Made by a program: the position numbers and the translations under genes | Shown here: positions 1-64,000 of the stretch, piece after piece | Layout: every line of letters begins with the position of its first letter | Position numbering within the stretch: position 1 is the stretch's first letter | The notes under the pieces: generated by a model | What the model was told of the DNA's origin: nothing | The model's database searches: none | The model's input: only the letters and a program-made list of their open reading frames with translations | Source: Chloroflexota bacterium | Lineage (GTDB): Bacteria > Chloroflexota > Dehalococcoidia > JACPQK01 | DNA length: 64,000 nt | Assembly (NCBI GenBank): GCA_016190505.1 | Contig: JACPQM010000043.1 | Span: 9,188 to 73,187 of the forward strand | Direction: 5' to 3'

Positions 1-1
1 C

Positions 2-991
2 CACCAGCGTATGGGCGAGGTGCTGGGCCTTAATGTCAACTACAGCACCAGCCTGGACAACGGCGGCGCCAGCCAGGCGCTGGGGGTTATCCTGGCCTGC
101 CTGGCCATGGACGCGGGCCTGTGTCATACGGTGGTCTGTGGCTACGGGCGCAACGCCTGGTCCCGGACCCGGCAGGCCGCCGAGAGCCGCAAGGGGTCGC
201 TGCAACAACACGCCGGCGCTGAGGAGCAACTGCCCAGGGAGTTCGGGCCCGAGTTTGGCTACTTCGGCGCCGTGGCTACCCACGCCTTTGGCGCGCAGCG
301 CCACATGCACCTCTACGGCACCACCAAGGAGCAGATGGGGGCTGTCGCCGTCAGCTTCCGCAAGCACGCCCGGCGCACTCCCTGGGCGCAGATGAAGAAG
401 CCGCTGACCATGGAGGACTACCGGCAGGGCCGGCTCATCATCGAGCCGTTCAACGTCTACGACTGTAGCCTGCGCACGGATGCCGCGGGCGCCGTGGTGG
501 TGACCTCGGCGGAGCGCGCCCGGTCCCTCAAGCAGCCTCCAGTTTACATAAGTGGCTTCGGCAGCCACAACAACCTGCGGGGCTGGTTCTTCGACGACCA
601 CATGGTGAACACGGCTGCCCGGGCCAGCGGCCAGACCGCCTTCCGCATGGCGGGGATGTCACCCGGGGACGTGGACACCGCCCAGCTCTACGATTGCTTC
701 ACATACATGGTCATTGCCGAGCTGGAGGACTATGGCTTCTGTCCCAAGGGAGAGGGTGGGCCGTTCGTGGCCTCGGGCGCCCTGGACCTGGAGGGCGTAC
801 TGCCCACCAACACCGCCGGCGGGCAGCTCTCGGAAGGCCACGTCGAGGGAATGCTCCAGATACTGGAGGCGGTCAGGCAACTGCGCCAGAAGGAGCCGCC
901 GGGGCGGCAGGTGCCCAAGGCGGAGGTGGCCCTGGTCAGCGGCCACGGCGGCAACGCCGTGTGTCATACCACCCTTATCCTGAGGAGATAG
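2..991 (+). CDS. SCP-x-type thiolase-like protein (thiolase-fold C-terminal region); 5' end cut by window edge
   Basis: The reading frame is open from nt 2 with no upstream in-frame stop. Thiolase-like C-terminal half (…GFGSHNNLRGWFFDDHMVNTAARASGQ…CFTYMVIAELEDYGFC…). It is followed 2 nt later by the usual DUF35 partner gene. Confidence 0.75.
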   Translation, partial: HQRMGEVLGLNVNYSTSLDNGGASQALGVILACLAMDAGLCHTVVCGYGRNAWSRTRQAAESRKGSLQQHAGAEEQLPREFGPEFGYFGAVATHAFGAQRHMHLYGTTKEQMGAVAVSFRKHARRTPWAQMKKPLTMEDYRQGRLIIEPFNVYDCSLRTDAAGAVVVTSAERARSLKQPPVYISGFGSHNNLRGWFFDDHMVNTAARASGQTAFRMAGMSPGDVDTAQLYDCFTYMVIAELEDYGFCPKGEGGPFVASGALDLEGVLPTNTAGGQLSEGHVEGMLQILEAVRQLRQKEPPGRQVPKAEVALVSGHGGNAVCHTTLILRR

Positions 992-993
992 AC

Positions 994-1410
994 ATGGCCT
1001 ACAACAAGCCCCTGCCCGTGCCCTCGGCGGAGTCGAAGCCCTTCTGGGAGGGCTGCCGCCGCCACGAGCTGCTGGTGCAGCGCTGTAGGGCCTGCGGCAA
1101 GCACTGGTTGCCACCTTCGGCGCTGTGCCCGGAGTGCCTGAGCACCGAATGGGAGTGGACCAGAGCCAGCGGTAAGGGGAAGGTCTTCTCCTTCGTGGTC
1201 TATCACCGGCTGTACCACCCGGGGTTCAAGGACGAGCTGCCGTACGCGGTCGCCCTCATCGAGCTGGAGGAAGGGCCGCGCATGCTGAGCAACGTGGCGG
1301 GCGACGTCAAGGCGGTCAAGTGCGACATGCCCGTCGAGGTTTTCTTCGAAGATGCCACTGAGGAGGTATCGCTACCCAAGTTCCGGGCAGCCAGTTCTGG
1401 GAGGCCCTAG
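994..1410 (+). CDS. DUF35 OB-fold/Zn-ribbon protein (partner subunit of SCP-x thiolases)
   Basis: ATG at 994, immediately after the thiolase stop. Zn-ribbon CxxC…CxxC (CRACGKHW…CPEC) followed by an OB-fold-like tail. This is the canonical thiolase–DUF35 gene pair. Confidence 0.75.
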   Translation: MAYNKPLPVPSAESKPFWEGCRRHELLVQRCRACGKHWLPPSALCPECLSTEWEWTRASGKGKVFSFVVYHRLYHPGFKDELPYAVALIELEEGPRMLSNVAGDVKAVKCDMPVEVFFEDATEEVSLPKFRAASSGRP

Positions 1411-1752
1411 GTGGGTGATTACCTCTACCACTATACATCGCGCTACTTGGCTCAGGAGGTTGTCGTTTCTGGCAAGCTCAGACCAGGTCCCGGCAGCAAA
1501 CTCTACCTATCCCAGGACAGCTATCAGCAAGGTGCCACCGCCGCGGCCAAGTTGGCCATAGTGAACAAGCCAGTAGAGGTAGTGTTTGCGATCCCCAACG
1601 AAAGGGTCGCCAACCACAGCGCTGAAGCGTTTGTGGAGAGTATCATGGGGGTAGACGGCGCTGACATCAGGCCAGGGGGTGGCACTCAAGTGTGGACTGC
1701 CGACGACATAGAGATGACCGCGATAGCGGCCTGGGGTCTGGCGTGGCCATAA
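1411..1752 (+). CDS. hypothetical protein (113 aa), atypical composition
   Basis: GTG start directly abuts the DUF35 stop. Lower GC and non-host codons (ata, cta, tat, aca). N-terminus MGDYLYHYTS…. Confidence 0.35.
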   Translation: MGDYLYHYTSRYLAQEVVVSGKLRPGPGSKLYLSQDSYQQGATAAAKLAIVNKPVEVVFAIPNERVANHSAEAFVESIMGVDGADIRPGGGTQVWTADDIEMTAIAAWGLAWP

Positions 1753-1775
1753 GAGCGTCTAGTAAGCGGTCTCCA

Positions 1776-2231
1776 ATGGGGCGACATGAGCGCGCCGCAA
1801 CCAAGGGCCCCGTAGCCGTCTCGCGTCAGTTGGGCGACCTGATTGGCGAAGTGGTTCTAGCCTTTGCCGGAGAGCGGGACTGGGGCCCCGATTCATATGA
1901 CCTGTGGTATCAGGGAGAGCCATTGTGGTTCCTTCGACAGAGCAGTGCTGTGGGGCCTCACAAACTGCTCGTGCGGAGAGTGCAAGTTGCGGCGTTTGAT
2001 ACCGACAGGGGTATGGAGCTACAGGCGATCCCTGACGCATACCTATACGACAGCGATGCCAGGAAAGCAGAGGCCTCTGTGTCCCCGGGCACGAGGCTTG
2101 AAGGTCGGCATACTGAGTCGTTGACCCAACTAGAGCAAGGCCTTGCGCATGGTAAGCTTGAAACGGCAAGAGCCAAGTTGCGGGTGATGATTGAGGCCGC
2201 ATGGAGCGTTGCCAGCGAGCTCGAGGTCTGA
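1776..2231 (+). CDS. hypothetical protein (~152 aa)
   Basis: Internal ATG at 1776 within the ORF 1692..2231. Same low-GC patch. No recognisable domain. Confidence 0.3.
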   Translation: MGRHERAATKGPVAVSRQLGDLIGEVVLAFAGERDWGPDSYDLWYQGEPLWFLRQSSAVGPHKLLVRRVQVAAFDTDRGMELQAIPDAYLYDSDARKAEASVSPGTRLEGRHTESLTQLEQGLAHGKLETARAKLRVMIEAAWSVASELEV

Positions 2232-2310
2232 GCTTTGCGCCTACTCGGCCATCAGGGTGTTCCCACAACGTGCCCAACCAGGAGTATCGCAAGTGCTGAA
2301 AGAAGAGACC

Positions 2311-4551
2311 ATGCAGGTTGACCCCATAAAGTACGAGATGTTCCTCCACCGCCTGTGGGCCATAGGCGAGGAGGGACGGATGACCATCCAGCGGGTGTCC
2401 GCCTCTCCCATCGTAGCCCAGGGGGGAGAGTGCATCAGCGGCTTCTATGACCCCCAGGGCACCCAGGTGCTGTCGTGCTCGGGCCACCTGCGCTTCGCCG
2501 GCGCTACCTCCATGGCCGTCAAGAAGATTATCGAGCTCTTCTCGGAGAACCCGGGCATCCGCGACGGCGACCAGTTCTTCCAGAACGACCCCTATGTGGC
2601 CGGCGCCCACGTCTATGACCGTCTGGTGATCAAGCCGATCTTTTACCGGGGCCGCCTGCTGGCCTGGGTGGCCACCGGCATTCACACCGCCGATACCGGC
2701 GGGGTGCTCCGGGGGGCGGCCACCCAGATCCACGAGGAGGGCGTGCGCCTGGCGGGGCTCAAGGTGGTGGAGGACGGGCGGCTGCGGGAGGACACCTTCC
2801 GAGCGATTGTGGACCAGTGTCGGGACCCCGGCTACGTGGCTCTGGACCTCAATAGCTGCATCGCGGCCAACAACGTATGCGCCCGGCGGTATCTCCAGAT
2901 TGTCGAGAAGTACGGCGCCGAGTTTGTCGAGGCCGCCGGCACCAAGACTATCCAGGACTCCGAGGCCATGGCCCGGGCCAAGCTGGAGGCCATGCCCAAC
3001 GGGACCTGGGCCGCCCGCCACTACGGCGTCGCCCGGGACAAGGAGACCGGCGAGGCCATCCCCTTCCAGGTAGTGTGTACCATGACCAAACAGGGGGACG
3101 AGCTTACCCTCGACTTTACCGGCACCAGCCGGGAGATGGCGGGCACTACCATGAACTCGACCCTCCCCTGCACCGTGGCCCAGGTGTCGGTGGCCCTCAC
3201 CGCGACCCTGTTCTGGGATATCCCCTGGTGCGATGGCAAGCTGGCCCCGGTGAAGTTCATCGCCCCGGAAGGCTCCATCATCAACTGCCGCTTCCCGGCG
3301 GCCACTGGCGGCGCACCCGAGGTGGGCCAGCAGCTCCTGCCCGCCATCTGCGAGTGCGTAGCCAAGATGCTCTACGCTGCCGGGCGCTACCAGGACGTGG
3401 CAGCATCGCTCCATGCCCGGTGGTACTCCGGGGGGCCCGGCGCCTTCTACGGGGGTCACGGTCGCCAGGGGATACCGGTGCCCCAGGGGATATATGATAG
3501 CCACGGCGCGGGCTTCGGCGCCAAGCCGGACCAGGACGGGGTCAATACCGCCGGTCGCATGCACATCCCATCGGGCGGCATCGCCGACGTGGAACGCACC
3601 GAGATGCACTACCCGATCGTTTACTTCACCCGCAACCATTGCACCGACGGCGGCGGCTGCGGGAAGTTCTCCGGCGGCGCCGGCAGCTACCGCATATACA
3701 TGGTCTACGGCTCCCAGGACCTCAGTGTGGACTACAAGCCCTATGGCGGAGTGCCCGAAGGGGGCTACGGGCTGTTCGGCGGCCAGCCGTCCGGCACCGG
3801 CGGCGTCCGGGCGCTCTTCAAATGCCCCGACGTCATGAAGAAACTGCAGGCTGGAGACTACCCGACCACCACCGACGAGCTGGAGGCAAGCTGGGGCCAG
3901 GCAGTGGTGTCCAAAGGCGGCCCGACCCGCATACCCCTGCCAGAGTTCAGCCTGGTGGCTGATTTCGTGAGCGGCGGCGGGGGCTATGGCGACCCGCTGG
4001 AGCGCGACCCACACAAAGTGGTGCGCGAGCTCCGGGATGGCCTGGTGTCCGCCCACGCGGCCGCCAACTACTACGGTGTGGCCCTGCACCCTGACGGGCG
4101 GAACCCGGACGAAAGCGCGACTCAGCGGCGGCGGCAGGCGCTGCGCCAGGAACGGCTGGCCCAGGGCAAGCCGCACAGTGGCAGCACCTCGTCGGTCCCG
4201 CGGGGACGACCAACGCGCTCGCTGTTGAAGTTCCACGAGTACCTGGCCATCGCGGCAGACGGTGGTGCTCTCCTGGTCTGTTGTCGCTGCGGGCACGTCC
4301 TTTGCCAGGCCGGCGAGAACTATAAGGACTACGCGCTCCGGCGGCAGAGGGACATCGAGGAGCTTACCGGCCGCCGGCTACCCCACGGCCAACCATATCT
4401 GGCTGTCTGGCAGGAGTATATCTGTCCGGGCTGTGCCACACTTCTCCAGGTGGACGTGTGGTGTCCGTCGCTGGGAGACGGGGCGCCGCTGTGGGACACC
4501 CGCCTGGACCTGGGTAAGACTGTAAGCGCGTCGCGTGGGAAAGGGGGCTAA
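2311..4551 (+). CDS. hydantoinase B / acetone-carboxylase alpha-like (HyuB family) with C-terminal Cys-rich Zn-ribbon extension
   Basis: N-terminus MQVDPIKYEMF…IGEEG is typical of the HyuB/oxoprolinase-B family. The C-terminal CCRCGH…CPGC Zn-ribbon extension is of the acetone/acetophenone carboxylase alpha type. An alternative GTG at 2293 lies 9 nt after an AGGAG. Confidence 0.8.
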   Translation: MQVDPIKYEMFLHRLWAIGEEGRMTIQRVSASPIVAQGGECISGFYDPQGTQVLSCSGHLRFAGATSMAVKKIIELFSENPGIRDGDQFFQNDPYVAGAHVYDRLVIKPIFYRGRLLAWVATGIHTADTGGVLRGAATQIHEEGVRLAGLKVVEDGRLREDTFRAIVDQCRDPGYVALDLNSCIAANNVCARRYLQIVEKYGAEFVEAAGTKTIQDSEAMARAKLEAMPNGTWAARHYGVARDKETGEAIPFQVVCTMTKQGDELTLDFTGTSREMAGTTMNSTLPCTVAQVSVALTATLFWDIPWCDGKLAPVKFIAPEGSIINCRFPAATGGAPEVGQQLLPAICECVAKMLYAAGRYQDVAASLHARWYSGGPGAFYGGHGRQGIPVPQGIYDSHGAGFGAKPDQDGVNTAGRMHIPSGGIADVERTEMHYPIVYFTRNHCTDGGGCGKFSGGAGSYRIYMVYGSQDLSVDYKPYGGVPEGGYGLFGGQPSGTGGVRALFKCPDVMKKLQAGDYPTTTDELEASWGQAVVSKGGPTRIPLPEFSLVADFVSGGGGYGDPLERDPHKVVRELRDGLVSAHAAANYYGVALHPDGRNPDESATQRRRQALRQERLAQGKPHSGSTSSVPRGRPTRSLLKFHEYLAIAADGGALLVCCRCGHVLCQAGENYKDYALRRQRDIEELTGRRLPHGQPYLAVWQEYICPGCATLLQVDVWCPSLGDGAPLWDTRLDLGKTVSASRGKGG

Positions 4552-4552
4552 C

Positions 4553-5734
4553 GTGACCAAGGCTCTGGAAGGCATCACTGTCCTGGAGGTGGCCTCCTAT
4601 GTCACCGGCCCTTACGCCGGCGCACTCTTGGGCGACCTGGGGGCGGAGGTCATCAAGATCGAGTCGCCGCCCCACGGCGACCCCCACCGGGGCCATGGCC
4701 GGGACGAGGCACTCTACCACCCCAACTTCAGGGCGCTGAATCGCAACAAGAAGAGCCTCACTCTGAACCTGCGTGACCCCGAAGGCAAGCACATCCTGAT
4801 GCGTCTGATCAGGAAGGCGGACGTGCTCATCGAGAACTTCCGGCCGGGGGCCATGGACCGGCTGGGGCTGGGCTACAACGACCTGCGCCAGCTCAATCCC
4901 AGGCTCGTCTATTGCTCCATCTCCGGCTACGGGCAGAGCGGCCCGTACCGGGACAAGCCCGGATACGACACCATGGGGCAGGCCTTCAGCGGCATGCTCA
5001 GCCTGCTCACCGACGTGAGCGACCCCAAGCCTGTGGGCGTCTCCGTGTCCGACCACGTGACCGCCGTCTTTGCCGCCTACGGCATTCTGGCCGCTCTCTT
5101 GGCCCGAGAGCGGACGGGCCAGGGGCAACAGGTGGAGACTTCGTTGCTCCAGGCCACCACGTCTTTCATCGAGTCATACGCCACCAGCTACCTGAGCGAT
5201 GGCGAGGTTGCCTCCCGCGAGAGCCGTACCCGGACGGTACCCATCTGGTCCTTCGTTTGTGGTGACGGGCAGCCTCTGGTGATACACCTTTCGGCGCCGC
5301 CCAAGTTCTGGGAGGGCCTGGCCAAGGCGGTTGAGCGTCCCGATCTGATCACGGACCCCCGGTTCAAGGAGCGCCGCTTGCGCTGGGAGAATCACGCCGA
5401 GCTTACCCGCATCCTGGAGCAGGAGTTCCGCAAGAAGCCGCGGGACTACTGGCTCAAAGCTCTGGAAGAGCAAGACGTGCCCAGCGCCCCGATCTACACC
5501 ATAGACCAGGTGTTCCAGGACCCCCAGGTCAAGCACCTGGGCATCCCGGTAGAGGTGAAACATCCCAAGATGGGGCCCAACCGGTTTGTGGGCAGCGCCG
5601 TTAACCTCTCGGGCACGCCGGCTGTGATGGCCCTGGCGGCGCCGATGGTGGGCGAACATACCGAGGAGATTCTCGGTAGCCTGGACTGCACGCCGGAAGC
5701 CATCAAGGCCCTCCGGGCGAAGGGCGCTGTCTAG
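4553..5734 (+). CDS. family III CoA-transferase (CaiB/BaiF/formyl-CoA transferase-like)
   Basis: GTG at 4553 follows a GGGGG SD and gives the typical N-terminus MTKALEGITVLEV…GPYAG. An alternative in-frame GTG at 4535 overlaps the upstream stop. Conserved family III core. Confidence 0.85.
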   Translation: MTKALEGITVLEVASYVTGPYAGALLGDLGAEVIKIESPPHGDPHRGHGRDEALYHPNFRALNRNKKSLTLNLRDPEGKHILMRLIRKADVLIENFRPGAMDRLGLGYNDLRQLNPRLVYCSISGYGQSGPYRDKPGYDTMGQAFSGMLSLLTDVSDPKPVGVSVSDHVTAVFAAYGILAALLARERTGQGQQVETSLLQATTSFIESYATSYLSDGEVASRESRTRTVPIWSFVCGDGQPLVIHLSAPPKFWEGLAKAVERPDLITDPRFKERRLRWENHAELTRILEQEFRKKPRDYWLKALEEQDVPSAPIYTIDQVFQDPQVKHLGIPVEVKHPKMGPNRFVGSAVNLSGTPAVMALAAPMVGEHTEEILGSLDCTPEAIKALRAKGAV

Positions 5735-5812
5735 CCAGCGGCGCCGTGGGGCGCTATACTGCCTAACGTCGAGGAGCAGTGAGGGTGCTGCGTTGCCCGG
5801 GGGGGCAAGAAT

Positions 5813-5886
5813 GGGGACCCCTTTCGAGGGGGTTCGGGGGTTTCCCCCGAATCTAATCCCCCCTCTCCTATGCCTAGGAGAGGGGG
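5813..5886. terminator. cluster of three GC-rich hairpins after the CoA-transferase gene, including a 12-bp perfect stem cccctctccta/taggagagggg
   Basis: Inverted repeats are seen directly in the sequence. There is no U-tract, so this may be an intrinsic terminator or a leader RNA structure. Confidence 0.4.
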
Positions 5887-5948
5887 TCAGGGAGTGAGGT
5901 CGCATAACGGCGACAACCGTTGGTACTGAGGAGTATGCAGGAGGTAAC

Positions 5949-6791
5949 ATGCCAGGCATAGGCGCCATAGACATCCTGAACCACTTCTACACCCCGGCGT
6001 CCAAGGCCCGGCGGGACGCCGTGGCCCACGAAGAGCTGGTCTGCCGCATGGAGACCGCCCTGGGCGGGTTCCCGGCGCACTCACCTGAGAAATGGCTGGA
6101 GCTTATGGACGAGGCCGGTGTGGACAAGACGTTCTTCGCCCAGACCGCGGCCTTCTCCTACTTCCAGCGCCGGCTCTACGGGCAGACCACTATAGACGAG
6201 ATCTATGCCGCCACCAAGGTGGCGCCAGGGCGGTTCGTGGGCATTGCCAGCTACAACCCCTTCCGGATCAAGGACAGCCTCCACGACATAGACCGGGCGG
6301 TGCAGGACTGCGGGTTCAAGGGGGTGTTCGTCCACATTTACGGCTTCGACATCCCGCTGGACGACCGCAAGATGTACCCCCTGTACGCCAAGTGCCAGGA
6401 GCTGGGCGTGCCGGTCATCATGCAGGTGGGCTACGTGCTGGAGGCCATGCCCAGCGAGCACGGGCGTCCCATTTACCTGGACCGCATCGCCCTGGACTTC
6501 CCCGAGTGCAAGCTGGTGGGCGCCCATACCGGCTATCCCTGGTGCGAGGAGCTTATCTCCATCTGCTACAAGTATGACAACGTCTACCTGGGGGCCGATG
6601 CCCACATGCCGCGCTACTGGGAGCCCACTGTGGTGCGCTTCATCAACTCTCGGGGCGCCGACAAGTGCCTGTGGGGCACCAACGGCCTTGACTTCAAGCG
6701 CATGCTTACCCAGATTGACGCCCTGGAGCTGAAGGAGGAGAACAAGCGCAAGCTCCTGCGAGACAACGCCATCAAAGTCTTCAAGCTGTAG
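5949..6791 (+). CDS. amidohydrolase-2 family metal-dependent hydrolase/decarboxylase (ACMSD-like TIM barrel)
   Basis: AGGAGG SD before ATG 5949. Amidohydro_2-like sequence (…KGVFVHIYGFD…VIMQVGY…GAHTGYPW…). Confidence 0.7.
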   Translation: MPGIGAIDILNHFYTPASKARRDAVAHEELVCRMETALGGFPAHSPEKWLELMDEAGVDKTFFAQTAAFSYFQRRLYGQTTIDEIYAATKVAPGRFVGIASYNPFRIKDSLHDIDRAVQDCGFKGVFVHIYGFDIPLDDRKMYPLYAKCQELGVPVIMQVGYVLEAMPSEHGRPIYLDRIALDFPECKLVGAHTGYPWCEELISICYKYDNVYLGADAHMPRYWEPTVVRFINSRGADKCLWGTNGLDFKRMLTQIDALELKEENKRKLLRDNAIKVFKL

Positions 6792-6836
6792 GGGCGGGCC
6801 CCTGTGCCCGCCCAGGGGCGGGCGGGAGGCCCGCCC
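6792..6836. terminator. GC-rich stem-loops (gggcggg/cccgccc) immediately after the amidohydrolase stop
   Basis: Two overlapping inverted repeats seen in the sequence. Confidence 0.4.
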
Positions 6837-6873
6837 TCACGCCTGTAACGCTGGACTTAGGAAAGGAGAAAGG

Positions 6874-7878
6874 ATGCCCAACTTCTATGACCAGTGGTTG
6901 AACTACTGGACCGAGGAGCAGGAGGAGCGGGCCAAGGCACGCAAGTGGATCCACGAGGAAGAGCGCCAGTGGGTCCGCACCCGCCAGGACTACAAGACCG
7001 CCCTGCTGTGCAGCCGGGAAAACGGCTTCGCCACCGCTGGCGCGGCCACCATATCCATTATCCCCCCGGGGTGGCACAGTGGCGCCCATAGCCACGGGGA
7101 GGAGGCAATCTGGGTTCTGTCAGGGAAGGGGTTCACCCTGATGGACGGCGCGCGCTACGACTGGGAGAAGGGTAGCTGCGTGTTCATGCCTTTCGGCTCC
7201 ATCCACCAGCACTTCAACGACGGCGACGAGGAAGTCCAGTACCTCTCATTCACCCAGTTGGCGCTGGAGCGGTTCGCGGGCATGGCCAAGTTCACCCAGT
7301 TCGAGGATGTCGGCCAGACCGCTCGCGGTGAGCCGAGAGGCATCGCCATGGCCGAGACCGACGTCCATCCTGAGTACGGTCGCATAGTGCTGCACTTCAA
7401 GGACGCCCCCTCGTCCGTAGGTGAGGACCAGGCCATACGCATGGCCAAGAGGACGGACGAGTTTGCCCAGACGGTGGCCAAGGAGATGAGGACCCCCGGT
7501 AGCCAGGGGCACCGCTCCCGCGTCATCCAGTTCATGGGCGATCCGGAGAACGGGTTCAAGGCCCGAGAGGTGGAGATCACCGGCATCCTGTGCGACGAGC
7601 CGGGCAAGCACTCTGGGAGGCATGCCCACATGGAGGCCCTGCTCTACGTTCTTCAAGGCGAGGGCTACTCCATAGTGGACGAGGAGAAGGTCCCCTGGAA
7701 GCAGGGCACCCTGTTCCACGTGCCTGGCCCGCAGTCAGTCCACCAGCACTTCAACACCAGCAAAGTGGAGGCGCAGCACCTGCGCATTCACTACGGCCTG
7801 CGGTCCCACGTCTTCCAGCCCATCGCCAGGCGGGTGTTCCCCTACAAGTACTACGAGTTCGGCCAGTACCAGTCGTAA
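6874..7878 (+). CDS. bicupin ring-cleavage dioxygenase (gentisate 1,2-dioxygenase-like)
   Basis: AAAGGAGAAAGG SD. Two cupin halves, each with His-rich metal motifs (GWHSGAHSHGEE… and …GRHAHMEALLYVLQGEGY). Confidence 0.7.
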   Translation: MPNFYDQWLNYWTEEQEERAKARKWIHEEERQWVRTRQDYKTALLCSRENGFATAGAATISIIPPGWHSGAHSHGEEAIWVLSGKGFTLMDGARYDWEKGSCVFMPFGSIHQHFNDGDEEVQYLSFTQLALERFAGMAKFTQFEDVGQTARGEPRGIAMAETDVHPEYGRIVLHFKDAPSSVGEDQAIRMAKRTDEFAQTVAKEMRTPGSQGHRSRVIQFMGDPENGFKAREVEITGILCDEPGKHSGRHAHMEALLYVLQGEGYSIVDEEKVPWKQGTLFHVPGPQSVHQHFNTSKVEAQHLRIHYGLRSHVFQPIARRVFPYKYYEFGQYQS

Positions 7879-7900
7879 GGTCCCACGGTCCAAAAAAGTG

Positions 7901-7928
7901 GGGGCGCCCCGATCCATCGGGGCGCCCC
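7901..7928. terminator. hairpin ggggcgccccg-N6-cggggcgcccc after the bicupin gene
   Basis: 11-bp perfect inverted repeat 23 nt after the stop. Confidence 0.45.
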
Positions 7929-8018
7929 TACGATTTCGCGCCTCGGGCCTCCCCGAATCTCGGCGTTCCCACCCAGTGCTGCTTGCTAACGCGAGTTCGA
8001 CAGGCACTGACCCGTCGC

Positions 8019-8444
8019 GACCCAATGTAGAGCCATGAACCGCGTTGTTGCCCGTAGGGGCCCCGACGCGTCGGGGTGCCCGCCCCGGTGGGGTGCGGGG
8101 AACACGTTGTTCACGCCGTACGAGACGCGGCAAGGGCGAGCGGCGTTTTCGTAGCTTGAGTTCAGCAGCTTGGTTCATTGAAAGGACCCCGACGCATCGG
8201 GGGAGGAAGCAATCTAATGACGGCGCGATGGGTCCCGACATGTCGTGACTACGCTGCGCTTTCAATGAACCGACCGTCCCGTCATTGCGAGCCGCAGCGA
8301 AGCAATCTCCGGCCTGTGTGCGCATCATAAGGTTGCTTCGTCGTCCTTCGCCGGAAGGACTCCTCGCAATGACGACACATGGCTTCGTCGCTGTGCTCAT
8401 TTCAACGAAACGCGCCATCTCGGTTCATTGCTCTACATTGGGTC
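8019..8444. repeat. MITE-like element bounded by 23-bp terminal inverted repeats (gacccaatgtagagccatgaacc … ggttcattgctctacattgggtc), with internal nested palindromes
   Basis: The TIRs match at 22 of 23 positions. The interior carries the motifs ggttcattg/caatgaacc and gtcattgcgag…ctcgcaatgac. Confidence 0.45.
8281..8373. repeat. palindromic repeat unit gtcattgcgag-gcgaagcaa…ttgcttcg-ctcgcaatgac (copy 1)
   Basis: A near-identical unit occurs at ~47266-47345. Confidence 0.5.
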
Positions 8445-8948
8445 CCGATGCCTCGGGGCTGAGTACCCCGCCAGCCGCTCCCTCAGCACCTGGAGGTTCG
8501 TCACGTCTTCCCGGTTGTATTGAAGCAGCGTAGCCAGCGCTTCAGGGTCGCCGTGCCTTTGGTACCGTCGCCACAGCACCACTGCGTCCCACCCGCTGAT
8601 GCCCTGCAACTGGCGGGGAATGCCCAGTTGCTGCTCCACCGCCTTGAAACCGCCCTTCAGGTTGCAGCGCCAGCAGTCGTACATCAGGTCATGGTGGCCG
8701 GCGACAGTCTCCAGGTCAATGCCCAGGGAGCCATGGATGAAGGGCAGGTCAAACCGGCTGCCGTTGTAGGTATAAACCGTCTGCACATCACGCAATGCCT
8801 GAAGCAGGCTATGCCTGGTGACCTCTCTGCCCACCAGTTGCACCAGCCTGCTGTCACTGCCATTGACCAGGTAGATGCCGATGACGGTTATCTCCGCATA
8901 AGAGCAGGACAGTCCAGTGGTCTCGATGTCAAGGTAAGCGTCTGCCAA
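8433..8948 (-). CDS. RNase-H-like 3'-5' exonuclease domain protein (YprB/DEDD-like)
   Basis: DIETTGL acidic motif near the N-terminus plus YNGSRFD…H-DLMYD motifs. Low-GC segment. 2-nt gap to the upstream GIY-YIG gene. The last 4 codons and the stop (8433-8444) lie inside a repeat-element terminal inverted repeat. Confidence 0.6.
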   Translation of the reverse strand: MADAYLDIETTGLSCSYAEITVIGIYLVNGSDSRLVQLVGREVTRHSLLQALRDVQTVYTYNGSRFDLPFIHGSLGIDLETVAGHHDLMYDCWRCNLKGGFKAVEQQLGIPRQLQGISGWDAVVLWRRYQRHGDPEALATLLQYNREDVTNLQVLRERLAGYSAPRHRDPM

Positions 8949-8950
8949 GA

Positions 8951-9541
8951 CTAATCTCGTCCTTCGAAAGAGCTGGTGAAGTGACCCAAATTGGTATTGT
9001 ATGTTAGATTGCTAACGGTACGCAACAGCAAAGCTTCGAGATTGGTCCTTAAATCCTTGTCATCTACTCTGTAAAGCGAATAATACATGGCCAGATCGCG
9101 GATTTTGGGCTTGTCTTTGGCCAGAGCAGGGCCGACGCGAATTGGAACTGGAACCCGCCGGCCAAGTGTTTGCGACACTTCCACACGGAAGTTCTGTGCT
9201 TGCCCAATGTAAAGGGCGTTCCCGGCGGAGTCGTAGATCAAGTAGATCCCCGCACAATCTGGTATTCGTGAATTACTATCAGGTATTGGACATATCTCGC
9301 AGACCGCCTGCACTGTGTAGCCAAACCTCCGTCGGGTTAGGCTCTGGAGGCAACCTAACAACGCCTTTTTTTGCGGAACCTTCTTGCCGCGGAGGTAATC
9401 GCTCATATTGGGTAGTTCCTGGCCACAGTCGTGTGCGAAATCACTCATGGTCTTGCTCTTGTAGCCCGCAAGATCGCGTAGCACCTTCAAGAATTGAACG
9501 TTCGGATCGTCTGCCTTGGGAAGGTCTGTCTTGATTGCCAT
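8951..9541 (-). CDS. XRE-type HTH + GIY-YIG nuclease domain protein
   Basis: C-terminal half GIYLIYDSAGNALYIGQAQNFRVE… is a GIY-YIG core. The N-terminal region is helix-turn-helix-like (…MSDFAHDCGQELPNMSDYLRGKKVP…). Markedly lower GC than flanks. Confidence 0.7.
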   Translation of the reverse strand: MAIKTDLPKADDPNVQFLKVLRDLAGYKSKTMSDFAHDCGQELPNMSDYLRGKKVPQKKALLGCLQSLTRRRFGYTVQAVCEICPIPDSNSRIPDCAGIYLIYDSAGNALYIGQAQNFRVEVSQTLGRRVPVPIRVGPALAKDKPKIRDLAMYYSLYRVDDKDLRTNLEALLLRTVSNLTYNTNLGHFTSSFEGRD

Positions 9542-9705
9542 TTGATGTCCTCCTCGATCAAGGCACCGCGCCTCTGCAACACCCCTATGTCAAACTGAAT
9601 GTTTGTTGTCGTAGATTCCTGCCATCTTCTTCGCCGTCTCCAGCATCTCCTTGCGCAGCTCTGGTGGCTCCAGCACCCCACCTTCTCCTCCCAGCCCAGG
9701 ACCCA

Positions 9706-9735
9706 GGGGTGAAGCATCCGCCGATGCTTCACCCC
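9706..9735. terminator. 13-bp perfect hairpin ggggtgaagcatc-cgcc-gatgcttcacccc at the 3' end of the DapB-like gene (convergent with the GIY-YIG gene)
   Basis: Seen directly. It overlaps the stop codon at 9735-9737. Confidence 0.5.
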
Positions 9736-10706
9736 TACATTTTGTTCAAGGGTGCGAAGTGCGCCTGGACCAGGTCGGCCATGGTGTGCAGGCCGGGCGG
9801 CGCCTTCAGTAGCCAGGGGATGCAGTTGGCCATCACGGCCACCGTGCCCAGGTCGCCGTGCACGCCCGGCGCGATGGTCATCTTGATGGGTGGGACTCCG
9901 TCTATGTCCACGGAGTCCGCTTCCTGGGCGCCGGCGTAGGCCTCGAACACCAGCCGGACGCGCACCTGGCCGCCTGATGTGCCAGTCGCCTCCTGGCGCA
10001 GGCCCAGGGCCGTACCTGTTGACTCCACGGGAAGGGGTGCCCCGGCGTTGATTGAGTCCAGCCGCCAGCCCAGGGCTGAGGCCAGCAGGGCGATGGACTG
10101 CTCCAGCCCCACGTGGCCCCCGATCTGGCCCGACTTCATCTGGCGCTTGAACTCGGCCAGCGGTAGGCCCGCGCCGACCTTCTTCAGGAAGGCCAAGCGC
10201 CGGCGGGAGGCGTCCAGCGTGCGCCGCACGGTGACAGATTTCACCTCCTGGCAGGCGGTGGTCAGGACCATGGGCAGCGCGTCCATCAGGAAGCCCGGGT
10301 TGATCCCCGTCCCCAGCACCGCCACACCGTGTACCATGCCCAGCCGGTCTACTTCGGCGGCCAGTTCCGGAGCGGACAGATAGGGGTAGCACAGCTCCTC
10401 ACAAGTGGAGAGCACCGGCAGGTGTGCCTCTACCAGAGCGGCGATCTGGGGGAAGGTGTCCTTGAGGTACGAGCGGGTGGCCAGTATGGCCAGGTCGGCC
10501 TGGAGGCCGGCCAGCGCCGCCTCGATGGTGGGCCGGACCGGCACCCCCAGCACTGGCTGGTCCAGCAGCCCGCCCAGGTCCACCCCCGCCTTGTCCGGCG
10601 CCGGATCAACGGCGCCCATGATGGTGGCGCCCCGGGCCAGCACGCCCCGGGCGATGGCCTGGCCCATTTCGCCCAGGCCGACGATGATTACTTTGAGCGA
10701 TGGCAT
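9735..10706 (-). CDS. DapB-like NAD(P)-dependent oxidoreductase (dihydrodipicolinate-reductase / 2,4-diaminopentanoate-dehydrogenase family)
   Basis: N-terminal Rossmann motif KVIIVGLGEMGQAIARG. 323 aa DapB-like architecture. Confidence 0.65.
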   Translation of the reverse strand: MPSLKVIIVGLGEMGQAIARGVLARGATIMGAVDPAPDKAGVDLGGLLDQPVLGVPVRPTIEAALAGLQADLAILATRSYLKDTFPQIAALVEAHLPVLSTCEELCYPYLSAPELAAEVDRLGMVHGVAVLGTGINPGFLMDALPMVLTTACQEVKSVTVRRTLDASRRRLAFLKKVGAGLPLAEFKRQMKSGQIGGHVGLEQSIALLASALGWRLDSINAGAPLPVESTGTALGLRQEATGTSGGQVRVRLVFEAYAGAQEADSVDIDGVPPIKMTIAPGVHGDLGTVAVMANCIPWLLKAPPGLHTMADLVQAHFAPLNKM

Positions 10707-10904
10707 GACCGAACACCCCCTGACGAGACTCCTCCGCCTGTACCGGGACTCAAAGAGACCTCAGCCCGACACGGCCTCCTACAGTGGCTCTCGTAGCAGT
10801 GCAAGCTGGGGAGGCGGCCCACCCTCTCCGCAGGCGGAGAGGGCAGGGTGAGGTGGCAGCCCGACCGCGACGGCAGCGCCCGTAGCCATATGCCGACTAG
10901 CGTA

Positions 10905-11055
10905 TTTCCTTTCAATGAACCGAGCCCCCCTGTCATTCTGAGCCCCTGCGGCTCGGGGCGAAGAATCCGTGCCTCCTGGTCTAGCATGGCGCCGAGAGAT
11001 GGATTCTTCGGTCGTCCTTAACCGCAGTCCCGATGCGTTGGGATCAGAATGACAA
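10905..11055. repeat. dispersed intergenic repeat (tttcaatgaacc…tgtcattctgag…ggggcgaagaatcc…ggattcttcg…tcagaatgaca)
   Basis: Its first ~95 nt (10905-11000) are ~85% identical to 47121-47213. Nested inverted repeats. Confidence 0.5.
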
Positions 11056-11325
11056 CTGCCAGACAGTACGCTAGCATTCTACCACGAGTGTCATGGTGGC
11101 TCTCCGGTGTCACACGACCTCGTTGGCTCTCGTGGCACCGTCCCGACTCATCGTGACAGTTGGAGATGACACAGCCTGCGCCAGCCTTGACAACGGTCAA
11201 AGGGCTTTGTAGTGTATAGGCATTCCAGGGTGCGTTTGCACCTCGGGGCTGCCTCGGGCCCGCGTCGTAGAAACGCCCCCGGTGTCCTGTCGGACGAGGG
11301 GCCAGCCCAGTCAAAGGAGAGACGG

Positions 11326-13113
11326 ATGCCTACAGCACTACGCGGTCGGGTTGTGACCGGTCTCGGGATTCTGGCGCTTCTCCTGGCCGCGTGCGGCCCG
11401 TCGGCCACGGCCACGCCCTCGCCCACTGCCACGCGGCCTGCCCCGGCTACGGAGGCGCCCAGGGCCACGGCCACGCCAGCCGTGGCCGCCACTGGCACAC
11501 CTGTGCCAACGGCGGCGCCCAGCCCGGCTCCCAAGGCCACGCCAGCCACCACCGGGCCCAAGTACGGCGGTGTTCTTCGCATCCGCACCACGGGTGACCC
11601 CGAGAGCTGGGACACCGGGCGCGACCACGGAGTGCCCGGGGAGTACATGCTCTGGGCCTATCCTCGCCTGTTTACGTTCTACCGGGGTGCTCCTGGTGAG
11701 CAGCAGTGCCAGGTCTACCCCATCAAGGGCGAGTTGGCCACGGGGTTCAAGTGGGTGGACGACCTGACCCTGGACGTCCCCATCCAACAAGGGGTGCGCC
11801 TGCCGCAGGGTGCCCCGTTCAATGGCCGGGAGCTCACCGCCGAGGACGTGGTCTTCTACTTCAACCGGGCCATGTTCGTCACCAAGCTCAACCCGCTGCT
11901 GAACATGGCGGCGATAACGGAATCAGTGACGGCCACGGACAAGTACACCGTGCGCTTCAAGCTCAAGAGCGCCCACGCCGAGTACCCGGAGATCGCCCTG
12001 GCCTACCACGCTACGGCCATCCTGCCCAGGGAGACCCTCAACCCACCGGGGGACCCCAACGGCAGGTACAGCTTCGAGAGCCACGTGGCGGGTGCCTATG
12101 GCCGTTTCCGCCCCACCAGGTACATCCCCGCCGTGTCCACCGAGTTTGAGAAAAACCCCAACTTCTTCATCAAGGGCCTCCCCTACCTCGATGGGGTGTC
12201 TCTGAAGATAATTCCCGAGGAGCCGACCATGGTGGCGGCCATGCGCGGGGGACGCCTGGACAGTGGCCTGGTCCGCTCCACCGAGACCATGGAGGAAGTG
12301 CGCAAGGTTGGGGGCCTGCAGCAAGAGATCTGCCCGGCCGCCAGCACCGTGATGGCCTGGATGAAGCTGAGCATGCCCGAGTTTCAGGATGTCAACGTGC
12401 GCCGGGCCATCTCCATGGCCCTGGACCGCGAGGCTCTGAACAAGCTGGTCTACCGGGGGCTGGCCAGCAATGGCTTCTCCCTGGTGCCGGGGCTGCTGGG
12501 CAAGGAGTGGACCATGGAGCTGAACGACTATCCTCCCGATGTCCGCCGCTACCTGGTGCGCGATGTGAATGCAGCCAAGTCAATGCTGTCCAAGTCGGCC
12601 TACCCCAACGGGTTTACTACCAAACTTACTTACTGGTCGGGGCAGGCCGGGCTGGGACCGATGGCCGAGGCCATCACCTCCATGCTGGACGACATCGGCA
12701 TCAAGATCCAACTGGACTCCATCAACCGGACGGAGCTCAATATCATCGTGGGGCAGTACCCCTGGGACATGCCGATTACCAAGTACCAGGGGATGCTCAT
12801 GATCCTTAGCTTCTGGACCGCGGTGGACGACCTCTATACCTATAGCTACTCCACGAGCATACGCAACCGCAGCGTGATCAAGGACCCCGAGCTGGACCGG
12901 ATGCTCCAGGAGCAAAGGAGCGCCACCGACCCGGCCAAGCGGGCCCAGATCGTGAAGGACATACAGGTCCGGCTGATAGACCAGATGTACATCCTGGGGT
13001 TGCCCACCAGCCCCTTCTCGGAGACGCATCAGCCCTACGTCAAGGGTATCTACTTCAAGACCTATGGCTGGTACGACGGCGAGCCCATGCGCGATGTCTG
13101 GCTAGACAAGTAG
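11326..13113 (+). CDS. ABC transporter substrate-binding lipoprotein, family 5 (peptide/nickel type)
   Basis: AAAGGAGAG SD. Lipobox LLLAAC|GP followed by an Ala/Thr/Pro-rich linker. SBP_bac_5-like body. Confidence 0.8.
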   Translation: MPTALRGRVVTGLGILALLLAACGPSATATPSPTATRPAPATEAPRATATPAVAATGTPVPTAAPSPAPKATPATTGPKYGGVLRIRTTGDPESWDTGRDHGVPGEYMLWAYPRLFTFYRGAPGEQQCQVYPIKGELATGFKWVDDLTLDVPIQQGVRLPQGAPFNGRELTAEDVVFYFNRAMFVTKLNPLLNMAAITESVTATDKYTVRFKLKSAHAEYPEIALAYHATAILPRETLNPPGDPNGRYSFESHVAGAYGRFRPTRYIPAVSTEFEKNPNFFIKGLPYLDGVSLKIIPEEPTMVAAMRGGRLDSGLVRSTETMEEVRKVGGLQQEICPAASTVMAWMKLSMPEFQDVNVRRAISMALDREALNKLVYRGLASNGFSLVPGLLGKEWTMELNDYPPDVRRYLVRDVNAAKSMLSKSAYPNGFTTKLTYWSGQAGLGPMAEAITSMLDDIGIKIQLDSINRTELNIIVGQYPWDMPITKYQGMLMILSFWTAVDDLYTYSYSTSIRNRSVIKDPELDRMLQEQRSATDPAKRAQIVKDIQVRLIDQMYILGLPTSPFSETHQPYVKGIYFKTYGWYDGEPMRDVWLDK

Positions 13114-13169
13114 GGGCGCGATTCATCGCGCCCCCCGCCCGTAGGGGCATGGCGCACCATGCCCCTACG
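13113..13169. terminator. two consecutive hairpins after the SBP gene; the second is of the CGTAGGGGC…GCCCCTACG REP-like type
   Basis: ggggcgcga-ttca-tcgcgcccc, then gtaggggcatgg-cgca-ccatgcccctac. Confidence 0.5.
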
Positions 13170-13209
13170 TTGGCTTAGCAATAGATTTGAATAGGGAGCA
13201 CTGCATCTG

Positions 13210-15765
13210 ATGAAGCCGTCAGGCGCCCCCGACGGCGAGTGGGTCTACTCCGTCTGCGACATGTGCTACGGGTGTTGCGGCATCCGGGTACACCGCCGCG
13301 ACGGCGCCGTGGTCCGCATCGAGGGTAATCCGGACTATCCCCACAACTGGGGCCGGCTGTGCGCCAAGGGCAATGCCGGGCTTATGGGGCTGTACAACCC
13401 TGGCCGGGCCAGTAGTCCGCTAAAGCGTACCAACCTGGCAAAGGGCATCGGCGTTGACCCCCAGTGGGTGGAGATAAGCTGGGAAGAGGCGTTGGACACC
13501 ATTGCCCAGCGTCTTCAGAAGGTCCGGCAGGAAGACCCCCGGAAGCTGATGGTAGCCGTCTCCATAGACCTGAGCCTCAGGTTCTGGGCCATGCTCTGGG
13601 CACAGGCCTTCGGCACCCCCAACTCGGAGTGGACCTCGGCGGGCATGTTCTGCGGGGCGGGCCTCCACATGTTCACCTACATGACCAACGCCACTTTCCA
13701 CTCCGAAGTGGACCTGAGTCACTGCAACTACTGCATCCTCATCGGCAACCAGTTGGGGTTCGGGATAGGCATTAGCCCCAACCTGCTTACCCAGAAGATG
13801 GCCGATGCCCGGGCCAGGGGCATGAAGGTGGTGGTGGTAGACCCGGTGTGCTCCACGGCCGCCAGCAAGGCCAACGAGTGGGTGCCCATCAGGCCGGGGA
13901 CGGACGCGGCCCTGGCGCTGTCCATGGTCAACGTCCTGGTCAACGAGCTGGGCATCTATGACGCCGACTTCATCAAGGGGCACACCAACGGGCCGTACCT
14001 GGTGGGACCTGACGGCCGCTATGTCCGCGACGGCGCCAGTGGCAAGCCAATGGTATGGGACGGCGCCGACCGTATGGCAAAGCCCTATGACAGTCCCAGC
14101 GTGCGGGATGCGTCCATCGAAGGGACCTACGAAGCGGCCGGCGCGGTGTGCCAACCGGCCTTTCAGCGACTGAAGGACCACGTCAGGAGCTACACTCCGG
14201 AGTCAGTCTCCCAGATAACCACCGTCCCGGCGGAGACCATACGGAGGATCGCGGCTGAGTTCGGCAGGGTGGCGCAGATCGGGTCAACCATCTGCATCGA
14301 AGGCCAGGAGCTGCCCTACCGTCCGGTAGCGGTGAACCAGTACCGCGGGGCCACCAGCCACAAGCACGGGGGCATGGCGGCCCTCGCCATTCAGATGCTG
14401 AACCTGGTCGTGGGGGCGGTCTACTCAGCGGGCGGACACCAGGGCGCCAACCCCATAGGCCCGTGGTGGACCACCCAGGAGGGGCCGGATGGTCTACTGG
14501 TGGCGGCCCCTGCCGTCCAGAGCGGTCCCAACCCCTACCGGTTCATGACGATGGAGGCCCGGCCCCCGCAGTCCACGGAGCTGCCGGAGCTTTTCCCCGC
14601 CTCCTGGTCCCACTGCTCCGCCGTGTTGCTCTCCCTGCTTGAACCTGAGCGGTACGGCCTGAACAGGCCGGAGGTCATGCTCCATGGCGGTCTGAACCTC
14701 ATGATGACCACTGTGGACCCGCAGATAACGGGCCGCGCCCTGGCCGCCATTCCGTTCATGGTGTCATTTGCCCGGGAGATTGACGAGACCGTGGAGTTCG
14801 CGGACATCGTCCTCCCCGAGCCCCACTATCTCGAGCGGTTCGACCCGGTGACTACGAGCCACCGCCTCGGCATTGCCCCCGCCAGCGGCTACTGGTACTG
14901 GGGCGTCCGGCAGGCGGCCATCGAACCGGACACTGACGTGAGAAACTCCACCGATGTGCTCATAGAGCTGGCCAACCGAGTTGGGTTCCTGGCCGATTTC
15001 AACCAGTTGGTGGGCGGCGCGCTGAGCTTCAGGCAGCCCTGTCCCGATGCATCGGGAGAGCCGGACAAGGTGTACTCCCGGGAGGAGCTGGGGGAGCTAT
15101 GGGTGAAGGCGCTGGGGACTGACCACGACCTGGCGTGGTTCAAAGAGCATGGCTGCCTGAAGTGGGAGCGGTCAAACGAGGAGTCATACCCTTTTCCCTC
15201 GATAAAGCAGCGCATCCCCATCTACTACGAGCACCTCCTGAGTGCAGGGGACTACGTGCGGAAGGTGAGGGGGGCGATGGGCTTCTCCAGCGACATCTCC
15301 GGCTATGACTACCAGCCGCTGCCCGACTGGAAGCCCTGTGACGCCTTCTCGGCCCAATCATCGGAGTACGACCTTTTCTGTGTCAACTACACGCTCCCCT
15401 TCCATACATATTCCTTCACCGCCGAGAACCCCTGGCTCAATGAGGTCGCCGAGCACCACCCCTACGCTTACAGGGTCCTGCTCAACCCGGAAACGGCAAA
15501 AAGGCGCAGCATCAAGGACGGGGACGCCATCAGGGTGACAACCATTACCGGCCGGAGCGCGACTGGAAAAGCCAGGGTTACCGAGTGCGTCCACCCGGAG
15601 GTAGTGGCGATCGCGGGCGTGTTTGGCTCCTGGGCCAGGGGCAAGCCGATTGCCCGGGGCAAGGGGACGCATTTCAACAGCCTGTTGCCCTTCGACCTCC
15701 AACACGTGGACATGATGTCCCTGTCCACGGATGCCTGCGAGAGGGTAACCGTGCGCCCCCTGTAG
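13210..15765 (+). CDS. molybdopterin (bis-MGD) oxidoreductase catalytic subunit, DMSO-reductase/formate-dehydrogenase superfamily
   Basis: N-terminal 4Fe-4S motif CDMCYGCC…C(AKG). ~850 aa with molybdopterin-binding regions (…NYCILIGNQ…VVVVDPVCSTAASKANEWVPIRPGTD…). No twin-arginine signal. Confidence 0.85.
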   Translation: MKPSGAPDGEWVYSVCDMCYGCCGIRVHRRDGAVVRIEGNPDYPHNWGRLCAKGNAGLMGLYNPGRASSPLKRTNLAKGIGVDPQWVEISWEEALDTIAQRLQKVRQEDPRKLMVAVSIDLSLRFWAMLWAQAFGTPNSEWTSAGMFCGAGLHMFTYMTNATFHSEVDLSHCNYCILIGNQLGFGIGISPNLLTQKMADARARGMKVVVVDPVCSTAASKANEWVPIRPGTDAALALSMVNVLVNELGIYDADFIKGHTNGPYLVGPDGRYVRDGASGKPMVWDGADRMAKPYDSPSVRDASIEGTYEAAGAVCQPAFQRLKDHVRSYTPESVSQITTVPAETIRRIAAEFGRVAQIGSTICIEGQELPYRPVAVNQYRGATSHKHGGMAALAIQMLNLVVGAVYSAGGHQGANPIGPWWTTQEGPDGLLVAAPAVQSGPNPYRFMTMEARPPQSTELPELFPASWSHCSAVLLSLLEPERYGLNRPEVMLHGGLNLMMTTVDPQITGRALAAIPFMVSFAREIDETVEFADIVLPEPHYLERFDPVTTSHRLGIAPASGYWYWGVRQAAIEPDTDVRNSTDVLIELANRVGFLADFNQLVGGALSFRQPCPDASGEPDKVYSREELGELWVKALGTDHDLAWFKEHGCLKWERSNEESYPFPSIKQRIPIYYEHLLSAGDYVRKVRGAMGFSSDISGYDYQPLPDWKPCDAFSAQSSEYDLFCVNYTLPFHTYSFTAENPWLNEVAEHHPYAYRVLLNPETAKRRSIKDGDAIRVTTITGRSATGKARVTECVHPEVVAIAGVFGSWARGKPIARGKGTHFNSLLPFDLQHVDMMSLSTDACERVTVRPL

Positions 15766-15892
15766 CGGCCTGGGCGGGTCTCCGGTCGGCCTGGAAACGG
15801 CGTTCGTCGTGCGGGCCAAGTGCCCCGGGGCCACAAGACAGGATTGAATCGCGAACACGGCGGAGAGCTGTGAGAATTGTGAGAATGCCGCT

Positions 15893-18436
15893 ATGGATGG
15901 CCAGGGCACCGTAGTCACGCCTTCCTTCTGTGTCGAGTGCTACAATCACTGCCCGGTGATTGTGCACGTTGACAACGGCACCATTGTCCGCGTGGAGGGT
16001 AACTCGCTTACTCCCTACACCCAGGGCAGGCTGTGCCCCAAAGGGCAGGCCGCCCTTATGCGCCTGTATGACCCCAACCGGCTGCGGGTCCCTATGAAGC
16101 GGACCAATCCCGACAAAGGCATCGGGGTTGACCCCCGGTGGCAGGAGATAACCTGGGAGGAGGCCCTGGAGACCATCGCGGGCAGAATGGCCCAGCTCAG
16201 GGCCACTAACCCCCGTGGGCTGAAGGTGCCCACGCGGGAGCACCCGCGCGTGGCCATGGCCCAATGCTGGGGACTCGCCTTTGGCACCCACTACGTCGGC
16301 TCCGGGGCGGGGACCGGAGGTGGCGTGCAGTGCGGCAACGCCGCTCACACCCTGGGCACCCAGATATGGGGCTCATTCCACGACTGGCCGGAGTACCGGT
16401 ACACCCGCTATGCGCTGTTCATCGGCACCAACACGGGATTCGAGTCCGACCGGGCATTGCCCATGGACGCCAAGCGCATCGCGGATGCACGCCTGCAAGG
16501 GATGAAACTGGTGGTGGTAGACCTGCGCTTTACGCACACCGCTGCCAAAGCCGACGAATGGATACCCATCCGGCCCGCCACCGATGGTGCCTTCGTGCTT
16601 GGTCTGGTCAACCTGCTGGTCAACGAGCTGGGCATCTACGATGCGCAGTTTCTCCGGCAACACACCAATGCGCCCTATTTGATTGGTCCCGACGGCCACT
16701 ACGTGGTTGATCCCGTGTCCGGCAAGCCGCTCATATGGGACGCCGTGGCAAACGGGGCCAGGCCGTTCGACGTTTTCGGCGGCGACGAGGTGAGCGGCAG
16801 GGCAGCCCTGGAGGGAGAATACGTAGTCAACGGAGTGCCCTGCCGTCCCGCCTTTCAACTGCTGAAGGACCGGGTCAGGGAGTACACTCCGGAGAAAGTG
16901 GAGCAGATCACCAGCGTGCCCGCGGCCACCGTGCGGCGGGTGGCCCGGGAGTTTGGGGAGAGCGCCCAGATCGGCGCCACCATTGAGATTGAGGGGCAGC
17001 GTTGGCCGCTCCGGGGCTCGCTGGTGGCCTACTACCGGGGCACGCAGGGCCACGTGCACTCAACCCTTACCACGCAGGCCATCTACACCCTCCAGATGAT
17101 GGTGGGGGCGATGGGGGTCCCCGGCGGCACCATGCGCTTGCCCACCGGCACGCGCATACCCTCCGCGCCACTGCGGGCGCGTCCCGATGGTACTGTGGCC
17201 TACGACCTTACCCAGCACGTGCCCTTTGCGCCACCGGTGTGGCCTCCTACGGAATACCACCTGGGCAACTACCTGCCCTTCGACGTGGTGGGGGCCTCTC
17301 ATCTCCACTACGTCACCGGGGCCGGACCGGACAAGTGGGGCCTGGACTCGAACGTCATGGTCTTCGCCGACAACTCCAATCCCGTGCTGGTAGTAGGCGA
17401 CCAGAAGGTGATGGACGCCTATCACCAGAACGCCTTTGTCGTGGTAATGGACCAGTACCTTACCGAGACCGCCGAGCTGGCCGACATAGTGCTTCCCTCC
17501 GACTTCCAGCTTGAGAGGCACAGCGTGGTGGCGGTGAAGGCCGGGGCCAGCTATCTTGGCTTCGTTTACTCCCGGCCCGCCGTCAAGCGACCGTACCAGG
17601 CCAGAGACTGGTGGGAGGTGGCCCTGGAGCTGGCGGAGCGGGTAGGCTTCCTCTACGGTGAAGGCGGCTTCAACTACTGGGTCAACGCCACTTTCCGCCT
17701 CCGGCCGGAGTACGCCCTCAGCCTGAACGAACGCCCCGACTCGTTCCAGGTCCAGGAGAGGATTGTCAAGAATATCATCGGCGAAGAAGGCTGGCAGAAG
17801 CTGGTGACTGAGGGGCTTTATGCCTACCGAGTGCCTGCCGCGGAGAAGTACCTGCCCTATCGGGGTGCCCGGCTGGCCTTCTACAACGAAGCTCTGCTGA
17901 AGACTGGCCAGGACCTGGTGCGTGGGATGAAGGAAAGTGGGGCCTACGACAAGGTGGCCACCGCGCTCGACCTTTCAGACTATGATGCCCTGCCCAAGTG
18001 GAAGCCTGGTCCGATTCACCATGAGGACCCAAAGTACGACCTCTTCGCAGTAAACGGCAAGTCCGTGCTGTTTACCTTCGGGCGTTCCGCGTTCAACGCC
18101 TGGCTTATGGAGCTGGCGGAGAGAGACCCCTATGTGCTGAAAGTGTGGGTCCACCGTGATACAGCCAGGCGGAAGGGTATCCAGGATGGGCAGGCCATCT
18201 GGGTGGAGTCGAAGACAGCGCGAGTGCGGGGCGAGGCCAAGGTGACCCAAGGCATGCACCCGGAGTGCGTTGGGATTGTGGGGTGCTTGGGACACTGGTG
18301 CGACCATCCCATTGCCGGGGGCAAAGGAGTCCACTTCAACTCCTTGATAGACCTGAGCCTCCAGAACACTGACCCTATTTGTGCCACCATGCAGGGCTCT
18401 GCGGTGCGCGTGAAGATCTACCCCGACGCGCGGTAA
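15893..18436 (+). CDS. molybdopterin (bis-MGD) oxidoreductase catalytic subunit, tandem paralog
   Basis: CVECYNHC…C(PKG) Fe-S motif. Colinear and clearly homologous to the upstream gene (GIGVDPRWQEITWEEALETIA…, LVNELGIYDAQF…). Confidence 0.85.
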   Translation: MDGQGTVVTPSFCVECYNHCPVIVHVDNGTIVRVEGNSLTPYTQGRLCPKGQAALMRLYDPNRLRVPMKRTNPDKGIGVDPRWQEITWEEALETIAGRMAQLRATNPRGLKVPTREHPRVAMAQCWGLAFGTHYVGSGAGTGGGVQCGNAAHTLGTQIWGSFHDWPEYRYTRYALFIGTNTGFESDRALPMDAKRIADARLQGMKLVVVDLRFTHTAAKADEWIPIRPATDGAFVLGLVNLLVNELGIYDAQFLRQHTNAPYLIGPDGHYVVDPVSGKPLIWDAVANGARPFDVFGGDEVSGRAALEGEYVVNGVPCRPAFQLLKDRVREYTPEKVEQITSVPAATVRRVAREFGESAQIGATIEIEGQRWPLRGSLVAYYRGTQGHVHSTLTTQAIYTLQMMVGAMGVPGGTMRLPTGTRIPSAPLRARPDGTVAYDLTQHVPFAPPVWPPTEYHLGNYLPFDVVGASHLHYVTGAGPDKWGLDSNVMVFADNSNPVLVVGDQKVMDAYHQNAFVVVMDQYLTETAELADIVLPSDFQLERHSVVAVKAGASYLGFVYSRPAVKRPYQARDWWEVALELAERVGFLYGEGGFNYWVNATFRLRPEYALSLNERPDSFQVQERIVKNIIGEEGWQKLVTEGLYAYRVPAAEKYLPYRGARLAFYNEALLKTGQDLVRGMKESGAYDKVATALDLSDYDALPKWKPGPIHHEDPKYDLFAVNGKSVLFTFGRSAFNAWLMELAERDPYVLKVWVHRDTARRKGIQDGQAIWVESKTARVRGEAKVTQGMHPECVGIVGCLGHWCDHPIAGGKGVHFNSLIDLSLQNTDPICATMQGSAVRVKIYPDAR

Positions 18437-18572
18437 AGACAGCAAAGGGTAGGACGGGCATTCAAAGCTGGCGGTCAACCGCTGTTCTCGGCTGCGCGTT
18501 CCAGAAACCGCCATAAGAAACGAAGACAGGAAAACCCGCTGCCTTGGGCACACCCCGACATGCGGTCAAACC

Positions 18573-18600
18573 GTAGGGGCGACCGGCCGGTCGCCCCTAC
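18573..18600. repeat. 28-bp perfect palindrome gtaggggcgaccgg|ccggtcgcccctac (REP-like)
   Basis: Same CGTAGGGGC/GCCCCTACG arms as at 13140-13169 and 8047-8056. Confidence 0.5.
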
Positions 18601-18681
18601 GCGTTGGTGCTCCATCTCGGTGGGAAAACCGTCCGTTCGGGTAGACATAACAGGTGGCGGATTCTGGGCGTTCCCCTGCTC

Positions 18682-18710
18682 TTGACAGTTGCCCTGCCTG
18701 GTGGTAGAAG
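18682..18710 (+). promoter_or_regulatory. TTGACA-N17-TAGAAG candidate promoter ~180 nt upstream of the flavoprotein gene
   Basis: Perfect -35 with 17-nt spacing. Weak -10. Structured leader downstream. Confidence 0.25.
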
Positions 18711-18884
18711 TGTGGCGTCAGTGCCAAACGGGCACTGGCTGGACAGGTAGGGCAGGCTTCCTAACCGGCCCTACGGGGGTGATTAGCGGTGCCTGGGGGT
18801 GTAGGCCAATGCAACCCCCCTCGCAGGTCGGGTTTCCTGACCCGAACTCACCGAGAGACAGTGGATTCAGGCACAGGAGAGAGC

Positions 18885-20405
18885 ATGTCTGACCAATGGC
18901 AGCATGAGACCGACGTGCTGGTCGCCGGCTACGGCGTAGCCGGCGCGGTGACCGCGATTGTGGCCCACGACGCCGGGGCACAGGTGCTCCTGCTGGAAAA
19001 GGGGAAGTACCCGGGGGGCTGCTCCGTGCTGGCAGGTGGGGGCATAAACTGCTGCGGCGATGTCGAAGCCGGTGTGGCCTACCTGCGCACCCTGTCCGGC
19101 GGGCGCGTGCCCGACGAGCTTATTCGTCCCTTTGCCGAAGGGCTGGCCGGCAACGAGGCCTTCATCCGCCGGCTGGCTGAGGTGGATGGTGCCCGCATCT
19201 CCCTCAACAAGACCTACCACGGTCAGCCGGTCGGCGTCTATCCCTTCCCGGGCCGGGAGGCGTGGTACTACGTCAGGATACTACAGGTCCCCGGGTTTAG
19301 TGGTTTCCCCTATGTGCAGGGGGCCAGCACTCGGGGCACCGCCATGTTCAAGCTGGTCATGGACAACGTGGAGGCCCGTGGCATACCGGTGTGGCTGGAG
19401 GCACCCGCTCGCCGCCTGGTAACGGACCACGGTAGCGTTGTCGGCGCGATAGTAGAAAGAGATGGCCGCGAGGTAAGGGTACGGGCCAGACGGGCGGTGG
19501 TGCTGGCCACCGGGGGCTTCGAGCAGAACGAATGGATGCGGCTCCAGTTCCTCCAGGGCAAGCCGTTTCACTCCATGGCGCCAGTCACGCATACGGGAGA
19601 TGGTATTGCCCTGTCCCAGAAGGCGGGGGCGGCCCTGTGGCACATGTGGCTGGTGCACGGTTCGTATGGTTTCAAGTTCCCGGAGTTTCCCATCGCCTTC
19701 CGGCACCCCTTCGGGGGGCATCGTAACCCCAACCGCCGCATGCCCTGGATCGTGGTGGACCGCGTGGGCCGGCGCTACATGAACGAGTACCATCCCGCCT
19801 CGGCCGACACCAACCACCGGCCCATGGAGGTCTTCGATCCAGACCTTCCCGGCTACCCGCGCATCCCTTCCTTCATGGTCTTTGACGACGTGGGCAGGCA
19901 GCTTGGGCCTATCGGCGACCCCATCGCTTTTGAGCCTTACATCTACGAGTGGAGCAAGGACAACAGCAAGGAGTTGGACAAGGGCTGGATAGTCGCCGCC
20001 GGTACGATCAGCGACCTTGCCCACAAGCTGAAGGAGGTGCCGGAGAACGGCGGTCTGATGGCGCCAGAGGTGCTCGATACCAGCGTCGCCTCTTGGAACC
20101 GGCAGGTCGAGGCCCGGCGCGACCCGCTGCTGCGGCCGCCGGGGACCATGATGCCTATCGCCACGCCGCCCTTCTACGCGGCCACCGTGTGGCCCATCAT
20201 AAGCAACACCCAGGGTGGCCCGCAGCACAACGAAAGACAGCAGGTGCTGGATGCCTTCGGCCAGCCCATCCCTCGCTTATATGCCGTGGGGGAGCTGGGC
20301 TCTTTCTTCGGGCACCTCTACGAGCAGGCCAGCAACCTGGGGGAGTGCTTTTCCTCCGGGCGCATCGCGGCCAAATACGCGGTGCAGGAGCCGCCGTTGC
20401 CATAG
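18885..20405 (+). CDS. FAD-dependent flavoprotein oxidoreductase (FAD_binding_2; fumarate-reductase/3-ketosteroid-dehydrogenase-like)
   Basis: AGGAGAGAG SD before ATG 18885. Dinucleotide fold DVLVAGYGVAGAVTA…LLLEKG. A C-terminal FAD-closing motif is present. Confidence 0.8.
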   Translation: MSDQWQHETDVLVAGYGVAGAVTAIVAHDAGAQVLLLEKGKYPGGCSVLAGGGINCCGDVEAGVAYLRTLSGGRVPDELIRPFAEGLAGNEAFIRRLAEVDGARISLNKTYHGQPVGVYPFPGREAWYYVRILQVPGFSGFPYVQGASTRGTAMFKLVMDNVEARGIPVWLEAPARRLVTDHGSVVGAIVERDGREVRVRARRAVVLATGGFEQNEWMRLQFLQGKPFHSMAPVTHTGDGIALSQKAGAALWHMWLVHGSYGFKFPEFPIAFRHPFGGHRNPNRRMPWIVVDRVGRRYMNEYHPASADTNHRPMEVFDPDLPGYPRIPSFMVFDDVGRQLGPIGDPIAFEPYIYEWSKDNSKELDKGWIVAAGTISDLAHKLKEVPENGGLMAPEVLDTSVASWNRQVEARRDPLLRPPGTMMPIATPPFYAATVWPIISNTQGGPQHNERQQVLDAFGQPIPRLYAVGELGSFFGHLYEQASNLGECFSSGRIAAKYAVQEPPLP

Positions 20406-20412
20406 GGCGCGC

Positions 20413-20436
20413 TCGAAGGGCCAAACTGCCCTTCGA
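20413..20436. terminator. 9-bp stem hairpin tcgaagggc-caaact-gcccttcga right after the flavoprotein stop
   Basis: Seen directly. Confidence 0.5.
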
Positions 20437-20816
20437 CCTCCAGCGGGTGGGAGACGATGCCCCAGTGCCCAATGCGCGGGAAGTGAGAGTGGGTTGCCGT
20501 GCGCCCCATTGGCGGCATCAACTGAGTTGCATCGTACCGGCGCGGGCGCCGAGGGTTTGCCGGCGCTCCCACCTTCGCTTTGGGGGCTGGCAAACGGCGG
20601 GCCGATACAACCAGGTGGAACAGAGCGCTATTGTGTGCCATGCCCCCCCTGTGCTACGGTGGGCAGTGGTGAGGGACCTAGTGCAGTGGTCCCTGGATTG
20701 CCCAAGGTCACAGGACGCCACTTGTCCCCGGCTTGCTTCTGACCCGTGACCCCAGAGGGTCAACATGTCAGTCTAGATCCCGAGCGTACTCCATCTGGCT
20801 GGGATGCGGGCAACAG

Positions 20817-23624
20817 CTACTCACCTGCCTCAAACTCCAACCCCAGTTGTCTGGCGGCCTCGCGCATGGTCTTGAGCGTCTGGTCATTCTCGTCAAGCGA
20901 CTGGTCGGCGCCGGTTTCCATCTCGAACTGGATCCCCAGGCTGAGCTTCTTGAGGTGCATACGCGCCGCCGGCCCCACAAACGCCCTGAAGATGTCCGCC
21001 CAACTCTCCTGGGGCACAGACCCTCGGATAACCAGGCGCCGGACAACGGGTTTGGTGGGCGTTGGCGGTGTTACCGGTCCTTCGACGGGCCCCGGCTGAA
21101 CACCGCCGCCACCCGTAGGTTCGCCCACGCGTGGCTGAGGGGCACCGGTGAGTGGTGGCGTCAGTGGCGCAATCTCGAATGGCGGAATCACCCAAACGCC
21201 ATCCTCGTTGGGGTCAACAAATACGGACTGCCGGCAATACTTCGCTTGAAGGTTCGAGACGGTCACGCCTCGACCGATGCCAACGAGTCCATCTTTACAT
21301 GCTTGGGCCAGGCCAGTGCTCACCGCTTCCTTTGATGCGATCATGGGCTTATCTGAGAAGCGCAGGAAGGCATCCACTGCGTCTCTGACACGGATGGCCC
21401 CCGTTTCGGGCACGAGGCCGGTATCCTTGAGGGTTACTGATCCCACGCGGGGCAGAATCCATTCCTCGTCTTCCACCAGGGTCTTCCACAGATAACCCAG
21501 GTGTTCGGGGAAGGAAGTTCGAGCATCGCTTAGCACCACAGGTTCAACCTCTTGCTTGGCAATCCTGAGTGCGATTGTGTAGGCTGGGCCGAGGGCTTCG
21601 AGCGCTGATTTGTCGGCCGCCTCGATGCGCTTCTTGAGATCGTCTTTCTGCTCGCCGTCAAGCTGGCTGCCGTAGTCGGACTGGATTGCCCTGAGGGCAG
21701 CCCGCTCGCTGTACGCCTGCCGGAGTTTGCTCAACCCTCGCGACGTGGTGGCCAGAAAGAGCAAGGTGTTTCGGTAGAGCCGGTCCTTCGCGCCGCATTT
21801 GGTGCTCAGCTCCATCACGCGGTTCTTGACTAGCACCTTGCCTGCTTCATCCTCTCCCCAGGCAAGCGACGGCGGAAGCAGTAGGAGGCAGAGGCTTCTT
21901 TGCTCAGGCAATTCGGGGTCCGGGTTAACAAGTATCCTCCAGGTGGGGCCACTGGCCCAACCTTTCTGGGATTGGGTGTTGAGCGCATCGAGTATCTCTT
22001 GATCGAAGTTCTTGCCGGCGAATTGTTGGCGGTACTGGACCAGGAGCTTGTTCAGTGTCGGCTTGGTCCCGAACCAGTACCGTTTACCCAGGCTGCCGGC
22101 CAAGGCCGTATACAGGAAGAACCCGCGGTCTTCAAGCTCCAGAAGCGCGCCGTCGTGGTAGTTCCAGTTGAGTCCGGGCCTGGAACATGCCAGCTTCAAG
22201 TCCCTGGCGGTGAAGCCCGACTTGGCCCCCTGGCCACCGAAAGAGCCGAGCAGCATCGCGGCGGCCAATCCCTCGGCGATGCGCTCCCGGCGATAGTCCC
22301 CGCCGCGCTCCTCGTCCAGGGCGGCCGCCGTCGATTTCTCGCCCAGGACATCGGCGGCCACCACCGTCTGGTAAGCCGGCCCCCACAACCGGGTCAGCGC
22401 CGCCTGCATAGCGTCCACCGACCAACGAATATGGCATGGTTGAATCAACGGTTGCGATTCGGTGTAGGTATCCCGATGTTTCCAGAGATCGCCGACAACG
22501 CTGGCCAATAGCCTCAGCACGCCGCGAGTCCTCTGGAAGTCCGGGTGGCTGCCCCAGCGCATGTAGAGAGCATCGATCAGCGCCGGGTGAAACGGATAGC
22601 AGCGCTCGATCTGGTCCCGGTAAGTGGTCTTCGCTGCCTCAGCGGGGACCTCGCCGGAATGGGCAGCGTAGGTGGCCTGGTACTCGGTCGCAACCTTGCG
22701 AGGGTAGTCCTTGTCTCCGTTCGAGACGGACTCAAAAAGGCGGCTTCGCACCACGGCGTAGATTTCATCGTCAGCTACCGGCCTCACATCCGCGCCCAAC
22801 CGCTGGAACCGCTTCTCCAGTGTGATGAACGCCTCTTGCCCCTTCTCACTCTGGGCAACCTCGAACTTGCTGGCCGGGAGAGTGGCAACGACGACCGCTC
22901 CGGGGACCTGTTGCACCGCTTCCGTGAGTTGCTGAATGAACGAGATCGTTTGATCGGCAAGGGTGGTGTCTCCGACCGGGACGGCGGCAGCGCCGACGCA
23001 GTAGTCGGCCAGCTCGTCCAGCAAGATAAGACACGGCGACGCCGTTCGCAGGACCTCCACGAACAGACCATGTGGAACGCGCTGCGTCTCATCGTTGGCG
23101 CGGACCTTCTCGTAAAGAGCCTTGCCGCCCAGTTGGAGAGCTAGCTCGCCCCACAGGGTGTGGGTATGCACTCCTTCCGGCGTCTTCCGGCCTTGAGTGG
23201 CGTCACAGCTAGCATTGGTGAACACGGCCACGCCGCGCACCTTGTCCGGGAAGTGGTTGTCCAGGACCCGGCGCAAGTCTTCGGAAGCCGGCGACCCCTT
23301 GAGAAGTCCAGCGTGCTTCGCCAGATGGTAGAGCGCCACCAGCGTATGAGTCTTGCCGCCGCCGAAAGCGGTTTGAAGGCTGATGATGCGGTCGCCCGCC
23401 TCTCCGCCCTGAAGGGCCACCGAGACACGCTTCAGAACGGTGGCAAGCCCAACGGTCATGTAGGTCTTGCGGAAGAACTCCTCCGGGTTGAGGTAGACTT
23501 CGGGCGCCGTACCCTGGACGACAGCCCAGATGTTCGCCGCGAAGACCGCTTCCTCAAGCCTGCCGGCGCGGATGTCCTCGTGCGGGATGGCCACGGCGTA
23601 CCAGGGTTTCAAGGTTTCGGCCAT
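20817..23624 (-). CDS. DUF499-type AAA+ ATPase (BrxC/PglY-like N-terminal region)
   Basis: N-terminus …LKPWYAVAIPHEDIRAGRLEEAVFAANIW… Walker A (GGGKTHT) and Walker B (CLILLDELADY). GGAGGGG SD 5 nt before the ATG. 22-nt gap after the methyltransferase gene. Confidence 0.8.
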   Translation of the reverse strand: MAETLKPWYAVAIPHEDIRAGRLEEAVFAANIWAVVQGTAPEVYLNPEEFFRKTYMTVGLATVLKRVSVALQGGEAGDRIISLQTAFGGGKTHTLVALYHLAKHAGLLKGSPASEDLRRVLDNHFPDKVRGVAVFTNASCDATQGRKTPEGVHTHTLWGELALQLGGKALYEKVRANDETQRVPHGLFVEVLRTASPCLILLDELADYCVGAAAVPVGDTTLADQTISFIQQLTEAVQQVPGAVVVATLPASKFEVAQSEKGQEAFITLEKRFQRLGADVRPVADDEIYAVVRSRLFESVSNGDKDYPRKVATEYQATYAAHSGEVPAEAAKTTYRDQIERCYPFHPALIDALYMRWGSHPDFQRTRGVLRLLASVVGDLWKHRDTYTESQPLIQPCHIRWSVDAMQAALTRLWGPAYQTVVAADVLGEKSTAAALDEERGGDYRRERIAEGLAAAMLLGSFGGQGAKSGFTARDLKLACSRPGLNWNYHDGALLELEDRGFFLYTALAGSLGKRYWFGTKPTLNKLLVQYRQQFAGKNFDQEILDALNTQSQKGWASGPTWRILVNPDPELPEQRSLCLLLLPPSLAWGEDEAGKVLVKNRVMELSTKCGAKDRLYRNTLLFLATTSRGLSKLRQAYSERAALRAIQSDYGSQLDGEQKDDLKKRIEAADKSALEALGPAYTIALRIAKQEVEPVVLSDARTSFPEHLGYLWKTLVEDEEWILPRVGSVTLKDTGLVPETGAIRVRDAVDAFLRFSDKPMIASKEAVSTGLAQACKDGLVGIGRGVTVSNLQAKYCRQSVFVDPNEDGVWVIPPFEIAPLTPPLTGAPQPRVGEPTGGGGVQPGPVEGPVTPPTPTKPVVRRLVIRGSVPQESWADIFRAFVGPAARMHLKKLSLGIQFEMETGADQSLDENDQTLKTMREAARQLGLEFEAGE

Positions 23625-23646
23625 TGTCCCCTCCTATGGCGGTACA

Positions 23647-26616
23647 TCAGAACAGCCGGCCATCGGTCCGATTCCGCATGGCTTCAACCCGCAGAGTCTG
23701 ACGCTCGCCCAGGATGGCATTGACCAGTTTCCAGTCCTCGATGTCATGCGGCAGCACTTCAAAAAGCGCCTGGGCTAGCTTCCAGAACGGGCCATCCTCC
23801 AGGAGATCGCGCTCTGCGAGATACTTGACCAGTTCCGGCCTGTTCTCTTGTTTCCATAGCAATATGGAACGATGGAGGGAATCTATAAGTGGCGGATTCG
23901 GGTCAATCCCGAGGCCCCGGCGCTCCGCGCGGTCTTTGAGGAGCGCCAGGCGGCACGTGGACCCGTCCACCACGAATATGCCGTGTCCCCTGGCCACCTC
24001 CATCGCGCTCTCGGCGTCGCCGCCGATCTGGACTACCAGCCGGGCATCGTCCCAGGCCTGCTCGCCGACTCCGTAAAGGTTGGCCCACACGAAATAGAGG
24101 CGCGAGAGATTGTCGCCTTCAAACTGACCCGCGATGGCTTTCAGAGCAGACTCGCGCACAAGCGCCAGCAACTCTGGAACGCCGACGGCAGTCCCATCGG
24201 CGCGCTCCACGCGCTCGTAGCGACCAAAGACGCCGACGGCCGGACCATAGCAGGCCACGATCAAATCCACGCCGCGCAACCCGTACCCAAAGAAGCGATG
24301 CACGCTCTTTGCGACTACATCATCGAGCTCTCGACGCACGTCACGGAACGATGCCGCCGCACCCACTTCACGTGGGCGGCAGACAACGGTGATAGAAGAA
24401 GCCAGTGCAGAACCAGCGAGCGCAACAGCCCGGTTACCGCGTTCAGTATCAATGGGGAAGCTTGCCGTTATGTTCAAACCAGCCTCGAAGAGAGCTTTGA
24501 TGAGCGCTGTCCAAGCTTCAGTAGATTGGTGAGCGAACATAACCGCCAGCACGCCGTTAGACTTGCACAACCGCTTCGCTTCGGCAAAGCAAGCGGCCAA
24601 CTTTGAAGTGCAATGAACCCTTGCTCGTTCGGCATCACCGCCGTGCCGATGCTTGAGAGCCGTTGCTTCATCGTTCTTCGGGGTGAGGGGCGTCGAGAAA
24701 ACCTCAGGGAGTTGGTCGCCCAGTCCACGCTTGAGCCACACGTAGAAAAAGTCGGAAAGATCGGCATAGGCAATGGCATCGAAGTAAGGCGGATCAGTGA
24801 CAACGGCATCTGTTTGGCCTTTCGGGAACGACAATCGCCCGCTGTCGCCGTTGAAAACACAACACTCTGGAGATGAGACACCAGGAGGCAACGACTCGTG
24901 TATGAGCACACGCAGTATCCAGTCGAGTTGGCTTAATCCGCCGCCCGTTGCCTCGTTGAATGGATTGACCTCTGCATAGTCCCATATTATTGGGATGGAT
25001 TGTTTAGTGAAAACATGACCGAAGAACTCGCCGCCAGGAGTCCATGTGGCGAAACTCGCCAAGTAGTCAGCGGACTTGCTCGCCCACAAACCCAAGTACG
25101 CTGAAATCGCTTTCCGATATTCAGAGTCTTTCTCGCGCTCTTCTAAGTTGGTGAGGAAACAATGTAAACACGCCATAAGGGTTTGCATGGTCAGCAGTTG
25201 GCGAGGGTTGAACAGGGATCCCCACGTCTTCAGTCCGTAGAGGTGAACGCGGATGCCCGTAGAGTTGGAAATGCCCTCACCGTCACTCCCGGTGATTTCG
25301 GGCAGAATGAGTTCCTTTGGCCGCTGGATCGATTCCGCCATTCTCCTGGCTTTCTCAAACGCTTCCAGGTCGGTAGCCTCTACCGGGCGGTAGTCCTTTC
25401 CCTGTGGGGTATCTGTTATGACCGCAACCATCCGTTCGCCCATCTTTCCTTCCAGACCCGCACGGCGTAAATCATCAACTGGCGTCGTCTGCTGGCAAAT
25501 TGGACAACGCACGCTGCCGCGTCCCTTCTCTATCATCGTGCCAGCAGTTTCCTTGATGTCGAGGTTCTTCGCAATCCCGAAGACCACTTCTTTGCCATTC
25601 CGCTCCATCGTCAGCGCCACGCGCTTTTTGTCCTTGTTGCACACAAGGAGACTGCGCAGCAACGGAATCTCGGCGCGGCAGGTCGGGTTGGAGCAAGGCG
25701 CAGTACGTGCCCACAAATAGCCCACCACCGGCTTGCCATCCTTCCCCGGCGGATACAGATGCCCAATTCTCTCTTTGGCTTTCGCCAGAATCCACTTCGC
25801 CCAATAGTCCACGTCATGGGCAAGCACGTTGGCAACGTCAACCTCGCGCTCGACCTTCCTGCCAAACTCCTCGACCGTTGTCTTTCGGATGCCGGGCTTG
25901 CCGTACTTCTGAGGGAACTCGCAGGTGGCCCGCAGAATGAGGTAGGCCACCGGGTTGTAGTCGTTTGCTATGGCCTGGCAGCCCAAGCGTCCGGCTTCCA
26001 GAGGGATCGCGCCGCCGCCGGCGAACGGGTCGAGCACCACCGGTGTTTTGCCGCCATTCGCAATATGCACAAGTTCGCGCGCTATGCGAAGAATCTCTCG
26101 CCCCTGTTTGTTCTCAGGGTTGCTGGTCTCCCACTTGACCAGGCAGCGGTCGTCCAGAACCTCGTTCGGCGGCGGCTCTTTCACCTCGCCGTTCTGCGCC
26201 ACCGCCTGCCCCGAATCGAAGGCGATTTGTTGCGGCGACCATTTGGCGATGAAGGTGAGCAGGCGATTACGGGGCGTATCGAGGATGTTCTTATAAGGAC
26301 GGTACGGGTCAGCGTCGTTGCGCGGTTTGTTGTTTTGCAGGTACGACTTCAGAATGGTCGGTATGCTGTCTTTCAGCAGGCGATTGACCGCGTCGCGGAA
26401 TTCGGCGGGACAGCGGGGGTCATCCGGGTCCGGCACCAGCGAGGCGAAGACCACAGCGCGGGACGCTGCCAGGGGTCGCCGCGCCCACCACAGGTGCAGC
26501 GTGGAGATGTGCCCGTGCCGCAACGACTTGTCTCTCACGCTTTCGACAGAAATCTCTCGAATGGGGAGAGCCACCTCGATGAGGCGCGGACAGAAGTCGT
26601 TGGTTTTGTCGCTCAT
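23647..26616 (-). CDS. DUF1156-type N6-adenine DNA methyltransferase (Zn-ribbon-containing)
   Basis: Signature HISTLHLWWARRPLAASRAV. Motif I is DPFAGGGAIPLEAG and motif IV is TDPPY. The ATG overlaps the helicase stop by 1 nt (TAATG). Confidence 0.85.
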   Translation of the reverse strand: MSDKTNDFCPRLIEVALPIREISVESVRDKSLRHGHISTLHLWWARRPLAASRAVVFASLVPDPDDPRCPAEFRDAVNRLLKDSIPTILKSYLQNNKPRNDADPYRPYKNILDTPRNRLLTFIAKWSPQQIAFDSGQAVAQNGEVKEPPPNEVLDDRCLVKWETSNPENKQGREILRIARELVHIANGGKTPVVLDPFAGGGAIPLEAGRLGCQAIANDYNPVAYLILRATCEFPQKYGKPGIRKTTVEEFGRKVEREVDVANVLAHDVDYWAKWILAKAKERIGHLYPPGKDGKPVVGYLWARTAPCSNPTCRAEIPLLRSLLVCNKDKKRVALTMERNGKEVVFGIAKNLDIKETAGTMIEKGRGSVRCPICQQTTPVDDLRRAGLEGKMGERMVAVITDTPQGKDYRPVEATDLEAFEKARRMAESIQRPKELILPEITGSDGEGISNSTGIRVHLYGLKTWGSLFNPRQLLTMQTLMACLHCFLTNLEEREKDSEYRKAISAYLGLWASKSADYLASFATWTPGGEFFGHVFTKQSIPIIWDYAEVNPFNEATGGGLSQLDWILRVLIHESLPPGVSSPECCVFNGDSGRLSFPKGQTDAVVTDPPYFDAIAYADLSDFFYVWLKRGLGDQLPEVFSTPLTPKNDEATALKHRHGGDAERARVHCTSKLAACFAEAKRLCKSNGVLAVMFAHQSTEAWTALIKALFEAGLNITASFPIDTERGNRAVALAGSALASSITVVCRPREVGAAASFRDVRRELDDVVAKSVHRFFGYGLRGVDLIVACYGPAVGVFGRYERVERADGTAVGVPELLALVRESALKAIAGQFEGDNLSRLYFVWANLYGVGEQAWDDARLVVQIGGDAESAMEVARGHGIFVVDGSTCRLALLKDRAERRGLGIDPNPPLIDSLHRSILLWKQENRPELVKYLAERDLLEDGPFWKLAQALFEVLPHDIEDWKLVNAILGERQTLRVEAMRNRTDGRLF

Positions 26617-29600
26617 TAGTCCTCTTTACTACCGTCAAGCTGAAGCTCGGTCCCCTGGCTCGCCCAGTCGGATTCGTCTACCAAGAACTGCACGTTGCGG
26701 TAGAGCATCTCCGGGTTGAGGTTAGGGATGGGGTCCTGGATCATCCGAAGTCTTGGCCGCTCATCCTTGCAGAGGGTCACGATATAGAGCCAGCCGCGCG
26801 ACTCCAGTTGTTCCAGCTTGTCCTTCTCCGGCCCGGTCAACACAATGGCGCCCGACTGTGCCCGCCCTTTGACCTCAATGAAGCGCTTTTCCCCCGCAGG
26901 CCCTTCGGACCGGATGTCGTAATGCTCGCCATCCTTGTGTACGTCAACCGGCTTCCATCCCCTCCCGCGCTCGTAGCGCATGACGCAATCCATCGCTATC
27001 TGCTCGACTTCATCGTCGCGGCGCATGGGGAACCCGCGTGATGGACCGGGACCCTCGCCCTCCACAATGGCCTCTTGAGCGGGGATGGTTACGGCCTGGG
27101 TGATGATGTCGGGGAGATTGGCCGTGAGATTCAACATCAAGTCCAGTTCCTTCATCCGCTCGACTTTGCGCGTCTTGAGGTCAACGATGCGTTTCTGAAG
27201 CCGTTCCCGTTCCTCGGCGTTGATTTCACCAAACAGGCTGGCGTGTTGTAGCTCATTGAGGTGGCCCTGAAGTTCAAGGATCAAGTCAGTGAACGCTGTG
27301 TTGAGATACTCACGCCGGACATTGCATTCTTCTTGTCTGGCCGCACTCGTTTGGCCGAGTTGCTTCTCCGTGACCGTCTCGTAGGCCCAGGCTTGCACCT
27401 CCTCGGCAGAGTGGGCCTGGGCGCCAGGCGTATCAGGTTGTTGAATCGGAGGAATGCAGTTAAGGAGATAGGAGGGGGAAGTTATTCGCAGCCCCATGTG
27501 GTCCGCCGCCACAACTGCCAGGCGTTCGTGAGCCAGGCGAGTGCGCGATTCATTCCGGCCATCCTGAATCGTTGAACGCACGAGCCAGACGTGCTGGGGC
27601 GTCGCGATGTTTGGATCGACCAGCACAGCGCCCCTGGCGAATGCGTGGCGCGCCTCCCGAATCGCCCATCCTATGACGGTATCGAAAAGAACGTGCCCTG
27701 GCCCCAGGAGCTTTGTGCGGTCGGGAACGCGGACCTTGCTGGCCACGCTCACCAGTTGCTTGTCAAAGACAAAGGGGGTGTCATAGTGGTCGGAAATCGG
27801 CGTCCTTCGCTCCTTTGCCAGGTCTAATAGAGCAACCGGCGTCCGGCCAAGGTTCCACACCGGGAAATGCTGGTCTTGTTGGATAGTTCCCCCACAGGCC
27901 ACCCAGGCTTTCTCAAAGAAACGTTGGACAAAGAGGGGTTGCAGCTTTCGTTCGTCCGAGGCATCTCGTAGCTCGCGAGCCGCCCGAAGGTTGAGATGTG
28001 ATGCCAGGGAAGTCTTCTTCTGAAGCGCTACGAGTTTCTCCGCTTTCTCTTGGCTGGCCAGGATCAGCGCCTCTGTGGTCTCTTCCTCTGCCCCCGTTGC
28101 ATCCTCAGAATCAATAGCCCTTTCCATCAGACTGACCAGGGGCACGCCTTCCAGCCAGTCGTCGATGACATCATAGACCCGGTCTGAACCCATCTGGTCC
28201 CGCATGACATCCAACTTCGAGAGTACGTGTCGCAGAACGGAGCCTTCTCTGGTGTTCTGCGCGACCAGGTTGTAGACCCACACATCATCATTCTGGCCGT
28301 AGCGGTGGACACGCCCCATGCGCTGCTCCAGGCGGTTTGGATTCCAGGGTATGTCCCAATTGATCAGGAAGCGGCAGAACTGAAGGTTGATACCCTCGCC
28401 CGCGGCGTCGGTGGCCACCATGATCTTGGCTCGGGTCCTGAACTCACGCTGGGCGCGCTTGCGCTCGTCCACATCCATGCTCCCATGTATGGCAGCGACG
28501 GAGTAGCCCATATCTTCCAGCCGCTTGGCCAGGTTGTCGAGCGTGTCTTTGTGTTCGGTGAAGATGAGCAGCTTTTCGTCCTCGGTCCGGATCACTTCGG
28601 AGGTGTCGAGAACCTTGAGCAACTCTGTGAACTTGGCTTCCTTGTGATGCTTCAGAGTGGCCGCCAAGTTGAAGAGCCGGTCTACTTCATCGCGCTCCTC
28701 TTCGACCTTGGCCGGGTCGTCCGTCAACACTTGCCCGAAGATGCGCTTATCGATCCGGTCTCGCTCCTCTTCAGTCATGTCTTCGTATTCAGAGATGTCG
28801 CGAGGGTCTGTGGGATCGGTGTCGCCGCCGAGCAGCCTCTTCTTCTCGGCGGCGGTCTTGCGAGGGTCGCGCAGGACGACCAAGACCTCAGTTAATGCCT
28901 TCAGGCGGTTCTCCAGCGTCCGAGTTATGGCATAGATGCTGCTGGCGAGACGGCGCTGCATGACCATGAGGGTCAATTCGACATTTCGGTTCTTCTTGGC
29001 TTTCGCTTCCTTACGCTTCGAGCGGACGTATCTGGTAACCTCGTCATAGAGAATCTTCTCTTCGGGCGTCAACTCGTAGCCGAGAGTCTTGGTGTGCCGG
29101 TCTTTGAAGAGTGGCTGGTTGTCCCAATCAACCATCTCTTCTTTCAGGCGGCGTAGAAAGAAGCGATTCCTGGCCGCACTGATCGGCTTCTCGCCTTCAA
29201 AATCTTCCCCGCCGGCTTCGAACGCGGCAACTTGTTCGCGGACCCGTTTCGAGACGTGCTCATCCTTCTGGAAGAGGTCTTCATCGAGGAGCAGTAGCAG
29301 CCGCCGGAAGGTGTCTTTGCGGCCCCGGTGCGGTGTAGCTGTGAGGAATATGAGGTGGTCGGTCTTGTCAGCTAGGGCCTTGATGGCCTTATACCGTTCG
29401 CTTTCTTCGATCTTGGTTCCGTACTCATAAGCCGAGAGCTTGTGAGCCTCGTCCACGACAACCAGGTCCCACTGTGTCTCTTGCGCAGCCTTGAGGCACC
29501 CTTCGTTCCGTGCCAGGAAGTCAATGGAGATAACGAATATGCCATCCTCGTAGCGTGAGAACTGCCCGGGCTCAGCCTCAAAAGAAGGCCGGTTTACCAG

Positions 29601-30140
29601 GCGGGCATGGATACCGAATTTCTCTAGAAGCTCCTCTTCTTGCCATTGTTTAGTAAGTCCGCCGGGAGTAACGATCAACACCTTGTTAATGACGCCACGG
29701 AAAAGCAGTTCCTTCAGCAGCAGTCCTGTCATGATAGTCTTGCCCGCGCCGGTGTCGTCTGCCAGTAGAAACCTGATGCGTGGAAGTGGAAGGAGATAGT
29801 GATAGACGGCTTCCACCTGGTGGGGGAGGGGGTCTACGACGCTGGAGTTTACAGCGAAGAGGGGGTCGAACTGGTGAGCAATACGGATGCGCTCGGCCTC
29901 AGTGCCCAGCAAGAACTTCTCTGCGTCCCCGTCGTAGGTGAGTTCGGCACCGCGAATCCTCACCAGTCGGGCGAGTTCCTCATCAGACAGCGGGCGCTTC
30001 ACGACGCGCCTGGACTGGACTCCGACACCTTCAATCAGTGTCTTGCTGCCGAACGGAGCCACCCTCTGGACCTCGACCAGTTCCGAAGGCTCGAGTCCAG
30101 AAACAATATCGCCAGGAGACAAAGCGGTTGTTTCTGCCAT
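26616..30140 (-). CDS. SNF2-family helicase fused to a C-terminal PD-(D/E)xK-like nuclease domain
   Basis: Motif I is LADDTGAGKT, motif II is VVVDEAHK, motif III is TATPHRG, and motif VI is QRMGRVHRYGQ. The C-terminal ~150 aa carry D…(IEV)K (…HYDIRSEG…KRFIEVKGR…). Confidence 0.85.
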   Translation of the reverse strand: MAETTALSPGDIVSGLEPSELVEVQRVAPFGSKTLIEGVGVQSRRVVKRPLSDEELARLVRIRGAELTYDGDAEKFLLGTEAERIRIAHQFDPLFAVNSSVVDPLPHQVEAVYHYLLPLPRIRFLLADDTGAGKTIMTGLLLKELLFRGVINKVLIVTPGGLTKQWQEEELLEKFGIHARLVNRPSFEAEPGQFSRYEDGIFVISIDFLARNEGCLKAAQETQWDLVVVDEAHKLSAYEYGTKIEESERYKAIKALADKTDHLIFLTATPHRGRKDTFRRLLLLLDEDLFQKDEHVSKRVREQVAAFEAGGEDFEGEKPISAARNRFFLRRLKEEMVDWDNQPLFKDRHTKTLGYELTPEEKILYDEVTRYVRSKRKEAKAKKNRNVELTLMVMQRRLASSIYAITRTLENRLKALTEVLVVLRDPRKTAAEKKRLLGGDTDPTDPRDISEYEDMTEEERDRIDKRIFGQVLTDDPAKVEEERDEVDRLFNLAATLKHHKEAKFTELLKVLDTSEVIRTEDEKLLIFTEHKDTLDNLAKRLEDMGYSVAAIHGSMDVDERKRAQREFRTRAKIMVATDAAGEGINLQFCRFLINWDIPWNPNRLEQRMGRVHRYGQNDDVWVYNLVAQNTREGSVLRHVLSKLDVMRDQMGSDRVYDVIDDWLEGVPLVSLMERAIDSEDATGAEEETTEALILASQEKAEKLVALQKKTSLASHLNLRAARELRDASDERKLQPLFVQRFFEKAWVACGGTIQQDQHFPVWNLGRTPVALLDLAKERRTPISDHYDTPFVFDKQLVSVASKVRVPDRTKLLGPGHVLFDTVIGWAIREARHAFARGAVLVDPNIATPQHVWLVRSTIQDGRNESRTRLAHERLAVVAADHMGLRITSPSYLLNCIPPIQQPDTPGAQAHSAEEVQAWAYETVTEKQLGQTSAARQEECNVRREYLNTAFTDLILELQGHLNELQHASLFGEINAEERERLQKRIVDLKTRKVERMKELDLMLNLTANLPDIITQAVTIPAQEAIVEGEGPGPSRGFPMRRDDEVEQIAMDCVMRYERGRGWKPVDVHKDGEHYDIRSEGPAGEKRFIEVKGRAQSGAIVLTGPEKDKLEQLESRGWLYIVTLCKDERPRLRMIQDPIPNLNPEMLYRNVQFLVDESDWASQGTELQLDGSKED

Positions 30141-30212
30141 ATCCTAACCTCATCCTCCCGGCAAGACCTTTAATGCCTAGCCGCGCTGCACTGGCCCTGA
30201 TGGTCGGTTCGT

Positions 30213-30218
30213 ATTCTA
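30213..30218 (-). promoter_or_regulatory. TGcTAGAAT extended -10-like element ~70 nt upstream of the helicase start codon (minus strand)
   Basis: Reverse complement of attcta(gca) at 30213-30220. Confidence 0.25.
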
Positions 30219-30605
30219 GCACACCCAAACGTGAGCGAGACCGCCGCCTATTCAGTCGCCGACATTCAGAGCCAACTGGAACCGAGTGTTGGATGTCAGC
30301 AGCGTGGCAAGATCCACGTGTTGTGTCGGGCGTAACACAGGGTTGTCATTGGTGCAGTAGGGAACAATAAGCCAGGTTGTGCCGCCGCTGACGAGGGCTC
30401 CACCATCGCGGACAGTAAGCAGAGCTCTTGCCATCACCTTTTGGTACTCGCTGAAACCCTGAATCCGCGCCGGGGCAATTGCACCTGAGCGCAGGGCAAG
30501 GCACCGCGGCCACGGTACCATCTTCGTAGATGACTTTGCCGTGGTCGCGTCTCCCCCGTGGCGCCAACCGTGGGGACCCCTCCACAGCCGCTGCTCGGCA
30601 CCCGG

Positions 30606-31709
30606 CTACTTCTCCGGTGGGAGCGGGGCCCCCGTCCGCGCCTGGTACTCCGGGCAGTCCTCCAGTTGCTCGAAGCCGCAGGCCATGTCCACGCCCAGGA
30701 TGGGGGTCCAGTTGGGCTCCGCACAGGCCAGCCGGGCGGGCCGGCTGCCGGCATTGAAGTGCTGGACAGTGCACCCACCCGAGTTGATGGGTAGTATGAG
30801 CATGTCGCCGGGCACCCAGTCGTAGCGCTTGCCGTCCACCGTGGAGTATCCCTCTCCCTCGACCACGTAGTGGATGCGACCCCCCTGGTGTTTCTGCAAT
30901 CCGGAGCGGCTGCCCGGCGGTATGTCGTGGACCCAGAACAGGATGTGGTGCATCACCACGTCCTCCAGGTCGGGATGAACGTACCAGCGGTAGAAGCCCA
31001 TCCGGTTGCACTCGACAGGCTGGTCCTGCTCGCGGACGACCCAGCGGCTCCGGGCGATGCGCTCCCGCTGCTGGTTGCGCGTCCGGTAGAGCGAGTCGAG
31101 AAGCGTGGCGGGCCGGCCAGGCACCTCGATGTCGTAGCCGCGCAGGTAAGCCGCCTCGGGCAGGAAGTCCTTGGGGCGGTAGACCTCGTCGTTGCCGGGG
31201 CCTTTCCAGTCGGGTGAGTCGGTCTCCTGGCGGGTCTCGTAGGCCACTACCTCCATGAACGGCCAGTAGCCTATGACGAACATCCCGCAAGGGTTGCCCG
31301 GGTCCAGGTTCACGTGCTCGTGGGAGTTCTCGAAGGGAGTGACGGGCAGAATCTCCAGGTCGCCCTTCTGCCAGTCCATCCGGACCTCGTTGTTCACGGT
31401 GTATCCCCGGCCCTCCAGCACGTAGAGGATGCGGCCGCCCCCCTTGTGGGTATGCCTTCCCCTCCGAATGACCTGCTGGTTGGTGATGCTTATCTTCCAC
31501 CCGGGGGCGGCCAGCTCGTGCCAGTTCGTGTGGTTCATGTACTGCTTGCCGTAGCCGTGGCGGCTCTGCTCCCAGGGCACCTCCTCGCCCCGGATGAGGA
31601 CTCGCCCCTGCGCCCTCTGTTTGGCCCTCTCTATCCCGAACTTGTAGAGGTAGTCATTGATGTCCAACTGAGGCCCGCGCTCCTTGAGGCGCTCTACTTC
31701 CCTTTGCAT
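30606..31709 (-). CDS. bicupin dioxygenase (gentisate/1-hydroxy-2-naphthoate dioxygenase-like)
   Basis: Internal ATG at 31709 with an AAGGAG SD (MQREVERL…). Two cupin halves (…THKGGGRILYVLEGRGY… and …HQGGRIHYVVEGEGY…). Confidence 0.7.
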   Translation of the reverse strand: MQREVERLKERGPQLDINDYLYKFGIERAKQRAQGRVLIRGEEVPWEQSRHGYGKQYMNHTNWHELAAPGWKISITNQQVIRRGRHTHKGGGRILYVLEGRGYTVNNEVRMDWQKGDLEILPVTPFENSHEHVNLDPGNPCGMFVIGYWPFMEVVAYETRQETDSPDWKGPGNDEVYRPKDFLPEAAYLRGYDIEVPGRPATLLDSLYRTRNQQRERIARSRWVVREQDQPVECNRMGFYRWYVHPDLEDVVMHHILFWVHDIPPGSRSGLQKHQGGRIHYVVEGEGYSTVDGKRYDWVPGDMLILPINSGGCTVQHFNAGSRPARLACAEPNWTPILGVDMACGFEQLEDCPEYQARTGAPLPPEK

Positions 31710-32080
31710 TGGTCCATCTCCTTGCTGCCAGCCGCACAAGCGGCGGCCTGCTCCCGATAGACTCCCAATATCACACAACGGTAGCGCGAGTCAAGCGATA
31801 TTAGAGGGGCTCCCCACCATTGTGGGAGCCTCGACACGCTGGGGCCCCCACCCGCACGCAGCGTACGCCAGAACTGGACTGAAGAAGTGACTACTTTCCG
31901 GTGCGCAATGGGCCTTCCGGACAGGGTGCTGCCGGTCCAACTCGGGCCGTGTGCCCGCAGGCCGGGTCCAAGGGGTTCTTTTCGAACCTTCGTGTCTCTT
32001 GACACAAGCTCAGAAGATATGGTATCAAAGCACAGTCTGCCGGTGGCCTGGTTGGGCCTGTTAGTTAAGGGAGGCACAGA

Positions 32081-33289
32081 ATGAGAACCAAGCGTGTCCT
32101 GGCTTTCCTGGGTGTGTTGGTATTGTTGCTCGCTGCCTGTGGCCCCGCGGCCACGGCAACCCCGCAGCGAGTGGTGCAAACCCCCACCCCAACACCGGGA
32201 GAGCCCATAAGAATAGGGCATCTGCTGGCGCTTACGGGGCCTTTTGCCGGCATCATGGAGATCTTCAACCCAGGGGTGGACTGCGCGTTTGAAGAGGTCG
32301 GCTGGCAGGTCGCCGGTAGGCCCATCAAGCTGGTCCGGGAGGATACCCAGTTCAAGGCTGATGTGGCCCTGAGCAAGGCCAAGAAGCTGATGGAGGTTGA
32401 CAAGATACATCTCGGCTTTGGGCCTCAGGTGACCTTCGAGGCTCAGGCGGCCAAGGAATACCTCACACAGTCAGGCATCCCCTGGATCACTTCTGACCTC
32501 GCTCTTCCTGATTGGGCGCAGAAGGGCACCAACATCTTCCACGTTGGCCCGATACCGCAGCAGGCGTTCACAGATGATGTGCTGAGCTACATCTACAATG
32601 ATCTTGGGATCCGCAAGGCCATAGTCTACTCGCAGGACCACCCGGGGGGGCGCCTCTGGTCCCAGGGTTTCATGGACGGGTTCAAGAAGGTCGGCGGCCA
32701 GATCGTCCAGGAGAACTACTTCCCGCCGGACATCGTGGACCACGCCGTCAATTTCCCGAAACTGAAGGTTGGAGAAGCTGACGCCATAGTCACGGCCCTG
32801 TGGGGCGCGGCAGCCGCCAGATTCGTGAAGCAAGCCGACGAATATGGCCTGACCAAGAAGACAAAGGTCCTTGGTTTGGCCTCCATGGTGGAGGACGACA
32901 CCACGCTGCCGGCGGTTGGCAAGTCCGCCGTGGGCATCGTGAGCCTGTATGCTCTGCCGCCTCCGGACTATGACAACCCGGCGTACAAACGGCTCAATGA
33001 CTGCGTAGCCGGCAAGATCAAGCTGCCGCCCGGGATGGCCATTCAAGGTTACCTTGAAGCCAGGGCCGCCATTGAGGCGATCAAGGCGGTCAAGGGCAAC
33101 GTGGAGGACCGAGGGGCACTTCTCCAGGCCCTTCGGAATGTGAGCTTTGACTCGCCGCAAGGCGCTTTCAGTTTCCAGGAATGCCAACTGGGGCGAAGGA
33201 CGATCTTTGTGAAGAAGGTGGTCGAAAAGGCTGGCGTGGTCCAGAACGAGATGCTCAAGACGTTTGCCTCAGCGCCATTCTGTCCTTAG
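32081..33289 (+). CDS. branched-chain amino-acid-type ABC transporter substrate-binding lipoprotein (LivJ/Peripla_BP_6-like)
   Basis: Signal and lipobox MRTKRVLAFLGVLVLLLAAC. Type I periplasmic binding fold. Confidence 0.8.
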   Translation: MRTKRVLAFLGVLVLLLAACGPAATATPQRVVQTPTPTPGEPIRIGHLLALTGPFAGIMEIFNPGVDCAFEEVGWQVAGRPIKLVREDTQFKADVALSKAKKLMEVDKIHLGFGPQVTFEAQAAKEYLTQSGIPWITSDLALPDWAQKGTNIFHVGPIPQQAFTDDVLSYIYNDLGIRKAIVYSQDHPGGRLWSQGFMDGFKKVGGQIVQENYFPPDIVDHAVNFPKLKVGEADAIVTALWGAAAARFVKQADEYGLTKKTKVLGLASMVEDDTTLPAVGKSAVGIVSLYALPPPDYDNPAYKRLNDCVAGKIKLPPGMAIQGYLEARAAIEAIKAVKGNVEDRGALLQALRNVSFDSPQGAFSFQECQLGRRTIFVKKVVEKAGVVQNEMLKTFASAPFCP

Positions 33290-33325
33290 CAGTCTGACCA
33301 ATCATTTGACCCGCTTCATCTGGCC

Positions 33326-34258
33326 TTGGCCCTCGGCCAGGGCCAGGTGCAGCGGCATCGGCGACCTGGCTGGGTTGAAACGCGGAGCTGGTCTAGAGTG
33401 GAACACTGGATAATCCAGAGCGCCAACGCCCTTAGCTTCGCCAGTATCCTGTTCCTGCTAGCCGCTGGGTTCTCCATAACCTTCGGCATGATGCGCGTGC
33501 TCAACATGGCCCACGCCTCCTTTTTCTTCCTGGGCGCTTACATTGGCATGGAGACCTTGAAACGCAGCCACAACTTTCTTCTGGCCCTGGTTGTGGCGTC
33601 GCTTTTCATGGGTCTGGCAGGTCTGGCAACCTACAGGTTCTTTCTTCGGAGGTTCTCTCGGGAGGAGGAATTCCCGCAGGCCCTGTTGACTATCGGCGTG
33701 CTGCTGGTCGCGTCTGAGGTGGTCCGGTGGACCTGGGGTGGCCGTGTCTACCTGCCCTCCGGCCCTACCTTCGCCACCGGCTCTATCGCCCTCGGTGGCC
33801 TTATTTTCCCCAAATACCGTCTGTTCCTTATCGCCGTTGGTGCGGCGGTATCGGTGGTCTTGTGGGTCCTGCTGACGAAGACGAGGCTGGGCGCCCTGGT
33901 CCGTGCCACAGCGGATGACGCGGAGATGTCCCAGGGCCTGGGGGTGAACACGCGCTACCTGTTCATGGGGGTGTTTGGCCTCGGAGCCATGCTCGCTGGT
34001 TTCGGGGGTGTGCTGGCGGCCCCGGTCTTGGGTCTCTACTCTGGCCTTGATTGGGAGGCGTTGCTGCTCGCGGTGGTGGTAGTGATCGTGGGTGGCGTGG
34101 GAAGCTTCTACGGCCTGCTGGTGGGTTCGCTGGCGGTCGCTTTCGTTGACACCTTTACCCGCTGGTTCATGCCGGAGCTGGCATGGTTCACCATCTTTCT
34201 GCCGGTGGCGCTGATCCTCGCTTTCAGGCCGCACGGGCTGATGGGGAAGCCCCAGTGA
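33326..34258 (+). CDS. ABC transporter permease (LivH-like)
   Basis: Multi-transmembrane BPD_transp_2-like sequence. The true start may be the GTG near 33398 (VEHWIIQSANALSF…). Confidence 0.7.
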   Translation: MALGQGQVQRHRRPGWVETRSWSRVEHWIIQSANALSFASILFLLAAGFSITFGMMRVLNMAHASFFFLGAYIGMETLKRSHNFLLALVVASLFMGLAGLATYRFFLRRFSREEEFPQALLTIGVLLVASEVVRWTWGGRVYLPSGPTFATGSIALGGLIFPKYRLFLIAVGAAVSVVLWVLLTKTRLGALVRATADDAEMSQGLGVNTRYLFMGVFGLGAMLAGFGGVLAAPVLGLYSGLDWEALLLAVVVVIVGGVGSFYGLLVGSLAVAFVDTFTRWFMPELAWFTIFLPVALILAFRPHGLMGKPQ

Positions 34259-35190
34259 GAACAAGGATTGGGCTGCTGGTGGTCCTGGGACTTGGTCTGA
34301 TTCTAGCGCCTTCATTCCTCGGACCCTGGCAGACAGGGATCCTCACTCGGGCGCTGATATTCGCCATACTGGCGATGAGCCTGGACCTGCTAATGGGCTA
34401 TGCCGGGTTGCCTTCACTGGGGCAGTCCGCGTACTTTGGCACGTCCGCCTACGTTGTGGGGCTGATGACAACACGGGCGACAGCCAGTTTCTGGCTGAAC
34501 TTTGGGGCGGGGTTGACATCGGCTGCCCTGCTGGCCGCACTGTTCGGGCTGCTGGCCTTGCGTGCCCGCGCGGTTACGTTTCTCATGATCACGCTGGCTT
34601 TGGCGCAAGTGGTGTGGGCCCTGGCGAGCAGTGGGCGTGCCGTGACCCGGGGGGCTGATGGCTTGCCTGGGATTGGAAGGCCGGACCTTGGCTTCCTACC
34701 CTGGTCCTTTGACAGCGCTGCGAGCTTCTACTATCTGGTGCTCGCCTTCTTTATCATTACCGCAGTCGTCCTGCACCGTATTGTGCGCTCTCCCTTCGGG
34801 CTGGCATTGACTGGGATCCGAGATAACGAGGTCCGTATGCGGGCCCTGGGCTACAATACCTGGCTCCACTTGTACATAGCCTTCATAATAGCCGGCACCT
34901 TCGCCGGCCTGGCGGGCATCATGGACGTGTACTTCAACAGCATTGTCACCCCGGCGTCGGCGGGGGTGATGGTCTCGGCGGATCCCATGCTGATGATAAT
35001 CCTGGGAGGGCCTGCCAGCCTCTTGGGACCCGTGCTGGGTGCTTTCCTGATAGTGCCTCTGTCAGAGGTGGTCAGCGTGTTCACCGAGCACTGGCTCATA
35101 GTCATGGGCTTGATCTACATATTGGTGATGCTGTTTGCGCGTCAGGGCCTTCTTGGCGTGTTGCGCCGGAAGGCTGAGGCGCCCGGCTAG
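34255..35190 (+). CDS. ABC transporter permease (LivM-like)
   Basis: The GTG overlaps the upstream stop (GTGA). Hydrophobic multi-transmembrane protein. No ATPase genes follow. Confidence 0.7.
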   Translation: MRTRIGLLVVLGLGLILAPSFLGPWQTGILTRALIFAILAMSLDLLMGYAGLPSLGQSAYFGTSAYVVGLMTTRATASFWLNFGAGLTSAALLAALFGLLALRARAVTFLMITLALAQVVWALASSGRAVTRGADGLPGIGRPDLGFLPWSFDSAASFYYLVLAFFIITAVVLHRIVRSPFGLALTGIRDNEVRMRALGYNTWLHLYIAFIIAGTFAGLAGIMDVYFNSIVTPASAGVMVSADPMLMIILGGPASLLGPVLGAFLIVPLSEVVSVFTEHWLIVMGLIYILVMLFARQGLLGVLRRKAEAPG

Positions 35191-35234
35191 ACAATGCGCG
35201 TGGTGCGGGCGAGCGCCCTACGAAAGGACGACCT

Positions 35235-37313
35235 ATGGAAATAGCAGTGGATGTGGGTGGAACGTTTACCGACCTCATATGTGTCCACGATGGACAGCTT
35301 GCGGTCACGAAAGTGCCTTCTACCCCAAGGGACCAGAGCGTGGGCGTAATGACTGGCGTGGAACGCCTGCTTCGTTCCGTGAGCCGGGGTCCCCGTGACA
35401 TCACCAGGTTTGTGCACGGCACAACCGTTGCCATCAACACCATCCTCGAGCGGAACGGGGCCAGTGTCGGTGTGCTCATGACGAAGGGCTTTGAAGACAC
35501 GCTCACCATTGGCCGGCAGACCCGGAGCGACCTCTACGACCTGTTCCTGGACGCCGAAACTCCAGAGTTCCTGGCCCCGCGCAGGCAAAGGACCGGGATT
35601 GACGAAAGGATTGACTTCCAGGGGAAGGTACTGGTTTCCCTGGACGAGGAAGGGGTGGCCCAGGCTGCTCGGAGACTCAAAGAGACCTACCACGTGGAGA
35701 GCATCGCGGTCTGCTACCTGTTTTCTTTCCTCAACCCGAGCCATGAGCTGAGGACCCGGGAAATCATCAACCGGCAGTTTCCCGACCTGCGAGTGGTCCT
35801 TTCCTGCGAGGTTGATCCCATATTTCGGGAATACGAGAGACTGTTGCTCACCCTCTTCGAGGCCTACATAGGGCCCCGGGTGGACCGGTATCTCAGCCGG
35901 TTGGAGCAGCAGATGGCCGCGGCCGGTATTGAGGCGGACTTGCAGATCATCCAGTCCAGGGGCGGGATCACCTCGGCCGCGTTGGCCCGAGAGAGGCCGG
36001 TGAATATCATCATGTCTGGTCCTGCTGCTGGGGTGGTGGCGGCGATTTCCGTGGGGCAAAGCCTTGGCGACTCCGGACGCCTGGGAGCCAGCACTCGCAA
36101 CCTGATAAGCCTGGATATCGGGGGCACCAGCACAGACGTTGGCCTGGTCTATGAGGGCAGGCCCCTGGTGACCAACGAGGCGAAGCTGGACCAGTACCCG
36201 GTGCGGCGAACGATGATTGACGTGAGCTCGATAGGGGCTGGCGGTGGAAGCATTGCCTGGATATCGGCTGCGGGAGGGTTGCGGGTGGGTCCCCAGAGCG
36301 CGGGATCTGACCCCGGCCCCGCATGCTACGGCCTTGGAGGACAACGTCCCGCCCTCACGGATGCTTCTGTGGTGTTGGGTTTCCTGGACCCGGACTACTT
36401 CGCCGGCGGGCTGGTGAAGCTAGATGGCGACGCGGCCCACCGGGCCGTTGAGAAGATCGCTTCCCCTCTGGGCATGGATATCCTCAACGCGGCACTGGGC
36501 ATCCACCGTGTGGTAAATGCCAACATAGCCGATCAGATCCGTGTGGCTACCATAAAGCGGGGCTACGACACCAGGGACTTCTGCCTGGTGGCCGGCGGCG
36601 GCGCCGGACCGGTCCATGGGGGCGTCCTGGCCGGGGAGCTGTCAATACCCTGGTGCGTTGTGCCAGCCATGCCAGGGGCCTTCTCGGCGGCAGGTCTTCT
36701 CGTTGCCCCGGTGGAGCACGAAAACTCCCGGACCTTCGTTTGCCGGCTCCAGGACGGGGACGCTGTGGCATCTCAGATTGCGTCCGTCTTCGAAGGGCTG
36801 ACAAAGCAGGGCGATCTACAGATGGAGCGGGACCGAATCTCTCGCAGCCGGGTCAAAGTCACCAGGTCCTGCGACATGCGGTATGCCGGGCAGTCCTACG
36901 AGTTGGAGGTGCCGCTGGGGGGCGAAATCAGCCTTCAGAGCTTGACGAAGGCGGTGGACGACTTCCATGCCCGCCATGACCTGGTCTACGGGCACCGGAA
37001 AACGGGCGTGGACGTGGAGTTCGTCAATTTCAGGACGGTGCACTCCTGCTACTTCCCACCCCTGGCTTCCTCCAACCCTCACCGCGGGCGAAGCCTGGGC
37101 GAAGCCCGAAAGGGCACCAGGCGCGTCTACTTCGGCGAATTCGTGGATGTGCCTGTCTATGAGAGGTCATGGCTCCCCTCCAGTGAGGAGACGATTACTG
37201 GGCCAGCCATCATTGAGCAAGCGGACTCCACTACTGTTCTCTACCCCGGCCAACGGTGCATTGTCCATCCCTCGGGCAACCTGCTGGTGGGTGGACTGTG
37301 CCAAAAGGAGTAA
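35235..37313 (+). CDS. hyuA: hydantoinase A / N-methylhydantoinase A (HyuA family)
   Basis: N-terminus MEIAVDVGGTFTDLI (hydantoinase/oxoprolinase N-terminal ATPase domain). Confidence 0.9.
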   Translation: MEIAVDVGGTFTDLICVHDGQLAVTKVPSTPRDQSVGVMTGVERLLRSVSRGPRDITRFVHGTTVAINTILERNGASVGVLMTKGFEDTLTIGRQTRSDLYDLFLDAETPEFLAPRRQRTGIDERIDFQGKVLVSLDEEGVAQAARRLKETYHVESIAVCYLFSFLNPSHELRTREIINRQFPDLRVVLSCEVDPIFREYERLLLTLFEAYIGPRVDRYLSRLEQQMAAAGIEADLQIIQSRGGITSAALARERPVNIIMSGPAAGVVAAISVGQSLGDSGRLGASTRNLISLDIGGTSTDVGLVYEGRPLVTNEAKLDQYPVRRTMIDVSSIGAGGGSIAWISAAGGLRVGPQSAGSDPGPACYGLGGQRPALTDASVVLGFLDPDYFAGGLVKLDGDAAHRAVEKIASPLGMDILNAALGIHRVVNANIADQIRVATIKRGYDTRDFCLVAGGGAGPVHGGVLAGELSIPWCVVPAMPGAFSAAGLLVAPVEHENSRTFVCRLQDGDAVASQIASVFEGLTKQGDLQMERDRISRSRVKVTRSCDMRYAGQSYELEVPLGGEISLQSLTKAVDDFHARHDLVYGHRKTGVDVEFVNFRTVHSCYFPPLASSNPHRGRSLGEARKGTRRVYFGEFVDVPVYERSWLPSSEETITGPAIIEQADSTTVLYPGQRCIVHPSGNLLVGGLCQKE

Positions 37314-37315
37314 GC

Positions 37316-38983
37316 ATGTCCATAGATCCCGTGACTCTAGAGATACTGCGGAACAAGTTCGACATGGTCTGCCAGGAGATGCAGACCGTTCTGGTGAGGA
37401 GTGCCCAGTCCACGATAATCAAAGAGGCCCTCGATGCTCTGAATGCCCTCTTCGATACTCAGGGACAGGTCATCTCCCAGTCCATCTCGATTCCATGCCA
37501 CCTGGGAATGGTCATCCCTGCCGTGCAGCGGATCCTCGCCGAGTTCCCTCCGGACCAGATGCACGATGGAGACATCTACACCATGAATGACCCCCACGAT
37601 GGGGGCACCCATATTCCGGACGTCTTCGTGGTCATCCCTGTGATATATGGTGGGAGGGCAATAGGGGTTGCCGTGTGCATTGCCCATCAGGTGGATATGG
37701 GAGGGAAGACCTATGGCAGCAAGGCCATGGATGCCACGGAGATATTCCAGGAGGGACTGATTATCCCGCCAATCAAACTGTATGACCAGGGCAAACGGAA
37801 CGACACCCTGTTCAAGATACTGGAACGGAACAGCAGGATACCTCAGATGGTGCTCAACGACATCCAGGCCCAGATCGCCGGCTGCACCATAGGGAAAAGG
37901 AGACTCGTTGACCTGTGTGAGAGGTACGGGGTGGAGACTGTCCTTCAAGCCAAGGACGATCTCATGGCACACTCCGAGCTCATGACCCGCCAGGTGATCG
38001 AGAAGATGCCCGGTGGCACCTATAGTGCAGTGGGCTATGTTGACTCCGATGGCGTAGAGCTGGACAAGCCTGTGAAGATCCAGTTGGCGGTGACCATCCG
38101 TGGGTCCGAAATGATTGTGGACTTTGCCGGCACCAGTCCGCAAACGAAAGGCCCCATCAACTCCACCTACGGGTCCACGGTGTCCGCGGTGTACTACACG
38201 CTCCGCTCGGTCACAGATCCCACTATCCCCAACAACGCCGGCTGCTTCCGCCCGATAGCGATCCGGACCTCAAAGGGGACCGTGGTGGACCCTGTGCCTC
38301 CATCTCCTGTCAACGCGCGGATGCCCACAGTGTGCATGGTGGGCGACGTCATGCTGGAGGCTATGGCTCAGGCGATCCCGCACAAGGTGGCGGCCGTTTC
38401 GTCCAGCACCTGCGGCCCGGGCTTTGGCGGTGTGGACCCCCTGACAGGGAAGCGCTTCATGTTCATGGACTTCGTGGCGGGAGGGGTAGGCGCTCGCCCA
38501 ATGAAGGATGGCATAGACTCGCGCGATTCGGGCGCCGGGAACTGCCATACCCTGTCTGCCGAAGTGATTGAGATGAACTACCCCATCCGCGTCAATCAGT
38601 TCGGCCTCTGGGAGGACTCCTGTGGTGCTGGGAGATACCAGGGGGGACTGGGCACTATCAAGGCCTACGAGGTCACGCGGGGCGAGCTTACTCTTATCCA
38701 CCAGACCGAGCGTCAGTTCCAGGGGCCTCCCGGTCTTCTGGACGGGGAGCCCGGCTCAAAGCAGGAAACTATCATCACCAGGCGGAGCGGGCAAATCGAG
38801 GCTGTTCCTTCCGTCGCGGTAAGGTCACTGCGGGAGGGAGACCGCCTTGTGGTCAAGGCTCCGGGTGGTGGGGGGGCCGGCAATCCCCGAGACCGAGACC
38901 GTCAGGCGGTCCTGGAAGACATTGCAGACGGTAGGGTTTCCGCGGCATTCGCCAGGGACAAATACGGCACCGCTTCAGGGTGA
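37316..38983 (+). CDS. hyuB: hydantoinase B (HyuB family)
   Basis: AAAAGGAG SD before ATG 37316, 2 nt after the hyuA stop. MSIDPVTLEILRNKF… is the typical HyuB N-terminus. Confidence 0.9.
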   Translation: MSIDPVTLEILRNKFDMVCQEMQTVLVRSAQSTIIKEALDALNALFDTQGQVISQSISIPCHLGMVIPAVQRILAEFPPDQMHDGDIYTMNDPHDGGTHIPDVFVVIPVIYGGRAIGVAVCIAHQVDMGGKTYGSKAMDATEIFQEGLIIPPIKLYDQGKRNDTLFKILERNSRIPQMVLNDIQAQIAGCTIGKRRLVDLCERYGVETVLQAKDDLMAHSELMTRQVIEKMPGGTYSAVGYVDSDGVELDKPVKIQLAVTIRGSEMIVDFAGTSPQTKGPINSTYGSTVSAVYYTLRSVTDPTIPNNAGCFRPIAIRTSKGTVVDPVPPSPVNARMPTVCMVGDVMLEAMAQAIPHKVAAVSSSTCGPGFGGVDPLTGKRFMFMDFVAGGVGARPMKDGIDSRDSGAGNCHTLSAEVIEMNYPIRVNQFGLWEDSCGAGRYQGGLGTIKAYEVTRGELTLIHQTERQFQGPPGLLDGEPGSKQETIITRRSGQIEAVPSVAVRSLREGDRLVVKAPGGGGAGNPRDRDRQAVLEDIADGRVSAAFARDKYGTASG

Positions 38984-39029
38984 GCCTCGCGGTGGGGACC
39001 AGCCAACAGTAGCCCCAGGTCGCGCCATC

Positions 39030-40328
39030 CTACACCGTCCGCACGAACTCCTCAGTCAGCGAGACCAGGTGGTCTATGTCCTGTGTGGTGTGGGCTGCCG
39101 AGATGTAGAAGTGGGGGTGAGACCCGCGGTAGAGCACACGGTGGTCCCGCAGGTAGTCGCTGTAGCGCTCGCCGATGTCTTTGCGAGCGTTGCGGCTAGC
39201 GGAGCGCATATCTCGGGGCCGCTCCGGTGTCAGGTGGACCGAGGCCAGGGCGCCGATGCCCGTGGCGTGGGCTGGTATGCCTGCCCGGCGAAAGGCCCCT
39301 TCGATCCCCTGTCGGCACCGCTCTCCCAGGGCATTCAGGTGCGGGTATATGGCGTCCTGACGCCGTTCCAGCTCGGTGAGTGTCACGTAGCCCGCGCGGC
39401 ACACCAGGGGGTTGCCCGCGTAGGTGCCGCCCTGGTAGGACCGCTGTGACTTGTCCGGGTGCTTCAGGTGGTCAATGAGCTCCATCAGGTCCTGGCGGCC
39501 GCAGAGGGCGCCCACCGGGAAGGCCCCACCGCCCACGATCTTGCCCAGCGTGGTGATGTCGGGCAGGATGCCGTACAGCTCCTGGCCGCCGCCGGGCGCC
39601 AGCCGGAAGCCGGTGACCACCTCGTCGTACATCAGCATGGTGCCGGTGGCGGTGCAGGCCTCCCGGATGCTCTGAAGGAAGGCCCGCTCCGCGGGGATGA
39701 ATCCGGCGGCTCCCTGCACCACCTCGATCATCACCGCAGCCAGGTCGCCCCGGTGGATGGCCTGCAAGGATGTCTCCAGGTCGTTAAAGGGGAGGGCTAC
39801 TGTGTCTTCCAGGGCGCCCTGGGTCAGGCCCAGGCTCTCGGACGCGTCCAGCGGCGCTGAAGATGCCTTGTGGAGGGCATCGTAGCCGCCATGCCAGCCG
39901 CCCTCGTACTTGGCGATCTTGCTTCTGCCCGTCGCTGACCGGGCCAGGCGGATGGCGTACATGTTGGCCTCGGTGCCGCTGTTGGCGAAACGCACCATCT
40001 CGGCGGAGGGGACCATGTCCACGATCTGCTGGGCTAGCAGCACCTCCCACTCGTGGCAGAACCCGAAGTGCGCCCCCAGCGCCACCTGCTGCTGGACGGC
40101 CTCCACCACGGGTGGAAAGCAATGGCCGAGGACCAATGCCCCGTGCCCCATCCAGAAATCGAGGTACTCGTTGCCGTCCAGGTCGTAGACGCGACCGCCC
40201 GCAGCGCGCTTGATGTACACGGGATGGGGGGACATGTGGCGCGAGGAGTAGGTCACGCCTGCCGGCAGCACGGCGGTGGCCCGGGAGTACCATTCCTGGG
40301 ATGCCGGGGTACTGGATACGAAGTCCAT
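39030..40328 (-). CDS. class III aminotransferase (glutamate-1-semialdehyde 2,1-aminomutase-like)
   Basis: The PLP-lysine region and overall architecture are like HemL (…GGRVYDLDGNEYLDF…ANSGTEANMYAIRLAR…). Confidence 0.8.
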   Translation of the reverse strand: MDFVSSTPASQEWYSRATAVLPAGVTYSSRHMSPHPVYIKRAAGGRVYDLDGNEYLDFWMGHGALVLGHCFPPVVEAVQQQVALGAHFGFCHEWEVLLAQQIVDMVPSAEMVRFANSGTEANMYAIRLARSATGRSKIAKYEGGWHGGYDALHKASSAPLDASESLGLTQGALEDTVALPFNDLETSLQAIHRGDLAAVMIEVVQGAAGFIPAERAFLQSIREACTATGTMLMYDEVVTGFRLAPGGGQELYGILPDITTLGKIVGGGAFPVGALCGRQDLMELIDHLKHPDKSQRSYQGGTYAGNPLVCRAGYVTLTELERRQDAIYPHLNALGERCRQGIEGAFRRAGIPAHATGIGALASVHLTPERPRDMRSASRNARKDIGERYSDYLRDHRVLYRGSHPHFYISAAHTTQDIDHLVSLTEEFVRTV

Positions 40329-40390
40329 GGCTCCCTCCTTCAGGTGAGAGACCGCATATGGGGAGTGGCCCGGTTTGCTACCAGCGGTGA

Positions 40391-40402
40391 TGCTATACTA
40401 AC
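40391..40402 (+). promoter_or_regulatory. TGCTATACTAAC extended -10-like motif in the aminotransferase/ftsY divergent region
   Basis: An identical 12-mer occurs at 50089-50100 upstream of ppsA. Related gcTATACT at 5753 and gcTATAAT at 47568. Confidence 0.3.
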
Positions 40403-40480
40403 ATCACACCAGAAGGCGAACAAGGCCCGCCTTGAACAGCCCATTGAGCCGTGGCATAATGGCCTTCCTGACGACCTAGC

Positions 40481-41410
40481 ATGTCCGACAAAGACCAGAA
40501 AGAACAGACGGAGAAAGGCGTACAGCGCACCAGGCAGGCCTGGTGGGGCCGGCTGGCCCGCGTATTCCGCGGTGGTGGCGCCATTGAACCTGGCCTGTGG
40601 GAGGAGCTCGAGGCGGCCCTGTTGATGGCAGACGTGGGGGTTGCCACCACCGAGCGGCTCATCGGCCGGGTGCGGGAGCAGGCCCAGCGGCAAGGCTTCC
40701 GCCAGCCCGAGGAGGTCCGCCAGGCCCTGCAGCGGGAGATGGTGCAGGGGTTACGGGTAGACGGCGCCCGGCCGGGGGCGCCCGCCTCAAGCCCGGAGGT
40801 CATTCTGGTGGTCGGGGTCAACGGCGTGGGCAAGACCACCAGCATCGCCAAGCTGGGCCGCTACTACCAGAGACAGGGGAAGCGGGTGGTCCTGGCCGCT
40901 GCGGACACATTCCGGGCCGCGGCCATCGAGCAGTTGCAGACGTGGGGAGAGCGGCTTGGAGCACCGGTGATCGCCCACAAGCAGGGCGCCGACCCGGGGG
41001 CTGTGGCCTTCGACGCCATGCAAGCGGCGCAAGCCCGTGGCGCGCAGATGCTCATCGTGGACACCGCGGGCCGTCTCCATACCAAATTCAATCTCATGGA
41101 GGAGCTCAAGAAAGTACACAGGGTGATCAGCCGTTGCGACTCCCAGGCTCCTCACCAGGTCCTGCTGGTGCTGGACGCCACCACGGGCCAGAACGGTCTT
41201 ACCCAGGCCCGCGCCTTCACCCAGGCTATCGGCGTCAGCGGGCTGTTTCTGGCCAAGCTGGATGCCACCGCCAAGGGCGGTATCGTGCTGGCGGTGTCCC
41301 AAGAGCTACGGATCCCCGTGCTCTATCTGGGGACGGGTGAGAGGCTCGATGACATGGTGCCCTTCGATGCGGAGGCCTTTGTCCAGGCGTTACTTGCTCC
41401 GGAGGCGTGA
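40481..41410 (+). CDS. ftsY: signal-recognition-particle receptor FtsY (short form lacking A domain)
   Basis: [15 protein letters not shown]-loop and DTAGRLH motifs of an SRP GTPase. Putative -10 CATAAT ~20 nt upstream. Confidence 0.9.
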
Positions 41411-41462
41411 CGCCCTGCGTGTGCCGGCCCGCACCGGGGAATGCCACTCGTAGGACGGCCTA

Positions 41463-43841
41463 TTGCTCTGGGTCCTGACCTGGTGGCTCTGGGCTGAGGT
41501 TCTGGGGCTGATCGCCTTCCCCATCGCTTTCGTCCTGTTCCGCAACCTCTACGACCGGGGCTATGCCTTTGCCAAGGTCCTGGGCTTGCTATTGTTGGCC
41601 TACGGGGTCTGGGCGGGTGGCAGCAGTGGGATACTGCCCAATACCAGGCCTATCGCCCTGGGTGTGCTCGGGCTGATAGCGCTGGTGTCGGCGGGCCTGG
41701 CCTGGTCGCAGCGCGCGGCGCTGGCCGAGTTTGTGCGCCGCCGCTACGGGGTGTTGTTAGTGGCGGACGCCGCCCTGCTGGCCTTCTTTCTCCTGGGGGT
41801 GGTTCTGCGCTCCTTCGACCCGGGCGTGTCCCACACCGAGCAGCCCATGGACTTCGCCTTCCTGAACGCGCTGTCCCGCAGCCGCACCTTTCCGCCCGCG
41901 GACCCCTGGCTCAGCGGCTACACCATCAACTACTACTACTTCGGCTACCTGGTCTGGGCGGTCTTCGCCAAGCTGGCAGCTACACCCACAGGTATAGCCT
42001 ATAACCTGGCCCTGGCCCTGACCATGGGCCTGGCTGCCGCGGCTGCCTTCGGCCTCGTGTTCAACCTGGCCCAGGGCAGCAGGGAGAAGGTGCAGGACCG
42101 GGCCTTAGCGTTCGGGCTGGTGGGGGCAACGCTCCTCCTGGTGGTCAGCAATCTGGAGGGGCTGCTGGAGCTGGCCTATGCCCACGGGTTGGGCGGGACC
42201 GGGTTCTGGAGCTGGCTGGGCATCAAGGGGCTGGCCACCCCTTACTCCAGCCCTAACTGGTACCCCAGTGACAACTGGTGGTGGTGGAAGGCCACCCGGG
42301 TGATAGATACGGTTGTCAATGGACAGAGCAAGGACTACACCATCACCGAGTTCCCTTTCTTCAGCTTTCTCCTTGGTGACCTGCACCCGCACGTGAGCGC
42401 ATTGCCCCTGGGCCTGCTGAGCCTGGGTCTGTCGCTGGAACTGATCAGGCAGCCGCACGGGCTGGCATGGACCTGGGCCAGGGGCAACATCGGTTTTCTG
42501 GCGGCGAGCGCGCTGGTAATCGGCGCCCTGGGCTTTGCCAATAGCTGGGACCTGCCCACCTATGGGGCGCTGTGGCTGGCCTGCCTGGGCGTGTGGGCCT
42601 GCGGATCGGGGCAACGCAGGTGGTGGCTTCGGGCGGCGGCCCTGGGTGGGGCCGTGCTGGCGGGCGCTGTAGTGCTCTATTCCCCCTTCTACTGGCGCTT
42701 CAGCCCGCAGACGCGGGGGGTATGGCCGGTGCTGGGGGCGACCACGTGGCCTGTGCACTACCTGGTTGTGTGGGGCGCGTTCGTGCTGCCGGTGGCCTAC
42801 ATAGTCCTGCGCGGCGCCAGACGGTTGCGCCAGGTGGACTGGCGGGTGACCAGGCTGGCCCTGGGGGTGGCGTTGGTCCCGCTGGCGCTGTGGTCAGCTA
42901 TTGCCCTGTTCCTCAGCATGTTCGGGGGTGAGCCGGGCAATGGCGCGGTGGCCTGGCGCTGGTTCAAGCTGGCGCCCCTGGTGGCCGCCATCGGCGGTTC
43001 CCTGGCCCTGGCCTTCGGCCAGGCGAGTCGAGAAGGGGCCGACAGGCACGAGGCGTTTGCCCTGCTCCTGCTGGCCTTCGGCCTGGGAGTGACCTACGTC
43101 CCCGAGCTGTTCTACGTTCGAGACCTGTTCGGCAACCGCATGAACACGATGTTCAAGCTATACTATCAGGGCTGGACGTTGCTATCCCTGGCAGCCGCCT
43201 ACGGGCTATGCCGCTGGGGCGACCTGGTAGGAAGCCGTGCCGAAGCAGGTATTACGGTGCGGTCACGCGAACCCTCCGGCGGCAACAGCCGGCGGGTGAT
43301 TGGGGTCTCGGCATGGGGTGGGAGGCTGGCCCTGGCCCTGGGGGCTGCCCTGATCGTGGCCGGGCTGGCCTATCCCGCGGCGGCCTTTGCCTCGCGGCAG
43401 GCTACCAGTCCTGGTAGGTTCACAGTGGACGCGCTGGCCCCGGTGGAGGCTTCTAGGCCCGGCGAGTATAGCGCCGTGCGCTGGCTGCTGGAGCGGCCGG
43501 GGCAACCAGTGGTCCTGGAGGCCGTCGGCGGGAGCTACACTGGGTATGCGCGGGTGTCTGCCATGACCGGGCTGCCCACCGTTCTGGGCTGGTCCGGCCA
43601 CGAGCACCAGTGGCGGGGTAACACTCGCCCCTTCGAGGGGCGTGAGGCCGACGTCGAACAGGCCTACCGCAGCTCGGACCAGGCGCAGGTGCTGGCCCTG
43701 CTTCGCAAGTACCAGGTGCGTTACGTCTACGTGGGCGATTTGGAGCGAAGCAAGTATGGCGCTGCCGTGGACGGGTTCCAGGGCATGCTGCCGGTGGCCT
43801 TCTCCGCTCCCGGAGTCACCATATATGAGGTGCCGGCATGA
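41463..43841 (+). CDS. Chlor_Arch_YYY / DUF2298 family integral membrane protein
   Basis: Characteristic TINYYYFGY motif. ~12 predicted transmembrane segments. The TTG start is the only candidate after an in-frame stop. Confidence 0.7.
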   Translation: MLWVLTWWLWAEVLGLIAFPIAFVLFRNLYDRGYAFAKVLGLLLLAYGVWAGGSSGILPNTRPIALGVLGLIALVSAGLAWSQRAALAEFVRRRYGVLLVADAALLAFFLLGVVLRSFDPGVSHTEQPMDFAFLNALSRSRTFPPADPWLSGYTINYYYFGYLVWAVFAKLAATPTGIAYNLALALTMGLAAAAAFGLVFNLAQGSREKVQDRALAFGLVGATLLLVVSNLEGLLELAYAHGLGGTGFWSWLGIKGLATPYSSPNWYPSDNWWWWKATRVIDTVVNGQSKDYTITEFPFFSFLLGDLHPHVSALPLGLLSLGLSLELIRQPHGLAWTWARGNIGFLAASALVIGALGFANSWDLPTYGALWLACLGVWACGSGQRRWWLRAAALGGAVLAGAVVLYSPFYWRFSPQTRGVWPVLGATTWPVHYLVVWGAFVLPVAYIVLRGARRLRQVDWRVTRLALGVALVPLALWSAIALFLSMFGGEPGNGAVAWRWFKLAPLVAAIGGSLALAFGQASREGADRHEAFALLLLAFGLGVTYVPELFYVRDLFGNRMNTMFKLYYQGWTLLSLAAAYGLCRWGDLVGSRAEAGITVRSREPSGGNSRRVIGVSAWGGRLALALGAALIVAGLAYPAAAFASRQATSPGRFTVDALAPVEASRPGEYSAVRWLLERPGQPVVLEAVGGSYTGYARVSAMTGLPTVLGWSGHEHQWRGNTRPFEGREADVEQAYRSSDQAQVLALLRKYQVRYVYVGDLERSKYGAAVDGFQGMLPVAFSAPGVTIYEVPA

Positions 43842-45928
43842 TGGCAGAACCCCCTGACAACCGGACTGGTCCACCGGCCCCGGCCGTGTCCGCGCCTGCC
43901 GAGGCCGTGGACCACTCGGCGGCGCAGCCCCGACGCGTCGGGGCCATCGCCCGCTGGGAGATCGTGGTCTGGGTGGTGCTCATCCTGGCGTCGGCGGCGC
44001 TGCGGCTGTGGGACCTGGGCGGCAGGGCCTACCAGTACGACGAAAGCCTCCACGCCTCCACTGCCTGGAACCTCTACCGGCACTGGAATTACCAGCACGC
44101 GCCCATGATGCACGGGCCGTTCCAGTTCTACGGCACGGCGCTGATGTTCTTCCTCTTCGGGGACAGCGACTACACCGGCCGGTTGCTGTACGCCCTCTTC
44201 GGCATTGCCCTGGTAGGCCTGCCCTTCTTCTGGCGCCGGGAGCTGGGTAGGGCCGGGGCGCTGGCCGCGGCCGGCCTCATCGCCATCTCGCCCATGCTCC
44301 TCTACTACAGCCGGTTCGCCCGCAACGAAAGCCCGATCTCCGTGTGGAACCTGGCCCTGGCCATCTGCATGTGGTGCTACCTCCAGGGGCGCCGGCCTCG
44401 GTACCTGTACCTCGGTGCGCTGTTCCTTGCCCTGGCCTTCGCTACTAAAGAGACGGCCTACATCACGGCGGCCATCTTCGGCACCTTCCTGCTGCTCATG
44501 GGCGGATGGGACCTGCTGCGCTGGGTGAGGCACGGTTTCCGGCACGTGATGCTGTCCCCGGCGGCGGAGTTCTTCCTGATGATGGCTTCTCTGCTGTTGC
44601 CTCTGGCGGCGGCAGCCACCACTCTGCCCGCGCGATGGCTGGGGGTGGACCTGAGCCGGCCCATAGGGGAAGCCGGGGTGATTGATGCCAAGGTGGGTGG
44701 GGCGGCGCTGGTGACGCTGGGCTTCTTCGCCCTGACGGCGGCCCTTGGCCTGGTCTGGAACCGGCGCCTCTGGGTACGCTGCTTTGCCATCTTTTACGGT
44801 GTGTTCCTGGTGATGTACACTTCGCTTTTCACCTGGCTCCCCGGTTTCGGCAGCGGAGTCTGGGGCAGCCTCGACTACTGGTTGCTCCAGCAGGGCGTGA
44901 GGCGAGGTGGGCAGCCCGAGTACTACTACCTGATCGTCATGCCCATCTACGAGTTCCTGCCTCTTATTCTGACCTTCTTCGGTTGGATGGCCTTCTGGAA
45001 CCGGCGCAACCCCTTCGATCAGTTCCTGATCTACTGGGCGGGCATGAGCCTGATCCTCTACTCGCTGGGCGGAGAGAGGATGCCCTGGCTGAGCGTACAC
45101 ATCGTGTTGCCCATGGCGCTGCTGGGTGGCCGCTGGCTGGGTGAGCGACTGGAGAGGGTGGACTGGCGCTCCCTGGCCCGGCGCGAGACTGCATACATGG
45201 CCCTATTCGGCCTGCTGCTGCTGCTGGGGGCCGGCGCCCTGGTGAGGGCTGGGCCGCGAGGTGTGGGACAGCTCATCCCGGGGACTTCGCTGGTGCTGGT
45301 GTTCATCGTGGCCCTGCTGGCCGGGGCTACCGTCTACTGTAGCCTGCGCCTGGGCAGGAGGCGGGCACTGACGGTGGGGTCCCTGGCCCTGCTGGGAATC
45401 CTGGCGGTATTGACGCTGCGGGCGAGCTGGCTGGCCAGCTTCCGCCAGGGCGACGTCCCGGTGGAGATGATCACCTACGCCCAGGGCTCCAACGAAGTGC
45501 CCCCGATCATGGAGTCGGTGGACAGGGTGGCGCGGCAGACTGGCAAGGGCTACGACCTGCCGCTGGTGGTGGACCGGGACATTTACTGGGGCATGGTGTG
45601 GTACCTGCGGCGCTACAAGAACGTCGAGTACGCCACCATCTCGGGGATGACAGCGCCCAAGGAAGGGGCCGTCCTGCTTATGGATGTGGGGAACGAGGCA
45701 TCGGCCCAGCCATTCCTGGAGAACTATGGCCCGAGGGTAAGGTTCCTATACCTGTGGTGGCCCGCCGAGGGCTACAAGACCCTGACGCCCCAGCGCCTGC
45801 TGGACTCGGTGACCAGCGGACGCAAGTGGTTGGACATGGGGCTGTACTTCCTGCACCGCAAGACTGAGGTCTCCTTCGCCCTGCACCAGGCAGTAGCCTA
45901 CTTCCCGAAGGGCTACCCTGTGCCTTGA
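43838..45928 (+). CDS. GT39-like glycosyltransferase (ArnT/PMT-type, 2-TM partner of YYY proteins)
   Basis: The ATG overlaps the upstream stop (ATGA). N-terminal region …DESLHASTAWNL… and a transmembrane-rich body. Confidence 0.7.
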   Translation: MMAEPPDNRTGPPAPAVSAPAEAVDHSAAQPRRVGAIARWEIVVWVVLILASAALRLWDLGGRAYQYDESLHASTAWNLYRHWNYQHAPMMHGPFQFYGTALMFFLFGDSDYTGRLLYALFGIALVGLPFFWRRELGRAGALAAAGLIAISPMLLYYSRFARNESPISVWNLALAICMWCYLQGRRPRYLYLGALFLALAFATKETAYITAAIFGTFLLLMGGWDLLRWVRHGFRHVMLSPAAEFFLMMASLLLPLAAAATTLPARWLGVDLSRPIGEAGVIDAKVGGAALVTLGFFALTAALGLVWNRRLWVRCFAIFYGVFLVMYTSLFTWLPGFGSGVWGSLDYWLLQQGVRRGGQPEYYYLIVMPIYEFLPLILTFFGWMAFWNRRNPFDQFLIYWAGMSLILYSLGGERMPWLSVHIVLPMALLGGRWLGERLERVDWRSLARRETAYMALFGLLLLLGAGALVRAGPRGVGQLIPGTSLVLVFIVALLAGATVYCSLRLGRRRALTVGSLALLGILAVLTLRASWLASFRQGDVPVEMITYAQGSNEVPPIMESVDRVARQTGKGYDLPLVVDRDIYWGMVWYLRRYKNVEYATISGMTAPKEGAVLLMDVGNEASAQPFLENYGPRVRFLYLWWPAEGYKTLTPQRLLDSVTSGRKWLDMGLYFLHRKTEVSFALHQAVAYFPKGYPVP

Positions 45929-45995
45929 CGGCAGGCCGCGCGCGAAGATACAATAAGAACGCGCTTTCGGATTTGGGCGGGAGGTATGCAACGCA

Positions 45996-46214
45996 ATGCC
46001 ATTCAAATTCGGCGGCTGGGAGCTAATCCTAATACTGGCCATAGTGCTTATCATCTTCGGGGCTGGCCGCTTGCCCGAGATCGGTGGCGCCATGGGGAAG
46101 GCCATCCGTTCGTTCAAGAGGTCCTCAGAGGGAGAGGATGAGCCGAAGCCGAAGGCCAAGCGGGGCAGGGCCAAGGCCAAGACCGAGGCCAAGGAGACCT
46201 CCAAGGCGAAGTAG
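45996..46214 (+). CDS. tatA: twin-arginine translocase TatA/E
   Basis: [27 protein letters not shown]…GKAIRSFK is a canonical TatA sequence, with a lysine-rich tail. Confidence 0.85.
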
Positions 46215-46250
46215 CTTCGTGGCGTGGGCTGGGCCCATGTGGCAGCATGA

Positions 46251-46280
46251 CAAGGGCACCCGAGGTGCCCTTGTGGTTTT
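46251..46280 (+). terminator. intrinsic terminator after tatA (10-bp stem plus U-rich tail)
   Basis: caagggcacc-cga-ggtgcccttg followed by tggtttt. Confidence 0.6.
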
Positions 46281-46299
46281 CCGTAGGGGGTAGCGCTGG

Positions 46300-47037
46300 T
46301 TGCGCACCGCCTGTTTCGTCGGAACGAGTGGCTGGGTCTATCCCCACTGGCGAGGCCCTTTCTATCCTCAGGGCCTGCCCCAGACCTTGTGGCTGAAGTA
46401 CTACGCTCAGCACTTCTCCACCGTCGAGCTGAACAACAGCTTCTACCGCCTGCCCTCGGAGGCCGCCTTCCAGCGCTGGAGGGACTCGACCCCGGGGGGC
46501 TTCGTGTTCACGGTCAAGGCCAGCCGCCTGATCACCCACTACAAGAAGCTGCGCAACGTGACTGAGGCTCTGGAGAACTTCCTGGCCCGGGCCCGCCTGC
46601 TTGGGCCTAAGCTTGGGCCTGTCCTCTACCAGCTCCCGCCCAACCTCAAGCGCAATCACGAGCTGCTGGACGCGTTTCTTGCCGGTCTGCCTCGGGACGT
46701 GCCCGCCGTCTTCGAGTTTCGGGAGGCATCCTGGTTCCACGACGAGACATTCTCCCTGCTGCGCCGCTACGGGGCCGGCTTCTGCATCATGGACCTGGTG
46801 GGACTGCCCTGCCCTTTTGTGGTGACCACGGACTTCGCCTACGTCCGCTTCCACGGCCCGGCGGGCTATTACACGGGCAGCTACCCAGACAGGGAGCTTG
46901 CCGGATGGGCCGATAGGATAAGGGGCATATCCCAAGACCTGTCCGCAGTCTACGTCTACTTCAACAACGACGTGGGTGGGGCGGCGGTGGCCAACGCTCG
47001 CACGCTGGGTACGATGCTGGGGAGCCGCACAACGTAG
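46300..47037 (+). CDS. DUF72 (YecE-like) family protein
   Basis: VGTSGWVYPHW…FYP…YAQHFSTVELNNSFYRLP is the DUF72 signature. TTG start. Confidence 0.75.
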   Translation: MRTACFVGTSGWVYPHWRGPFYPQGLPQTLWLKYYAQHFSTVELNNSFYRLPSEAAFQRWRDSTPGGFVFTVKASRLITHYKKLRNVTEALENFLARARLLGPKLGPVLYQLPPNLKRNHELLDAFLAGLPRDVPAVFEFREASWFHDETFSLLRRYGAGFCIMDLVGLPCPFVVTTDFAYVRFHGPAGYYTGSYPDRELAGWADRIRGISQDLSAVYVYFNNDVGGAAVANARTLGTMLGSRTT

Positions 47038-47054
47038 GGACAGACCTGTGCAGC

Positions 47055-47078
47055 CGCTTTCGCTACTTGTCGAAAGCG
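47055..47078. terminator. hairpin cgctttcg-N8-cgaaagcg after the DUF72 gene
   Basis: 8-bp perfect inverted repeat. Confidence 0.4.
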
Positions 47079-47120
47079 TTGTCATGGAACGTTGGTGCGG
47101 TCTCGAATCCACTGCGCCCG

Positions 47121-47213
47121 CTCCTTTCAATGAACCAAGCCCCCATGTCATTCTGGAGTCCCGACGCATCGGGGCGAAGAATCCGCGCCCCCTGGTCTAG
47201 CTTGGCGCCGGGG
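47121..47213. repeat. second copy of the 10905-type dispersed repeat
   Basis: Sequence similarity seen directly. Confidence 0.5.
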
Positions 47214-47265
47214 AGTCGGACAGGACGACGTATCAGAGTCGTGCCCCTGGCACCGGGCATGCCCC

Positions 47266-47345
47266 GTCATTGCGAGCGCAGCGAAGCAACCTTCTGCCAA
47301 GTTGGCGGCTGTAGGTTGCTTCGTCGCTCCGCTCCTCGCAATGAC
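47266..47345. repeat. palindromic repeat unit gtcattgcgag…ctcgcaatgac (copy 2)
   Basis: Matches 8281-8373. Confidence 0.5.
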
Positions 47346-47404
47346 ATACAATCCCCCGGTGCGTCCGAGGTCCTCGCAACGACGGAATGCGCACGCCGCG
47401 AGCC

Positions 47405-47442
47405 GGTTCATTGCTCTACATTGGGTCCCGACGGCTCGGGAC
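47405..47442. repeat. ggttcattgctctacattgggtcccgacggctcgggacc repeat (same as the right TIR at 8422-8461)
   Basis: 23 nt identical to 8422-8444, followed by the same type of CCCGA-N-TCGGG hairpin. Confidence 0.5.
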
Positions 47443-47567
47443 CTGTGGAACTCGCAATGACGCCTAGCGGCGCCAATCGACCCGATAGGTGAGTCCCGAC
47501 AGGTCGGGACTACAGCCACGGATCACGGGGCGACGAATATGGGGGTTTGCCTCCCCTCAGCGTCGTC

Positions 47568-47575
47568 GCTATAAT
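47568..47575 (+). promoter_or_regulatory. GCTATAAT -10 element ~35 nt upstream of cmk
   Basis: Consensus sigma-70-like -10 hexamer. Confidence 0.4.
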
Positions 47576-47610
47576 TACGGTATTGTTATCCGTTTTGCGA
47601 GTCTGTTGAC

Positions 47611-48288
47611 ATGCCACGGCCGGCGACCATCGCACTGGACGGCCCGGTAGCTTCCGGTAAGACCACGGTAGGGCTGAGGTTGGCCCAGAGGCTGGGCTAT
47701 CGCTTCATTGACACCGGCGCCATGTATCGAGCTCTCACCTGGAAAGCCCTCAAGGCCAGCCTGGACTTCCAGGACCAGGCCGGGCTAGCGCGTCTAGCTG
47801 CCTCCACCAGCGTGGACCTGGTGTGGGGCAACCATGGCGGGCGCCCCTTTTCGGTCGTAGTTGACAGGGAAGACGTGACCGACGAGCTGCGCAGGGCCGA
47901 GGTGGACCGGAGCGTGTCCCTGGTGGCCCGCGTGCCCGAGGTGCGCCGGGCGCTGGTGGCCCGGCAGCGCGACATGGCCCTCGAGGGCCCCGTGGTCATG
48001 GCCGGGCGCGATATCGGCACCGTGGTGCTGCCGGCAGCCCAGCTTAAGGTGTACCTCGATGCGTCGCCCGAAGTGAGGGCGCTGCGCCGCTACCACGAGT
48101 TGCGTGCCATGGGGATCGGGTCCGACTACCAGGACATCCTGGATGGGCTGACCAGGCGGGATGACCTGGACAGCAGCCGGGCTGATTCTCCGCTCAGGCC
48201 GGCTGCCGACGCCCGCCACATCAACACCGACGCCCTGACCCTCGAACAGGTAGTGGACGCCATCCTGGGATTGGTGGGGAACAACTGA
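47611..48288 (+). CDS. cmk: cytidylate kinase
   Basis: P-loop IALDGPVASGKTT…IDTGAMYR. GCTATAAT -10-like motif ~40 nt upstream. Confidence 0.9.
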   Translation: MPRPATIALDGPVASGKTTVGLRLAQRLGYRFIDTGAMYRALTWKALKASLDFQDQAGLARLAASTSVDLVWGNHGGRPFSVVVDREDVTDELRRAEVDRSVSLVARVPEVRRALVARQRDMALEGPVVMAGRDIGTVVLPAAQLKVYLDASPEVRALRRYHELRAMGIGSDYQDILDGLTRRDDLDSSRADSPLRPAADARHINTDALTLEQVVDAILGLVGNN

Positions 48289-48944
48289 TGGCCCTGTTCT
48301 ACCACGTGTGCACTGGGGCGTTTGCCGGGGCGGTCCGCTTGCTGGCCTCCTACCATGTGGAAGGCAGGCAACACCTGCCCAAAGGGCCGGTCATAGTGGT
48401 GTCCAACCACCTCAGCTTCTTGGACCCGCCATTGCTGGGGGCTAGCCTGCACCGACAGATGGTCTTCCTGGCCAAGAGAGAGCTGTTCCACGGCTTGGGG
48501 GGCTGGTGCGTGCGCACCTACGGCGCTATTGAGGTCCGGCGCGGCGAGTTCGACCGCAAGGGGCTGGAGGAGGCCGAGGCGGTACTGGGCCGGGGGCTTG
48601 CCCTGGGGGTATTCCCCGAAGGCAGGCGCCATCCCCAAGGGGGTATGGGCCGCGCCCAGCCCGGTGCGGTGCTCCTGGCCTGCCGGACTGGCGTGCCCGT
48701 GCTGCCGGTGGGCATCATTGGGACCGAACGCGTGCAAAAGCTCAAGGACGTCTTCTCGCGCCCTACCATCCGGGTAGCTGTTGGTGAGCCCATACAGATA
48801 CCGTCGTCGCAGGAGGCCATATCGAAGACCTATCTAGCCCACTGGCACCAGCAGGTTATGTCCGCGGTGGCCGGGCTCCTTCCTGAACCTTACCAGGGTG
48901 CCTACCGGGCTGCGGGCGCCAGGGCATTGGCCCTGGGGGAATGA
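48288..48944 (+). CDS. plsC: 1-acyl-sn-glycerol-3-phosphate acyltransferase
   Basis: HxxxxD motif (VSNHLSFLD) and FPEG(T/R)R motif. The start overlaps the cmk stop. Confidence 0.8.
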   Translation: MALFYHVCTGAFAGAVRLLASYHVEGRQHLPKGPVIVVSNHLSFLDPPLLGASLHRQMVFLAKRELFHGLGGWCVRTYGAIEVRRGEFDRKGLEEAEAVLGRGLALGVFPEGRRHPQGGMGRAQPGAVLLACRTGVPVLPVGIIGTERVQKLKDVFSRPTIRVAVGEPIQIPSSQEAISKTYLAHWHQQVMSAVAGLLPEPYQGAYRAAGARALALGE

Positions 48945-49813
48945 ACGTGGAAGTCCTCCTGGCCAAAGAAATGGGCTTCTGCTTCGGCGTGAAGCGGGCG
49001 GTACGTCTGCTTGAGGAGGCAGCCAGGGACGGCCCCGTGGACAGTCTGGGCAGCGTGGTGCACAATCCCCAGGTGGTGGCCCGGCTCCAGGAGCGAGGAG
49101 TCCGAGTCGTGGCATCCCCAGAGGAGGTCCGGGCGCCGACAGTGGCCATTCCCAGCCACGGGGCTGGCCCTGGGGTGGCGGACCGGTTGGCCGAGGGGCG
49201 ACGCGTGGTAGACACCACGTGCCCCATAGTGCGCCGGGCACAACAGGCGGCGGCGCGATTGCGGGAGGAAGGCTTCTACGTGGTGGTCTTTGGCGAGTCA
49301 GATCACCCGGAGGTACGGGCGGTGCTCGCCTGGGCCCAGGGGCAGGGACTGGCCACCACAGACCCGTTCGGCTTGCCCAGACCGCTTCCCAGGTGGCTGG
49401 GGGTGATCCCACAGACGACCCAGCACCTGGCCAGCTTCGCCAACTTCGTGCGCGACCTGATGAGCCTGCCGGACGGTAAGGGCAAGGCGGCGCCTTGCCC
49501 CTACTCGGAGCTGAGGGTGGTAACCAACGTGCTGTGCCAGGCTACCCAGCAGCGGCAGCAGTCGGCCCAGGACCTGGCCCGCCAGTCTGATGTGGTGATA
49601 GTGGTGGGTGGCTACAATAGCGCCAATACCCGGCGCCTGGCGGAGCTGTGCTCGCCCCTGGTGGAGACGCACCATGTTCAAACAGCAGCCGAGATAGACC
49701 CGCGCTGGCTACAGGGCCAGCGGAGAGTGGGAGTGACCGCCGGTGCGTCTACGCCCGAGGGGTCTGTCGAGGAGGTGGTGGAGCTTCTGAGGAAAAGGTT
49801 AGAAAACGGTTAA
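48941..49813 (+). CDS. ispH: 4-hydroxy-3-methylbut-2-enyl diphosphate reductase
   Basis: MGFCFGVKRAV…VHNPQVV… is a LytB/IspH sequence with conserved Cys residues. 4-nt overlap with plsC. Confidence 0.9.
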   Translation: MNVEVLLAKEMGFCFGVKRAVRLLEEAARDGPVDSLGSVVHNPQVVARLQERGVRVVASPEEVRAPTVAIPSHGAGPGVADRLAEGRRVVDTTCPIVRRAQQAAARLREEGFYVVVFGESDHPEVRAVLAWAQGQGLATTDPFGLPRPLPRWLGVIPQTTQHLASFANFVRDLMSLPDGKGKAAPCPYSELRVVTNVLCQATQQRQQSAQDLARQSDVVIVVGGYNSANTRRLAELCSPLVETHHVQTAAEIDPRWLQGQRRVGVTAGASTPEGSVEEVVELLRKRLENG

Positions 49814-49832
49814 GAAACCGGAAGGAGGAAGA

Positions 49833-50057
49833 GTGTACCAGGACATTGTCAAGAAGTTCGGCATCTACCTGAACCCAAACCAGAAGATCGCGGTGCGCAT
49901 AAACTCCCCCTACTGGATCCCGGAAGGGAGTGATTGGGTATTCTTGACGCCAGAGGTCAATATGACCATGGTAAATATCCGGAAACTGGCTGGTGAGAAG
50001 AAGCTGGTCCCAGACCCCGATAGCATTCAGTGGGGGACAATACCCGTCCGGGACTAA
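49833..50057 (+). CDS. small hypothetical protein (74 aa), low-GC
   Basis: GGAGGAAG SD followed by a GTG start. AT-rich relative to neighbours. No recognisable domain. Confidence 0.35.
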   Translation: MYQDIVKKFGIYLNPNQKIAVRINSPYWIPEGSDWVFLTPEVNMTMVNIRKLAGEKKLVPDPDSIQWGTIPVRD

Positions 50058-50088
50058 CTTGGCCAGCTAGCGTCATTCCGCGGTTATT

Positions 50089-50100
50089 TGCTATACTAAC
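50089..50100 (+). promoter_or_regulatory. TGCTATACTAAC extended -10-like motif ~55 nt upstream of ppsA
   Basis: Identical to 40391-40402. Confidence 0.35.
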
Positions 50101-50155
50101 GGCGTCCCACCTTAGCTGCTGGGAGGCCGGTGTCACTATACATTCTGGGGGAGCC

Positions 50156-52417
50156 ATGATGTCGAAGAGTATTCTGTGGTTTCAAGAGGTAGACAAGACC
50201 CACGTGGCCTTAGTGGGGGGGAAGGGTGCCAACCTGGGCGAGATGCTACGGGCTGGCATTCCGGTCCCCCCTGGGTTTATCGTCACTGCCGACAGCTATT
50301 ATTCCTTCCTCGTTTCCTCAGGGCTTGACCGGGAGATTAACGGTCTACTGGGGAGCCTTGATCCCAACGACAACAACCGCCTCCAGCAGGTCTCAGAACA
50401 CATCAAGGAGCAGATGTCCGCCGCGCCCATGCCCCCGGCCATAGCAGCGGAGATCAGGCAGGCATACAAGGACCTGGGCAACGGCCCAGTAGCCGTGCGT
50501 TCTTCAGCCACCGCCGAGGACTTGCCCGAGGCCTCTTTTGCCGGCCAACAGAGCACGTTCCTCAATGTCCAGGGGGATGACAACGTGGTGGCCGCGGTAC
50601 AGGGTTGTTGGGCGTCGCTTTTCCAGGCCCGTGCCATCTTCTACCGGGTGCAGCAAGGCTTTGACCATGGGGTGGTCAAGATCGCTGTGCCGGTGCAGCG
50701 CATGGTACAGTCGCAAGCCGCCGGGGTAATGTTCACGGTGGAGCCGACCTACGGCAACCGGGCGCGGCTGCTAATCGAGGCTGTATACGGTTTGGGCGAG
50801 GCCATCGTCTCCGGCGAGGTAAAGCCCGACATTTATTTTGTGCACAAGGGTAAAGACGGCACTGTCCGCCTGCTCAAGACCGAGGTCTCACCCCAGGAGT
50901 GGCAACTCGTGCGCAATGAACAGGCTACCGACCACGAGTCCTCTAACATCCGGGTGCCTGTACCCGCGGACAAGCGTGAGGCCGCCAAACTCACCGAAGA
51001 GCAGGTGCTGGCCCTGGCCCGCATCGGCCTTCAGGTGGAGTCGCACTACGGGCAGCCCCAGGACATCGAGTGGGCCATGGAGGGCGGAGGCCTGTACATT
51101 GTACAGTCACGGCCCATCACCACGCTGGGTAAAGCTAGTGCCAAGTTCCGCATTGACTTGACCGACGGTGAGAAGCCTATCCTCACCGGCTCCCCGGCAA
51201 GCCCTGGTGCCGGTGCTGGGCTGGTCAAGATCGTGCTGGACCCTTCCGAGTTGGGCAAGGTAGAGAAGGGTGACGTGCTGGTGGCTGAGATGACCTCGCC
51301 GGACTACGTGCCGGCCATGGTGCGGGCCTCGGCCATCGTCACCGACCGTGGTGGCCGGACCTGCCACGCCGCCATCGTGAGCCGCGAGTTGGGTGTACCT
51401 TGCGTGGTGGGCACCGAGCAGGCCACGAGTGTCCTCAGGGAGGGCGCCGAGGTCTCGGTGGACGGCTCTCGGGGCCACATCTACCCGGGCCTGAAGGTAC
51501 GGCCGGAGGAGGCCAAGGTCAGTCCGGCAGCGGGCTTGAAGACCAAGACCCGGGTGTACGTGAATCTGGCTGTCCCAGAGCTGGCCGAGGCGGTCTCCGC
51601 CCAGAACTGCGACGGGGTGGGCCTGCTCCGTGCCGAGTTCATCATCGCCAACCATATTGGTGTGCACCCGCGCTACATGATTGACCATGGGCGCGGCCAA
51701 GAGTGGGCAGATAAACTGGCCCAGGGCCTGGAGGACTTCGCCTGGAACTTCTACCCCCGGCCTGTGGTCTATCGCTTCACGGACTTCAAGACCAACGAGT
51801 ACCGCGGACTCAAGGGAGGCGATGCCTACGAGGGTGAGGAAGAGAACCCCATGCTGGGCTACCGGGGGTGCTCACGCTACATCGCCGAGCGGGATGTATT
51901 CCAGCTTGAGATAGACGCCATCCGCAGTGCGCGACAGCGGTTCGAGAACCTGTGGGTTATGGCCCCCTTCGTGCGCACGGTCAAGGAGATGGCCGATATC
52001 AAAGCCATCCTGGATGAGGAAGGGCTGCGCTCTTCAGACAAGTTCAAGGTGTGGATGATGGTGGAGGTGCCCTCGAACATCATTTTGCTGGACAAGTTCA
52101 TTGACACCGGCATAGACGGCATCTCCATCGGCTCCAACGACCTGACCCAGCTTACCCTGGGCGTGGACCGGGACAACCAGCGGCTGGCCCGCCTCTTCGA
52201 CGAACGTGACGAGGCGGTCATGCTCTCCCTGGAGAAGGCTATCGTTGGCTGCAAGCGGCGGGGTATTACCGCATCCATCTGCGGCCAGGCCCCGTCGGTG
52301 TACCCGGAGCTAACGCGTAAGCTGGTGGAGTGGGGCATCACCTCCGTATCTGTGGCGCCGGACATGATTGATACCACCCGCGAGATCGTGGCCCGAATCG
52401 AGGGTCTGCTGCAATAG
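50156..52417 (+). CDS. ppsA: phosphoenolpyruvate synthase (pyruvate, water dikinase)
   Basis: MMSKSILWFQEVDK…GGKGANLGEM N-terminus. Phospho-His domain (…RGGRTCHAAIVSRELG…). C-terminal PEP-utilising domain. ATG at 50156 after a GGGGGAG motif. Confidence 0.9.
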   Translation: MMSKSILWFQEVDKTHVALVGGKGANLGEMLRAGIPVPPGFIVTADSYYSFLVSSGLDREINGLLGSLDPNDNNRLQQVSEHIKEQMSAAPMPPAIAAEIRQAYKDLGNGPVAVRSSATAEDLPEASFAGQQSTFLNVQGDDNVVAAVQGCWASLFQARAIFYRVQQGFDHGVVKIAVPVQRMVQSQAAGVMFTVEPTYGNRARLLIEAVYGLGEAIVSGEVKPDIYFVHKGKDGTVRLLKTEVSPQEWQLVRNEQATDHESSNIRVPVPADKREAAKLTEEQVLALARIGLQVESHYGQPQDIEWAMEGGGLYIVQSRPITTLGKASAKFRIDLTDGEKPILTGSPASPGAGAGLVKIVLDPSELGKVEKGDVLVAEMTSPDYVPAMVRASAIVTDRGGRTCHAAIVSRELGVPCVVGTEQATSVLREGAEVSVDGSRGHIYPGLKVRPEEAKVSPAAGLKTKTRVYVNLAVPELAEAVSAQNCDGVGLLRAEFIIANHIGVHPRYMIDHGRGQEWADKLAQGLEDFAWNFYPRPVVYRFTDFKTNEYRGLKGGDAYEGEEENPMLGYRGCSRYIAERDVFQLEIDAIRSARQRFENLWVMAPFVRTVKEMADIKAILDEEGLRSSDKFKVWMMVEVPSNIILLDKFIDTGIDGISIGSNDLTQLTLGVDRDNQRLARLFDERDEAVMLSLEKAIVGCKRRGITASICGQAPSVYPELTRKLVEWGITSVSVAPDMIDTTREIVARIEGLLQ

Positions 52418-52446
52418 CGTCAAGCTGATTTCAGGAGGAGTGCCAA

Positions 52447-52521
52447 ATGGCTACACAGACCAAGCCTGCCGCCAAGCCCGCTGCTACCCCGGCCAAGCCC
52501 AAGAAGGGGTGCTGCTGCTAG
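52447..52521 (+). CDS. 24-codon ORF MATQTKPAAKPAATPAKPKKGCCC (Lys/Pro/Ala-rich, C-terminal Cys triplet)
   Basis: AGGAGG 8 nt upstream of the ATG. Stop TAG at 52519-52521. It is immediately upstream of an Fe-S protein gene cluster. Confidence 0.4.
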   Translation: MATQTKPAAKPAATPAKPKKGCCC

Positions 52522-52532
52522 CGGCGAAGCCG

Positions 52533-52844
52533 ATGGCCCAGGGGACGAAGGGGGCCAAGTTGCCCCGTGAGGTAACGTCAGCCGCGGCCGCTACCGAAAT
52601 TGCCCTTGCGTTTGCCAAGAAGCATAGCTTGGTAGCTGTACCGTTGCGCGCCGTGCGGCAAGAAGGTGCGTGGCTCGTCGAGATAAATGTCGGCCTTCTT
52701 CGTGTGCTCAAGGCTACCCTCAGGATAAACGCCCAAACAGGGACCATTCTGGAATACGTTTTGCCGGAGGGAGTTCATTCCGCTTGGCCGTCAGCAACCT
52801 CAGGCCAATGTGGTGGTGCTTGTACTCCAGGCTTAGAGAGGTGA
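52533..52844 (+). CDS. PepSY-like small protein (hypothetical)
   Basis: The pattern …AWLVEINVGLLRVLKATLRINAQTGTILEY resembles a PepSY fold. The start codon is uncertain. Different frame from the 24-codon ORF. Confidence 0.3.
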   Translation: MAQGTKGAKLPREVTSAAAATEIALAFAKKHSLVAVPLRAVRQEGAWLVEINVGLLRVLKATLRINAQTGTILEYVLPEGVHSAWPSATSGQCGGACTPGLER

Positions 52845-52847
52845 ATT

Positions 52848-53684
52848 ATGTGCGTCTGGTGTGAACGTTACTCCGAAGGCGCTGAGCGCTGGTACTTCAA
52901 CCCGGCAAACTACGCTCGCAGGCTGTACAAGATACGCCGCGAGGAGGCGGAGGCCGCTGGCGCCGAGGCCAACCCCCAGCGCGCCGGGGGCATGACCGCC
53001 GGTGGCAGGCCCTTCCAGGAGGCCATGGCCGTCCGTGATGTCGCCACCATGGAGCGCATCAAGAAAGAGGCTGAGGAGCGCGCCTGGGCCACCCACTTCG
53101 GCCAGGTGGTCACCCTGGAGGAGACCCTCAAGATCGTTGACCTCATCTATCCCATTGGCCAAATGACCTGCAACTGCCGCCGCTCCATGCGCGGCCTCCC
53201 CGACGAGGAGAACTTCACCTGCATCGGCATGGGGCCAGGGATGTACAAGTGGGAGCGCTGGCCGGACACCTACCGAGGCGGAGTCGAGTTCCTCACTACG
53301 GCTCAGGCCAAGGACCTGGTCACCCGCCTCCATCACCGGGGCTATGTCCAGGTCATGTACACCTTCGGCACGCCGTACCTGGGGGGCATCTGCAACTGCG
53401 ACTACCCGGACTGCGGCGGCTTCCGGACTACGGTGGACCTGGGCATCAAGTGCGTGTGGAAAGGGCACTACGTGGCCCAGGTGGACCCTAACAAGTGCAA
53501 CGGCTGCGGGCTGTGCGTATCTCGGTGCCAGTTCAAGGCCCTGTCCTTCAACCCCAGCTACAACATGGCCTACGTGGACCAGATGCAGTGCTTCGGCTGT
53601 GGCCAGTGCCAGATACCGTGCAAACCTAACGCCATCTCCCTGCTGGACCGCTCCAAGATTCCCGCTCTGGCCACCGTATGGTGA
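52848..53684 (+). CDS. Cys-rich protein with C-terminal 2x[4Fe-4S] ferredoxin-type motifs
   Basis: AGAGAGGTGA SD. N-terminus MCVWCERY… with additional Cys clusters (TCNCRR, GICNCDYPDCGG). The C-terminus carries CNGCGLCVSRC and CFGCGQCQIPC. Confidence 0.7.
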   Translation: MCVWCERYSEGAERWYFNPANYARRLYKIRREEAEAAGAEANPQRAGGMTAGGRPFQEAMAVRDVATMERIKKEAEERAWATHFGQVVTLEETLKIVDLIYPIGQMTCNCRRSMRGLPDEENFTCIGMGPGMYKWERWPDTYRGGVEFLTTAQAKDLVTRLHHRGYVQVMYTFGTPYLGGICNCDYPDCGGFRTTVDLGIKCVWKGHYVAQVDPNKCNGCGLCVSRCQFKALSFNPSYNMAYVDQMQCFGCGQCQIPCKPNAISLLDRSKIPALATVW

Positions 53685-53779
53685 AGGGACTTTCCTTCCC
53701 CCTCGACGGGGGAAGGTTAGGATGGGGGTGAGGCTCGCTTGTCTTTGGTTGAACGAGGCTAACTGTGGGAGGAAACGCT

Positions 53780-54031
53780 GTGCTACCTGACGTGACTGTT
53801 GATGCTGCGAAGTGTACCGACCCGCTGAGTTGCCGGGCCTGCCTGCTGGTCTGCCCCAACCGGGTGCTGGGGCTGGGGACCCGGGTGGCCCCGCGCAAGT
53901 TCGCCGAGACCGACCCCAAGGACTTCGAGGTCCAGATGGTCCGCTACCTGTCGTGCACCCTGTGCCGCCAGTGCGAGGCGGCCTGCCCCACCGGCGCCTT
54001 GAGCATAGACGAAGGGAGGGTGCCCGCATGA
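53780..54031 (+). CDS. 2[4Fe-4S] ferredoxin
   Basis: GGGAGG SD 7 nt before the GTG. Cys arrays CTDPLSCRACLLVC and CTLCRQCEAAC. Confidence 0.7.
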   Translation: MLPDVTVDAAKCTDPLSCRACLLVCPNRVLGLGTRVAPRKFAETDPKDFEVQMVRYLSCTLCRQCEAACPTGALSIDEGRVPA

Positions 54032-54618
54032 GGCCCGCTTCTCGCCGCAGCCCGTTGCCCCCACCGGCGGCCCCGTTCACCTTGGAGGAGCCAGGCAAGC
54101 CGCTCCTGTTCGACGCCGACCGGGGCCTGCCCGACGAGGTCACCGCCCGCTACAGCGTTAAGACGTTGGTGGCGTCGCTAACGCCGGACCTGCCAGCCGC
54201 TCGCAAGGCGTGCGCCGACTTTGGCCGGGGTGCCATGGGGCTCACCATAGAGCTGGCCGACAGCAAGTACCAGGACCGGGCCGGGGAGATGATCGAGAAG
54301 GTCTACCTCAAGACGGGCATCTCGTTCCCCCACCGCCTCCAGCGCTACGCCGAGCTATTCCTCATTGCCGTCCGGCCCCTGGACCGCTGGAACGTGACCT
54401 GCGCTACGCCGGACAAGCTGACCATCGAGGTCTCCGGCTGCGCCGTGTTCCAGGCGATGAAAGTGAAGGGCCTGTCCTACAAGGAACTGCCCTGTTTGGA
54501 GCTATGCCTGGGAGGCTTCCGCGTGGCCGCCGACAAGACGGGCGACAAGGTGCGCCTGGACGTGCCCAAGACCCTGCCCAGAGACGGGCGCTGCCAGTTC
54601 GTGCTCGCAGTGGCGTAG
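54028..54618 (+). CDS. hypothetical protein (196 aa), possibly ATC-hydrolase-like
   Basis: The ATG overlaps the ferredoxin stop (ATGA) and is preceded by a GGGAGGG SD. No confident domain call. Confidence 0.5.
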   Translation: MRPASRRSPLPPPAAPFTLEEPGKPLLFDADRGLPDEVTARYSVKTLVASLTPDLPAARKACADFGRGAMGLTIELADSKYQDRAGEMIEKVYLKTGISFPHRLQRYAELFLIAVRPLDRWNVTCATPDKLTIEVSGCAVFQAMKVKGLSYKELPCLELCLGGFRVAADKTGDKVRLDVPKTLPRDGRCQFVLAVA

Positions 54619-54756
54619 CTTTGTCTCTGTGGCTCGGGTGCCGGAACGTGGTTCCCTTGACTGGTTCGCTCAGGTAGCGCGGCGAGAAGAATATGATAAC
54701 CAGCCGACGGCGATGCGTATTGTGCTTGGCCGCCAACCGCAAGCCAGCGTGACATT

Positions 54757-55173
54757 TTAGCCGCGGCGGTCTGCCAGTCTCTCGAATATCCCCAGACTAC
54801 ATATCTGAACTGCGGCGAACTCCAGTAGATCTCGGCGCGACTTGGCCCTTGATTTCAGGTCGATGTCCCTAAGTAGGTCAACGACTTCTTCTTCGTCACA
54901 TTCAACCTGGTCGAAATACTGGATGATCTCGTCTTTCGACATGGCCTTGAGTTCATCTAGGGATTTCGCGATGCGCCTGTCCACTTCCTTCACAATCTGG
55001 GCGGCGATCTTGCTCTTGGTGTCTTTGGTAGTCGCCTTCACACCCAACGAACTAGCCGTCTGGGCTAACTCTTGGGTGTTGATTCTCTTGCTGCTATCAA
55101 GCGCAGCAATTGCACCTTCTCTTCCAACCATGGCAACGAGAGTCTTGACATCTTCTTTTGAAATGCGTGTCAT
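54757..55173 (-). CDS. hypothetical small protein, downstream partner of ParA-like ATPase
   Basis: It lies 17 nt after the ParA stop in the same AT-rich patch. Charged, Lys-rich, 138 aa. Confidence 0.55.
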   Translation of the reverse strand: MTRISKEDVKTLVAMVGREGAIAALDSSKRINTQELAQTASSLGVKATTKDTKSKIAAQIVKEVDRRIAKSLDELKAMSKDEIIQYFDQVECDEEEVVDLLRDIDLKSRAKSRRDLLEFAAVQICSLGIFERLADRRG

Positions 55174-55189
55174 ACAAGAACCCCCGTGC

Positions 55190-56080
55190 TTAGAGCTTGC
55201 TTAGCAATTCGTTGATCAACTGGCGAAACTGCTCCGCCTGCTTTTCGGCATTCACGCCAGAAATGTCGTACACAGAGCACCCTTGCTCAGCAGCCCACCG
55301 GATGCCATCCCCTTCCGTAATGTACGTGTCAAAAATGCCGGTTGTCCTCTTAAGTCGGTTATAAGTGATCGTCTCGGAGTACTTCAGCCCGCCGCCCCAC
55401 TCACGGCACATCATGCCGATGGCCCCCAGGAAAACCGTGTCTTTGTAACCTGGTAGGAGTCCCAAGAGGGACCCGACCGCCTTTACATCCGCATCTACGT
55501 TCTTGATAGCCTCTATGGTTGACGGCACGCCTATGGCGGATTGGGCATCCAGTTTCACGGGAGATACGCAGTAGTCCGAGGCGTAGATTACGGCCTTTTC
55601 CAAATCATAGAGGTCTGGATGACTGTCGATGAGAACAAAGTCGTATGGTCTGTTTGCGCCAACCAAACGTTCCAGGCAGTCTCGAATGAGGGTAAGATGG
55701 CGCATGATCATTCTGTTATTGTCACGCAGATTGTTCGTCGGGGGCATTTTGTCTACCGAGATTGAGTTGAGCCTCGGATCAGCCGGAACAAGATCTATCT
55801 TGTCTTTCTTGGCGGGAAGCACCGTTACCGGTAGGACGTCCTGTCCACTGTACAACGCTCTATAAGCGTGGTAGAGGGTTACATGCGGGACATCACCCAA
55901 CCGGAAGTTCTCGAGCATTTCGGGCCGCAAGCGACAGGTGAGCCCACCCCTTTGGTAATCGGTGTCAATCACCAACACATTGACGTCGTGAAACAGTCGG
56001 AGGCCCACAGCAATATGATATACAGTCGTCGTCTTACCGACGCCTCCCTTTTCACTAATGAAGCTTATTATCTTGGCCAC
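55190..56080 (-). CDS. ParA/MinD/Soj-family ATPase (deviant Walker A)
   Basis: KGGVGKTT deviant Walker A. The GTG start is preceded by an AGGAGGGTGAT SD. Low-GC region. Confidence 0.85.
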   Translation of the reverse strand: MAKIISFISEKGGVGKTTTVYHIAVGLRLFHDVNVLVIDTDYQRGGLTCRLRPEMLENFRLGDVPHVTLYHAYRALYSGQDVLPVTVLPAKKDKIDLVPADPRLNSISVDKMPPTNNLRDNNRMIMRHLTLIRDCLERLVGANRPYDFVLIDSHPDLYDLEKAVIYASDYCVSPVKLDAQSAIGVPSTIEAIKNVDADVKAVGSLLGLLPGYKDTVFLGAIGMMCREWGGGLKYSETITYNRLKRTTGIFDTYITEGDGIRWAAEQGCSVYDISGVNAEKQAEQFRQLINELLSKL

Positions 56081-56163
56081 ATCACCCTCCTTTCACGCCA
56101 TCCGTGACAACCTCAACGCGCCAACTGTGGTGCAACGTGGAATAGTCTGCCGCTGGCCTTCGC

Positions 56164-56186
56164 AACGCCATTAGCCTAACGCCATT
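56164..56186. promoter_or_regulatory. direct repeats AACGCCATT x2 (spaced 14 nt), ~90 nt upstream of the parA-like start; candidate partition site or operator
   Basis: Seen directly. Additional CAACG half-repeats nearby. Confidence 0.3.
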
Positions 56187-56236
56187 GCGGGCAGGTGTCA
56201 ATGCTCTGCTGTGCAGAAGCTGAGTAGTCGTTCAGC

Positions 56237-56297
56237 CCCAGGCTCACGCGCAGGGCCTGGTTCACCTCGCGCATCTTCTCGGCGCTCAAGGCGTCGC
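56237..56297 (-). pseudogene. orphan 3'-terminal fragment of a mazF-like gene (encodes …ALSAEKMREVNQALRVSLG)
   Basis: >80% nucleotide similarity to the 3' end of the second mazF copy (57027-57090). It sits directly downstream of the first mazF stop. Confidence 0.45.
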
Positions 56298-56615
56298 CTA
56301 CTCCTCCATCCCCAGCGCGTAGTGTATGGCGGCGTCTACAGCCTCGAGCTTCTTGGGATCTAGCATGCCGATACGAGTGTCAAGCCTGTTCTTGTTGATA
56401 GTGATGATGGTGTCTAGGTTGGCTACTGAGGGCCGCGATAGACCGTCCTCCCTCCCAAGCCGCACCTCGGCGGGAATATCTCGGATGCGTGTTGTCACCT
56501 GAGTCACCATGATCAGGCTGCGGACCGCGTAAGCGTCGTCTCGAGAGAGAAGCAACACAGGCCGACGCCCGCTGGGCGGCGCCAGGTTAGCCCACCACAG
56601 TTCGCCGCGCCTCAC
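56298..56615 (-). CDS. MazF/PemK-family endoribonuclease toxin
   Basis: RGELWWANL…GRRPVLLLSRD… PemK fold. 4-nt overlap with the upstream antitoxin. Confidence 0.8.
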   Translation of the reverse strand: MRRGELWWANLAPPSGRRPVLLLSRDDAYAVRSLIMVTQVTTRIRDIPAEVRLGREDGLSRPSVANLDTIITINKNRLDTRIGMLDPKKLEAVDAAIHYALGMEE

Positions 56616-56884
56616 TGTTCCGCCCCCTCATCCCAGGGGTTCTCGGCCATGACGTCCGCGAGCGCGGATTCCGCAAAGGCGATCTCTTCGGCAGTCTCGG
56701 GGTACTGCTGGTAGCCTCGGATGTACCGCTCGATCTCTTCGCGCTCGCGCTGCCGGCGGAAGAAAGCCTCGATGGCGCGCCGGAGGAACTGGCTACGGGT
56801 CTCCCCACCTGCCGCGCGTTCCCTCTCAATGCTATCCAACAGGTCTCTGGGCAAACTGAAGGTGATCTTGGCTGTGTCTTGCAT
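56612..56884 (-). CDS. ribbon-helix-helix (CopG/MazE-like) antitoxin
   Basis: N-terminal KITFSLPRDLLDSIER is a RHH motif. Translationally coupled to mazF. Confidence 0.75.
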   Translation of the reverse strand: MQDTAKITFSLPRDLLDSIERERAAGGETRSQFLRRAIEAFFRRQREREEIERYIRGYQQYPETAEEIAFAESALADVMAENPWDEGAEQ

Positions 56885-56900
56885 ACCTATCTCCTACTGC

Positions 56901-56920
56901 GTTCATACCGAAGTATGAAC
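56901..56920. promoter_or_regulatory. palindrome gttcatac-cgaa-gtatgaac upstream of the first RHH-mazF operon (candidate antitoxin operator)
   Basis: 8-bp arms. A related tcatac-N5-gtatga is found upstream of the second pair. Confidence 0.4.
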
Positions 56921-57014
56921 CAGGCCTCGCCATTCGTCAATGCCTGCGCGGTCGGGTTGTCCCGACAAGTCGGGACGACCTACGGCTTGAGACGCTTTCC
57001 TTTGGCAGAGGGAT

Positions 57015-57359
57015 CTACTCCTCCAGCCCCAGGCTCAGGTGCAGCGCCTGATCCACCTCGCGCATCTTTTCGGCGCTCAATGCGCCTGCCTGGTTACCAA
57101 GGCGCGACTGGTCTACGGTCCTGAGTTGCTCGCACAGGACCGTGCCGTCCAGTCCCAGGCCGCTTTCCAGGGCCGTGAACGGTACGTGGAATGGGTGGGT
57201 ACGGCGGCGCGCCTGCGATGTCAATGCGGCTACGATGGTGGTGGGGCTGAACTGGTTGCCCGCGTCGTTCTGAACGATGACCACAGGGCGGCGCCCGGCC
57301 TGCTCGGAGCCAGTGGCGGCGCCAAGCTCCAGCCAGTAGACCTCGCCGCGCCTAACCAT
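57015..57359 (-). CDS. MazF/PemK-family toxin (second copy)
   Basis: The internal ATG (MVRRGEVYWLEL…GRRPVVIVQND…) overlaps the antitoxin stop. The longer TTG-initiated ORF to 57404 is less likely. Confidence 0.75.
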   Translation of the reverse strand: MVRRGEVYWLELGAATGSEQAGRRPVVIVQNDAGNQFSPTTIVAALTSQARRRTHPFHVPFTALESGLGLDGTVLCEQLRTVDQSRLGNQAGALSAEKMREVDQALHLSLGLEE

Positions 57360-57624
57360 TGGCAGGCTCGTCCCATCGGATGTACTTCCGCATCGTCGCG
57401 ACAACCAGCGGCCAGGCCTCCTCCGCCTCCCGCCGGTTCTCCTCGGCCATCTCGCGGTAGCCTTCGGCCATCGCTGCCTCGATGCGCTCCCTCTCTGCCC
57501 TCTTGAGCAGATCGGCGATCACCTCGCTGCGACTGATGGACCGTTCTTTGGCCAGGCGGTCTGCGAATTGGAGCAGCGCCTTGGGCAGGCTAATGGTCAC
57601 CTTGGCCACTCGTTCCTTTGCCAT
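57352..57624 (-). CDS. ribbon-helix-helix antitoxin (second copy)
   Basis: KVTISLPKALLQFADRLAKERSISRSEVI is a RHH motif. Confidence 0.75.
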   Translation of the reverse strand: MAKERVAKVTISLPKALLQFADRLAKERSISRSEVIADLLKRAERERIEAAMAEGYREMAEENRREAEEAWPLVVATMRKYIRWDEPANG

Positions 57625-57649
57625 TAGTCACCTCCAGTCGTACATTATA

Positions 57650-57666
57650 TCATACCAATAGTATGA
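57650..57666. promoter_or_regulatory. palindrome tcatac-caata-gtatga upstream of the second RHH-mazF operon (candidate operator)
   Basis: Seen directly. Confidence 0.4.
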
Positions 57667-57742
57667 CCAAACAGACGGACGAAGGGCGGGCATCCCGGCG
57701 TGTCGGGACCCCTACGGGTACACTGGGTGCTAGAATGGGCCT

Positions 57743-58366
57743 GTGCTCGTGGACATGCACACGCATACCCGGTTTGGGTCCAACTGCTCATACATGGAGC
57801 CGGTGGGCCTGGTCCGGTCCGCGCAAACGGCCGGCCTGGGCGCGGTGTGCATCACTGAGCATGACCTGCTCTGGAGCGCAAGTGATCTCGAAGCCCTGGG
57901 CCGCGAGCAGGGCTTCCTCTGCCTGGGTGGCATGGAGGTAGCCACGGACCTTGGCTCCATCCTGGTCTATGGCTATCGTGGTCCCCTGTCGCAACGGGCG
58001 GAGGAGCTGCGCCGTCAGGTACAGGCCAACGGTGGCTACATGGTGGCGGCCCACCCCTTCCGGCGTGACCCCCAGTGGGCTGTTTGGGACGTTGCCGCTG
58101 AGGTGGGGCGCCCGTTGTTCCGCCTGGTGGATGCTCTGGAGGTGTTCAACGGCCTCTCCCCTCGTCGGGAGGCGGAATTCGGGTTGGAGGTAGCTGGTAG
58201 GACCGGCTTGCCGGTGCTTGGGGGCAGCGACAGCCACGCGCCCCATACCGTGGGCCGCTGCATCACCCGCTTTGAGCGGCCCATTGCCTCGGAGGCGGAC
58301 ATGGTGGCCGAGCTCCGGGCGGGGCGGTTCCGGGCGGAGCACCGGGTGCTGGGGCTGAGCACGTGA
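57743..58366 (+). CDS. PHP-domain metal-dependent phosphoesterase
   Basis: VDMHTHTRFGS…CITEHD His motifs of the PHP family. GTG start. Confidence 0.75.
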   Translation: MLVDMHTHTRFGSNCSYMEPVGLVRSAQTAGLGAVCITEHDLLWSASDLEALGREQGFLCLGGMEVATDLGSILVYGYRGPLSQRAEELRRQVQANGGYMVAAHPFRRDPQWAVWDVAAEVGRPLFRLVDALEVFNGLSPRREAEFGLEVAGRTGLPVLGGSDSHAPHTVGRCITRFERPIASEADMVAELRAGRFRAEHRVLGLST

Positions 58367-58446
58367 CCCGAGGCCAGATTGGACGGATTGGACTGATCGG
58401 ACGGATCCGACCTAGCGGGACTCGGTGGGGGTGGTATCATAGGCAT

Positions 58447-58689
58447 ATGCATGAGCCTTTCCTCCCCGACTGCGGCCATTGCACATGGTTCCTCAAGCCT
58501 TTTGACTCACAGAGCCCCCTGGGCGATTGGGGATTCTGCTCAGCCCGGGCCGGGGGGGCGCTGCCGGAGCGGGACGTGCTCCACCGCCTGGAGGTCGCTG
58601 CCCGGGGTGGGGACTTCGCCCCAGTGCTGAGCTTCCCAGGCCTCTTCCCTGAGGGGGACGATGGCTGTGAAGCCTTCTGCCCACTCTGA
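58447..58689 (+). CDS. possible small Cys-containing protein (hypothetical)
   Basis: ATG within the ORF 58363..58689. MHEPFLPDCGHCTWF…GFC… Weak support. It may overlap the true dgt start. Confidence 0.2.
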   Translation: MHEPFLPDCGHCTWFLKPFDSQSPLGDWGFCSARAGGALPERDVLHRLEVAARGGDFAPVLSFPGLFPEGDDGCEAFCPL

Positions 58690-59728
58690 CCTGCTGGTGG
58701 GGCAGGCCATCCGCCTCCGCTTGGAGGCGAAGGAAGATGCGCTATCGCCCTATGCCGCCCTTAGCGCCCGCTCTCGGGGCCGACTGAGTGCCGAGCCTCC
58801 GGACCCCATGCGCACCGAGTTCCAGCGGGACCGGGACCGCATTATCCACGCCAAGGCGTTCCGGCGCCTCAAGCACAAGACCCAGGTGTTCATCCTTCCC
58901 GAGAAGGACCACTACGTAACCCGGCTCACTCATACTCTGGAGGTGGCCCAGATCGCCCGCTCCATAGCGCGCGCCCTGAACTTGAACGAGGACCTTACCG
59001 AGGCCATCGCCCTGGGCCATGACCTGGGCCACCCTCCCTTCGGCCATATCGGCGAGGAAGTCCTGGCCGAGCTCTACCCGGCCGGGTTCCGCCACGGGGA
59101 GCAAAGCCTGCGGGTGGTGGACTGCCTGGAGAAGGACGGGCAAGGTCTCAACCTGACCTACGAGGTACGGCAGGGCATCCTCCAGCATTCCAAGGCCCTG
59201 GCCAATCTGCTAGAATGGCCTGCGCCGGAGACTATGGAGGCTCAGGTGGTCAAGGTGTCCGATACTATCGCGTACATCAACCACGATCTGGGCGACGCCA
59301 TCAGGGCCGGCCTGGTCAAGGAGAGCGATCTGCCCGCAGCCGCCCGGTCGCTGGGCGCGTCATCGGGGGAGCGCATCAACTCCCTGGTATGGGATGTGGT
59401 GGAGCACTCGTGGGTGGCCACGGGCGATCCGCTCCAGGCGGGTGGCAAGCCCGAGATCGCCATGTCGCCTGAGGTCATCGCGGCGGCCAACGGGCTTCAG
59501 GCGTTCCTCCTGGATCGGGTCTACGCGCGCAGCGCTGCCACGGAGGAGGCGCACCGTGCTCGAGAGGCTCTGCGCCGCCTGTATGCCTACTATACCAGCG
59601 ATGGTGGGCAGCTTCCCCAGGAGTACGTGGTGCGCGCTGAGGACGCAGTGGAGCGGCGCGTAGTTGACTACATCGCGGGCATGACCGACAATTTCGCACT
59701 GGGTCTGGCCGGTTCTATCGGAGGCTAA
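58661..59728 (+). CDS. dgt: dGTP triphosphohydrolase-like HD-domain phosphohydrolase
   Basis: LSPYAALSARSRGR…FQRDRDRIIHAKAFRRL…HTLEVAQIAR…HDLGHPPFGH is the dGTPase signature. Confidence 0.85.
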   Translation: MAVKPSAHSDLLVGQAIRLRLEAKEDALSPYAALSARSRGRLSAEPPDPMRTEFQRDRDRIIHAKAFRRLKHKTQVFILPEKDHYVTRLTHTLEVAQIARSIARALNLNEDLTEAIALGHDLGHPPFGHIGEEVLAELYPAGFRHGEQSLRVVDCLEKDGQGLNLTYEVRQGILQHSKALANLLEWPAPETMEAQVVKVSDTIAYINHDLGDAIRAGLVKESDLPAAARSLGASSGERINSLVWDVVEHSWVATGDPLQAGGKPEIAMSPEVIAAANGLQAFLLDRVYARSAATEEAHRAREALRRLYAYYTSDGGQLPQEYVVRAEDAVERRVVDYIAGMTDNFALGLAGSIGG

Positions 59729-59731
59729 GGT

Positions 59732-61537
59732 ATGGGCGTCGCCGACGAGGTGCGTCAGCGCCTGGACATCGTCGAGGTTGTCTCCCAATACGTCCAGTTG
59801 CAGAAGGCCGGGCGGCACTTCAAGGCCCGCTGCCCGTTCCATAGCGAGAAAACGCCCTCCTTCATAGTTTCCCCCGAGCGGCAGACCTGGCACTGCTTCG
59901 GCGCCTGTGGCACCGGCGGAGACGTTTTCTCTTTCTTGATGAAGGCGGACAAGATTGAGTTCCCCGAGGCACTGCGCCGCCTGGCGGATAGGGCCGGGGT
60001 GGCCCTCGCCCCGCCGTCGCCAGAGGAGACCAGGGCCAGGGAGGATGCCGACCGGCTGTACCGGGTCAACGAGGCAGCCGCCCGCTATTACCACAACCTG
60101 CTGCTGAGCTCTGCCCCGGCTGAGGGGGCCAGAGGCTATGTCCACCGTCGTGGCCTGTCACCGGAGACTGTGGCCCGCTTCGAGCTGGGCTACAGCCTGG
60201 ACGTCTGGCGGGGGCTCCAGGACCATTTGCTGGCAGCGGGCTTCTCCCGTGAGGACACGCTGGCCGCGGGGCTCTGTGTGGCCCGCCAGGATGGGGGGAG
60301 CTACGACCTGTTCCGCGGTCGCCTGCTCTTCCCCATCCGCAACGATAGGGGAAGGGTCGTTGGTTTTGGAGGCCGTGCCCTGGACGCCTCGAACCCCAAG
60401 TACCTGAACACTCCGCAGACGCCGGTGTTCGACAAGGGATCGGTCCTGTACGGCATTGACCAGGCGACCGCCGCCATCAGGTCTGCGGACCGGGCCGTTA
60501 TAGTGGAGGGCTACTTCGACGTGCTCATGGCCCACCAGATGGGGTATGGCAACGTGGTGGCCTCCATGGGAACGGCGCTGACCGAGCGGCAGGTGGCTGT
60601 CTTGCGGCGGTTCACTCGCAATCTGGTGTTGGCCCTGGATGCCGACGCCGCGGGCGACGAGGCCACGCTGCGGGCCATTGTCACCGTGGGACAGGCCCTG
60701 GGCAAGGCTACCGTGCCTGTTCCCACCAGCACCGGCATTCGCTATCAGACCACCTACCGAGGGGACGTGCGCGTCGCGTCTTTGCCACTGGGCAAGGACC
60801 CTGACGAGGTGCTGTTGGAGGGGGGCGAAGCCTGGCCTTCACTTGTGGCCAACGGGCTTTCGGTGATAGAATATGTGTTCAAGGCGACACTAGAGAAGTT
60901 GGACCTGACCCAGGCCTCCGGAAAGCAGGGGGCGGCAGAAAAGCTGTTGCCCATCATAGCGGAGCTTACAGACCCCGTAGCCGAGGCGCACTATCTACAG
61001 CGTCTTGCCCGCGTGGTGGGCGTGACGGAGGTCACACTGCGCTCGGCCCTGCCCAGGGTGCGCCGGTCCAGGCAAGCGGGCGCGGGTCATGTTCCCGCTC
61101 TGGTGCCGCAGAGACAGAGGCTGGAGGAGTTCTGTCTTGGCCTGTTGTTGCGCTACCCAGGCCTCCGCGCGCTGGGTAGCCAGCTTGCGGCCGACGACTT
61201 CCAGTGCACGGAGAACCGGGAGATGTTTCGCCTGTGGCAGGAGGGTAGCGACGTGGCACGGCTTCAGGGCGACGAGAGCATGGGTGCCCACATAGCCGAG
61301 GTGGTTGCCCAGGCATTGCCACCCGCGACACCCAAGGAGATAGAAGCCGATCTGGCCCAGGTTATGCGCCGGCTGCGGGAACGCCGCCTGCGGGCGCTGA
61401 AGCTGGAGGAGGCGGCGTGGGAGAGCGAGGACCCCGAGGTTAACCTGGAGGAGGTCGAGGCTCGAGCCTTGCCCATTAACACCCAGCTTCGTCAGATCTT
61501 TAGCCAGCCCCCAAAGGGTGAGGCGGTAGGGGGGTAG
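59732..61537 (+). CDS. dnaG: DNA primase
   Basis: CHC2 zinc finger ([11 protein letters not shown]…WHCFGCG) and a TOPRIM domain. Confidence 0.9.
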
Positions 61538-61545
61538 CCACGAGT

Positions 61546-63246
61546 ATGGTAGGGAAGAAGACTGCTTCGAAAATGAAAGAAGCTGCTCTTGACAAGCCCT
61601 CGTTCGAGGATAACCCCGAACTAGAGGCGCCTGAGAAGGTTGCGGAGGCGCCTTTGGAGGCGGATACGTCTCAAGGCACGGTAGGGAAGAAGGCGGCACC
61701 CAGGGCCAAAGAAGCTGCCTTCGACAGGCCCGCATTTGAGGACGGTCCGGAGGAGAGCGCGCCCGAGCAGGCCATGGAGCCGCTGTTGACGGAGTTGCCT
61801 CCGCCGATCGCTGAAGTGCCACCAGTTGCCGACATCGGCCCAGTCATTGCCGACGTGCCCGTTATCTCCGATGTGGACGTGGTGTTGGGGAAGGGCGAAG
61901 GGGCTGTGGAGAGACGACAAACTGCTGTGGTGACGCTGCAGCCGGAAGAGGTCCTGCCGGTCGCCCCTGCCGAACGGGAGGTAATCGACGATCCCGTCCG
62001 CATGTACCTGCGCGAGATTGGCCGGGTCAACCTGTTGACGGCCCAGCAGGAAAAGAAACTCGCCTCCGCCATGGAGATGGGGCGGCACTTGGAGAAAGTG
62101 CAGGATGAGCTGTTCCGGGCTCGGGGGCGGCCCCCGAGCAGCGGGGACATTGCCATCGCCGTGCTCAAACGGCTGGAGGGCCTGGCGCCGGCGCTGTTGG
62201 TCATCGAGTCCAAGACCGGCCTGGCCTCGGGCCGGGACCTGGCGGTGCGTTTCACCGATCCGGCCCTGCGGTCGGCCATTGACGGCGACATGAACGCCGA
62301 CCTGGTTAAGGAGATCTCCGAGCAGTTGGGCATCTCGGCCGCAGAAGCGGAAGAGCGAGTAGTACACGTGTCGGTGTTCAGCCGGGTGCTGCCCGAGGCG
62401 GTACTCAAAGAGCTGTCCGCCTGGTCAGAGTGGTCGCAGGCCGACTGGGAGGCGCTGCCCCAGGCGCTCGAGGCCCAAAAGGATGGGCTGCACAGCCACT
62501 GGAGGCGGATCATGGACGAGGGGCGCAAGGCGGCCTCGGACCTCACCGAAGCTAACCTGCGCCTAGTGGTCAGCGTGGCTAAGAAGTACATCGGCCGGGG
62601 CATGTCGCTGCTCGACCTGATCCAGGAAGGCAACGTTGGCCTGATCCGGGCGGTGGAGAAGTTCGACTACCGCAAGGGATACAAGTTCAGCACCTACGCC
62701 ACCTGGTGGATACGCCAGGCCATAACCCGGGCTATCGCCGACCAGGCACGGACCATCCGCATCCCCGTGCACATGGTGGAGACCATAAACAAGCTGCTCC
62801 GGGTCAGCCGCCGGCTGGTACAGGAGTACGGGCGGGAGCCCACCAGCTCCGAGATCTCCCAGGACATGGAGATCACCCCGGAGAAAGTCCGGGAAATCAT
62901 CAAGGTCTCGCAGGAGCCTGTGTCCCTGGAGACGCCCATTGGCGAGGAAGAGGACAGCCACCTGGGCGACTTCATTGAGGACCGAGCGGCTACCCCACCG
63001 TTGGAGGCGGCCTCCCAACAGCTCCTGAAGGAGCAGATCGAGTCGGTGCTGAACACCCTCAGCGAGCGCGAGCGGAAGGTGCTGCGGCTGCGCTTCGGCC
63101 TCGATGACGGCCGTCCCCGCACCCTCGAGGAGGTGGGGCGCGAGTTCAAGGTGACCCGGGAGCGCATTCGACAGATCGAGGGCAAGGCGCTCCGCAAGCT
63201 GCGCCATCCGAGCCGCAGCAAGAAGCTTCGCGACTACCTCGAGTAA
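61546..63246 (+). CDS. rpoD: primary RNA polymerase sigma factor (sigma-70/SigA)
   Basis: Regions 2-4: [44 protein letters not shown]… and the terminal [15 protein letters not shown]. Confidence 0.9.
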
Positions 63247-63299
63247 GCGGCACCAGCCCCGACGCGTCTGGGCGTTTCGGCGACCTCCAAGGGAGAGCG

Positions 63300-64000
63300 A
63301 TGGAAGACTTCATTCCGGCGTACACTTTCACTATCAGGGCCCAGTATCCTAACCAGGCCGGCATGCTGGGCAGGGTTAGCTCGGTCATCGGCGAGCACGG
63401 CGGCAACATTGGGGCTATTGACATCGTGGAGATGGCGCAGGGGCGCATAACGAGGGACATCACCGTGGGCGTGCACCATCCCGAGCAGACCCACGAGATC
63501 GTCCAGTACATCGGCGCCCTGCCCGGCGTCCGGGTGGTCCGGGTGGCCGACCTAACCTTCCAGCTTCACCTGGGGGGCAAGATTGAGGTGCATAGCCGGG
63601 TCCCCATCCGCACGCGGTCGGCCCTGTCCATGGTGTATACGCCGGGGGTGGCCCGTGTGTCCCTGGCCATCGCCCAGGACCGGGAGGCGGCGTGGAACCT
63701 GACAGTAAAGCGCAACACCGTGGCCGTGGTAAGTGACGGGACGGCAGTCCTGGGCCTGGGGGATGTGGGCCCCTGGGCGGCCCTGCCTGTGATGGAGGGC
63801 AAGGCTCTTTTGTTCAAAGAGCTGGGTGGGGTAGACGCCTGGCCCATCTGCCTGAACACCAAAGACCCGGACGAGATCGTGAAGACGGTCAAGAACATCG
63901 CCGTGGGCTTCGGCGGTATCAACCTGGAGGACATCTCGGCGCCGCGGTGCTTCGAGATCGAGGAGCGCTTGCGCCAGGAGTTGGACATCCCGGTGTTCCA
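63300..64000 (+). CDS. NAD(P)-dependent malic enzyme with N-terminal ACT domain; 3' end beyond window
   Basis: AAGGGAGAG SD before ATG 63300. ACT-like N-terminus, then the malic-enzyme core (VYTPGVA…VVSDGTAVLGLGDVG…). No stop before nt 64000. Confidence 0.8.
   Translation, partial: MEDFIPAYTFTIRAQYPNQAGMLGRVSSVIGEHGGNIGAIDIVEMAQGRITRDITVGVHHPEQTHEIVQYIGALPGVRVVRVADLTFQLHLGGKIEVHSRVPIRTRSALSMVYTPGVARVSLAIAQDREAAWNLTVKRNTVAVVSDGTAVLGLGDVGPWAALPVMEGKALLFKELGGVDAWPICLNTKDPDEIVKTVKNIAVGFGGINLEDISAPRCFEIEERLRQELDIPVF

Follow-up and report, generated by a model that had tools for sequence, protein, structure and literature searches.

A GIY-YIG gene and a DEDDy exonuclease gene on an indel in a Dehalococcoidia contig: probable relic of a WYL-regulated nuclease operon

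Gene content and composition of the locus

Between a cupin gene and a DAP_DH gene, the window (the whole stretch of DNA analysed, 64,000 nt) contains a block with two intact genes, here named giy and exo (Table 1). An earlier note on this DNA had described two co-oriented genes separated by 2 nt, and the coordinates of both ORFs proved exact.

Table 1. Features of the locus, numbered from the first nucleotide of the window
Feature	Position	Strand	Description
Cupin gene	6874-7878	+	Left neighbour of the block, convergent with DAP_DH
Native hairpin	7901..7928		Just 3′ of the cupin stop codon; 12 pairs, 11 of them G-C
Indel block	~7976-9727		~1.75 kb with a GC of 0.57; missing in L098, a collinear relative
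MITE-like composite repeat	8004..8459		Terminal inverted arms 8004-8047 / 8416-8459, 44 nt, 80% complementary
exo	8433-8948	-	171 aa, TTG start; predicted MrfB-like DEDD(y) 3′-5′ exonuclease core, PF13482
giy	8951-9541	-	196 aa, ATG start; XRE-type HTH (~13-73) and UvrC-like GIY-YIG fold (~77-187), as modelled
Shine-Dalgarno GGAGGA	9548..9553	-	6 nt 5′ of the giy ATG; read from the sequence
Putative WYL operator, degenerate	9575..9593	-	TTGACATAGGGGTGTTGCA, a copy of the TGACA-N5-7-TGTCA palindrome; overlaps a -35-like TTGACA
psi-WYL	9590..9718	-	Last ~43 codons of a wHTH-WYL-WCX regulator gene, with a 1-nt frameshift near 9677
Perfect 14-bp hairpin	9705..9736		Arms 9705-9718 (in psi-WYL) and 9723-9736; right junction
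DAP_DH gene	9735-10706	-	Right neighbour of the block, convergent with the cupin gene

The segment had been called AT-rich as a whole, which holds for giy but not for exo. The GC content of giy is 50.6% (GC3 0.57) against 63% for the window, of whose 591-nt segments only 2.3% have a GC content of 53% or less; giy is thus compositionally foreign. The value for exo (60.5%; GC3 0.77) lies within one standard deviation of the window mean (63%, SD 3.9%), the GC3 of the neighbouring genes being higher (0.85-0.89). Relatives of giy were 3-10 points below the GC content of the host locus in all six other loci, while the GC content of exo followed that of its host across 85 loci. The two genes differ in both GC content and evolutionary behaviour: strong conservation and a host-tracking GC content for exo, and rarity with an AT-rich composition for giy in all hosts examined. 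A recent horizontal acquisition of exo was rejected for the family as a whole since its GC content follows the host at these 85 loci; the copy in the window is nevertheless located on an indel.

A MITE-like repeat was said to provide the end of exo, and its right end does indeed contain the end of this gene, comprising 7-8 codons plus the stop codon. The repeat contains nested inverted repeats at 8172/8259 and 8280/8363, and a composite element of ~300 nt occurs twice in the window (8166-8459 and 47122-47445), the arms at 8421-8457 and 47404-47440 being 94.6% identical. Its MITE-like features are the 44-nt terminal inverted repeats and this second copy; no target-site duplication was identified. 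On the giy side of the block, the strong bidirectional hairpin of the earlier note corresponds to a perfect 14-bp stem that is terminator-like on the plus strand only, where no gene ends; a bidirectional terminator was not demonstrated. The second arm (9723-9736) runs up to and into the DAP_DH stop codon (9735-9737), and the hairpin spans the insert junction.

The block is an indel relative to a collinear genome

Positions 1-10709 of the window are collinear with a related genome (L098) at 79-84% nucleotide identity, the proteins encoded by the amidohydrolase, cupin and DAP_DH genes being 91%, 89% and 78% identical, respectively. In L098 both giy and exo are missing, and the convergent stop codons of the cupin and DAP_DH genes are ~84 bp apart, as opposed to 1,856 bp in the window. 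Nucleotide homology ends at ~7906-7975 on the left and restarts at ~9728-9747 on the right. Because L098 has the same flanking genes with only ~84 bp between them, the block is an indel. The fragment is thus flanked by two convergent metabolic genes that adjoin each other in this relative. The hairpin just downstream of the cupin gene is the positional counterpart of the one at the empty site of L098 (GTAGGGGCGGGTTTCAAACCCGCCCCTAC), which is found at the same place and is single and bidirectional.

Neither a recombinase nor a target-site duplication accounting for the arrival of the fragment was found; the ends of the block show no convincing duplication, and a weak resemblance between TCCCACCC and TTCACCCC was not counted as evidence. 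The direction of the change was judged from composition, repeats and the truncated pseudogene, with L098 as the one close comparator, and not from phylogeny; these features point to an insertion in the window rather than a deletion in L098.

exo encodes a predicted DEDDy exonuclease

The earlier note had assigned the product of exo to the DEDD/RNase-H-fold exonucleases and proposed a profile search, which supported the assignment: the protein matched PF13482 (RNase_H_2) with 133.6 bits (cutoff 22) over profile positions 1-164 of 165. Residues D7, E9, D67, Y144 and D148 are intact and correspond to invariant columns of the family alignment; the fifth catalytic residue being a tyrosine (Y144-x3-D148), exo belongs to the DEDDy variant. 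The closest solved relative of the family is MrfB (PDB 8un9, E 1.3e-5 across the whole core), a 3′-5′ DNA exonuclease with a catalytic His258 (PMC11194089). The PF13482 and MrfB matches together make the assignment to the MrfB-like DEDD exonucleases a solid one. Metagenomes yielded 5,237 homologues, mostly from Dehalococcoidia and up to 84% identical, and relatives were present in 170 stretches of a species-representative genome collection; pattern-based scans of viral contigs gave no match. Close homologues carry the JGI name 'YprB with RNaseH-like and TPR domain'.

MrfB (YprB) of Bacillus subtilis functions in mitomycin-C repair, and exo shares with it the whole catalytic core and the acidic DEDD residues. 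However, exo is a bare 171-aa core without N-terminal extension or TPR domain, has Tyr144 where MrfB has His258, and is usually accompanied by a WYL regulator and Cas4-like nucleases instead of the MrfA/YprA helicase. No YprA-type (DUF1998) helicase was seen among the called genes next to exo, either in the window or in five metagenome neighbourhoods analysed with Pfam. The gene thus lacks both the TPR domain and the adjacent helicase that would mark an MrfB orthologue of the MrfAB repair system. A further resemblance is to the TM0106-family RecB-like nucleases (TIGR03491), which carry a Cas4-like PD-(D/E)XK domain and, C-terminal to it in the same protein, an RNase_H_2 domain; the C-terminal portion of this model is matched by exo residues 86-157. 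In ~35 loci a Cas4-like PDDEXK gene lies 3′ of exo, and the two look like a split version of the fusion, although they are separate genes in the opposite order and the PDDEXK half is absent from the window.

giy encodes an HTH protein with a non-canonical GIY-YIG domain

Taken alone, the giy product scored 17.1 bits against the Pfam GIY-YIG profile (PF01541), which is below the cutoff of 22.6 and covers the first hairpin only, and gave no significant Pfam HTH match. A word-indexed search returned only the protein itself, as would a true ORFan, but an exhaustive HMMER search produced 109 representatives of what is a small and divergent family. Among 31 relatives, 16 matched GIY-YIG at E ≤ 0.1, and HTH profiles were matched by 9 (HTH_31, best 3e-10), 6 (HTH_3) and 4 (HTH_26); some relatives have two or three tandem HTH copies. 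The family profile matched UvrC (1yd6) with an E-value of 5.7e-7. An AF2 model of giy (pLDDT 85) matched the UvrC N-terminal domain as well as XRE HTH proteins: Foldseek gave a TM-score of 0.66-0.73 to 1yd6, and the modelled HTH superimposed on C.Esp1396I, C.BclI, DdrO and ClgR at 1.8-2.6 Å over 54-60 residues. At the family and structure level, the N-terminus is hence modelled as an XRE/Cro-type HTH with the five-helix XRE fold. The proposal of an XRE-like HTH joined to a GIY-YIG core stands at this level, whereas the window protein by itself remains below threshold and is missing the catalytic arginine.

The catalytic arginine (I-TevI R27, UvrC R39; located in helix 1, at YIG-Tyr +10) belongs to the active-site residues that are conserved in GIY-YIG nucleases (PMC2241918). 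Glu121 of giy aligns to UvrC R39, and this column is 93% Glu and 4% Arg across 99 family members, compared with Arg in 46/46 canonical GIY-YIG matches. The remaining hallmarks are well preserved (G98/Y100 and Y111/G113, 98-99% for Y and G; E169, 95%; N182, 98%), and giy agrees with the family consensus at essentially every conserved column. Other basic residues that may reach the active site include R119, R128, R165 and R174. By its motifs, metal-binding Glu, Asn and predicted fold, giy is thus assigned to the GIY-YIG superfamily, with Glu in place of the canonical catalytic Arg.

By profile and by fold, the C-terminal half of giy is most similar to the N-terminal GIY-YIG domain of UvrC/Cho (1yd6, 1ycz), the two having in common the motif PGvY...YvGkAknL, the Asn and the Glu that binds metal. 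The giy protein differs in having Glu121 for R39 and Thr125 for Y43, in adding an N-terminal XRE HTH, in lacking the UvrB-binding, RNase H and HhH domains, and in being encoded in mobile or defence islands. In the Actinobacterial fusions NF005906 (NCBIfam) / PRK07883, a DEDD exonuclease is likewise combined with a UvrC-like GIY-YIG domain. These have the canonical Arg, an exonuclease of the PF00929 and not the PF13482 type, and both domains in one polypeptide; giy matched NF005906 weakly (20 bits, against a family cutoff of 495), as it did P0253 and P0262. Relatives of giy were found in six distinct contexts, near an integrase fragment, transposases, CBASS, DpnI/SLFN and RelA_SpoT/Mrr/PIN genes. 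A conserved partner 5′ of these relatives was considered and discarded, an all-against-all BLAST of the upstream ORFs of ~190-220 aa having revealed no similarity.

Probable remnants of a WYL-regulated operon and its intact form at other loci

Upstream of giy, psi-WYL reads ...PWVLGWEEKV/VLEPPELRKEMLETAKKMAGIYDNKHSV, followed by a stop codon. It matches the 3′ ends of WYL genes at ~20 loci in tblastx searches, and at 11 loci with 74-80% nucleotide identity in blastn searches. In intact operons, the palindrome TGACA-N5-7-TGTCA lies 3′ of the WYL stop codon or overlaps it. In its strict form it occurs within 25 nt after the WYL gene in 11/19 loci and upstream of that gene in 9; in total, the 1.01 Mb of locus sequence contains 47 copies, and the 64-kb window contains no copy. 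Its position and recurrence make it a putative WYL operator, of which the window would contain only a decayed copy. The tblastn searches detected no homologue of the AAA, WYL, Zn-ribbon, PDDEXK, NERD or DUF2779 proteins elsewhere in the 64-kb window. Related loci have both an intact WYL regulator gene and the palindromic operator; the window has neither in intact form.

exo was found downstream of a WYL/WCX gene in 5/5 metagenome contexts and 14/80 genome loci, most of them with a divergent AAA gene. The intact operon is composed of a divergent AAA+ ATPase gene, a wHTH-WYL-WCX regulator gene with the palindrome on both sides, a hypervariable slot, a gene for an MrfB-like DEDDy exonuclease, and a gene for a Cas4-like PD-(D/E)XK nuclease or another nuclease or helicase, and it is widespread in Dehalococcoidia and other Chloroflexota. 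The slot spans 47 nt to 3 kb and holds 0-7 genes; its 40 ORFs in 19 loci fell into 27 clusters. Among ten slot proteins analysed with Pfam, one had HEAT repeats, another a sub-threshold NucS_C match, and there was almost nothing more. In many loci exo follows the final gene of the slot very closely, the tight cases having gaps of -14 to about +16 nt, and the 2-nt gap between giy and exo fits this arrangement.

According to published work including PMC10693628, wHTH-WYL-WCX proteins (CapW, PafBC, DriD, SiwR) sense or bind ssDNA and control adjacent defence or damage-response genes. The regulator of the parent operon may, like these characterised relatives, sense ssDNA arising from damage or infection and then control how cargo, exonuclease and partner nuclease are expressed; an endonuclease would make ends or nicks, and exo would resect these in the 3′-5′ direction. 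The regulator of the parent operon resembles CapW, BrxR, PafBC, DriD and SiwR, and its gene is flanked by a palindrome; of this the window has only the frameshifted remnant of ~43 codons and the decayed operator.

Origin of the pair

These observations are consistent with the idea, to which we assign a probability of roughly 0.78, that giy and exo survive in the middle of a ~1.75-kb piece (~7976-9727) broken off a WYL-regulated nuclease operon, and are thus a relic rather than a self-contained two-gene system. On its minus strand, the fragment would have kept the frameshifted last ~43 codons of the regulator gene, the decayed operator/-35 region, one cargo gene (giy) and exo. giy would be the occupant of the variable cargo slot, and the MITE-like repeat, which sits where a nuclease gene normally follows exo, would have replaced everything 3′ of exo. 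The two genes would be adjacent because the architecture of the operon places cargo genes beside exo, and not because they form a dedicated system. Devoid of regulator, ATPase and partner nuclease, the fragment would express at most two orphaned proteins, an intact 3′-5′ exonuclease core and an HTH DNA-binding protein with an Arg-less GIY-YIG domain. Calling the pair purely a relic understates one point: since both ORFs are intact, giy conforms to its family consensus, its Shine-Dalgarno sequence is strong and the gap is only 2 nt, the pair could still be expressed and selected together.

Two other origins were weighed against the relic. The earlier note saw in the pair a small, horizontally acquired nuclease module or a homing-type element. 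In a self-contained two-gene system of this kind, for anti-phage or anti-plasmid defence or a selfish one, an HTH-guided GIY-YIG protein would nick DNA and the DEDD exonuclease would degrade it from the nick. The absence of the pair from L098, a spacing that suggests co-translation, the defence or mobile islands in which relatives of giy reside, and the existence of DEDD exonuclease/UvrC-like GIY-YIG fusions (the weak matches NF005906, P0253 and P0262; PF00929 with PF01541 or PF27096) would all fit, but we regard such a system as very improbable. When co-occurrence was searched for, as that note had suggested, no relative of giy was found beside exo at any of 85 non-redundant exo loci, nor a PF13482 gene in any of the six distinct contexts of giy relatives (a small sample). 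The psi-WYL remnant and operator show, moreover, that the adjacency was inherited from a larger operon with a freely varying slot, GC3 differs between giy (0.57) and exo (0.77), and the catalytic Arg of the GIY-YIG domain is replaced by Glu. Nor did either protein match a known defence system: the PADLOC-DB v2 hits (giy to UzuA, E 0.0058 over 23 residues; exo to a CRISPR-associated DEDDh model, E 7.6e-5 over 33 residues) are motif-level noise. Tight spacing and foreign composition can thus give the impression of a 'module' where genes have become neighbours through a modular operon whose slot content varies. The other origin is that the block is ancestral at this site and was lost from L098 by deletion, exo (with giy) being a resident pair of the lineage. 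The near-host GC content of exo (60.5%), the single comparator and the lack of a visible target-site duplication would agree with this. It is, however, improbable: in L098 the two stop codons are still separated by one bidirectional hairpin, clean and free of any scar; the truncated regulator pseudogene, the MITE-like repeats and the AT-rich gene all lie within the block; exo elsewhere normally belongs to a different, conserved operon; and the GC3 of both genes is below that of their neighbours.

Possible roles of giy

As its GIY-YIG domain is without the canonical catalytic Arg, giy would either be a nuclease of a non-canonical kind or serve in DNA binding or sensing. It could have entered the cargo slot independently, as a free-standing selfish or defence gene similar to homing endonucleases or type IV restriction enzymes and functionally unrelated to exo. 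GIY-YIG homing endonucleases (I-TevI, I-BmoI) and wH-GIY-YIG type IV restriction enzymes are, like giy, stand-alone genes of patchy distribution in which a DNA-binding module is joined to a GIY-YIG domain (PMC3664794, PMC11037411). This two-domain logic would suit such a role, as would the sporadic distribution of giy with no conserved neighbour, its GC content 3-10 points under that of the host locus everywhere, sites next to integrase, transposase and defence genes, and the strong conservation of the active-site Y, Y, E and N. This role is nonetheless unlikely, given that the catalytic Arg is Glu in 93% of members. The homing enzymes have the reverse domain order, with GIY-YIG at the N-terminus and the DNA-binding domain at the C-terminus, and the type IV enzymes a winged helix where giy has an XRE HTH. 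No phage, intron, intein or plasmid association was found for giy; scans of viral contigs, plasmids and phages for relatives gave no match, these being pattern-based and of limited sensitivity for so divergent a protein. By its domain order, and with no phage location found, giy does not fit the pattern of a GIY-YIG homing endonuclease.

A role as a transcription factor or sensor can be entertained tentatively: an XRE-HTH repressor whose degenerate UvrC-like domain binds damaged or ssDNA or oligomerises without cutting, and which, with the WYL regulator gone, may in the window control both its own gene and exo. The nearly invariant Arg-to-Glu change and the occurrence of relatives on the margins of defence islands, a common place for regulators, argue for it, together with an N-terminal half ~2 Å rmsd from R-M controller proteins, DdrO, ClgR and HipB, and the two or three tandem HTH copies of some relatives. 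Against it, the metal-binding Glu, both Tyr and the Asn are almost invariant, which would be unusual for a dead enzyme domain, and neither an operator nor a conserved regulated neighbour was identified. With all the GIY-YIG hallmarks except Arg and a conserved Glu instead, the family offers a clean test of altered DNA cutting versus a DNA-binding sensor.

The parent operon

The local feature is modest: it is the decayed part of a larger operon, and a functioning system of two genes is not likely. The parent operon and the GIY-YIG family with Glu for Arg are what chiefly give the case its interest. The parent cluster joins a WYL regulator of the ssDNA-sensing type, a recurrent operator, a hypervariable slot and conserved nucleases, and is found in uncultivated Dehalococcoidia, in a phylum with almost no genetics; it is a natural hunting ground for new functions in DNA repair or anti-phage defence. 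A limited search of the literature did not find this gene set (hypervariable slot, DEDDy exonuclease, Cas4-like nuclease, divergent AAA+) described. One possibility, which we put forward with reserve, is that it represents an apparently undescribed type of WYL-regulated operon, in which the DEDDy exonuclease and Cas4-like nuclease bracket a slot that works as a landing pad for cassettes, taking up varied genes that act on DNA and are mostly ORFans, for use in defence or in the response to damage; the HTH-GIY-YIG protein would then be one cargo, and its Arg-to-Glu change would make it a new functional GIY-YIG variant, with altered catalysis or acting as a DNA sensor. Against PADLOC-DB v2, proteins of the parent operon matched generic modules only; in profile searches its regulator matched HTH_11, WYL and WCX, plus CRISPR-associated WYL models.

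Composition of the gene pair and its absence from a related contig

The earlier note had proposed an AT-rich insert holding two co-oriented genes 2 nt apart, and two minus-strand ORFs with this spacing are found at exactly that place (see table): giy, for a protein with an HTH and a GIY-YIG fold, and exo, for a PF13482 DEDD exonuclease. A strong SD (GGAGGA) lies 6 nt 5′ of the giy start codon. The compositional anomaly of the pair is real yet uneven. Against a window GC of 63% and a GC3 of 0.85–0.89 in the neighbouring genes, giy has a GC of 50.6% (GC3 0.57), and only 2.3% of the 591-nt windows have a GC of 53% or less; the description fits exo much less well (60.5%, GC3 0.77).

The metagenome contig L098 (GC 0.616) is collinear with positions 1–10709 at 79–84% nucleotide identity, the amidohydrolase, cupin and DAP_DH proteins being 91, 89 and 78% identical, respectively. 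In L098, ∼84 bp containing a single bidirectional hairpin separate the convergent stop codons of cupin and DAP_DH; the corresponding interval measures 1,856 bp in the window. Homology breaks off at about 7976 and returns after about 9727, which puts the two genes, the repeats and the right-hand hairpin on a ∼1.75-kb indel (GC 0.57). Comparison with this one relative, which lacks block 7976–9727, thus bears out the insert; no convincing target-site duplication was found at its ends.

Features of the interval between cupin and DAP_DH
Feature	Position	Strand	Description
cupin gene	6874-7878	+	left boundary
counterpart of L098 hairpin	7901-7928		beside cupin
composite repeat, left of exo	8004-8047 and 8416-8459		44-nt inverted arms, nested inverted repeats
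exo	8433-8948	-	171 aa, TTG start
giy	8951-9541	-	196 aa, ATG start
degenerate palindrome	9575-9593		TTGACATAGGGGTGTTGCA
psi-WYL (regulator gene remnant)	9718 to 9590	-	homologous to last ~43 codons of the exo operon's WYL/WCX regulator gene
right-hand hairpin	9705-9736		perfect 14-bp; abuts DAP_DH stop codon, upstream of giy
DAP_DH gene	9735-10706	-	right boundary

The two encoded proteins

A profile search matched the exo product to PF13482 (RNase_H_2) with 133.6 bits. The metagenome protein collection contains 5,237 homologues, the best of which are 75–84% identical, 160–180 aa long and all PF13482; in a scan of the species-representative genome collection, 170 stretches contained relatives, nearly all from Dehalococcoidia or other Chloroflexota. 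Residues D7, E9, D67, Y144 and D148 are invariant in the homologue alignment, while the C-terminal tail beyond 'LRERL' varies in all homologues. The nearest solved structure, matched over its whole core, is B. subtilis MrfB, a 3′–5′ DNA exonuclease with DEDDh residues D107, E109, D172, H258 and D262 (PMC11194089). Unlike MrfB, the exo family has a Tyr at the position of H258, and it lacks the TPR domain. The profile match, the catalytic residues and the MrfB core all favour the DEDD/RNase-H-fold exonuclease proposed earlier, and exo is an MrfB-like, core-only member of PF13482, a predicted exonuclease of the DEDDy type and an addition to an already known kind. As the GC of the exo gene tracks that of its host (0.36 to 0.61 in 85 loci), the family behaves as a resident of its lineages.

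A word-indexed search with giy returned only the giy protein itself, from a Chloroflexi MAG. Exhaustive HMMER searching recovered 109 cluster representatives with E ≤ 1e-3, of which 53 reach E ≤ 1e-10; the closest is 45% identical, and most are ∼180 aa long with full-length matches. Pfam-level matches to GIY-YIG were obtained for 16 of 31 members and to XRE-type HTH models for up to 9 of 31; the family profile matched the UvrC N-terminal domain 1yd6 at 5.7e-7. In the AF2 model (pLDDT 85, pTM 0.64), residues ∼77–187 resemble UvrC GIY-YIG domains (TM-score 0.66–0.73), and the N-terminal helices resemble R-M controller proteins, DdrO, ClgR and HipB. The architecture read from the sequence, an XRE-like HTH followed by a GIY-YIG core, is therefore upheld at the family level. 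In the HMMER alignment, whose register was checked by Y19, Y29 and Y43 (point mutants named in PDB entries), Glu121 stands opposite T. maritima UvrC R39, an Arg belonging to the conserved Arg/Tyr/Glu active site of GIY-YIG proteins (PMC2241918). This column is 93% Glu and 4% Arg in 99 family members, and Arg in 46/46 canonical GIY-YIG proteins recovered as distant matches. G98, Y100, Y111, G113, E169 and N182 are 95–99% conserved; the window copy, which follows the consensus throughout, has not decayed. The family, of which limited literature searches found no description, is a GIY-YIG superfamily variant with an N-terminal XRE HTH and Glu replacing the catalytic Arg. Since it lacks one defining active-site feature, we file it as GIY-YIG-fold and UvrC-like rather than as a demonstrated GIY-YIG nuclease. 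Three roles are considered for giy: a nuclease of non-canonical type, a stand-alone nuclease that is selfish or type-IV-like, and an HTH regulator or sensor whose nuclease fold has been repurposed. One HMMER match, P0139 (2,969 aa), has 23 separate stretches matching giy residues 81–126, the GIY-YIG hairpin region, and may be a giant protein or mis-called ORF with tandem GIY-like hairpins.

A probable fragment of a WYL-regulated operon

The pair had been read as a two-gene nuclease module, a reading not sustained by the neighbourhoods of either gene. All five metagenome contigs examined show a divergent AAA gene and a WYL/WCX regulator gene, followed by variable genes, exo and a nuclease gene that differs between contigs, the last encoding a 398-aa Cas4-like PDDEXK protein, a NERD-UvrD_C helicase, DUF2779 or NOV_C. 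WYL lies upstream of exo in 14 of 80 genome loci, mostly with the divergent AAA gene, and the sequence of many of the other loci does not extend upstream; ∼35 loci have a Cas4-like gene downstream. No giy relative was found near exo in the contigs and loci examined. Conversely, PF13482 is absent from all six distinct giy-family contexts examined, which share no conserved neighbour: an island edge adjoining an integrase fragment; an island of ORFan and transposase genes; an island with DpnI, SLFN_AlbA_2 and DUF3644; a site beside a type II CBASS operon; one upstream of RelA_SpoT, Mrr_cat and PIN genes; and one within a row of DinB-like stress genes. In each, giy relatives are 3–10 GC points under the host locus; giy is the more foreign part of the fragment, in keeping with its relatives in all hosts examined. 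In L181–L183, the giy-family gene (L181 3344–3892) is convergent with, and ∼480 nt from, a complete type II CBASS operon (Patatin, DncV-like NTase, ThiF-type E1, JAB) and also adjoins QueC and Nuc_deoxyrib_tr genes, which places it in a defence island.

The 193-bp gap between giy and DAP_DH contains psi-WYL, which tblastx aligns with WYL gene 3′ ends in ∼20 loci and blastn in 11 at 74–80% identity. Its translation reads ...PWVLGWEEKV/VLEPPELRKEMLETAKKMAGIYDNKHSV, ending in a stop, and it has a 1-nt deletion with respect to all homologues. In intact loci, TTGACA-N-TGTCAC directly follows the regulator 3′ end, overlapping the WYL stop codon. In 11 of 19 loci the strict palindrome TGACA-N5-7-TGTCA follows the WYL stop by no more than 25 nt, and in nine it lies 9–134 nt upstream of WYL (47 occurrences in 1.01 Mb of exo loci); no strict copy exists in the window. 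We infer that the palindrome serves as operator for the regulator and overlaps a −35 box. Several loci (L001, L014, L017, L039, L084 and others) carry it both in the WYL–AAA divergent intergenic region and directly past the WYL stop, an arrangement that suggests autoregulation plus second-site control of the downstream cargo and exo genes.

Because the WYL remnant and a degenerate palindrome lie directly upstream, giy occupies the parent operon's cargo slot. Across 19 loci this slot spans 47 nt to 3 kb and 0–7 genes, with 40 ORFs in 27 sequence clusters; most of the proteins have no Pfam match, those with matches in the called-gene tables including UDG-family, NOV_C and Zn-ribbon proteins. Its last gene is often tight against exo, like giy. 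The regulator, ATPase and partner nuclease are all missing (no AAA, WYL or PDDEXK homologue was found anywhere in the 64-kb window), the MITE-like repeat stands in place of the downstream nuclease, and both ORFs are intact. The best-supported reading sees in 8433–9541 the core of an operon fragment, a truncated piece of a WYL-regulated nuclease operon that sits between two metabolic genes. The fragment (GC of psi-WYL 0.57, of exo 0.605) plausibly came from a Chloroflexota genome of moderately high GC, or was long resident in one.

The parent operon resembles CapW/BrxR/PafBC-type regulated loci. Characterised wHTH-WYL-WCX proteins (CapW, PafBC, DriD, SiwR) are ssDNA-binding switches of neighbouring genes for defence or the damage response (PMC10693628, among others). 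By analogy, DNA damage or infection would induce the intact operon, which would then deploy an endonuclease together with the 3′–5′ exonuclease. PADLOC recognised only generic modules in it (IetA/TRIP13-like AAA+, CRISPR-associated WYL, Cas4, DRT-associated NERD helicase); it is not a defined system, and its role may be in repair or defence. Its gene content and hypervariable slot were not found described in the searchable literature.

Flanking repeats and other low-GC stretches

A MITE-like repeat had been thought to provide the last codons of exo; the right end of the composite repeat indeed supplies its last 7–8 codons and stop codon, and ∼300 nt of this repeat are present again at 47122–47445 in the same orientation. 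Segments 47122–47455 and 8004–8459 are assembled from a family of modular intergenic repeats, with GGnCCCGAnGCnTCGGGG hairpins (four copies in 7904–8458, others near 43928 and 57684) and further units GGTTCATTGAAAG / CTTTCAATGAACC and CGTCATTGCGAG...CTCGCAATGACG. The 93-nt piece 8281–8373 matches 16175–16268 of the Dehalococcoidia locus L065 (76% identity), so the module occurs in more than one genome.

The hairpin reported on the other flank is present too. Its left arm (9705–9718) lies within psi-WYL and is homologous to WYL coding sequence, and its right arm abuts the DAP_DH stop; the structure, falling exactly on the insert/host junction, is thus a junction-associated inverted duplication. 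It stands where the DAP_DH terminator would be and may act as one. It could record a fold-back or template switch in the course of illegitimate recombination, or else selection at a later time for a terminator.

Two other stretches are low in GC. Two large adjoining minus-strand genes at 23647–30140 (0.55–0.58) encode a 989-aa DUF1156/N6-adenine methyltransferase-like protein and a 1,174-aa SNF2/DEAD helicase with a C-terminal NOV_C domain; as a pair they resemble the DrmMI/DrmD portion of a restriction system that is class 1 DISARM-like or related. GC is lowest at 54477–56442 (0.50–0.54), a patch of the window that contains minus-strand genes for a 296-aa ParA/MinD-like AAA_31 ATPase (55190–56080) and an unannotated 138-aa ORF (54757–55173), and may be the remnant of a mobile element's partition module.

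Follow-up and report, generated by a model that had tools for sequence, protein, structure and literature searches.

The three-gene operon on the minus strand at 20817-30140 of the window (the whole 64,000-nucleotide stretch analyzed) is a complete, intact, and compact copy of Hma, the Type-1 DUF499-centred BREX-related (BR) system, in a Chloroflexota genome. The dedicated PADLOC models matched all three proteins: HmaA (PDLC00659) at E = 1.4e-190 over residues 7-1102 and, both near full length, HmaB (PDLC00661) at 4.1e-137 and HmaC (PDLC00662) at 5.8e-133. Wherever the defining features could be tested, the operon agreed with Type-1 BR, and it failed those of canonical BREX, Type-2 BR, Type-3 BR, and DISARM. 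Hma was named in 2021 from 1,638 instances with a patchy distribution over 26 phyla (Payne et al. 2021; PMC8565338), a 2024 study demonstrated that its HmaA from Halomonas protects E. coli from T4, with a ∼100-fold reduction of the phage (PMC11232893), and a 2026 NAR study analyzed the triad in depth in 2,446 taxa and reclassified it as the Type-1 DUF499-centred BREX-related system (PMC12839542). A preliminary description of this DNA had announced an uncharacterised system. That headline fails because the description itself had named a place in current defense-system catalogues as grounds for rejection, and PADLOC and these three papers already cover the triad; the operon is an ordinary copy of a named, catalogued anti-phage system and therefore not a new kind. 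The defense role and BREX-like character that it proposed agree with the PADLOC models, the literature, and the BrxC fold of HmaC, and it was right to set the operon apart from both canonical BREX and type I/III restriction-modification (R-M).

The ORF list gave three co-directional genes: hmaA (26616..30140; 1174 aa), encoding a RapA-like Swi2/Snf2 translocase with a C-terminal PD-(D/E)xK (NOV_C) nuclease; hmaB (23647..26616; 989 aa), encoding a predicted DUF1156-type N6-adenine DNA methyltransferase; and hmaC (20817..23624; 935 aa), encoding a DUF499 BrxC-like AAA+/STAND ATPase. Direct reading showed that the hmaA stop and the hmaB start have one base in common in TAATG (GGACTAATGAGC) and that the hmaB stop TGA is followed by a 22-nt spacer (tgtaccgccataGGAGGGGaca; 23625..23646) with a Shine-Dalgarno-like GGAGGGG and then by the hmaC ATG, which reproduced the ORFs, overlap, and gap described earlier at the same positions. 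Because of this 1-nt overlap and the ribosome-binding site in the spacer, the operon would be translated as a single unit. Upstream of hmaA lies a 465-nt untranslated stretch (30141..30605, minus strand), the presumed promoter region, in which we found no sigma-70 or terminator consensus, no Rfam match, and no ORF with a Pfam match. The order hmaA-hmaB-hmaC was repeated in six loci of different phyla, bearing out the expectation that the triad is conserved elsewhere. Defense cassettes inside these six loci varied by locus (DarT-Macro, GmrSD_N, HEPN-MNT, UvrD with an SMC-like ATPase, and a Csx11/Cmr module); embedded genes are absent from the window's operon, as they are from about 37% of Hma loci.

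HmaA contains Pfam SNF2-rel_dom, ResIII, Helicase_C, and NOV_C domains, in line with its earlier assignment as an SNF2 helicase-nuclease. Its SF2/Snf2 ATPase core spans residues 104-615 (28296..29831, minus strand). Motifs I (GAGKT, 131-135), II (DEAH, 230-233), III (TAT, 267), and VI (QRMGRVHR, 606-613) were read directly and showed no variation in an alignment of 50 homologues; together with Helicase_C, which matched at 96 bits over positions 8-110 of the 110-position model, they agree with the claim that motifs I-VI are intact. The nuclease domain (residues 1045-1132; 26745..27008, minus strand) was placed by Pfam, alignment, and an AF2 model, NOV_C scoring 59 bits vs. a cutoff of 22.1. Residues D1075, E1089 (of E1089-V-K1091), K1091, and E1105 are invariant across 51 sequences and lie in the AF2 model on β2, β3, and α2 of an α-β-β-β-β-α-β unit. 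In Halomonas HmaA, the C-terminal PD-(D/E)xK domain is a Mn2+-dependent nickase on supercoiled plasmid, and defense requires the D/ExK/E nuclease residues as well as R610 of helicase motif VI (PMC11232893); by analogy, the four window residues are the equivalents of those needed there for defense and nicking. At the N terminus, the model shows a small all-β module (residues 12-63; 29952..30107, minus strand) of five strands (12-14, 22-30, 33-40, 46-51, and 60-63; pLDDT about 78-86), which would be the Tudor-like domain expected of Type-1 BR helicases, the fold being judged from the secondary-structure pattern only. The closest solved structure, and best PDB match of the model, was RapA (6bog; E = 4.5e-25). 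The HmaC and HmaA models are of moderate confidence (pLDDT 62.6 and 66.0).

HmaB matched Pfam DUF1156 (80 bits) along with further methyltransferase families. A DUF1156 helical domain (residues 16-65; 26422..26571, minus strand) contains HLWWARRP at 41-48, of which H41, W43, W44, A45, R46, R47, and P48 are invariant in the 50-homologue alignment. Equally invariant are the residues of FAGGG (198-202, motif I) and DPPY (608-611, motif IV), as well as the cysteines of the insert between them, so that the DUF1156 N6-adenine methyltransferase with HLWWARRP, FxGxG, and DPPY reported earlier is recovered. The segment from motif I to motif IV (residues 198-611; 24784..26025, minus strand) includes this insert of ∼400 aa, probably a target-recognition domain (TRD) with a four-cysteine zinc site (C308/C313/C371/C374); BR methyltransferases have one Zn finger within the TRD insert (PMC12839542). 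Conservation of HmaB was lowest inside and beside the insert, including residues 571-593.

HmaC matched Pfam DUF499 (87 bits), completing with DUF1156 and SNF2 plus Helicase_C the set of Pfam matches anticipated for the operon. Its N-terminal region shows MAETLKPWYAVAIPHEDIRAG and FAANIW, and its Walker A motif is GGGKT (residues 88-92; 23349-23363); these residues do not vary in the 50-homologue alignment. The top Foldseek matches of the model were Acinetobacter BrxC structures 9zll and 9zdx (probability 0.99); the PADLOC BrxC model gave E = 0.0048 only. The preliminary description had assigned HmaC to the DUF499 type seen in BREX BrxC/PglY: the DUF499 match and the BrxC fold stand, but the best match of BrxC is DUF6079, with the DUF499 ATPases falling into clades of their own (PMC12839542). 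HmaC is without the N-terminal HEPN fusion found in about 56% of Type-1 BR taxa (1,370/2,446; PMC12839542).

The operon matches Hma/Type-1 BR in its three proteins, their order, and their shared strand, with a Snf2 helicase plus NOV_C PD-(D/E)xK HmaA, a zinc-insert DUF1156 HmaB, and a DUF499 HmaC in both. We found no essential difference; the window copy has no embedded genes and no HmaC HEPN fusion, and its host is a Chloroflexota MAG. In Type-2 BR, the cores of the DUF499 ATPase, the DUF1156 methyltransferase, and the Snf2 helicase are homologous, and the logic is presumably R-M-like too, but an HKD/phospholipase-D nuclease at the N terminus replaces the Tudor and C-terminal REase domains, and DUF3780 is encoded by a separate gene (PMC12839542). 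Type-2 BR corresponds to the NCBIfam "anti-phage-associated" triad (DUF1156_antiphage, DUF499_antiphage, and phospholipD_antiphage) plus DUF3780; these triad models scored 176, 182, and 157 bits on the window proteins vs. cutoffs of 1000, 1200, and 1100, and we found neither a PLD domain in the three proteins (Pfam) nor an extra operon gene. Type-3 BREX (BrxC, PglXI, BrxHII, PglZ, BrxA, and BrxF) and Type-3 BR likewise have homologous ATPase, methyltransferase, and helicase, with PADLOC cross-matches of HmaA to BrxHII (1e-89) and HmaB to PglXI (1.2e-5). However, the operon and its flanking genes lack PglZ, the iSTAND proteins (BrxB/BrxF), and BrxA, and the Type-3 helicases have no active nuclease of their own (PMC12839542), whereas HmaA carries one. 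DISARM pairs a Snf2-family helicase (HmaA vs. DrmD, 3.5e-120 in PADLOC) with a DNA methyltransferase, but the DrmD equivalog gave HmaA 380 bits vs. a cutoff of 610, genes for DrmA (DUF1998 helicase), DrmB (DUF1998), and DrmC (PLD) are absent, and the operon's methyltransferase is DUF1156-type. Type III and Type ISP R-M resemble the operon in that an ATP-dependent SF2 motor (cf. the ResIII match) has a fused or coupled PD-(D/E)xK nuclease and is paired with an N6-adenine methyltransferase. The operon differs in using a RapA-like Snf2 motor instead of a Res subunit, in including a large BrxC-like ATPase as an integral third component, and in showing no Mod-Res architecture.

One flanking gene encodes a FAD_binding_2 flavoprotein, the other a protein with two cupin domains. 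Neither PglZ, BrxA, BrxB, BrxL, nor any other PADLOC family was found among the flanking genes, as the preliminary description had said of these BREX hallmarks. It had also called the operon compositionally distinct. GC is indeed lower in the operon (0.593 vs. 0.636 elsewhere), as is GC3 (0.68-0.75 vs. 0.80-0.87 in adjacent genes), but against the average of the window's 35 other long ORFs the operon's GC3 falls short by only 0.3-1.0 SD, a modest shift that bears the claim out in part. A transporter/hydantoinase cluster at 32-39 kb has similar GC3. Homologues that share 65-79% identity come from Planctomycetota, Bacillota, Acidobacteriota, Deltaproteobacteria, and Fimbriimonadales, while the best relatives of the neighboring flavoprotein, at 55-63% identity, are from Chloroflexi MAGs. 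Because of these close homologues in other phyla and the lower GC, horizontal acquisition is plausible. We found no tRNA, no integrase among the scanned neighbor genes, and no boundary repeat beyond chance. The proposed pathway link between the flanking genes gains some support from one metagenomic locus (L014) in which their homologues are adjacent; in the window, however, the two genes are convergent, and we found no empty site. For these two reasons, insertion into a pathway cluster stays a suggestion.

An R-M-like model has been proposed for Type-1 BR (PMC12839542). In a mechanism of this kind, HmaB would methylate adenines (N6) at a host-specific motif, read by its zinc-containing insert, and so mark self DNA; HmaC would bind DNA and act as a sensor and assembly factor that judges foreignness; and HmaA would move along DNA using ATP, its C-terminal domain nicking or cutting so that phage replication stops. 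A less probable reading, though the main competitor, makes HmaA a stand-alone, modification-independent effector that responds to some feature of infection (supercoiled DNA or replication intermediates of the phage, for example) by nicking DNA, which would lead to dormancy or an Abi-like result. In this reading, HmaB and HmaC would be accessory (regulators, range-extenders, or a cassette platform) and not a self/non-self marking pair. Halomonas HmaA by itself is enough against T4 and non-toxic without HmaB, T4 from an HmaB-overexpressing host is not protected, hmaB or hmaC is missing from 15-19% of hmaA loci, and the authors suggested a non-canonical Abi mechanism (PMC11232893); embedded cassettes occur in about 63-66% of Hma loci, those compared here included. 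The sufficiency, non-protection, and missing genes fit simple R-M logic awkwardly. But the experiments involve one HmaA and one phage with hypermodified DNA, and T4 is a poor test of R-M logic because its DNA carries glucosyl-hydroxymethylcytosine. Moreover, >80% of hmaA loci also hold hmaB and hmaC, both are tightly coupled translationally to hmaA in the window, and the invariant SAM-binding and DPPY motifs of HmaB and Walker A of HmaC imply selection on enzymatic function.

We consider BREX-like exclusion, in which methylation marks self and an ATPase-helicase complex stops unmethylated DNA from being replicated but does not cut it, improbable. The BrxC-like fold of HmaC, the weak HmaB resemblance to PglXI and the HmaA match to BrxHII, and the family links drawn in PMC12839542 favor it, but HmaA has an intact, invariant nuclease site whose homologue nicks DNA and is needed for defense, and PglZ, BrxA, BrxB, and BrxL are missing. 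The chance of a housekeeping role, such as remodelling in transcription or repair by a RapA-like protein that has an orphan regulatory methyltransferase beside it, is slighter still: the nearest structure is RapA and metabolic genes, not a defense island, surround the operon, but Hma loci are usually not close to other defense systems in any case, and the triad, which is conserved in many phyla and can hold nested defense cassettes, is patchily distributed (PMC8565338), and has a homologue with anti-phage activity (PMC11232893). Just as slight is the chance of a genuinely new, unnamed R-M-like system; NCBI calls the proteins only DUF3883, DUF1156, and ATP-binding, and they score below the cutoffs that NCBIfam sets for DrmD and for the antiphage triad, but the PADLOC Hma matches (1e-133 to 1e-190) and the papers that named, tested, or classified the triad refute it. 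The likely reading is that, in the complete compact Hma of this Chloroflexota bacterium, which was probably acquired horizontally, an HmaB mark, an HmaC sensor, and an HmaA cutter would work together in an R-M-like manner.

We compared the products of three minus-strand genes, hmaA (26616-30140, 1174 aa), hmaB (23647-26616, 989 aa), and hmaC (20817-23624, 935 aa), with PADLOC-DB, whose models include a dedicated set for this very triad, and each of the proteins was matched over most of its length. HmaA matched the HmaA model at 1.4e-190 (residues 7-1102 on profile positions 7-1111 of 1176), HmaB matched two HmaB models at 4.1e-137 and 3.6e-132, and HmaC matched the HmaC model at 5.8e-133. PADLOC's definition of Hma (helicase, methylase, ATPase) calls for a single gene for each of HmaA, HmaB, and HmaC that matches the corresponding HMM, all on the same strand, without a pseudogene and with at most three genes embedded between them; in the window, the three matches lie in intact genes on one strand with nothing embedded. 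Pfam searches found SNF2-rel_dom, ResIII, Helicase_C, and NOV_C (59 bits) in HmaA, DUF1156 (80 bits at residues 16-65) plus methyltransferase matches in HmaB, and DUF499 as the sole domain of HmaC (87 bits against a cutoff of 23), recovering every domain that the preliminary description had expected (DUF1156, DUF499, and SNF2 with Helicase_C).

The three reading frames are uninterrupted and of typical length, homologues measuring ∼1166-1200 aa (HmaA), 950-1010 aa (HmaB), and 930-960 aa (HmaC). The hmaA/hmaB junction has one base in common (…GGACTAATGAGC…), and the 22-nt spacer between hmaB and hmaC includes GGAGGGG. A direct motif search placed the helicase motifs of HmaA at GAGKT 131, DEAH 230, TAT 267, and QRMGRVHR 606 and its C-terminal nuclease residues at D1075, E1089-x-K1091, and E1105. 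HmaB carries HLWWARRP at 41, FAGGG at 198, and DPPY at 608, and HmaC has its Walker A (GGGKT) at residue 88 and the N-terminus quoted in the preliminary description, whose positions, lengths, overlap, spacer, and motifs were all borne out. An ORF scan and a small-ORF Pfam check of the intergenic regions revealed no extra gene in or beside the operon: small ORFs in both regions had no Pfam match, and neither region contained a sigma-70 promoter or intrinsic terminator consensus.

The triad is already known. Payne et al. (2021) named it Hma and catalogued 1,638 instances in 26 phyla (PMC8565338), and a 2026 paper in NAR traced its history to Aravind (2013) and Koonin (2020) and renamed such loci "DUF499-centred BREX-related (BR) systems" (PMC12839542). 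Dedicated models exist, catalogued instances run to thousands, and proteins identical to the window triad are already present in NCBI nr. The anti-phage experiment is confined to a Halomonas HmaA homologue and phage T4 (PMC11232893). The preliminary description had proposed an uncharacterised BREX-like or restriction-modification-like triad, a proposal meant to fall if the system was already named in current catalogues. Since it has been named, catalogued, partly tested, and reclassified, with PADLOC models, an HmaA experiment, and a 2026 reclassification in existence, the claim of novelty is lost, whereas the family of ideas, a BREX-like defence triad, was the right one.

Within the 2026 scheme, Type-1 BR systems have only three genes, the helicase bearing an N-terminal Tudor domain and an active C-terminal PD-(D/E)xK REase; Type-2 helicases bear an HKD nuclease and are accompanied by a DUF3780 gene, and Type-3 systems have no nuclease fusion and add PglZ and iSTAND (PMC12839542). 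Judged by its domains, the window operon agrees with Type-1: the gene count is three, the NOV_C nuclease is intact, and there is neither a PLD domain nor a PglZ nearby. HmaC has a DUF499 AAA+ ATPase distinct from BrxC/DUF6079 (DUF6079 gave no Pfam match in HmaC, and the PADLOC BrxC model reached just E = 0.0048), HmaB is an N-terminal DUF1156 N6-methyltransferase whose core carries a probable TRD insert with a single 4-Cys zinc site, and HmaA combines a Swi2/Snf2 helicase with a C-terminal PD-(D/E)xK REase. HmaC has no room for the optional N-terminal HEPN fusion, its Walker A being reached by residue 88.

Several related systems differ from the window operon. Type-2 BR and the NCBIfam antiphage triad (DUF1156/DUF499/phospholipase-D) have an HKD (phospholipase-D) nuclease and a standalone DUF3780; the operon has neither, Pfam finding no PLD domain in it, and its proteins score 157, 176, and 182 bits against NCBIfam cutoffs of 1100, 1000, and 1200, so that Type-2 was ruled out. 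DISARM was excluded because HmaA reaches 380 bits against the DrmD equivalog cutoff of 610 and because DrmA, DrmB, and DrmC were absent from the ORFs and flanking proteins examined. By these scores, which lie well below the NCBIfam cutoffs, the window proteins are related to the DrmD and antiphage-triad families yet distinct from them. Canonical BREX and Type-3 BR were likewise ruled out, since PglZ, BrxA, BrxB/iSTAND, and BrxL are missing from the three-gene operon and from the ten flanking proteins, whose Pfam domains are those of metabolism or transport and which match no PADLOC model for these or other defence genes; the preliminary description had been correct that PglZ, BrxA/B, and BrxL are lacking. 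Type III restriction-modification membership was also weighed and rejected.

Each of the three proteins has thousands of relatives in homologue searches. NCBI entries of a Chloroflexi (Chloroflexota) MAG come first, at 100% identity, and the next best matches, at 65-79% identity, come from Planctomycetota, Acidobacteriota, Bacillota, Thermoleophilia, Deltaproteobacteria, Fimbriimonadales, Elusimicrobia, and Pelomicrobium. DUF499 relatives were absent from 50,697 phage records and occurred in 145 plasmid records, at no more than 36% identity among the matches listed. In alignments of 50 homologues, the helicase, nuclease, methyltransferase, and Walker A residues given here are invariant. So are C308, C313, C371, and C374 of HmaB, which lie inside an insert of ∼400 aa between motifs I and IV and match the single TRD-insert zinc finger described for BR methyltransferases (PMC12839542). 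Variation among close relatives peaks in HmaB 571-593, in the rest of this insert, and in an HmaC linker (825-857).

Confidence in the AF2 models was only moderate, with a pLDDT of 62.6 for HmaC and 66.0 for HmaA, probably owing to shallow alignments (51 sequences, ∼70% identity). The HmaC model found its best PDB matches in two Acinetobacter structures of BrxC from 2026 (9zll and 9zdx; probability 0.99, E 1.5e-3), and the HmaA model matched RapA from end to end (E 4.5e-25), RapA being also nearest to the HmaA core in a PDB sequence search; the same search with HmaB and HmaC returned no solved relatives. The nuclease region of HmaA has an REase-like topology in the model, and residues 12-63 form a five-strand all-beta module (pLDDT ∼80), a candidate for the N-terminal Tudor domain of Type-1 BR helicases. 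Past the hypervariable linker, HmaC 860-935 is a conserved unit, modeled mainly as two helices at a pLDDT of only 62-78; for Type-1 BR, the DUF499 ATPase is described as ending in an RRM/ferredoxin-like domain (PMC12839542).

The gene order hmaA-hmaB-hmaC is kept around six HmaC homologues from different phyla, so the co-occurrence elsewhere that the preliminary description had asked about does exist, and the cassettes inserted in these loci differ. The Pelomicrobium locus embeds SLFN/AlbA_2 with UvrD and a DUF4258/DUF2283 pair, a Thermoleophilia MAG embeds a Csx11/Cmr type III CRISPR effector module, and other loci embed DarT-Macro, an SMC-like ATPase with GmrSD_N, or a nucleotidyltransferase-HEPN pair. 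This variety reproduces the published embedding pattern, in which 62.7% of 1,485 Hma loci contain other defence genes and Hma lies mostly outside defence islands (Payne et al. 2024, bioRxiv 10.1101/2024.01.29.577857). The window operon represents the compact form, without embedded genes. In the Thermoleophilia locus (L006, BAAHEW010000010.1), the CRISPR effector-like module has six genes between hmaB and hmaC (local positions 2747-10004), encoding Cmr1-like, Cmr6/Csm3-like, Csx11 (269 bits), Cmr4 (111 bits), and two unannotated proteins, the Csx11 and Cmr4 scores both being above cutoff. The HmaC nearest to the window's, at 75% identity, comes from locus L007 (GCA_964644725.1), where the helicase gene appears to be in pieces of 249, 52, and 240 aa (local positions 2-1716), the last with NOV_C, and a DarT-Macro (DarTG-like) pair separates the pieces from hmaB; either decay of the Hma system or a fault in the assembly could account for it.

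To the left of the operon lie an SBP_bac_5 binding protein, two molybdopterin oxidoreductases, and an FAD_binding_2 flavoprotein (18885-20405), and to the right lie a two-cupin protein (bicupin, 30606-31709), a branched-chain-type ABC transporter, hydantoinases A and B, and an aminotransferase. We found no tRNA or Rfam element and no integrase among the neighbours scanned, and direct or inverted att-like repeats at the two operon boundaries amounted to 8-9 nt matches, no better than in shuffled sequence. The operon had been called compositionally distinct, and its GC (0.593 vs 0.636 elsewhere in the window) and GC3 (0.68-0.75 vs 0.80-0.87 in the immediate neighbours) are indeed lower, but against 35 other long ORFs of the window it is only 0.3-1.0 SD low.

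A genome scan for an empty site based on the flavoprotein found only relatives of 41-63% identity without synteny, and a metagenome scan based on the bicupin found a single locus (L014, Ga0082335_1000279) with the two genes adjacent. There, homologues of SBP_bac_5, flavoprotein, and bicupin stand side by side on one strand (local positions 1134-5482), the last two overlapping by 8 nt. We rejected L014 as an empty site on account of its 57-59% identity and an orientation unlike that of the window. The functional link proposed between the two flanking genes gains some support from this adjacency, although the two genes converge in the window and neither scan turned up a true empty site. Two other loci have three bicupin paralogues each, in tandem (L012) or scattered among SBP5 genes (L015); together with L014 they suggest that SBP_bac_5, flavoprotein, and bicupin form a recurrent, paralogue-rich catabolic module. 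On phylogenetic grounds, horizontal acquisition of the window operon is likely because near-identical architecture and ∼70-79% identity extend across phyla; a clean insertion event may have brought it to this locus.

Elsewhere in the window, ∼25 kb from Hma and separate from it, a low-GC patch (54757-57624; 0.525 at 55-56 kb) encodes, all on the minus strand, two PemK/MazF toxins (56298-56615 and 57015-57404), the first of them paired with an RHH_1 antitoxin (56612-56884), and a ParA/AAA_31-like ATPase (55190-56080). This small toxin-antitoxin/partition cluster is possibly a mobile-element remnant. The lowest-GC ORF of the window (8951-9541, minus strand; GC 0.506, GC3 0.574) has a weak GIY-YIG match below the Pfam cutoff and adjoins an RNase_H_2-superfamily protein (8433-8948, minus strand). 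Several of the longest ORFs (1759-4296, 46114-47169, and 52833-54143) have GC1 above GC3 (e.g., 0.82 vs 0.63), which marks them as wrong-frame shadows of opposite-strand genes; mechanical ORF lists are therefore unfit as gene calls in this high-GC genome.

The best-supported mechanism is the restriction-modification-like model proposed for Type-1 BR, to which our analysis brings family identity, intact active sites, and synteny and the literature brings HmaA defence and nicking. HmaB would mark self DNA by N6-adenine methylation, the BrxC-like HmaC would sense or license, and the RapA-like HmaA would translocate and then nick or cut unmarked DNA. Halomonas meridiana HmaA by itself shields E. 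coli from T4 ∼100-fold (Liu et al. 2024, PMC11232893), which requires motif VI R610 and NOV_C D1084, E1104, K1106, and E1121, and its C-terminal domain, taken by itself, nicks supercoiled plasmid in a Mn2+-dependent manner (PMC11232893). We also consider it possible, while leaning slightly against it, that this tightly coupled operon, free of cassettes, works unaided as a minimal "mini-BREX" equipped with a genuine nuclease, HmaB methylation and HmaC together licensing the HmaA translocase-nickase; such control of HmaA has already been published as a hypothesis for the family (PMC12839542).

In the main rival explanation, HmaA needs neither a partner nor DNA modification in order to act, and HmaB and HmaC are accessory. 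The sufficiency of Halomonas HmaA speaks for it, as do its lack of toxicity without HmaB, the failure of HmaB overexpression to protect T4, and the absence of hmaB or hmaC from 15-19% of loci (PMC11232893). T4, however, is a poor test of methylation-based discrimination because its DNA is hypermodified, and the strong co-occurrence of the three genes, their translational coupling, and the invariant catalytic motifs of HmaB and HmaC argue against dispensable partners.

As a discovery, the window operon matters little, the system being named, modeled, catalogued, and covered by one experimental and one comparative-genomics paper; it adds a Chloroflexota MAG example of compact Hma outside any defence island. 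With nothing embedded and its genes translationally coupled, it would serve as a clean construct in which to work out the functions of HmaB and HmaC and to learn if methylation marks self. Because the licensing hypothesis has been published for the family (PMC12839542), any novelty of the mini-BREX reading would lie in the experiment rather than in the locus: if that reading is true, reconstitution would reveal how BrxC-type ATPases distinguish modified from unmodified DNA.

Follow-up and report, generated by a model that had tools for sequence, protein, structure and literature searches.

The hmaA-hmaB-hmaC operon

Within the window, by which we mean the whole 64,000-nucleotide stretch of DNA analysed here, three genes matching the PADLOC models HmaA, HmaB and HmaC lie together on the minus strand as a compact operon:

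26616-30140, minus strand: hmaA, a 1174-residue SNF2-family helicase-nuclease (open reading frame list and translation)
23647-26616, minus strand: hmaB, a 989-residue DUF1156 N6-adenine DNA methyltransferase (Pfam DUF1156, UPF0020 and MethyltransfD12)
20817-23624, minus strand: hmaC, a 935-residue DUF499 AAA+ ATPase (Pfam DUF499)

The PADLOC matches have E-values of 1.4e-190 for HmaA, 4.1e-137 for HmaB and 5.8e-133 for HmaC, and the expected motifs can be read in each of the translations. HmaA, in which Pfam recognises SNF2-rel_dom, Helicase_C and NOV_C domains, carries a Walker A motif (GAGKT, residue 131), a DEAH box (residue 230) and helicase motif VI (QRMGRVHRYGQ, residue 606); HmaB carries methyltransferase motifs I (DPFAGGG, residue 196) and IV (DPPY, residue 608); and HmaC has a GGGKT P-loop near residue 90, followed by LILLDE at residue 199. 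Judged from its sequence, HmaC has no N-terminal HEPN extension, its PADLOC alignment already beginning at residue 4.

The genes are closely packed, such that the stop codon of hmaA and the start codon of hmaB overlap by one nucleotide (TAATG) with no cargo gene in between, and only 22 nucleotides separate the hmaB stop from the hmaC start, which is preceded by a GGAGGGG ribosome-binding site. The open reading frame list holds no fourth gene for the operon, and its neighbours within the window are metabolic genes. Searches of HmaB and HmaC against Pfam and PADLOC returned methylase and DUF499 ATPase matches only, with no nuclease family among them; the original prediction, that the operon contains no separate nuclease gene, therefore holds. 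The whole window yields neither tRNA genes nor Rfam matches, and the counts of promoters and terminators between positions 20000 and 31000 do not rise above shuffled expectation.

The same gene order recurs in related loci across phyla. Examining 80 such loci, we found the C-terminal tail of HmaA in 72, hmaB in 60 and hmaC in 41, where many of the loci counted as lacking hmaB or hmaC stop inside hmaA or just beyond it; additional genes often sit between hmaA and hmaB. No record with exactly the sequence of HmaA turned up, and the best genome relatives are 77-81% identical. The operon is an Hma system (alias Type-1 BREX-related), with, by analogy with its relatives, a probable role in anti-phage defence.

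Architecture of HmaA and the fold of its C-terminal tail

The translation of hmaA (minus strand, 26616-30140) ends ...KDGEHYDIRSEGPAGEKRFIEVKGRAQSGAIVLTGPEKDKLEQLESRGWLYIVTL..., and the peptide quoted in the original prediction is found in it exactly as written. That prediction had placed a restriction-endonuclease-like fold in the interval 26616-27100, which on the minus strand encodes residues 1014-1174 and the stop codon; the interval does contain the nuclease, but the folded domain is slightly narrower. The features discussed below are:

27132-28175, minus strand: HmaA middle region, residues 656-1003, with a helical domain, an alpha+beta domain (about residues 753-894) and a long coiled-coil hairpin (residues 912-1003), from AF2 secondary structure
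27015-27080, minus strand: linker, residues 1021-1042, low-confidence and flexible, joining the nuclease domain to the helicase body
26640-27014, minus strand: NOV_C/DUF3883 PD-(D/E)xK nuclease domain, residues 1043-1167, from Pfam, AF2 models and Foldseek
26970-26972, minus strand: codon of E1057 (MRYER), a conserved Glu within helix alpha1 (1043-1059)
26916-26918, minus strand: codon of D1075 (HYDI), the Asp predicted to bind metal, where beta2 starts, directly before strand 1076-1079
26868-26876, minus strand: codons of E1089-V1090-K1091 (IEVK), the ExK motif on beta3 (strand 1085-1092)
26826-26828, minus strand: codon of E1105 (GPEK), a further conserved Glu where helix alpha2 (1103-1115) starts

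The AF2 model of full-length HmaA (pLDDT 79.8) places, in order, a beta-barrel (residues 12-63), the helicase (approximately 100-650), an alpha+beta domain (753-894), a coiled coil (912-1003) and the nuclease (1043-1167), with RapA (6bog) as its best solved structural neighbour (E 9e-34, about 1100 aligned columns). The linker that precedes the nuclease falls below a pLDDT of 50 at residues 1028-1036 of this model, and at residues 1-28 of a model made for the tail separately. Across 16 full-length representatives, only L668, L733, P735, P768 and G815 are invariant in the middle region, which shows no invariant acidic or Lys residues and no conserved catalytic residues; the corresponding region of Type-1 helicases has been described as combining an alpha+beta domain with an REase that is inactive (PMC12839542).

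Several lines of evidence support the assignment of the tail to the NOV_C/DUF3883 family and, with it, to the PD-(D/E)xK superfamily. The Pfam NOV_C profile (PF13020) matches residues 1045-1132 with an E-value of 4.8e-16 and 59.0 bits in the context of the full protein, or 62.7 bits for the tail alone, set against a curated gathering threshold of 22.1 bits, and the match spans profile positions 1-89 of 91. It is the only Pfam family to match the tail at E<=10, with no second family of the PDDEXK clan; no PHROGs or NCBIfam model matches the tail, and sequence searches of the PDB, made with the tail and with a 36-sequence tail profile, gave insignificant matches only (acireductone dioxygenase, E 0.1-0.3). 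All 141 close homologues of the tail contain PF13020, 2649 cluster representatives are found for it at E<=1e-3, and among the full-length matches listed the NOV_C domain sits at the C-terminus of proteins of about 1100-1180 residues.

Structure prediction had been set beforehand as the check on the proposed fold, the absence of a PD-(D/E)xK core being taken as its refutation, and such a core is present in the AF2 models. The tail model (pLDDT 80.9 overall, 85-97 in the core) has an alpha-beta-beta-beta-alpha-beta core with the topology H-E-E-E-(E)-H-E-E, which is reproduced in the full-length model as helix 1043-1059, strands 1063-1066, 1076-1079, 1085-1092 and (1099-1102), helix 1103-1115 and strand 1116-1122. 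The top Foldseek matches of the tail in the PDB are exclusively PD-(D/E)xK nucleases, including 9vx6 (SPARDA, 1.3e-3) and 2wcz (Hjc, 2.2e-3, TMt 0.63), followed by 2fco (RecU), EcoRV, PvuII, I-Ssp6803I and VRR_NUC; these E-values against solved structures are marginal, with none <=1e-3 and TM-scores of 0.4-0.63. Fold matches in BFVD, reaching down to 8e-6, include NOV_C, PD(D/E)XK and resolvase proteins.

The candidate catalytic residues are close to invariant. In 73 orthologous tails, drawn from many phyla and with tail identities down to about 37%, E1057, E1089, K1091 and E1105 are conserved in every sequence, and D1075 in 72 of the 73, its single exception being a Glu; all five are likewise invariant in the 16 full-length representatives (31-75% identity). 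A conserved Glu on alpha1 is common among PD-(D/E)xK enzymes. The restriction-endonuclease-like fold originally read from the D...E-V-K spacing and its flanking hydrophobic strands is thus borne out by Pfam, AF2, Foldseek and residue conservation.

A characterised relative and neighbouring systems

The most informative comparison is with HmaA of Halomonas meridiana SCSIO 43005, for which Liu et al. 2024 reported that a D1084A/E1104A/K1106A/E1121A mutant no longer protects against T4, and that helicase motif VI is also required (PMC11232893). In the same study, the purified 142-residue tail nicked supercoiled plasmid (pUC19) in the presence of Mn2+, but not linear DNA; HmaA alone, without HmaB or HmaC, protected E. 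coli and was non-toxic; defence was seen against T4 but not against T5, T7 or EEP; protection failed at an MOI of 10; and its authors favoured an abortive-infection-like mode (PMC11232893). Both proteins belong to the same PADLOC family, combine SNF2-rel_dom, Helicase_C and a C-terminal NOV_C domain in about 1150-1180 residues, and share the D...ExK...E order, with helicase residues T135/R610 here against T136/R610 there. Matched by motif order and spacing rather than by alignment, D1075 corresponds to D1084, E1089/K1091 to E1104/K1106, and E1105 to E1121. The spacing from D to E is 14 residues in the HmaA of the window and 20 in that of H. meridiana; an insertion of 6 residues between D and E is present at the same spot in some orthologues. 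Both loci hold the same hmaA-hmaB-hmaC system, but in H. meridiana Septu genes lie between hmaA and hmaB, whereas the operon described here is uninterrupted.

At the level of systems, the combination of a DUF499 ATPase, a DUF1156 N6-methyltransferase and a Swi2/Snf2 helicase is the core of the Type-1 BREX-related class, and a family-wide survey published in 2026 (NAR) reports an active C-terminal REase on the helicase in 79% of taxa; in many of these systems the DUF499 ATPase bears an HEPN RNase at its N-terminus, or auxiliary nucleases lie nearby (PMC12839542). The helicase layout of that class, namely a Tudor-like N-terminal barrel, Swi2/Snf2, a middle alpha+beta domain and a C-terminal active PD-(D/E)XK REase, is also that predicted by the AF2 model of HmaA. 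The operon differs in that the HEPN RNase, which about 56% of Type-1 taxa possess (1370/2446), is absent from the HmaC of the window, and in that it has no auxiliary nucleases.

The same logic is seen in Type III (Res) and Type I (HsdR) restriction-modification enzymes, where an SF2 motor is fused to a PD-(D/E)xK nuclease and stands beside an N6-adenine methylase. In HmaA, however, the motor is RapA-like SNF2 and the nuclease family is NOV_C; the Hma system adds a third, AAA+ (DUF499) component, and has neither an S subunit nor a Mod-Res pairing, and its methylation-dependent self-protection is putative. Archaeal Hjc and bacterial RecU share only 13-18% sequence identity with the tail and act on their own as dimers that are specific to four-way junctions, a specificity that is not known for NOV_C, whilst E. 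coli RapA lacks a C-terminal nuclease and recycles RNA polymerase rather than serving in phage defence.

Two other assignments were considered and rejected. HmaA shares a related SNF2 core with DISARM DrmD and BREX BrxHII (PADLOC DrmD 3.5e-120, BrxH 7.8e-108), but class 1 DISARM was discarded because its NCBIfam DrmD scores, 380 and 224 bits, lie under the respective cutoffs of 610 and 950, and there are no DrmA/B/C or BREX genes beside the operon. A Type-2 BREX-related system (PLD-helicase, DUF1156, DUF499 and DUF3780) was similarly discarded, as the relevant NCBIfam models score far below their cutoffs (phospholipD_antiphage 157 against 1100, DUF1156_antiphage 176 against 1000, DUF499_antiphage 182 against 1200), the N-terminus of HmaA is a beta-barrel and not HKD, and the fourth gene is absent.

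Probable effector role and possible mode of action

We consider it highly probable that residues 1043-1167 of HmaA form a catalytically competent NOV_C/DUF3883 PD-(D/E)xK domain, tethered by a linker to a RapA-like SNF2 motor and belonging to an Hma operon; by analogy with the H. meridiana homologue, this tail is likely to be the effector nuclease of the operon. The D...ExK motif by itself is weak evidence and not significant: HmaA has 13 matches to a loose D-x(8-25)-[DE]-x-K pattern, and the strict form with hydrophobic flanks is present in 12% of shuffled HmaA sequences, so that, given its chance appearance there, we have not relied on motif statistics. These counts would suit a fortuitous motif in a C-terminal extension that has no structure or is unrelated, but that reading is refuted by the Pfam match, the confidently folded AF2 tail model with its Foldseek matches, the hundreds to thousands of homologues and the near-invariance of the residues across orthologues, which make the motif more than chance and leave the idea with practically no credence. 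It is very improbable that the tail is instead a degenerate, non-catalytic REase-fold module, acting through DNA binding or protein contacts only in the manner of the inactive middle REase domain; the protein family is reported to include REase-fold domains that are inactive (PMC12839542), but all five candidate residues are kept here and in 72-73 of the 73 orthologues, the middle region, by contrast, retains no invariant acidic or Lys residues, and the homologous H. meridiana tail is an active Mn2+-dependent nickase. We also think it distinctly unlikely that the true DNA- or RNA-cutting effector lies elsewhere, whether cryptic in HmaC or HmaB or encoded outside the operon, with the NOV_C tail as an accessory: the HEPN RNases and nearby auxiliary nucleases of many Type-1 systems, and the additional genes often found between hmaA and hmaB in related loci, give it some precedent, but in the window HmaC begins directly with its ATPase, neither HmaB nor HmaC matches a nuclease family, hmaA and hmaB overlap without cargo, and the flanking genes are metabolic.

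As to how such an effector nuclease might be controlled, we propose a putative restriction activity of the classical methylation-gated kind, whereby the SNF2 motor, engaging DNA in an ATP-driven manner, would position or license the nuclease, which would then nick invading DNA and linearise it on prolonged action, with methylation by HmaB serving to mark self DNA and HmaC perhaps assembling or targeting the complex. Saying this, the homologue being both sufficient alone and non-toxic in E. coli is a poor fit to simple cutting of unmethylated DNA. A possible, if doubtful, alternative is that HmaA acts as an autonomous, helicase-licensed nickase, which senses a replication or topology feature of the phage (supercoiled or branched DNA) rather than being gated by methylation, and leads to an abortive-infection-like or dormancy outcome, HmaB and HmaC either modulating it or acting separately. 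The T4 defence conferred in E. coli by H. meridiana HmaA without its partners or any toxicity, the loss of protection at an MOI of 10, the nicking of supercoiled but not linear DNA, and the presence of the structure-specific resolvases Hjc and RecU among the structural neighbours of the tail all speak for it. Because T4 DNA carries heavy modification, the outcome with this phage may differ from how Hma normally works, and this counts against such a nickase. Also weighing against it are the tight coupling of hmaA to hmaC and to an N6-adenine methylase gene that overlaps it (TAATG) and is intact (DPPY), the synteny of the trio across phyla, which is typical of modification-restriction logic, and a comparative analysis that classes the system as R-M-like (PMC12839542). 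We hold only tentatively to the notion of the NOV_C tail as an SNF2-licensed, HmaB-independent sensor and nickase of DNA topology or structure, with HmaB and HmaC forming a separable layer.

An SNF2 motor joined to a DUF3883 REase-fold nuclease as effector is already known, having passed from prediction (the placing of DUF3883 in the PD-(D/E)XK superfamily in 2012, PMC3424549, and the work of Anantharaman et al. 2013, PMC3710099, in which an SNF2-DUF3883 fusion is presented as a new REase) to experiment in 2024 and the family-wide survey of 2026; since the fusion is published, the present locus adds one more member to it and not a new idea. What the locus does provide is an annotation as an intact, minimal Hma (Type-1 BREX-related) operon, in which the NOV_C tail of HmaA is the sole nuclease. 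Being compact and HEPN-less, it would make a convenient test case for which of HmaB methylation, HmaC and the ATP cycle of the helicase gates the nuclease; and, should HmaA prove to be an autonomous nickase, an uninterrupted operon free of HEPN and auxiliary nucleases would offer a clean, minimal setting for separating the two modes.

The three-gene Hma operon and its surroundings

The operon consists of three genes only, arranged as follows:

26616-30140, minus strand: hmaA-like gene, 1174 codons, first in the compact operon (ORF list)
23647-26616, minus strand: hmaB, 989 aa; its ATG shares one base with the upstream TAA (TAATG)
20817-23624, minus strand: hmaC, 935 aa; starts 22 nt past the preceding stop, with a GGAGGGG ribosome-binding site before the start

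The span 26616-27100, for which the original prediction had proposed a PD-(D/E)xK-like nuclease, is the 3' end of hmaA (aa 1014-1174 plus the stop codon, minus strand); translation reproduces the quoted peptide exactly. Protein 1 matches Pfam SNF2-rel_dom, Helicase_C and ResIII, as well as NOV_C (PF13020; aa 1045-1132, E 4.8e-16), and is assigned as HmaA by PADLOC (1.4e-190). Protein 2 matches DUF1156 and N6-adenine methylase families (PADLOC HmaB, 4.1e-137) and protein 3 DUF499 (PADLOC HmaC, 5.8e-133). The catalytic motifs of all three are intact: GAGKT (131), DEAH (230) and QRMGRVHRYGQ (606) in HmaA; DPFAGGG (196) and DPPY (608) in HmaB; LILLDE (199) and a GGGKT P-loop in HmaC. As HmaC has no N-terminal extension (its PADLOC alignment begins at residue 4), it carries no HEPN RNase. 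The DrmD match lies far under its NCBIfam cutoff, as do all the PLD-helicase/DUF1156/DUF499 'antiphage' equivalogs; on these scores both DISARM and the PLD-helicase variant are rejected for the locus.

An FAD oxidoreductase gene and a pair of molybdopterin oxidoreductase genes flank the operon on one side; the other side has a gene for a cupin protein and genes for branched-chain amino-acid transport, and hydantoinases and a CoA-transferase lie further out. Since these neighbours are metabolic and HmaC is without a HEPN RNase, the claim that the operon holds no separate nuclease gene is correct. The molybdopterin oxidoreductase genes are tandem paralogues (13210-15765 and 15893-18436; 851 and 847 aa), and there are two separate hydantoinase/oxoprolinase-type gene sets (2191-4551 and 35235-38983), one with an acetone-carboxylase gamma-like domain; all are ordinary metabolic context, unconnected with the nuclease tail. 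No tRNA genes were found in the window, and no integrase or transposase among its ORFs scanned with Pfam. G+C across the operon (20817-30140) is 0.57-0.60 in the 24-30 kb bins, against 0.63-0.65 in the flanking metabolic genes, which suggests horizontal acquisition.

The C-terminal domain of HmaA

By itself, the D...ExK motif would not convince: HmaA contains 13 matches to the loose D-x(8-25)-[DE]-x-K pattern, and the strict hydrophobic-flanked form is seen in 12% of HmaA shuffles. The case rests instead on four independent lines (family, fold, fold search and residue conservation), and it is because these agree, with a PD-(D/E)xK core present in the AlphaFold2 models, that the nuclease-fold claim stands.

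The NOV_C match is well over the Pfam threshold, PF13020 is found in all 141 close tail homologues, and DUF3883/NOV_C has been placed in the PD-(D/E)XK superfamily (Steczkiewicz et al. 2012, PMC3424549). The AlphaFold2 model of aa 1010-1174, built from a 36-sequence alignment (pLDDT 80.9 overall, 85-97 in the core), runs helix, three strands, short extra strand, helix, strands; the full-length model (pLDDT 79.8) repeats these elements at aa 1043-1167, after a linker of low confidence. In the predicted structure D1075 lies at the start of β2 and E1089-x-K1091 on β3, with E1057 and E1105 on the flanking helices. Foldseek against the PDB returned only PD-(D/E)xK nucleases as top matches (SPARDA nuclease chains, Hjc 2wcz, RecU 2fco, EcoRV, PvuII, I-Ssp6803I and VRR_NUC), with probabilities near 1 and marginal E-values (1.3e-3 and weaker); among its matches to viral models (BFVD) were NOV_C-annotated, PD(D/E)XK and resolvase proteins, with E-values as low as 8e-6.

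Among 73 tails, one from the window and 72 from orthologues in many phyla (37-73% tail identity), E1057, E1089, K1091 and E1105 are each present in 73/73 and D1075 in 72/73, the exception being Glu. All five are invariant in 16 full-length cluster representatives (31-75% identity), among which no acidic residue or lysine is invariant in the middle region (aa 660-1010).

At the beginning of the strand after helix α2, the window protein has Gly (G1116, codon 26793-26795) where 71/73 orthologous tails have Ala (ESRGWLY versus ERAWLY), a difference that is probably neutral. Uncultured tailed phages encode stand-alone proteins of ~140-160 aa with a NOV_C-like fold (for instance A0A6J5RA54 and A0A6J5KR00; Foldseek E 8e-6 to 1e-5), so this nuclease fold also occurs in phages as an independent gene.

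The characterised homologue and a working model

According to Liu et al. 2024 (PMC11232893), Halomonas meridiana HmaA by itself protects E. coli from T4; protection is abolished by the motif VI mutation R610A, weakened by E1104A and absent in D1084A/E1104A/K1106A/E1121A. With Mn2+, its purified 142-aa tail nicks and slowly linearises supercoiled pUC19, and leaves linear lambda DNA uncut. By motif order, D1075, E1089, K1091 and E1105 of the window protein equate to D1084, E1104, K1106 and E1121, and R610 has identical numbering in both. The reading of the tail was accurate, and the view that a motor-nuclease fusion supplies restriction is supported; that such 'restriction' is gated by methylation is what we infer.

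The closest solved relative of the SNF2 motor is RapA (E 9e-34), and the full-length model has an N-terminal beta-barrel, a middle alpha+beta region and a flexible linker tethering the nuclease domain. We suggest that ATP-dependent DNA engagement by the motor would license the nuclease, that N6-adenine methylation by HmaB would mark self DNA, and that HmaC might assemble or target the complex. Simple cutting of unmethylated DNA fits poorly with the non-toxicity of H. meridiana HmaA alone in E. coli, and for this reason an autonomous, structure-sensing nickase mode is kept as a serious mechanistic rival to methylation-gated cutting, albeit one we consider less likely than not.

Directly before the nuclease linker, the full-length model shows a very long antiparallel coiled-coil hairpin (aa 912-1003; 27132-27405), which may be a lever or dimerisation arm; the sections of the Hma literature covered give no account of its function.

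Prior record and related loci

The Hma system was named in 2021 (1638 instances, 26 phyla; PMC8565338) and its nuclease characterised in 2024 (PMC11232893); a 2026 survey uses the name Type-1 BREX-related system and records the helicase-nuclease fusion in 1921/2446 taxa (PMC12839542). The window copy agrees with Hma and its nuclease in every membership feature that could be tested, differing only as a minimal form (no HEPN on HmaC, no cargo between hmaA and hmaB). It is one more member of a published kind, and the fusion was already known.

A profile search of 1.84 billion cluster representatives gave 2649 matches at E<=1e-3; among the matches listed, the tail domain is C-terminal in full-length proteins (~1100-1180 aa). 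Of the 243 relatives identified by a genome scan, the best 80 (43-81% identity) come from Acidobacteriota, Gemmatimonadota, Chloroflexota, Planctomycetota, Nitrospirota, Bacteroidota, Verrucomicrobiota and some archaea. Among these 80, the three genes recur on one strand in the order hmaA, hmaB, hmaC; 72 loci have the tail, 60 have hmaB and 41 have hmaC, and many of the others stop inside hmaA or shortly after it.

Where hmaA and hmaB overlap by 1 nt in the window, relatives often have 2-8 kb of same-strand cargo (loci L001, 13533-15462; L004, 13514-16514; L009, 13515-15441; and L005, L008, L011, L016, L029, L050 and L062). Identified by eye from motifs rather than HMMs, this includes a recurrent ~640-aa UvrD-like helicase, a ~900-1000-aa PHP plus SMC-like ATPase, a ~410-aa AlbA_2/Schlafen-like protein, an OLD/GajA-like ATPase, and GmrSD-like and AbiE-like genes, and it agrees with published accounts that speak of an 'insertion hotspot' and a 'backup effector'.

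HmaA is 75-81% identical across genomes assigned to very different phyla, with a partial match in an archaeon (Thermoplasmata, locus L041; 81% over aa 17-898), which points to recent transfer between phyla or, possibly, to contigs placed in the wrong bin. Two further loci look like degraded or interrupted copies: in L057 (10007-13567) the alignment ends at aa 827 and the final ~220 residues of hmaB follow ~430 bp on, while in L055 (10001-14700) the tail was not found and the match, reported over 4.7 kb, has a best tblastn segment covering aa 7-672 only.
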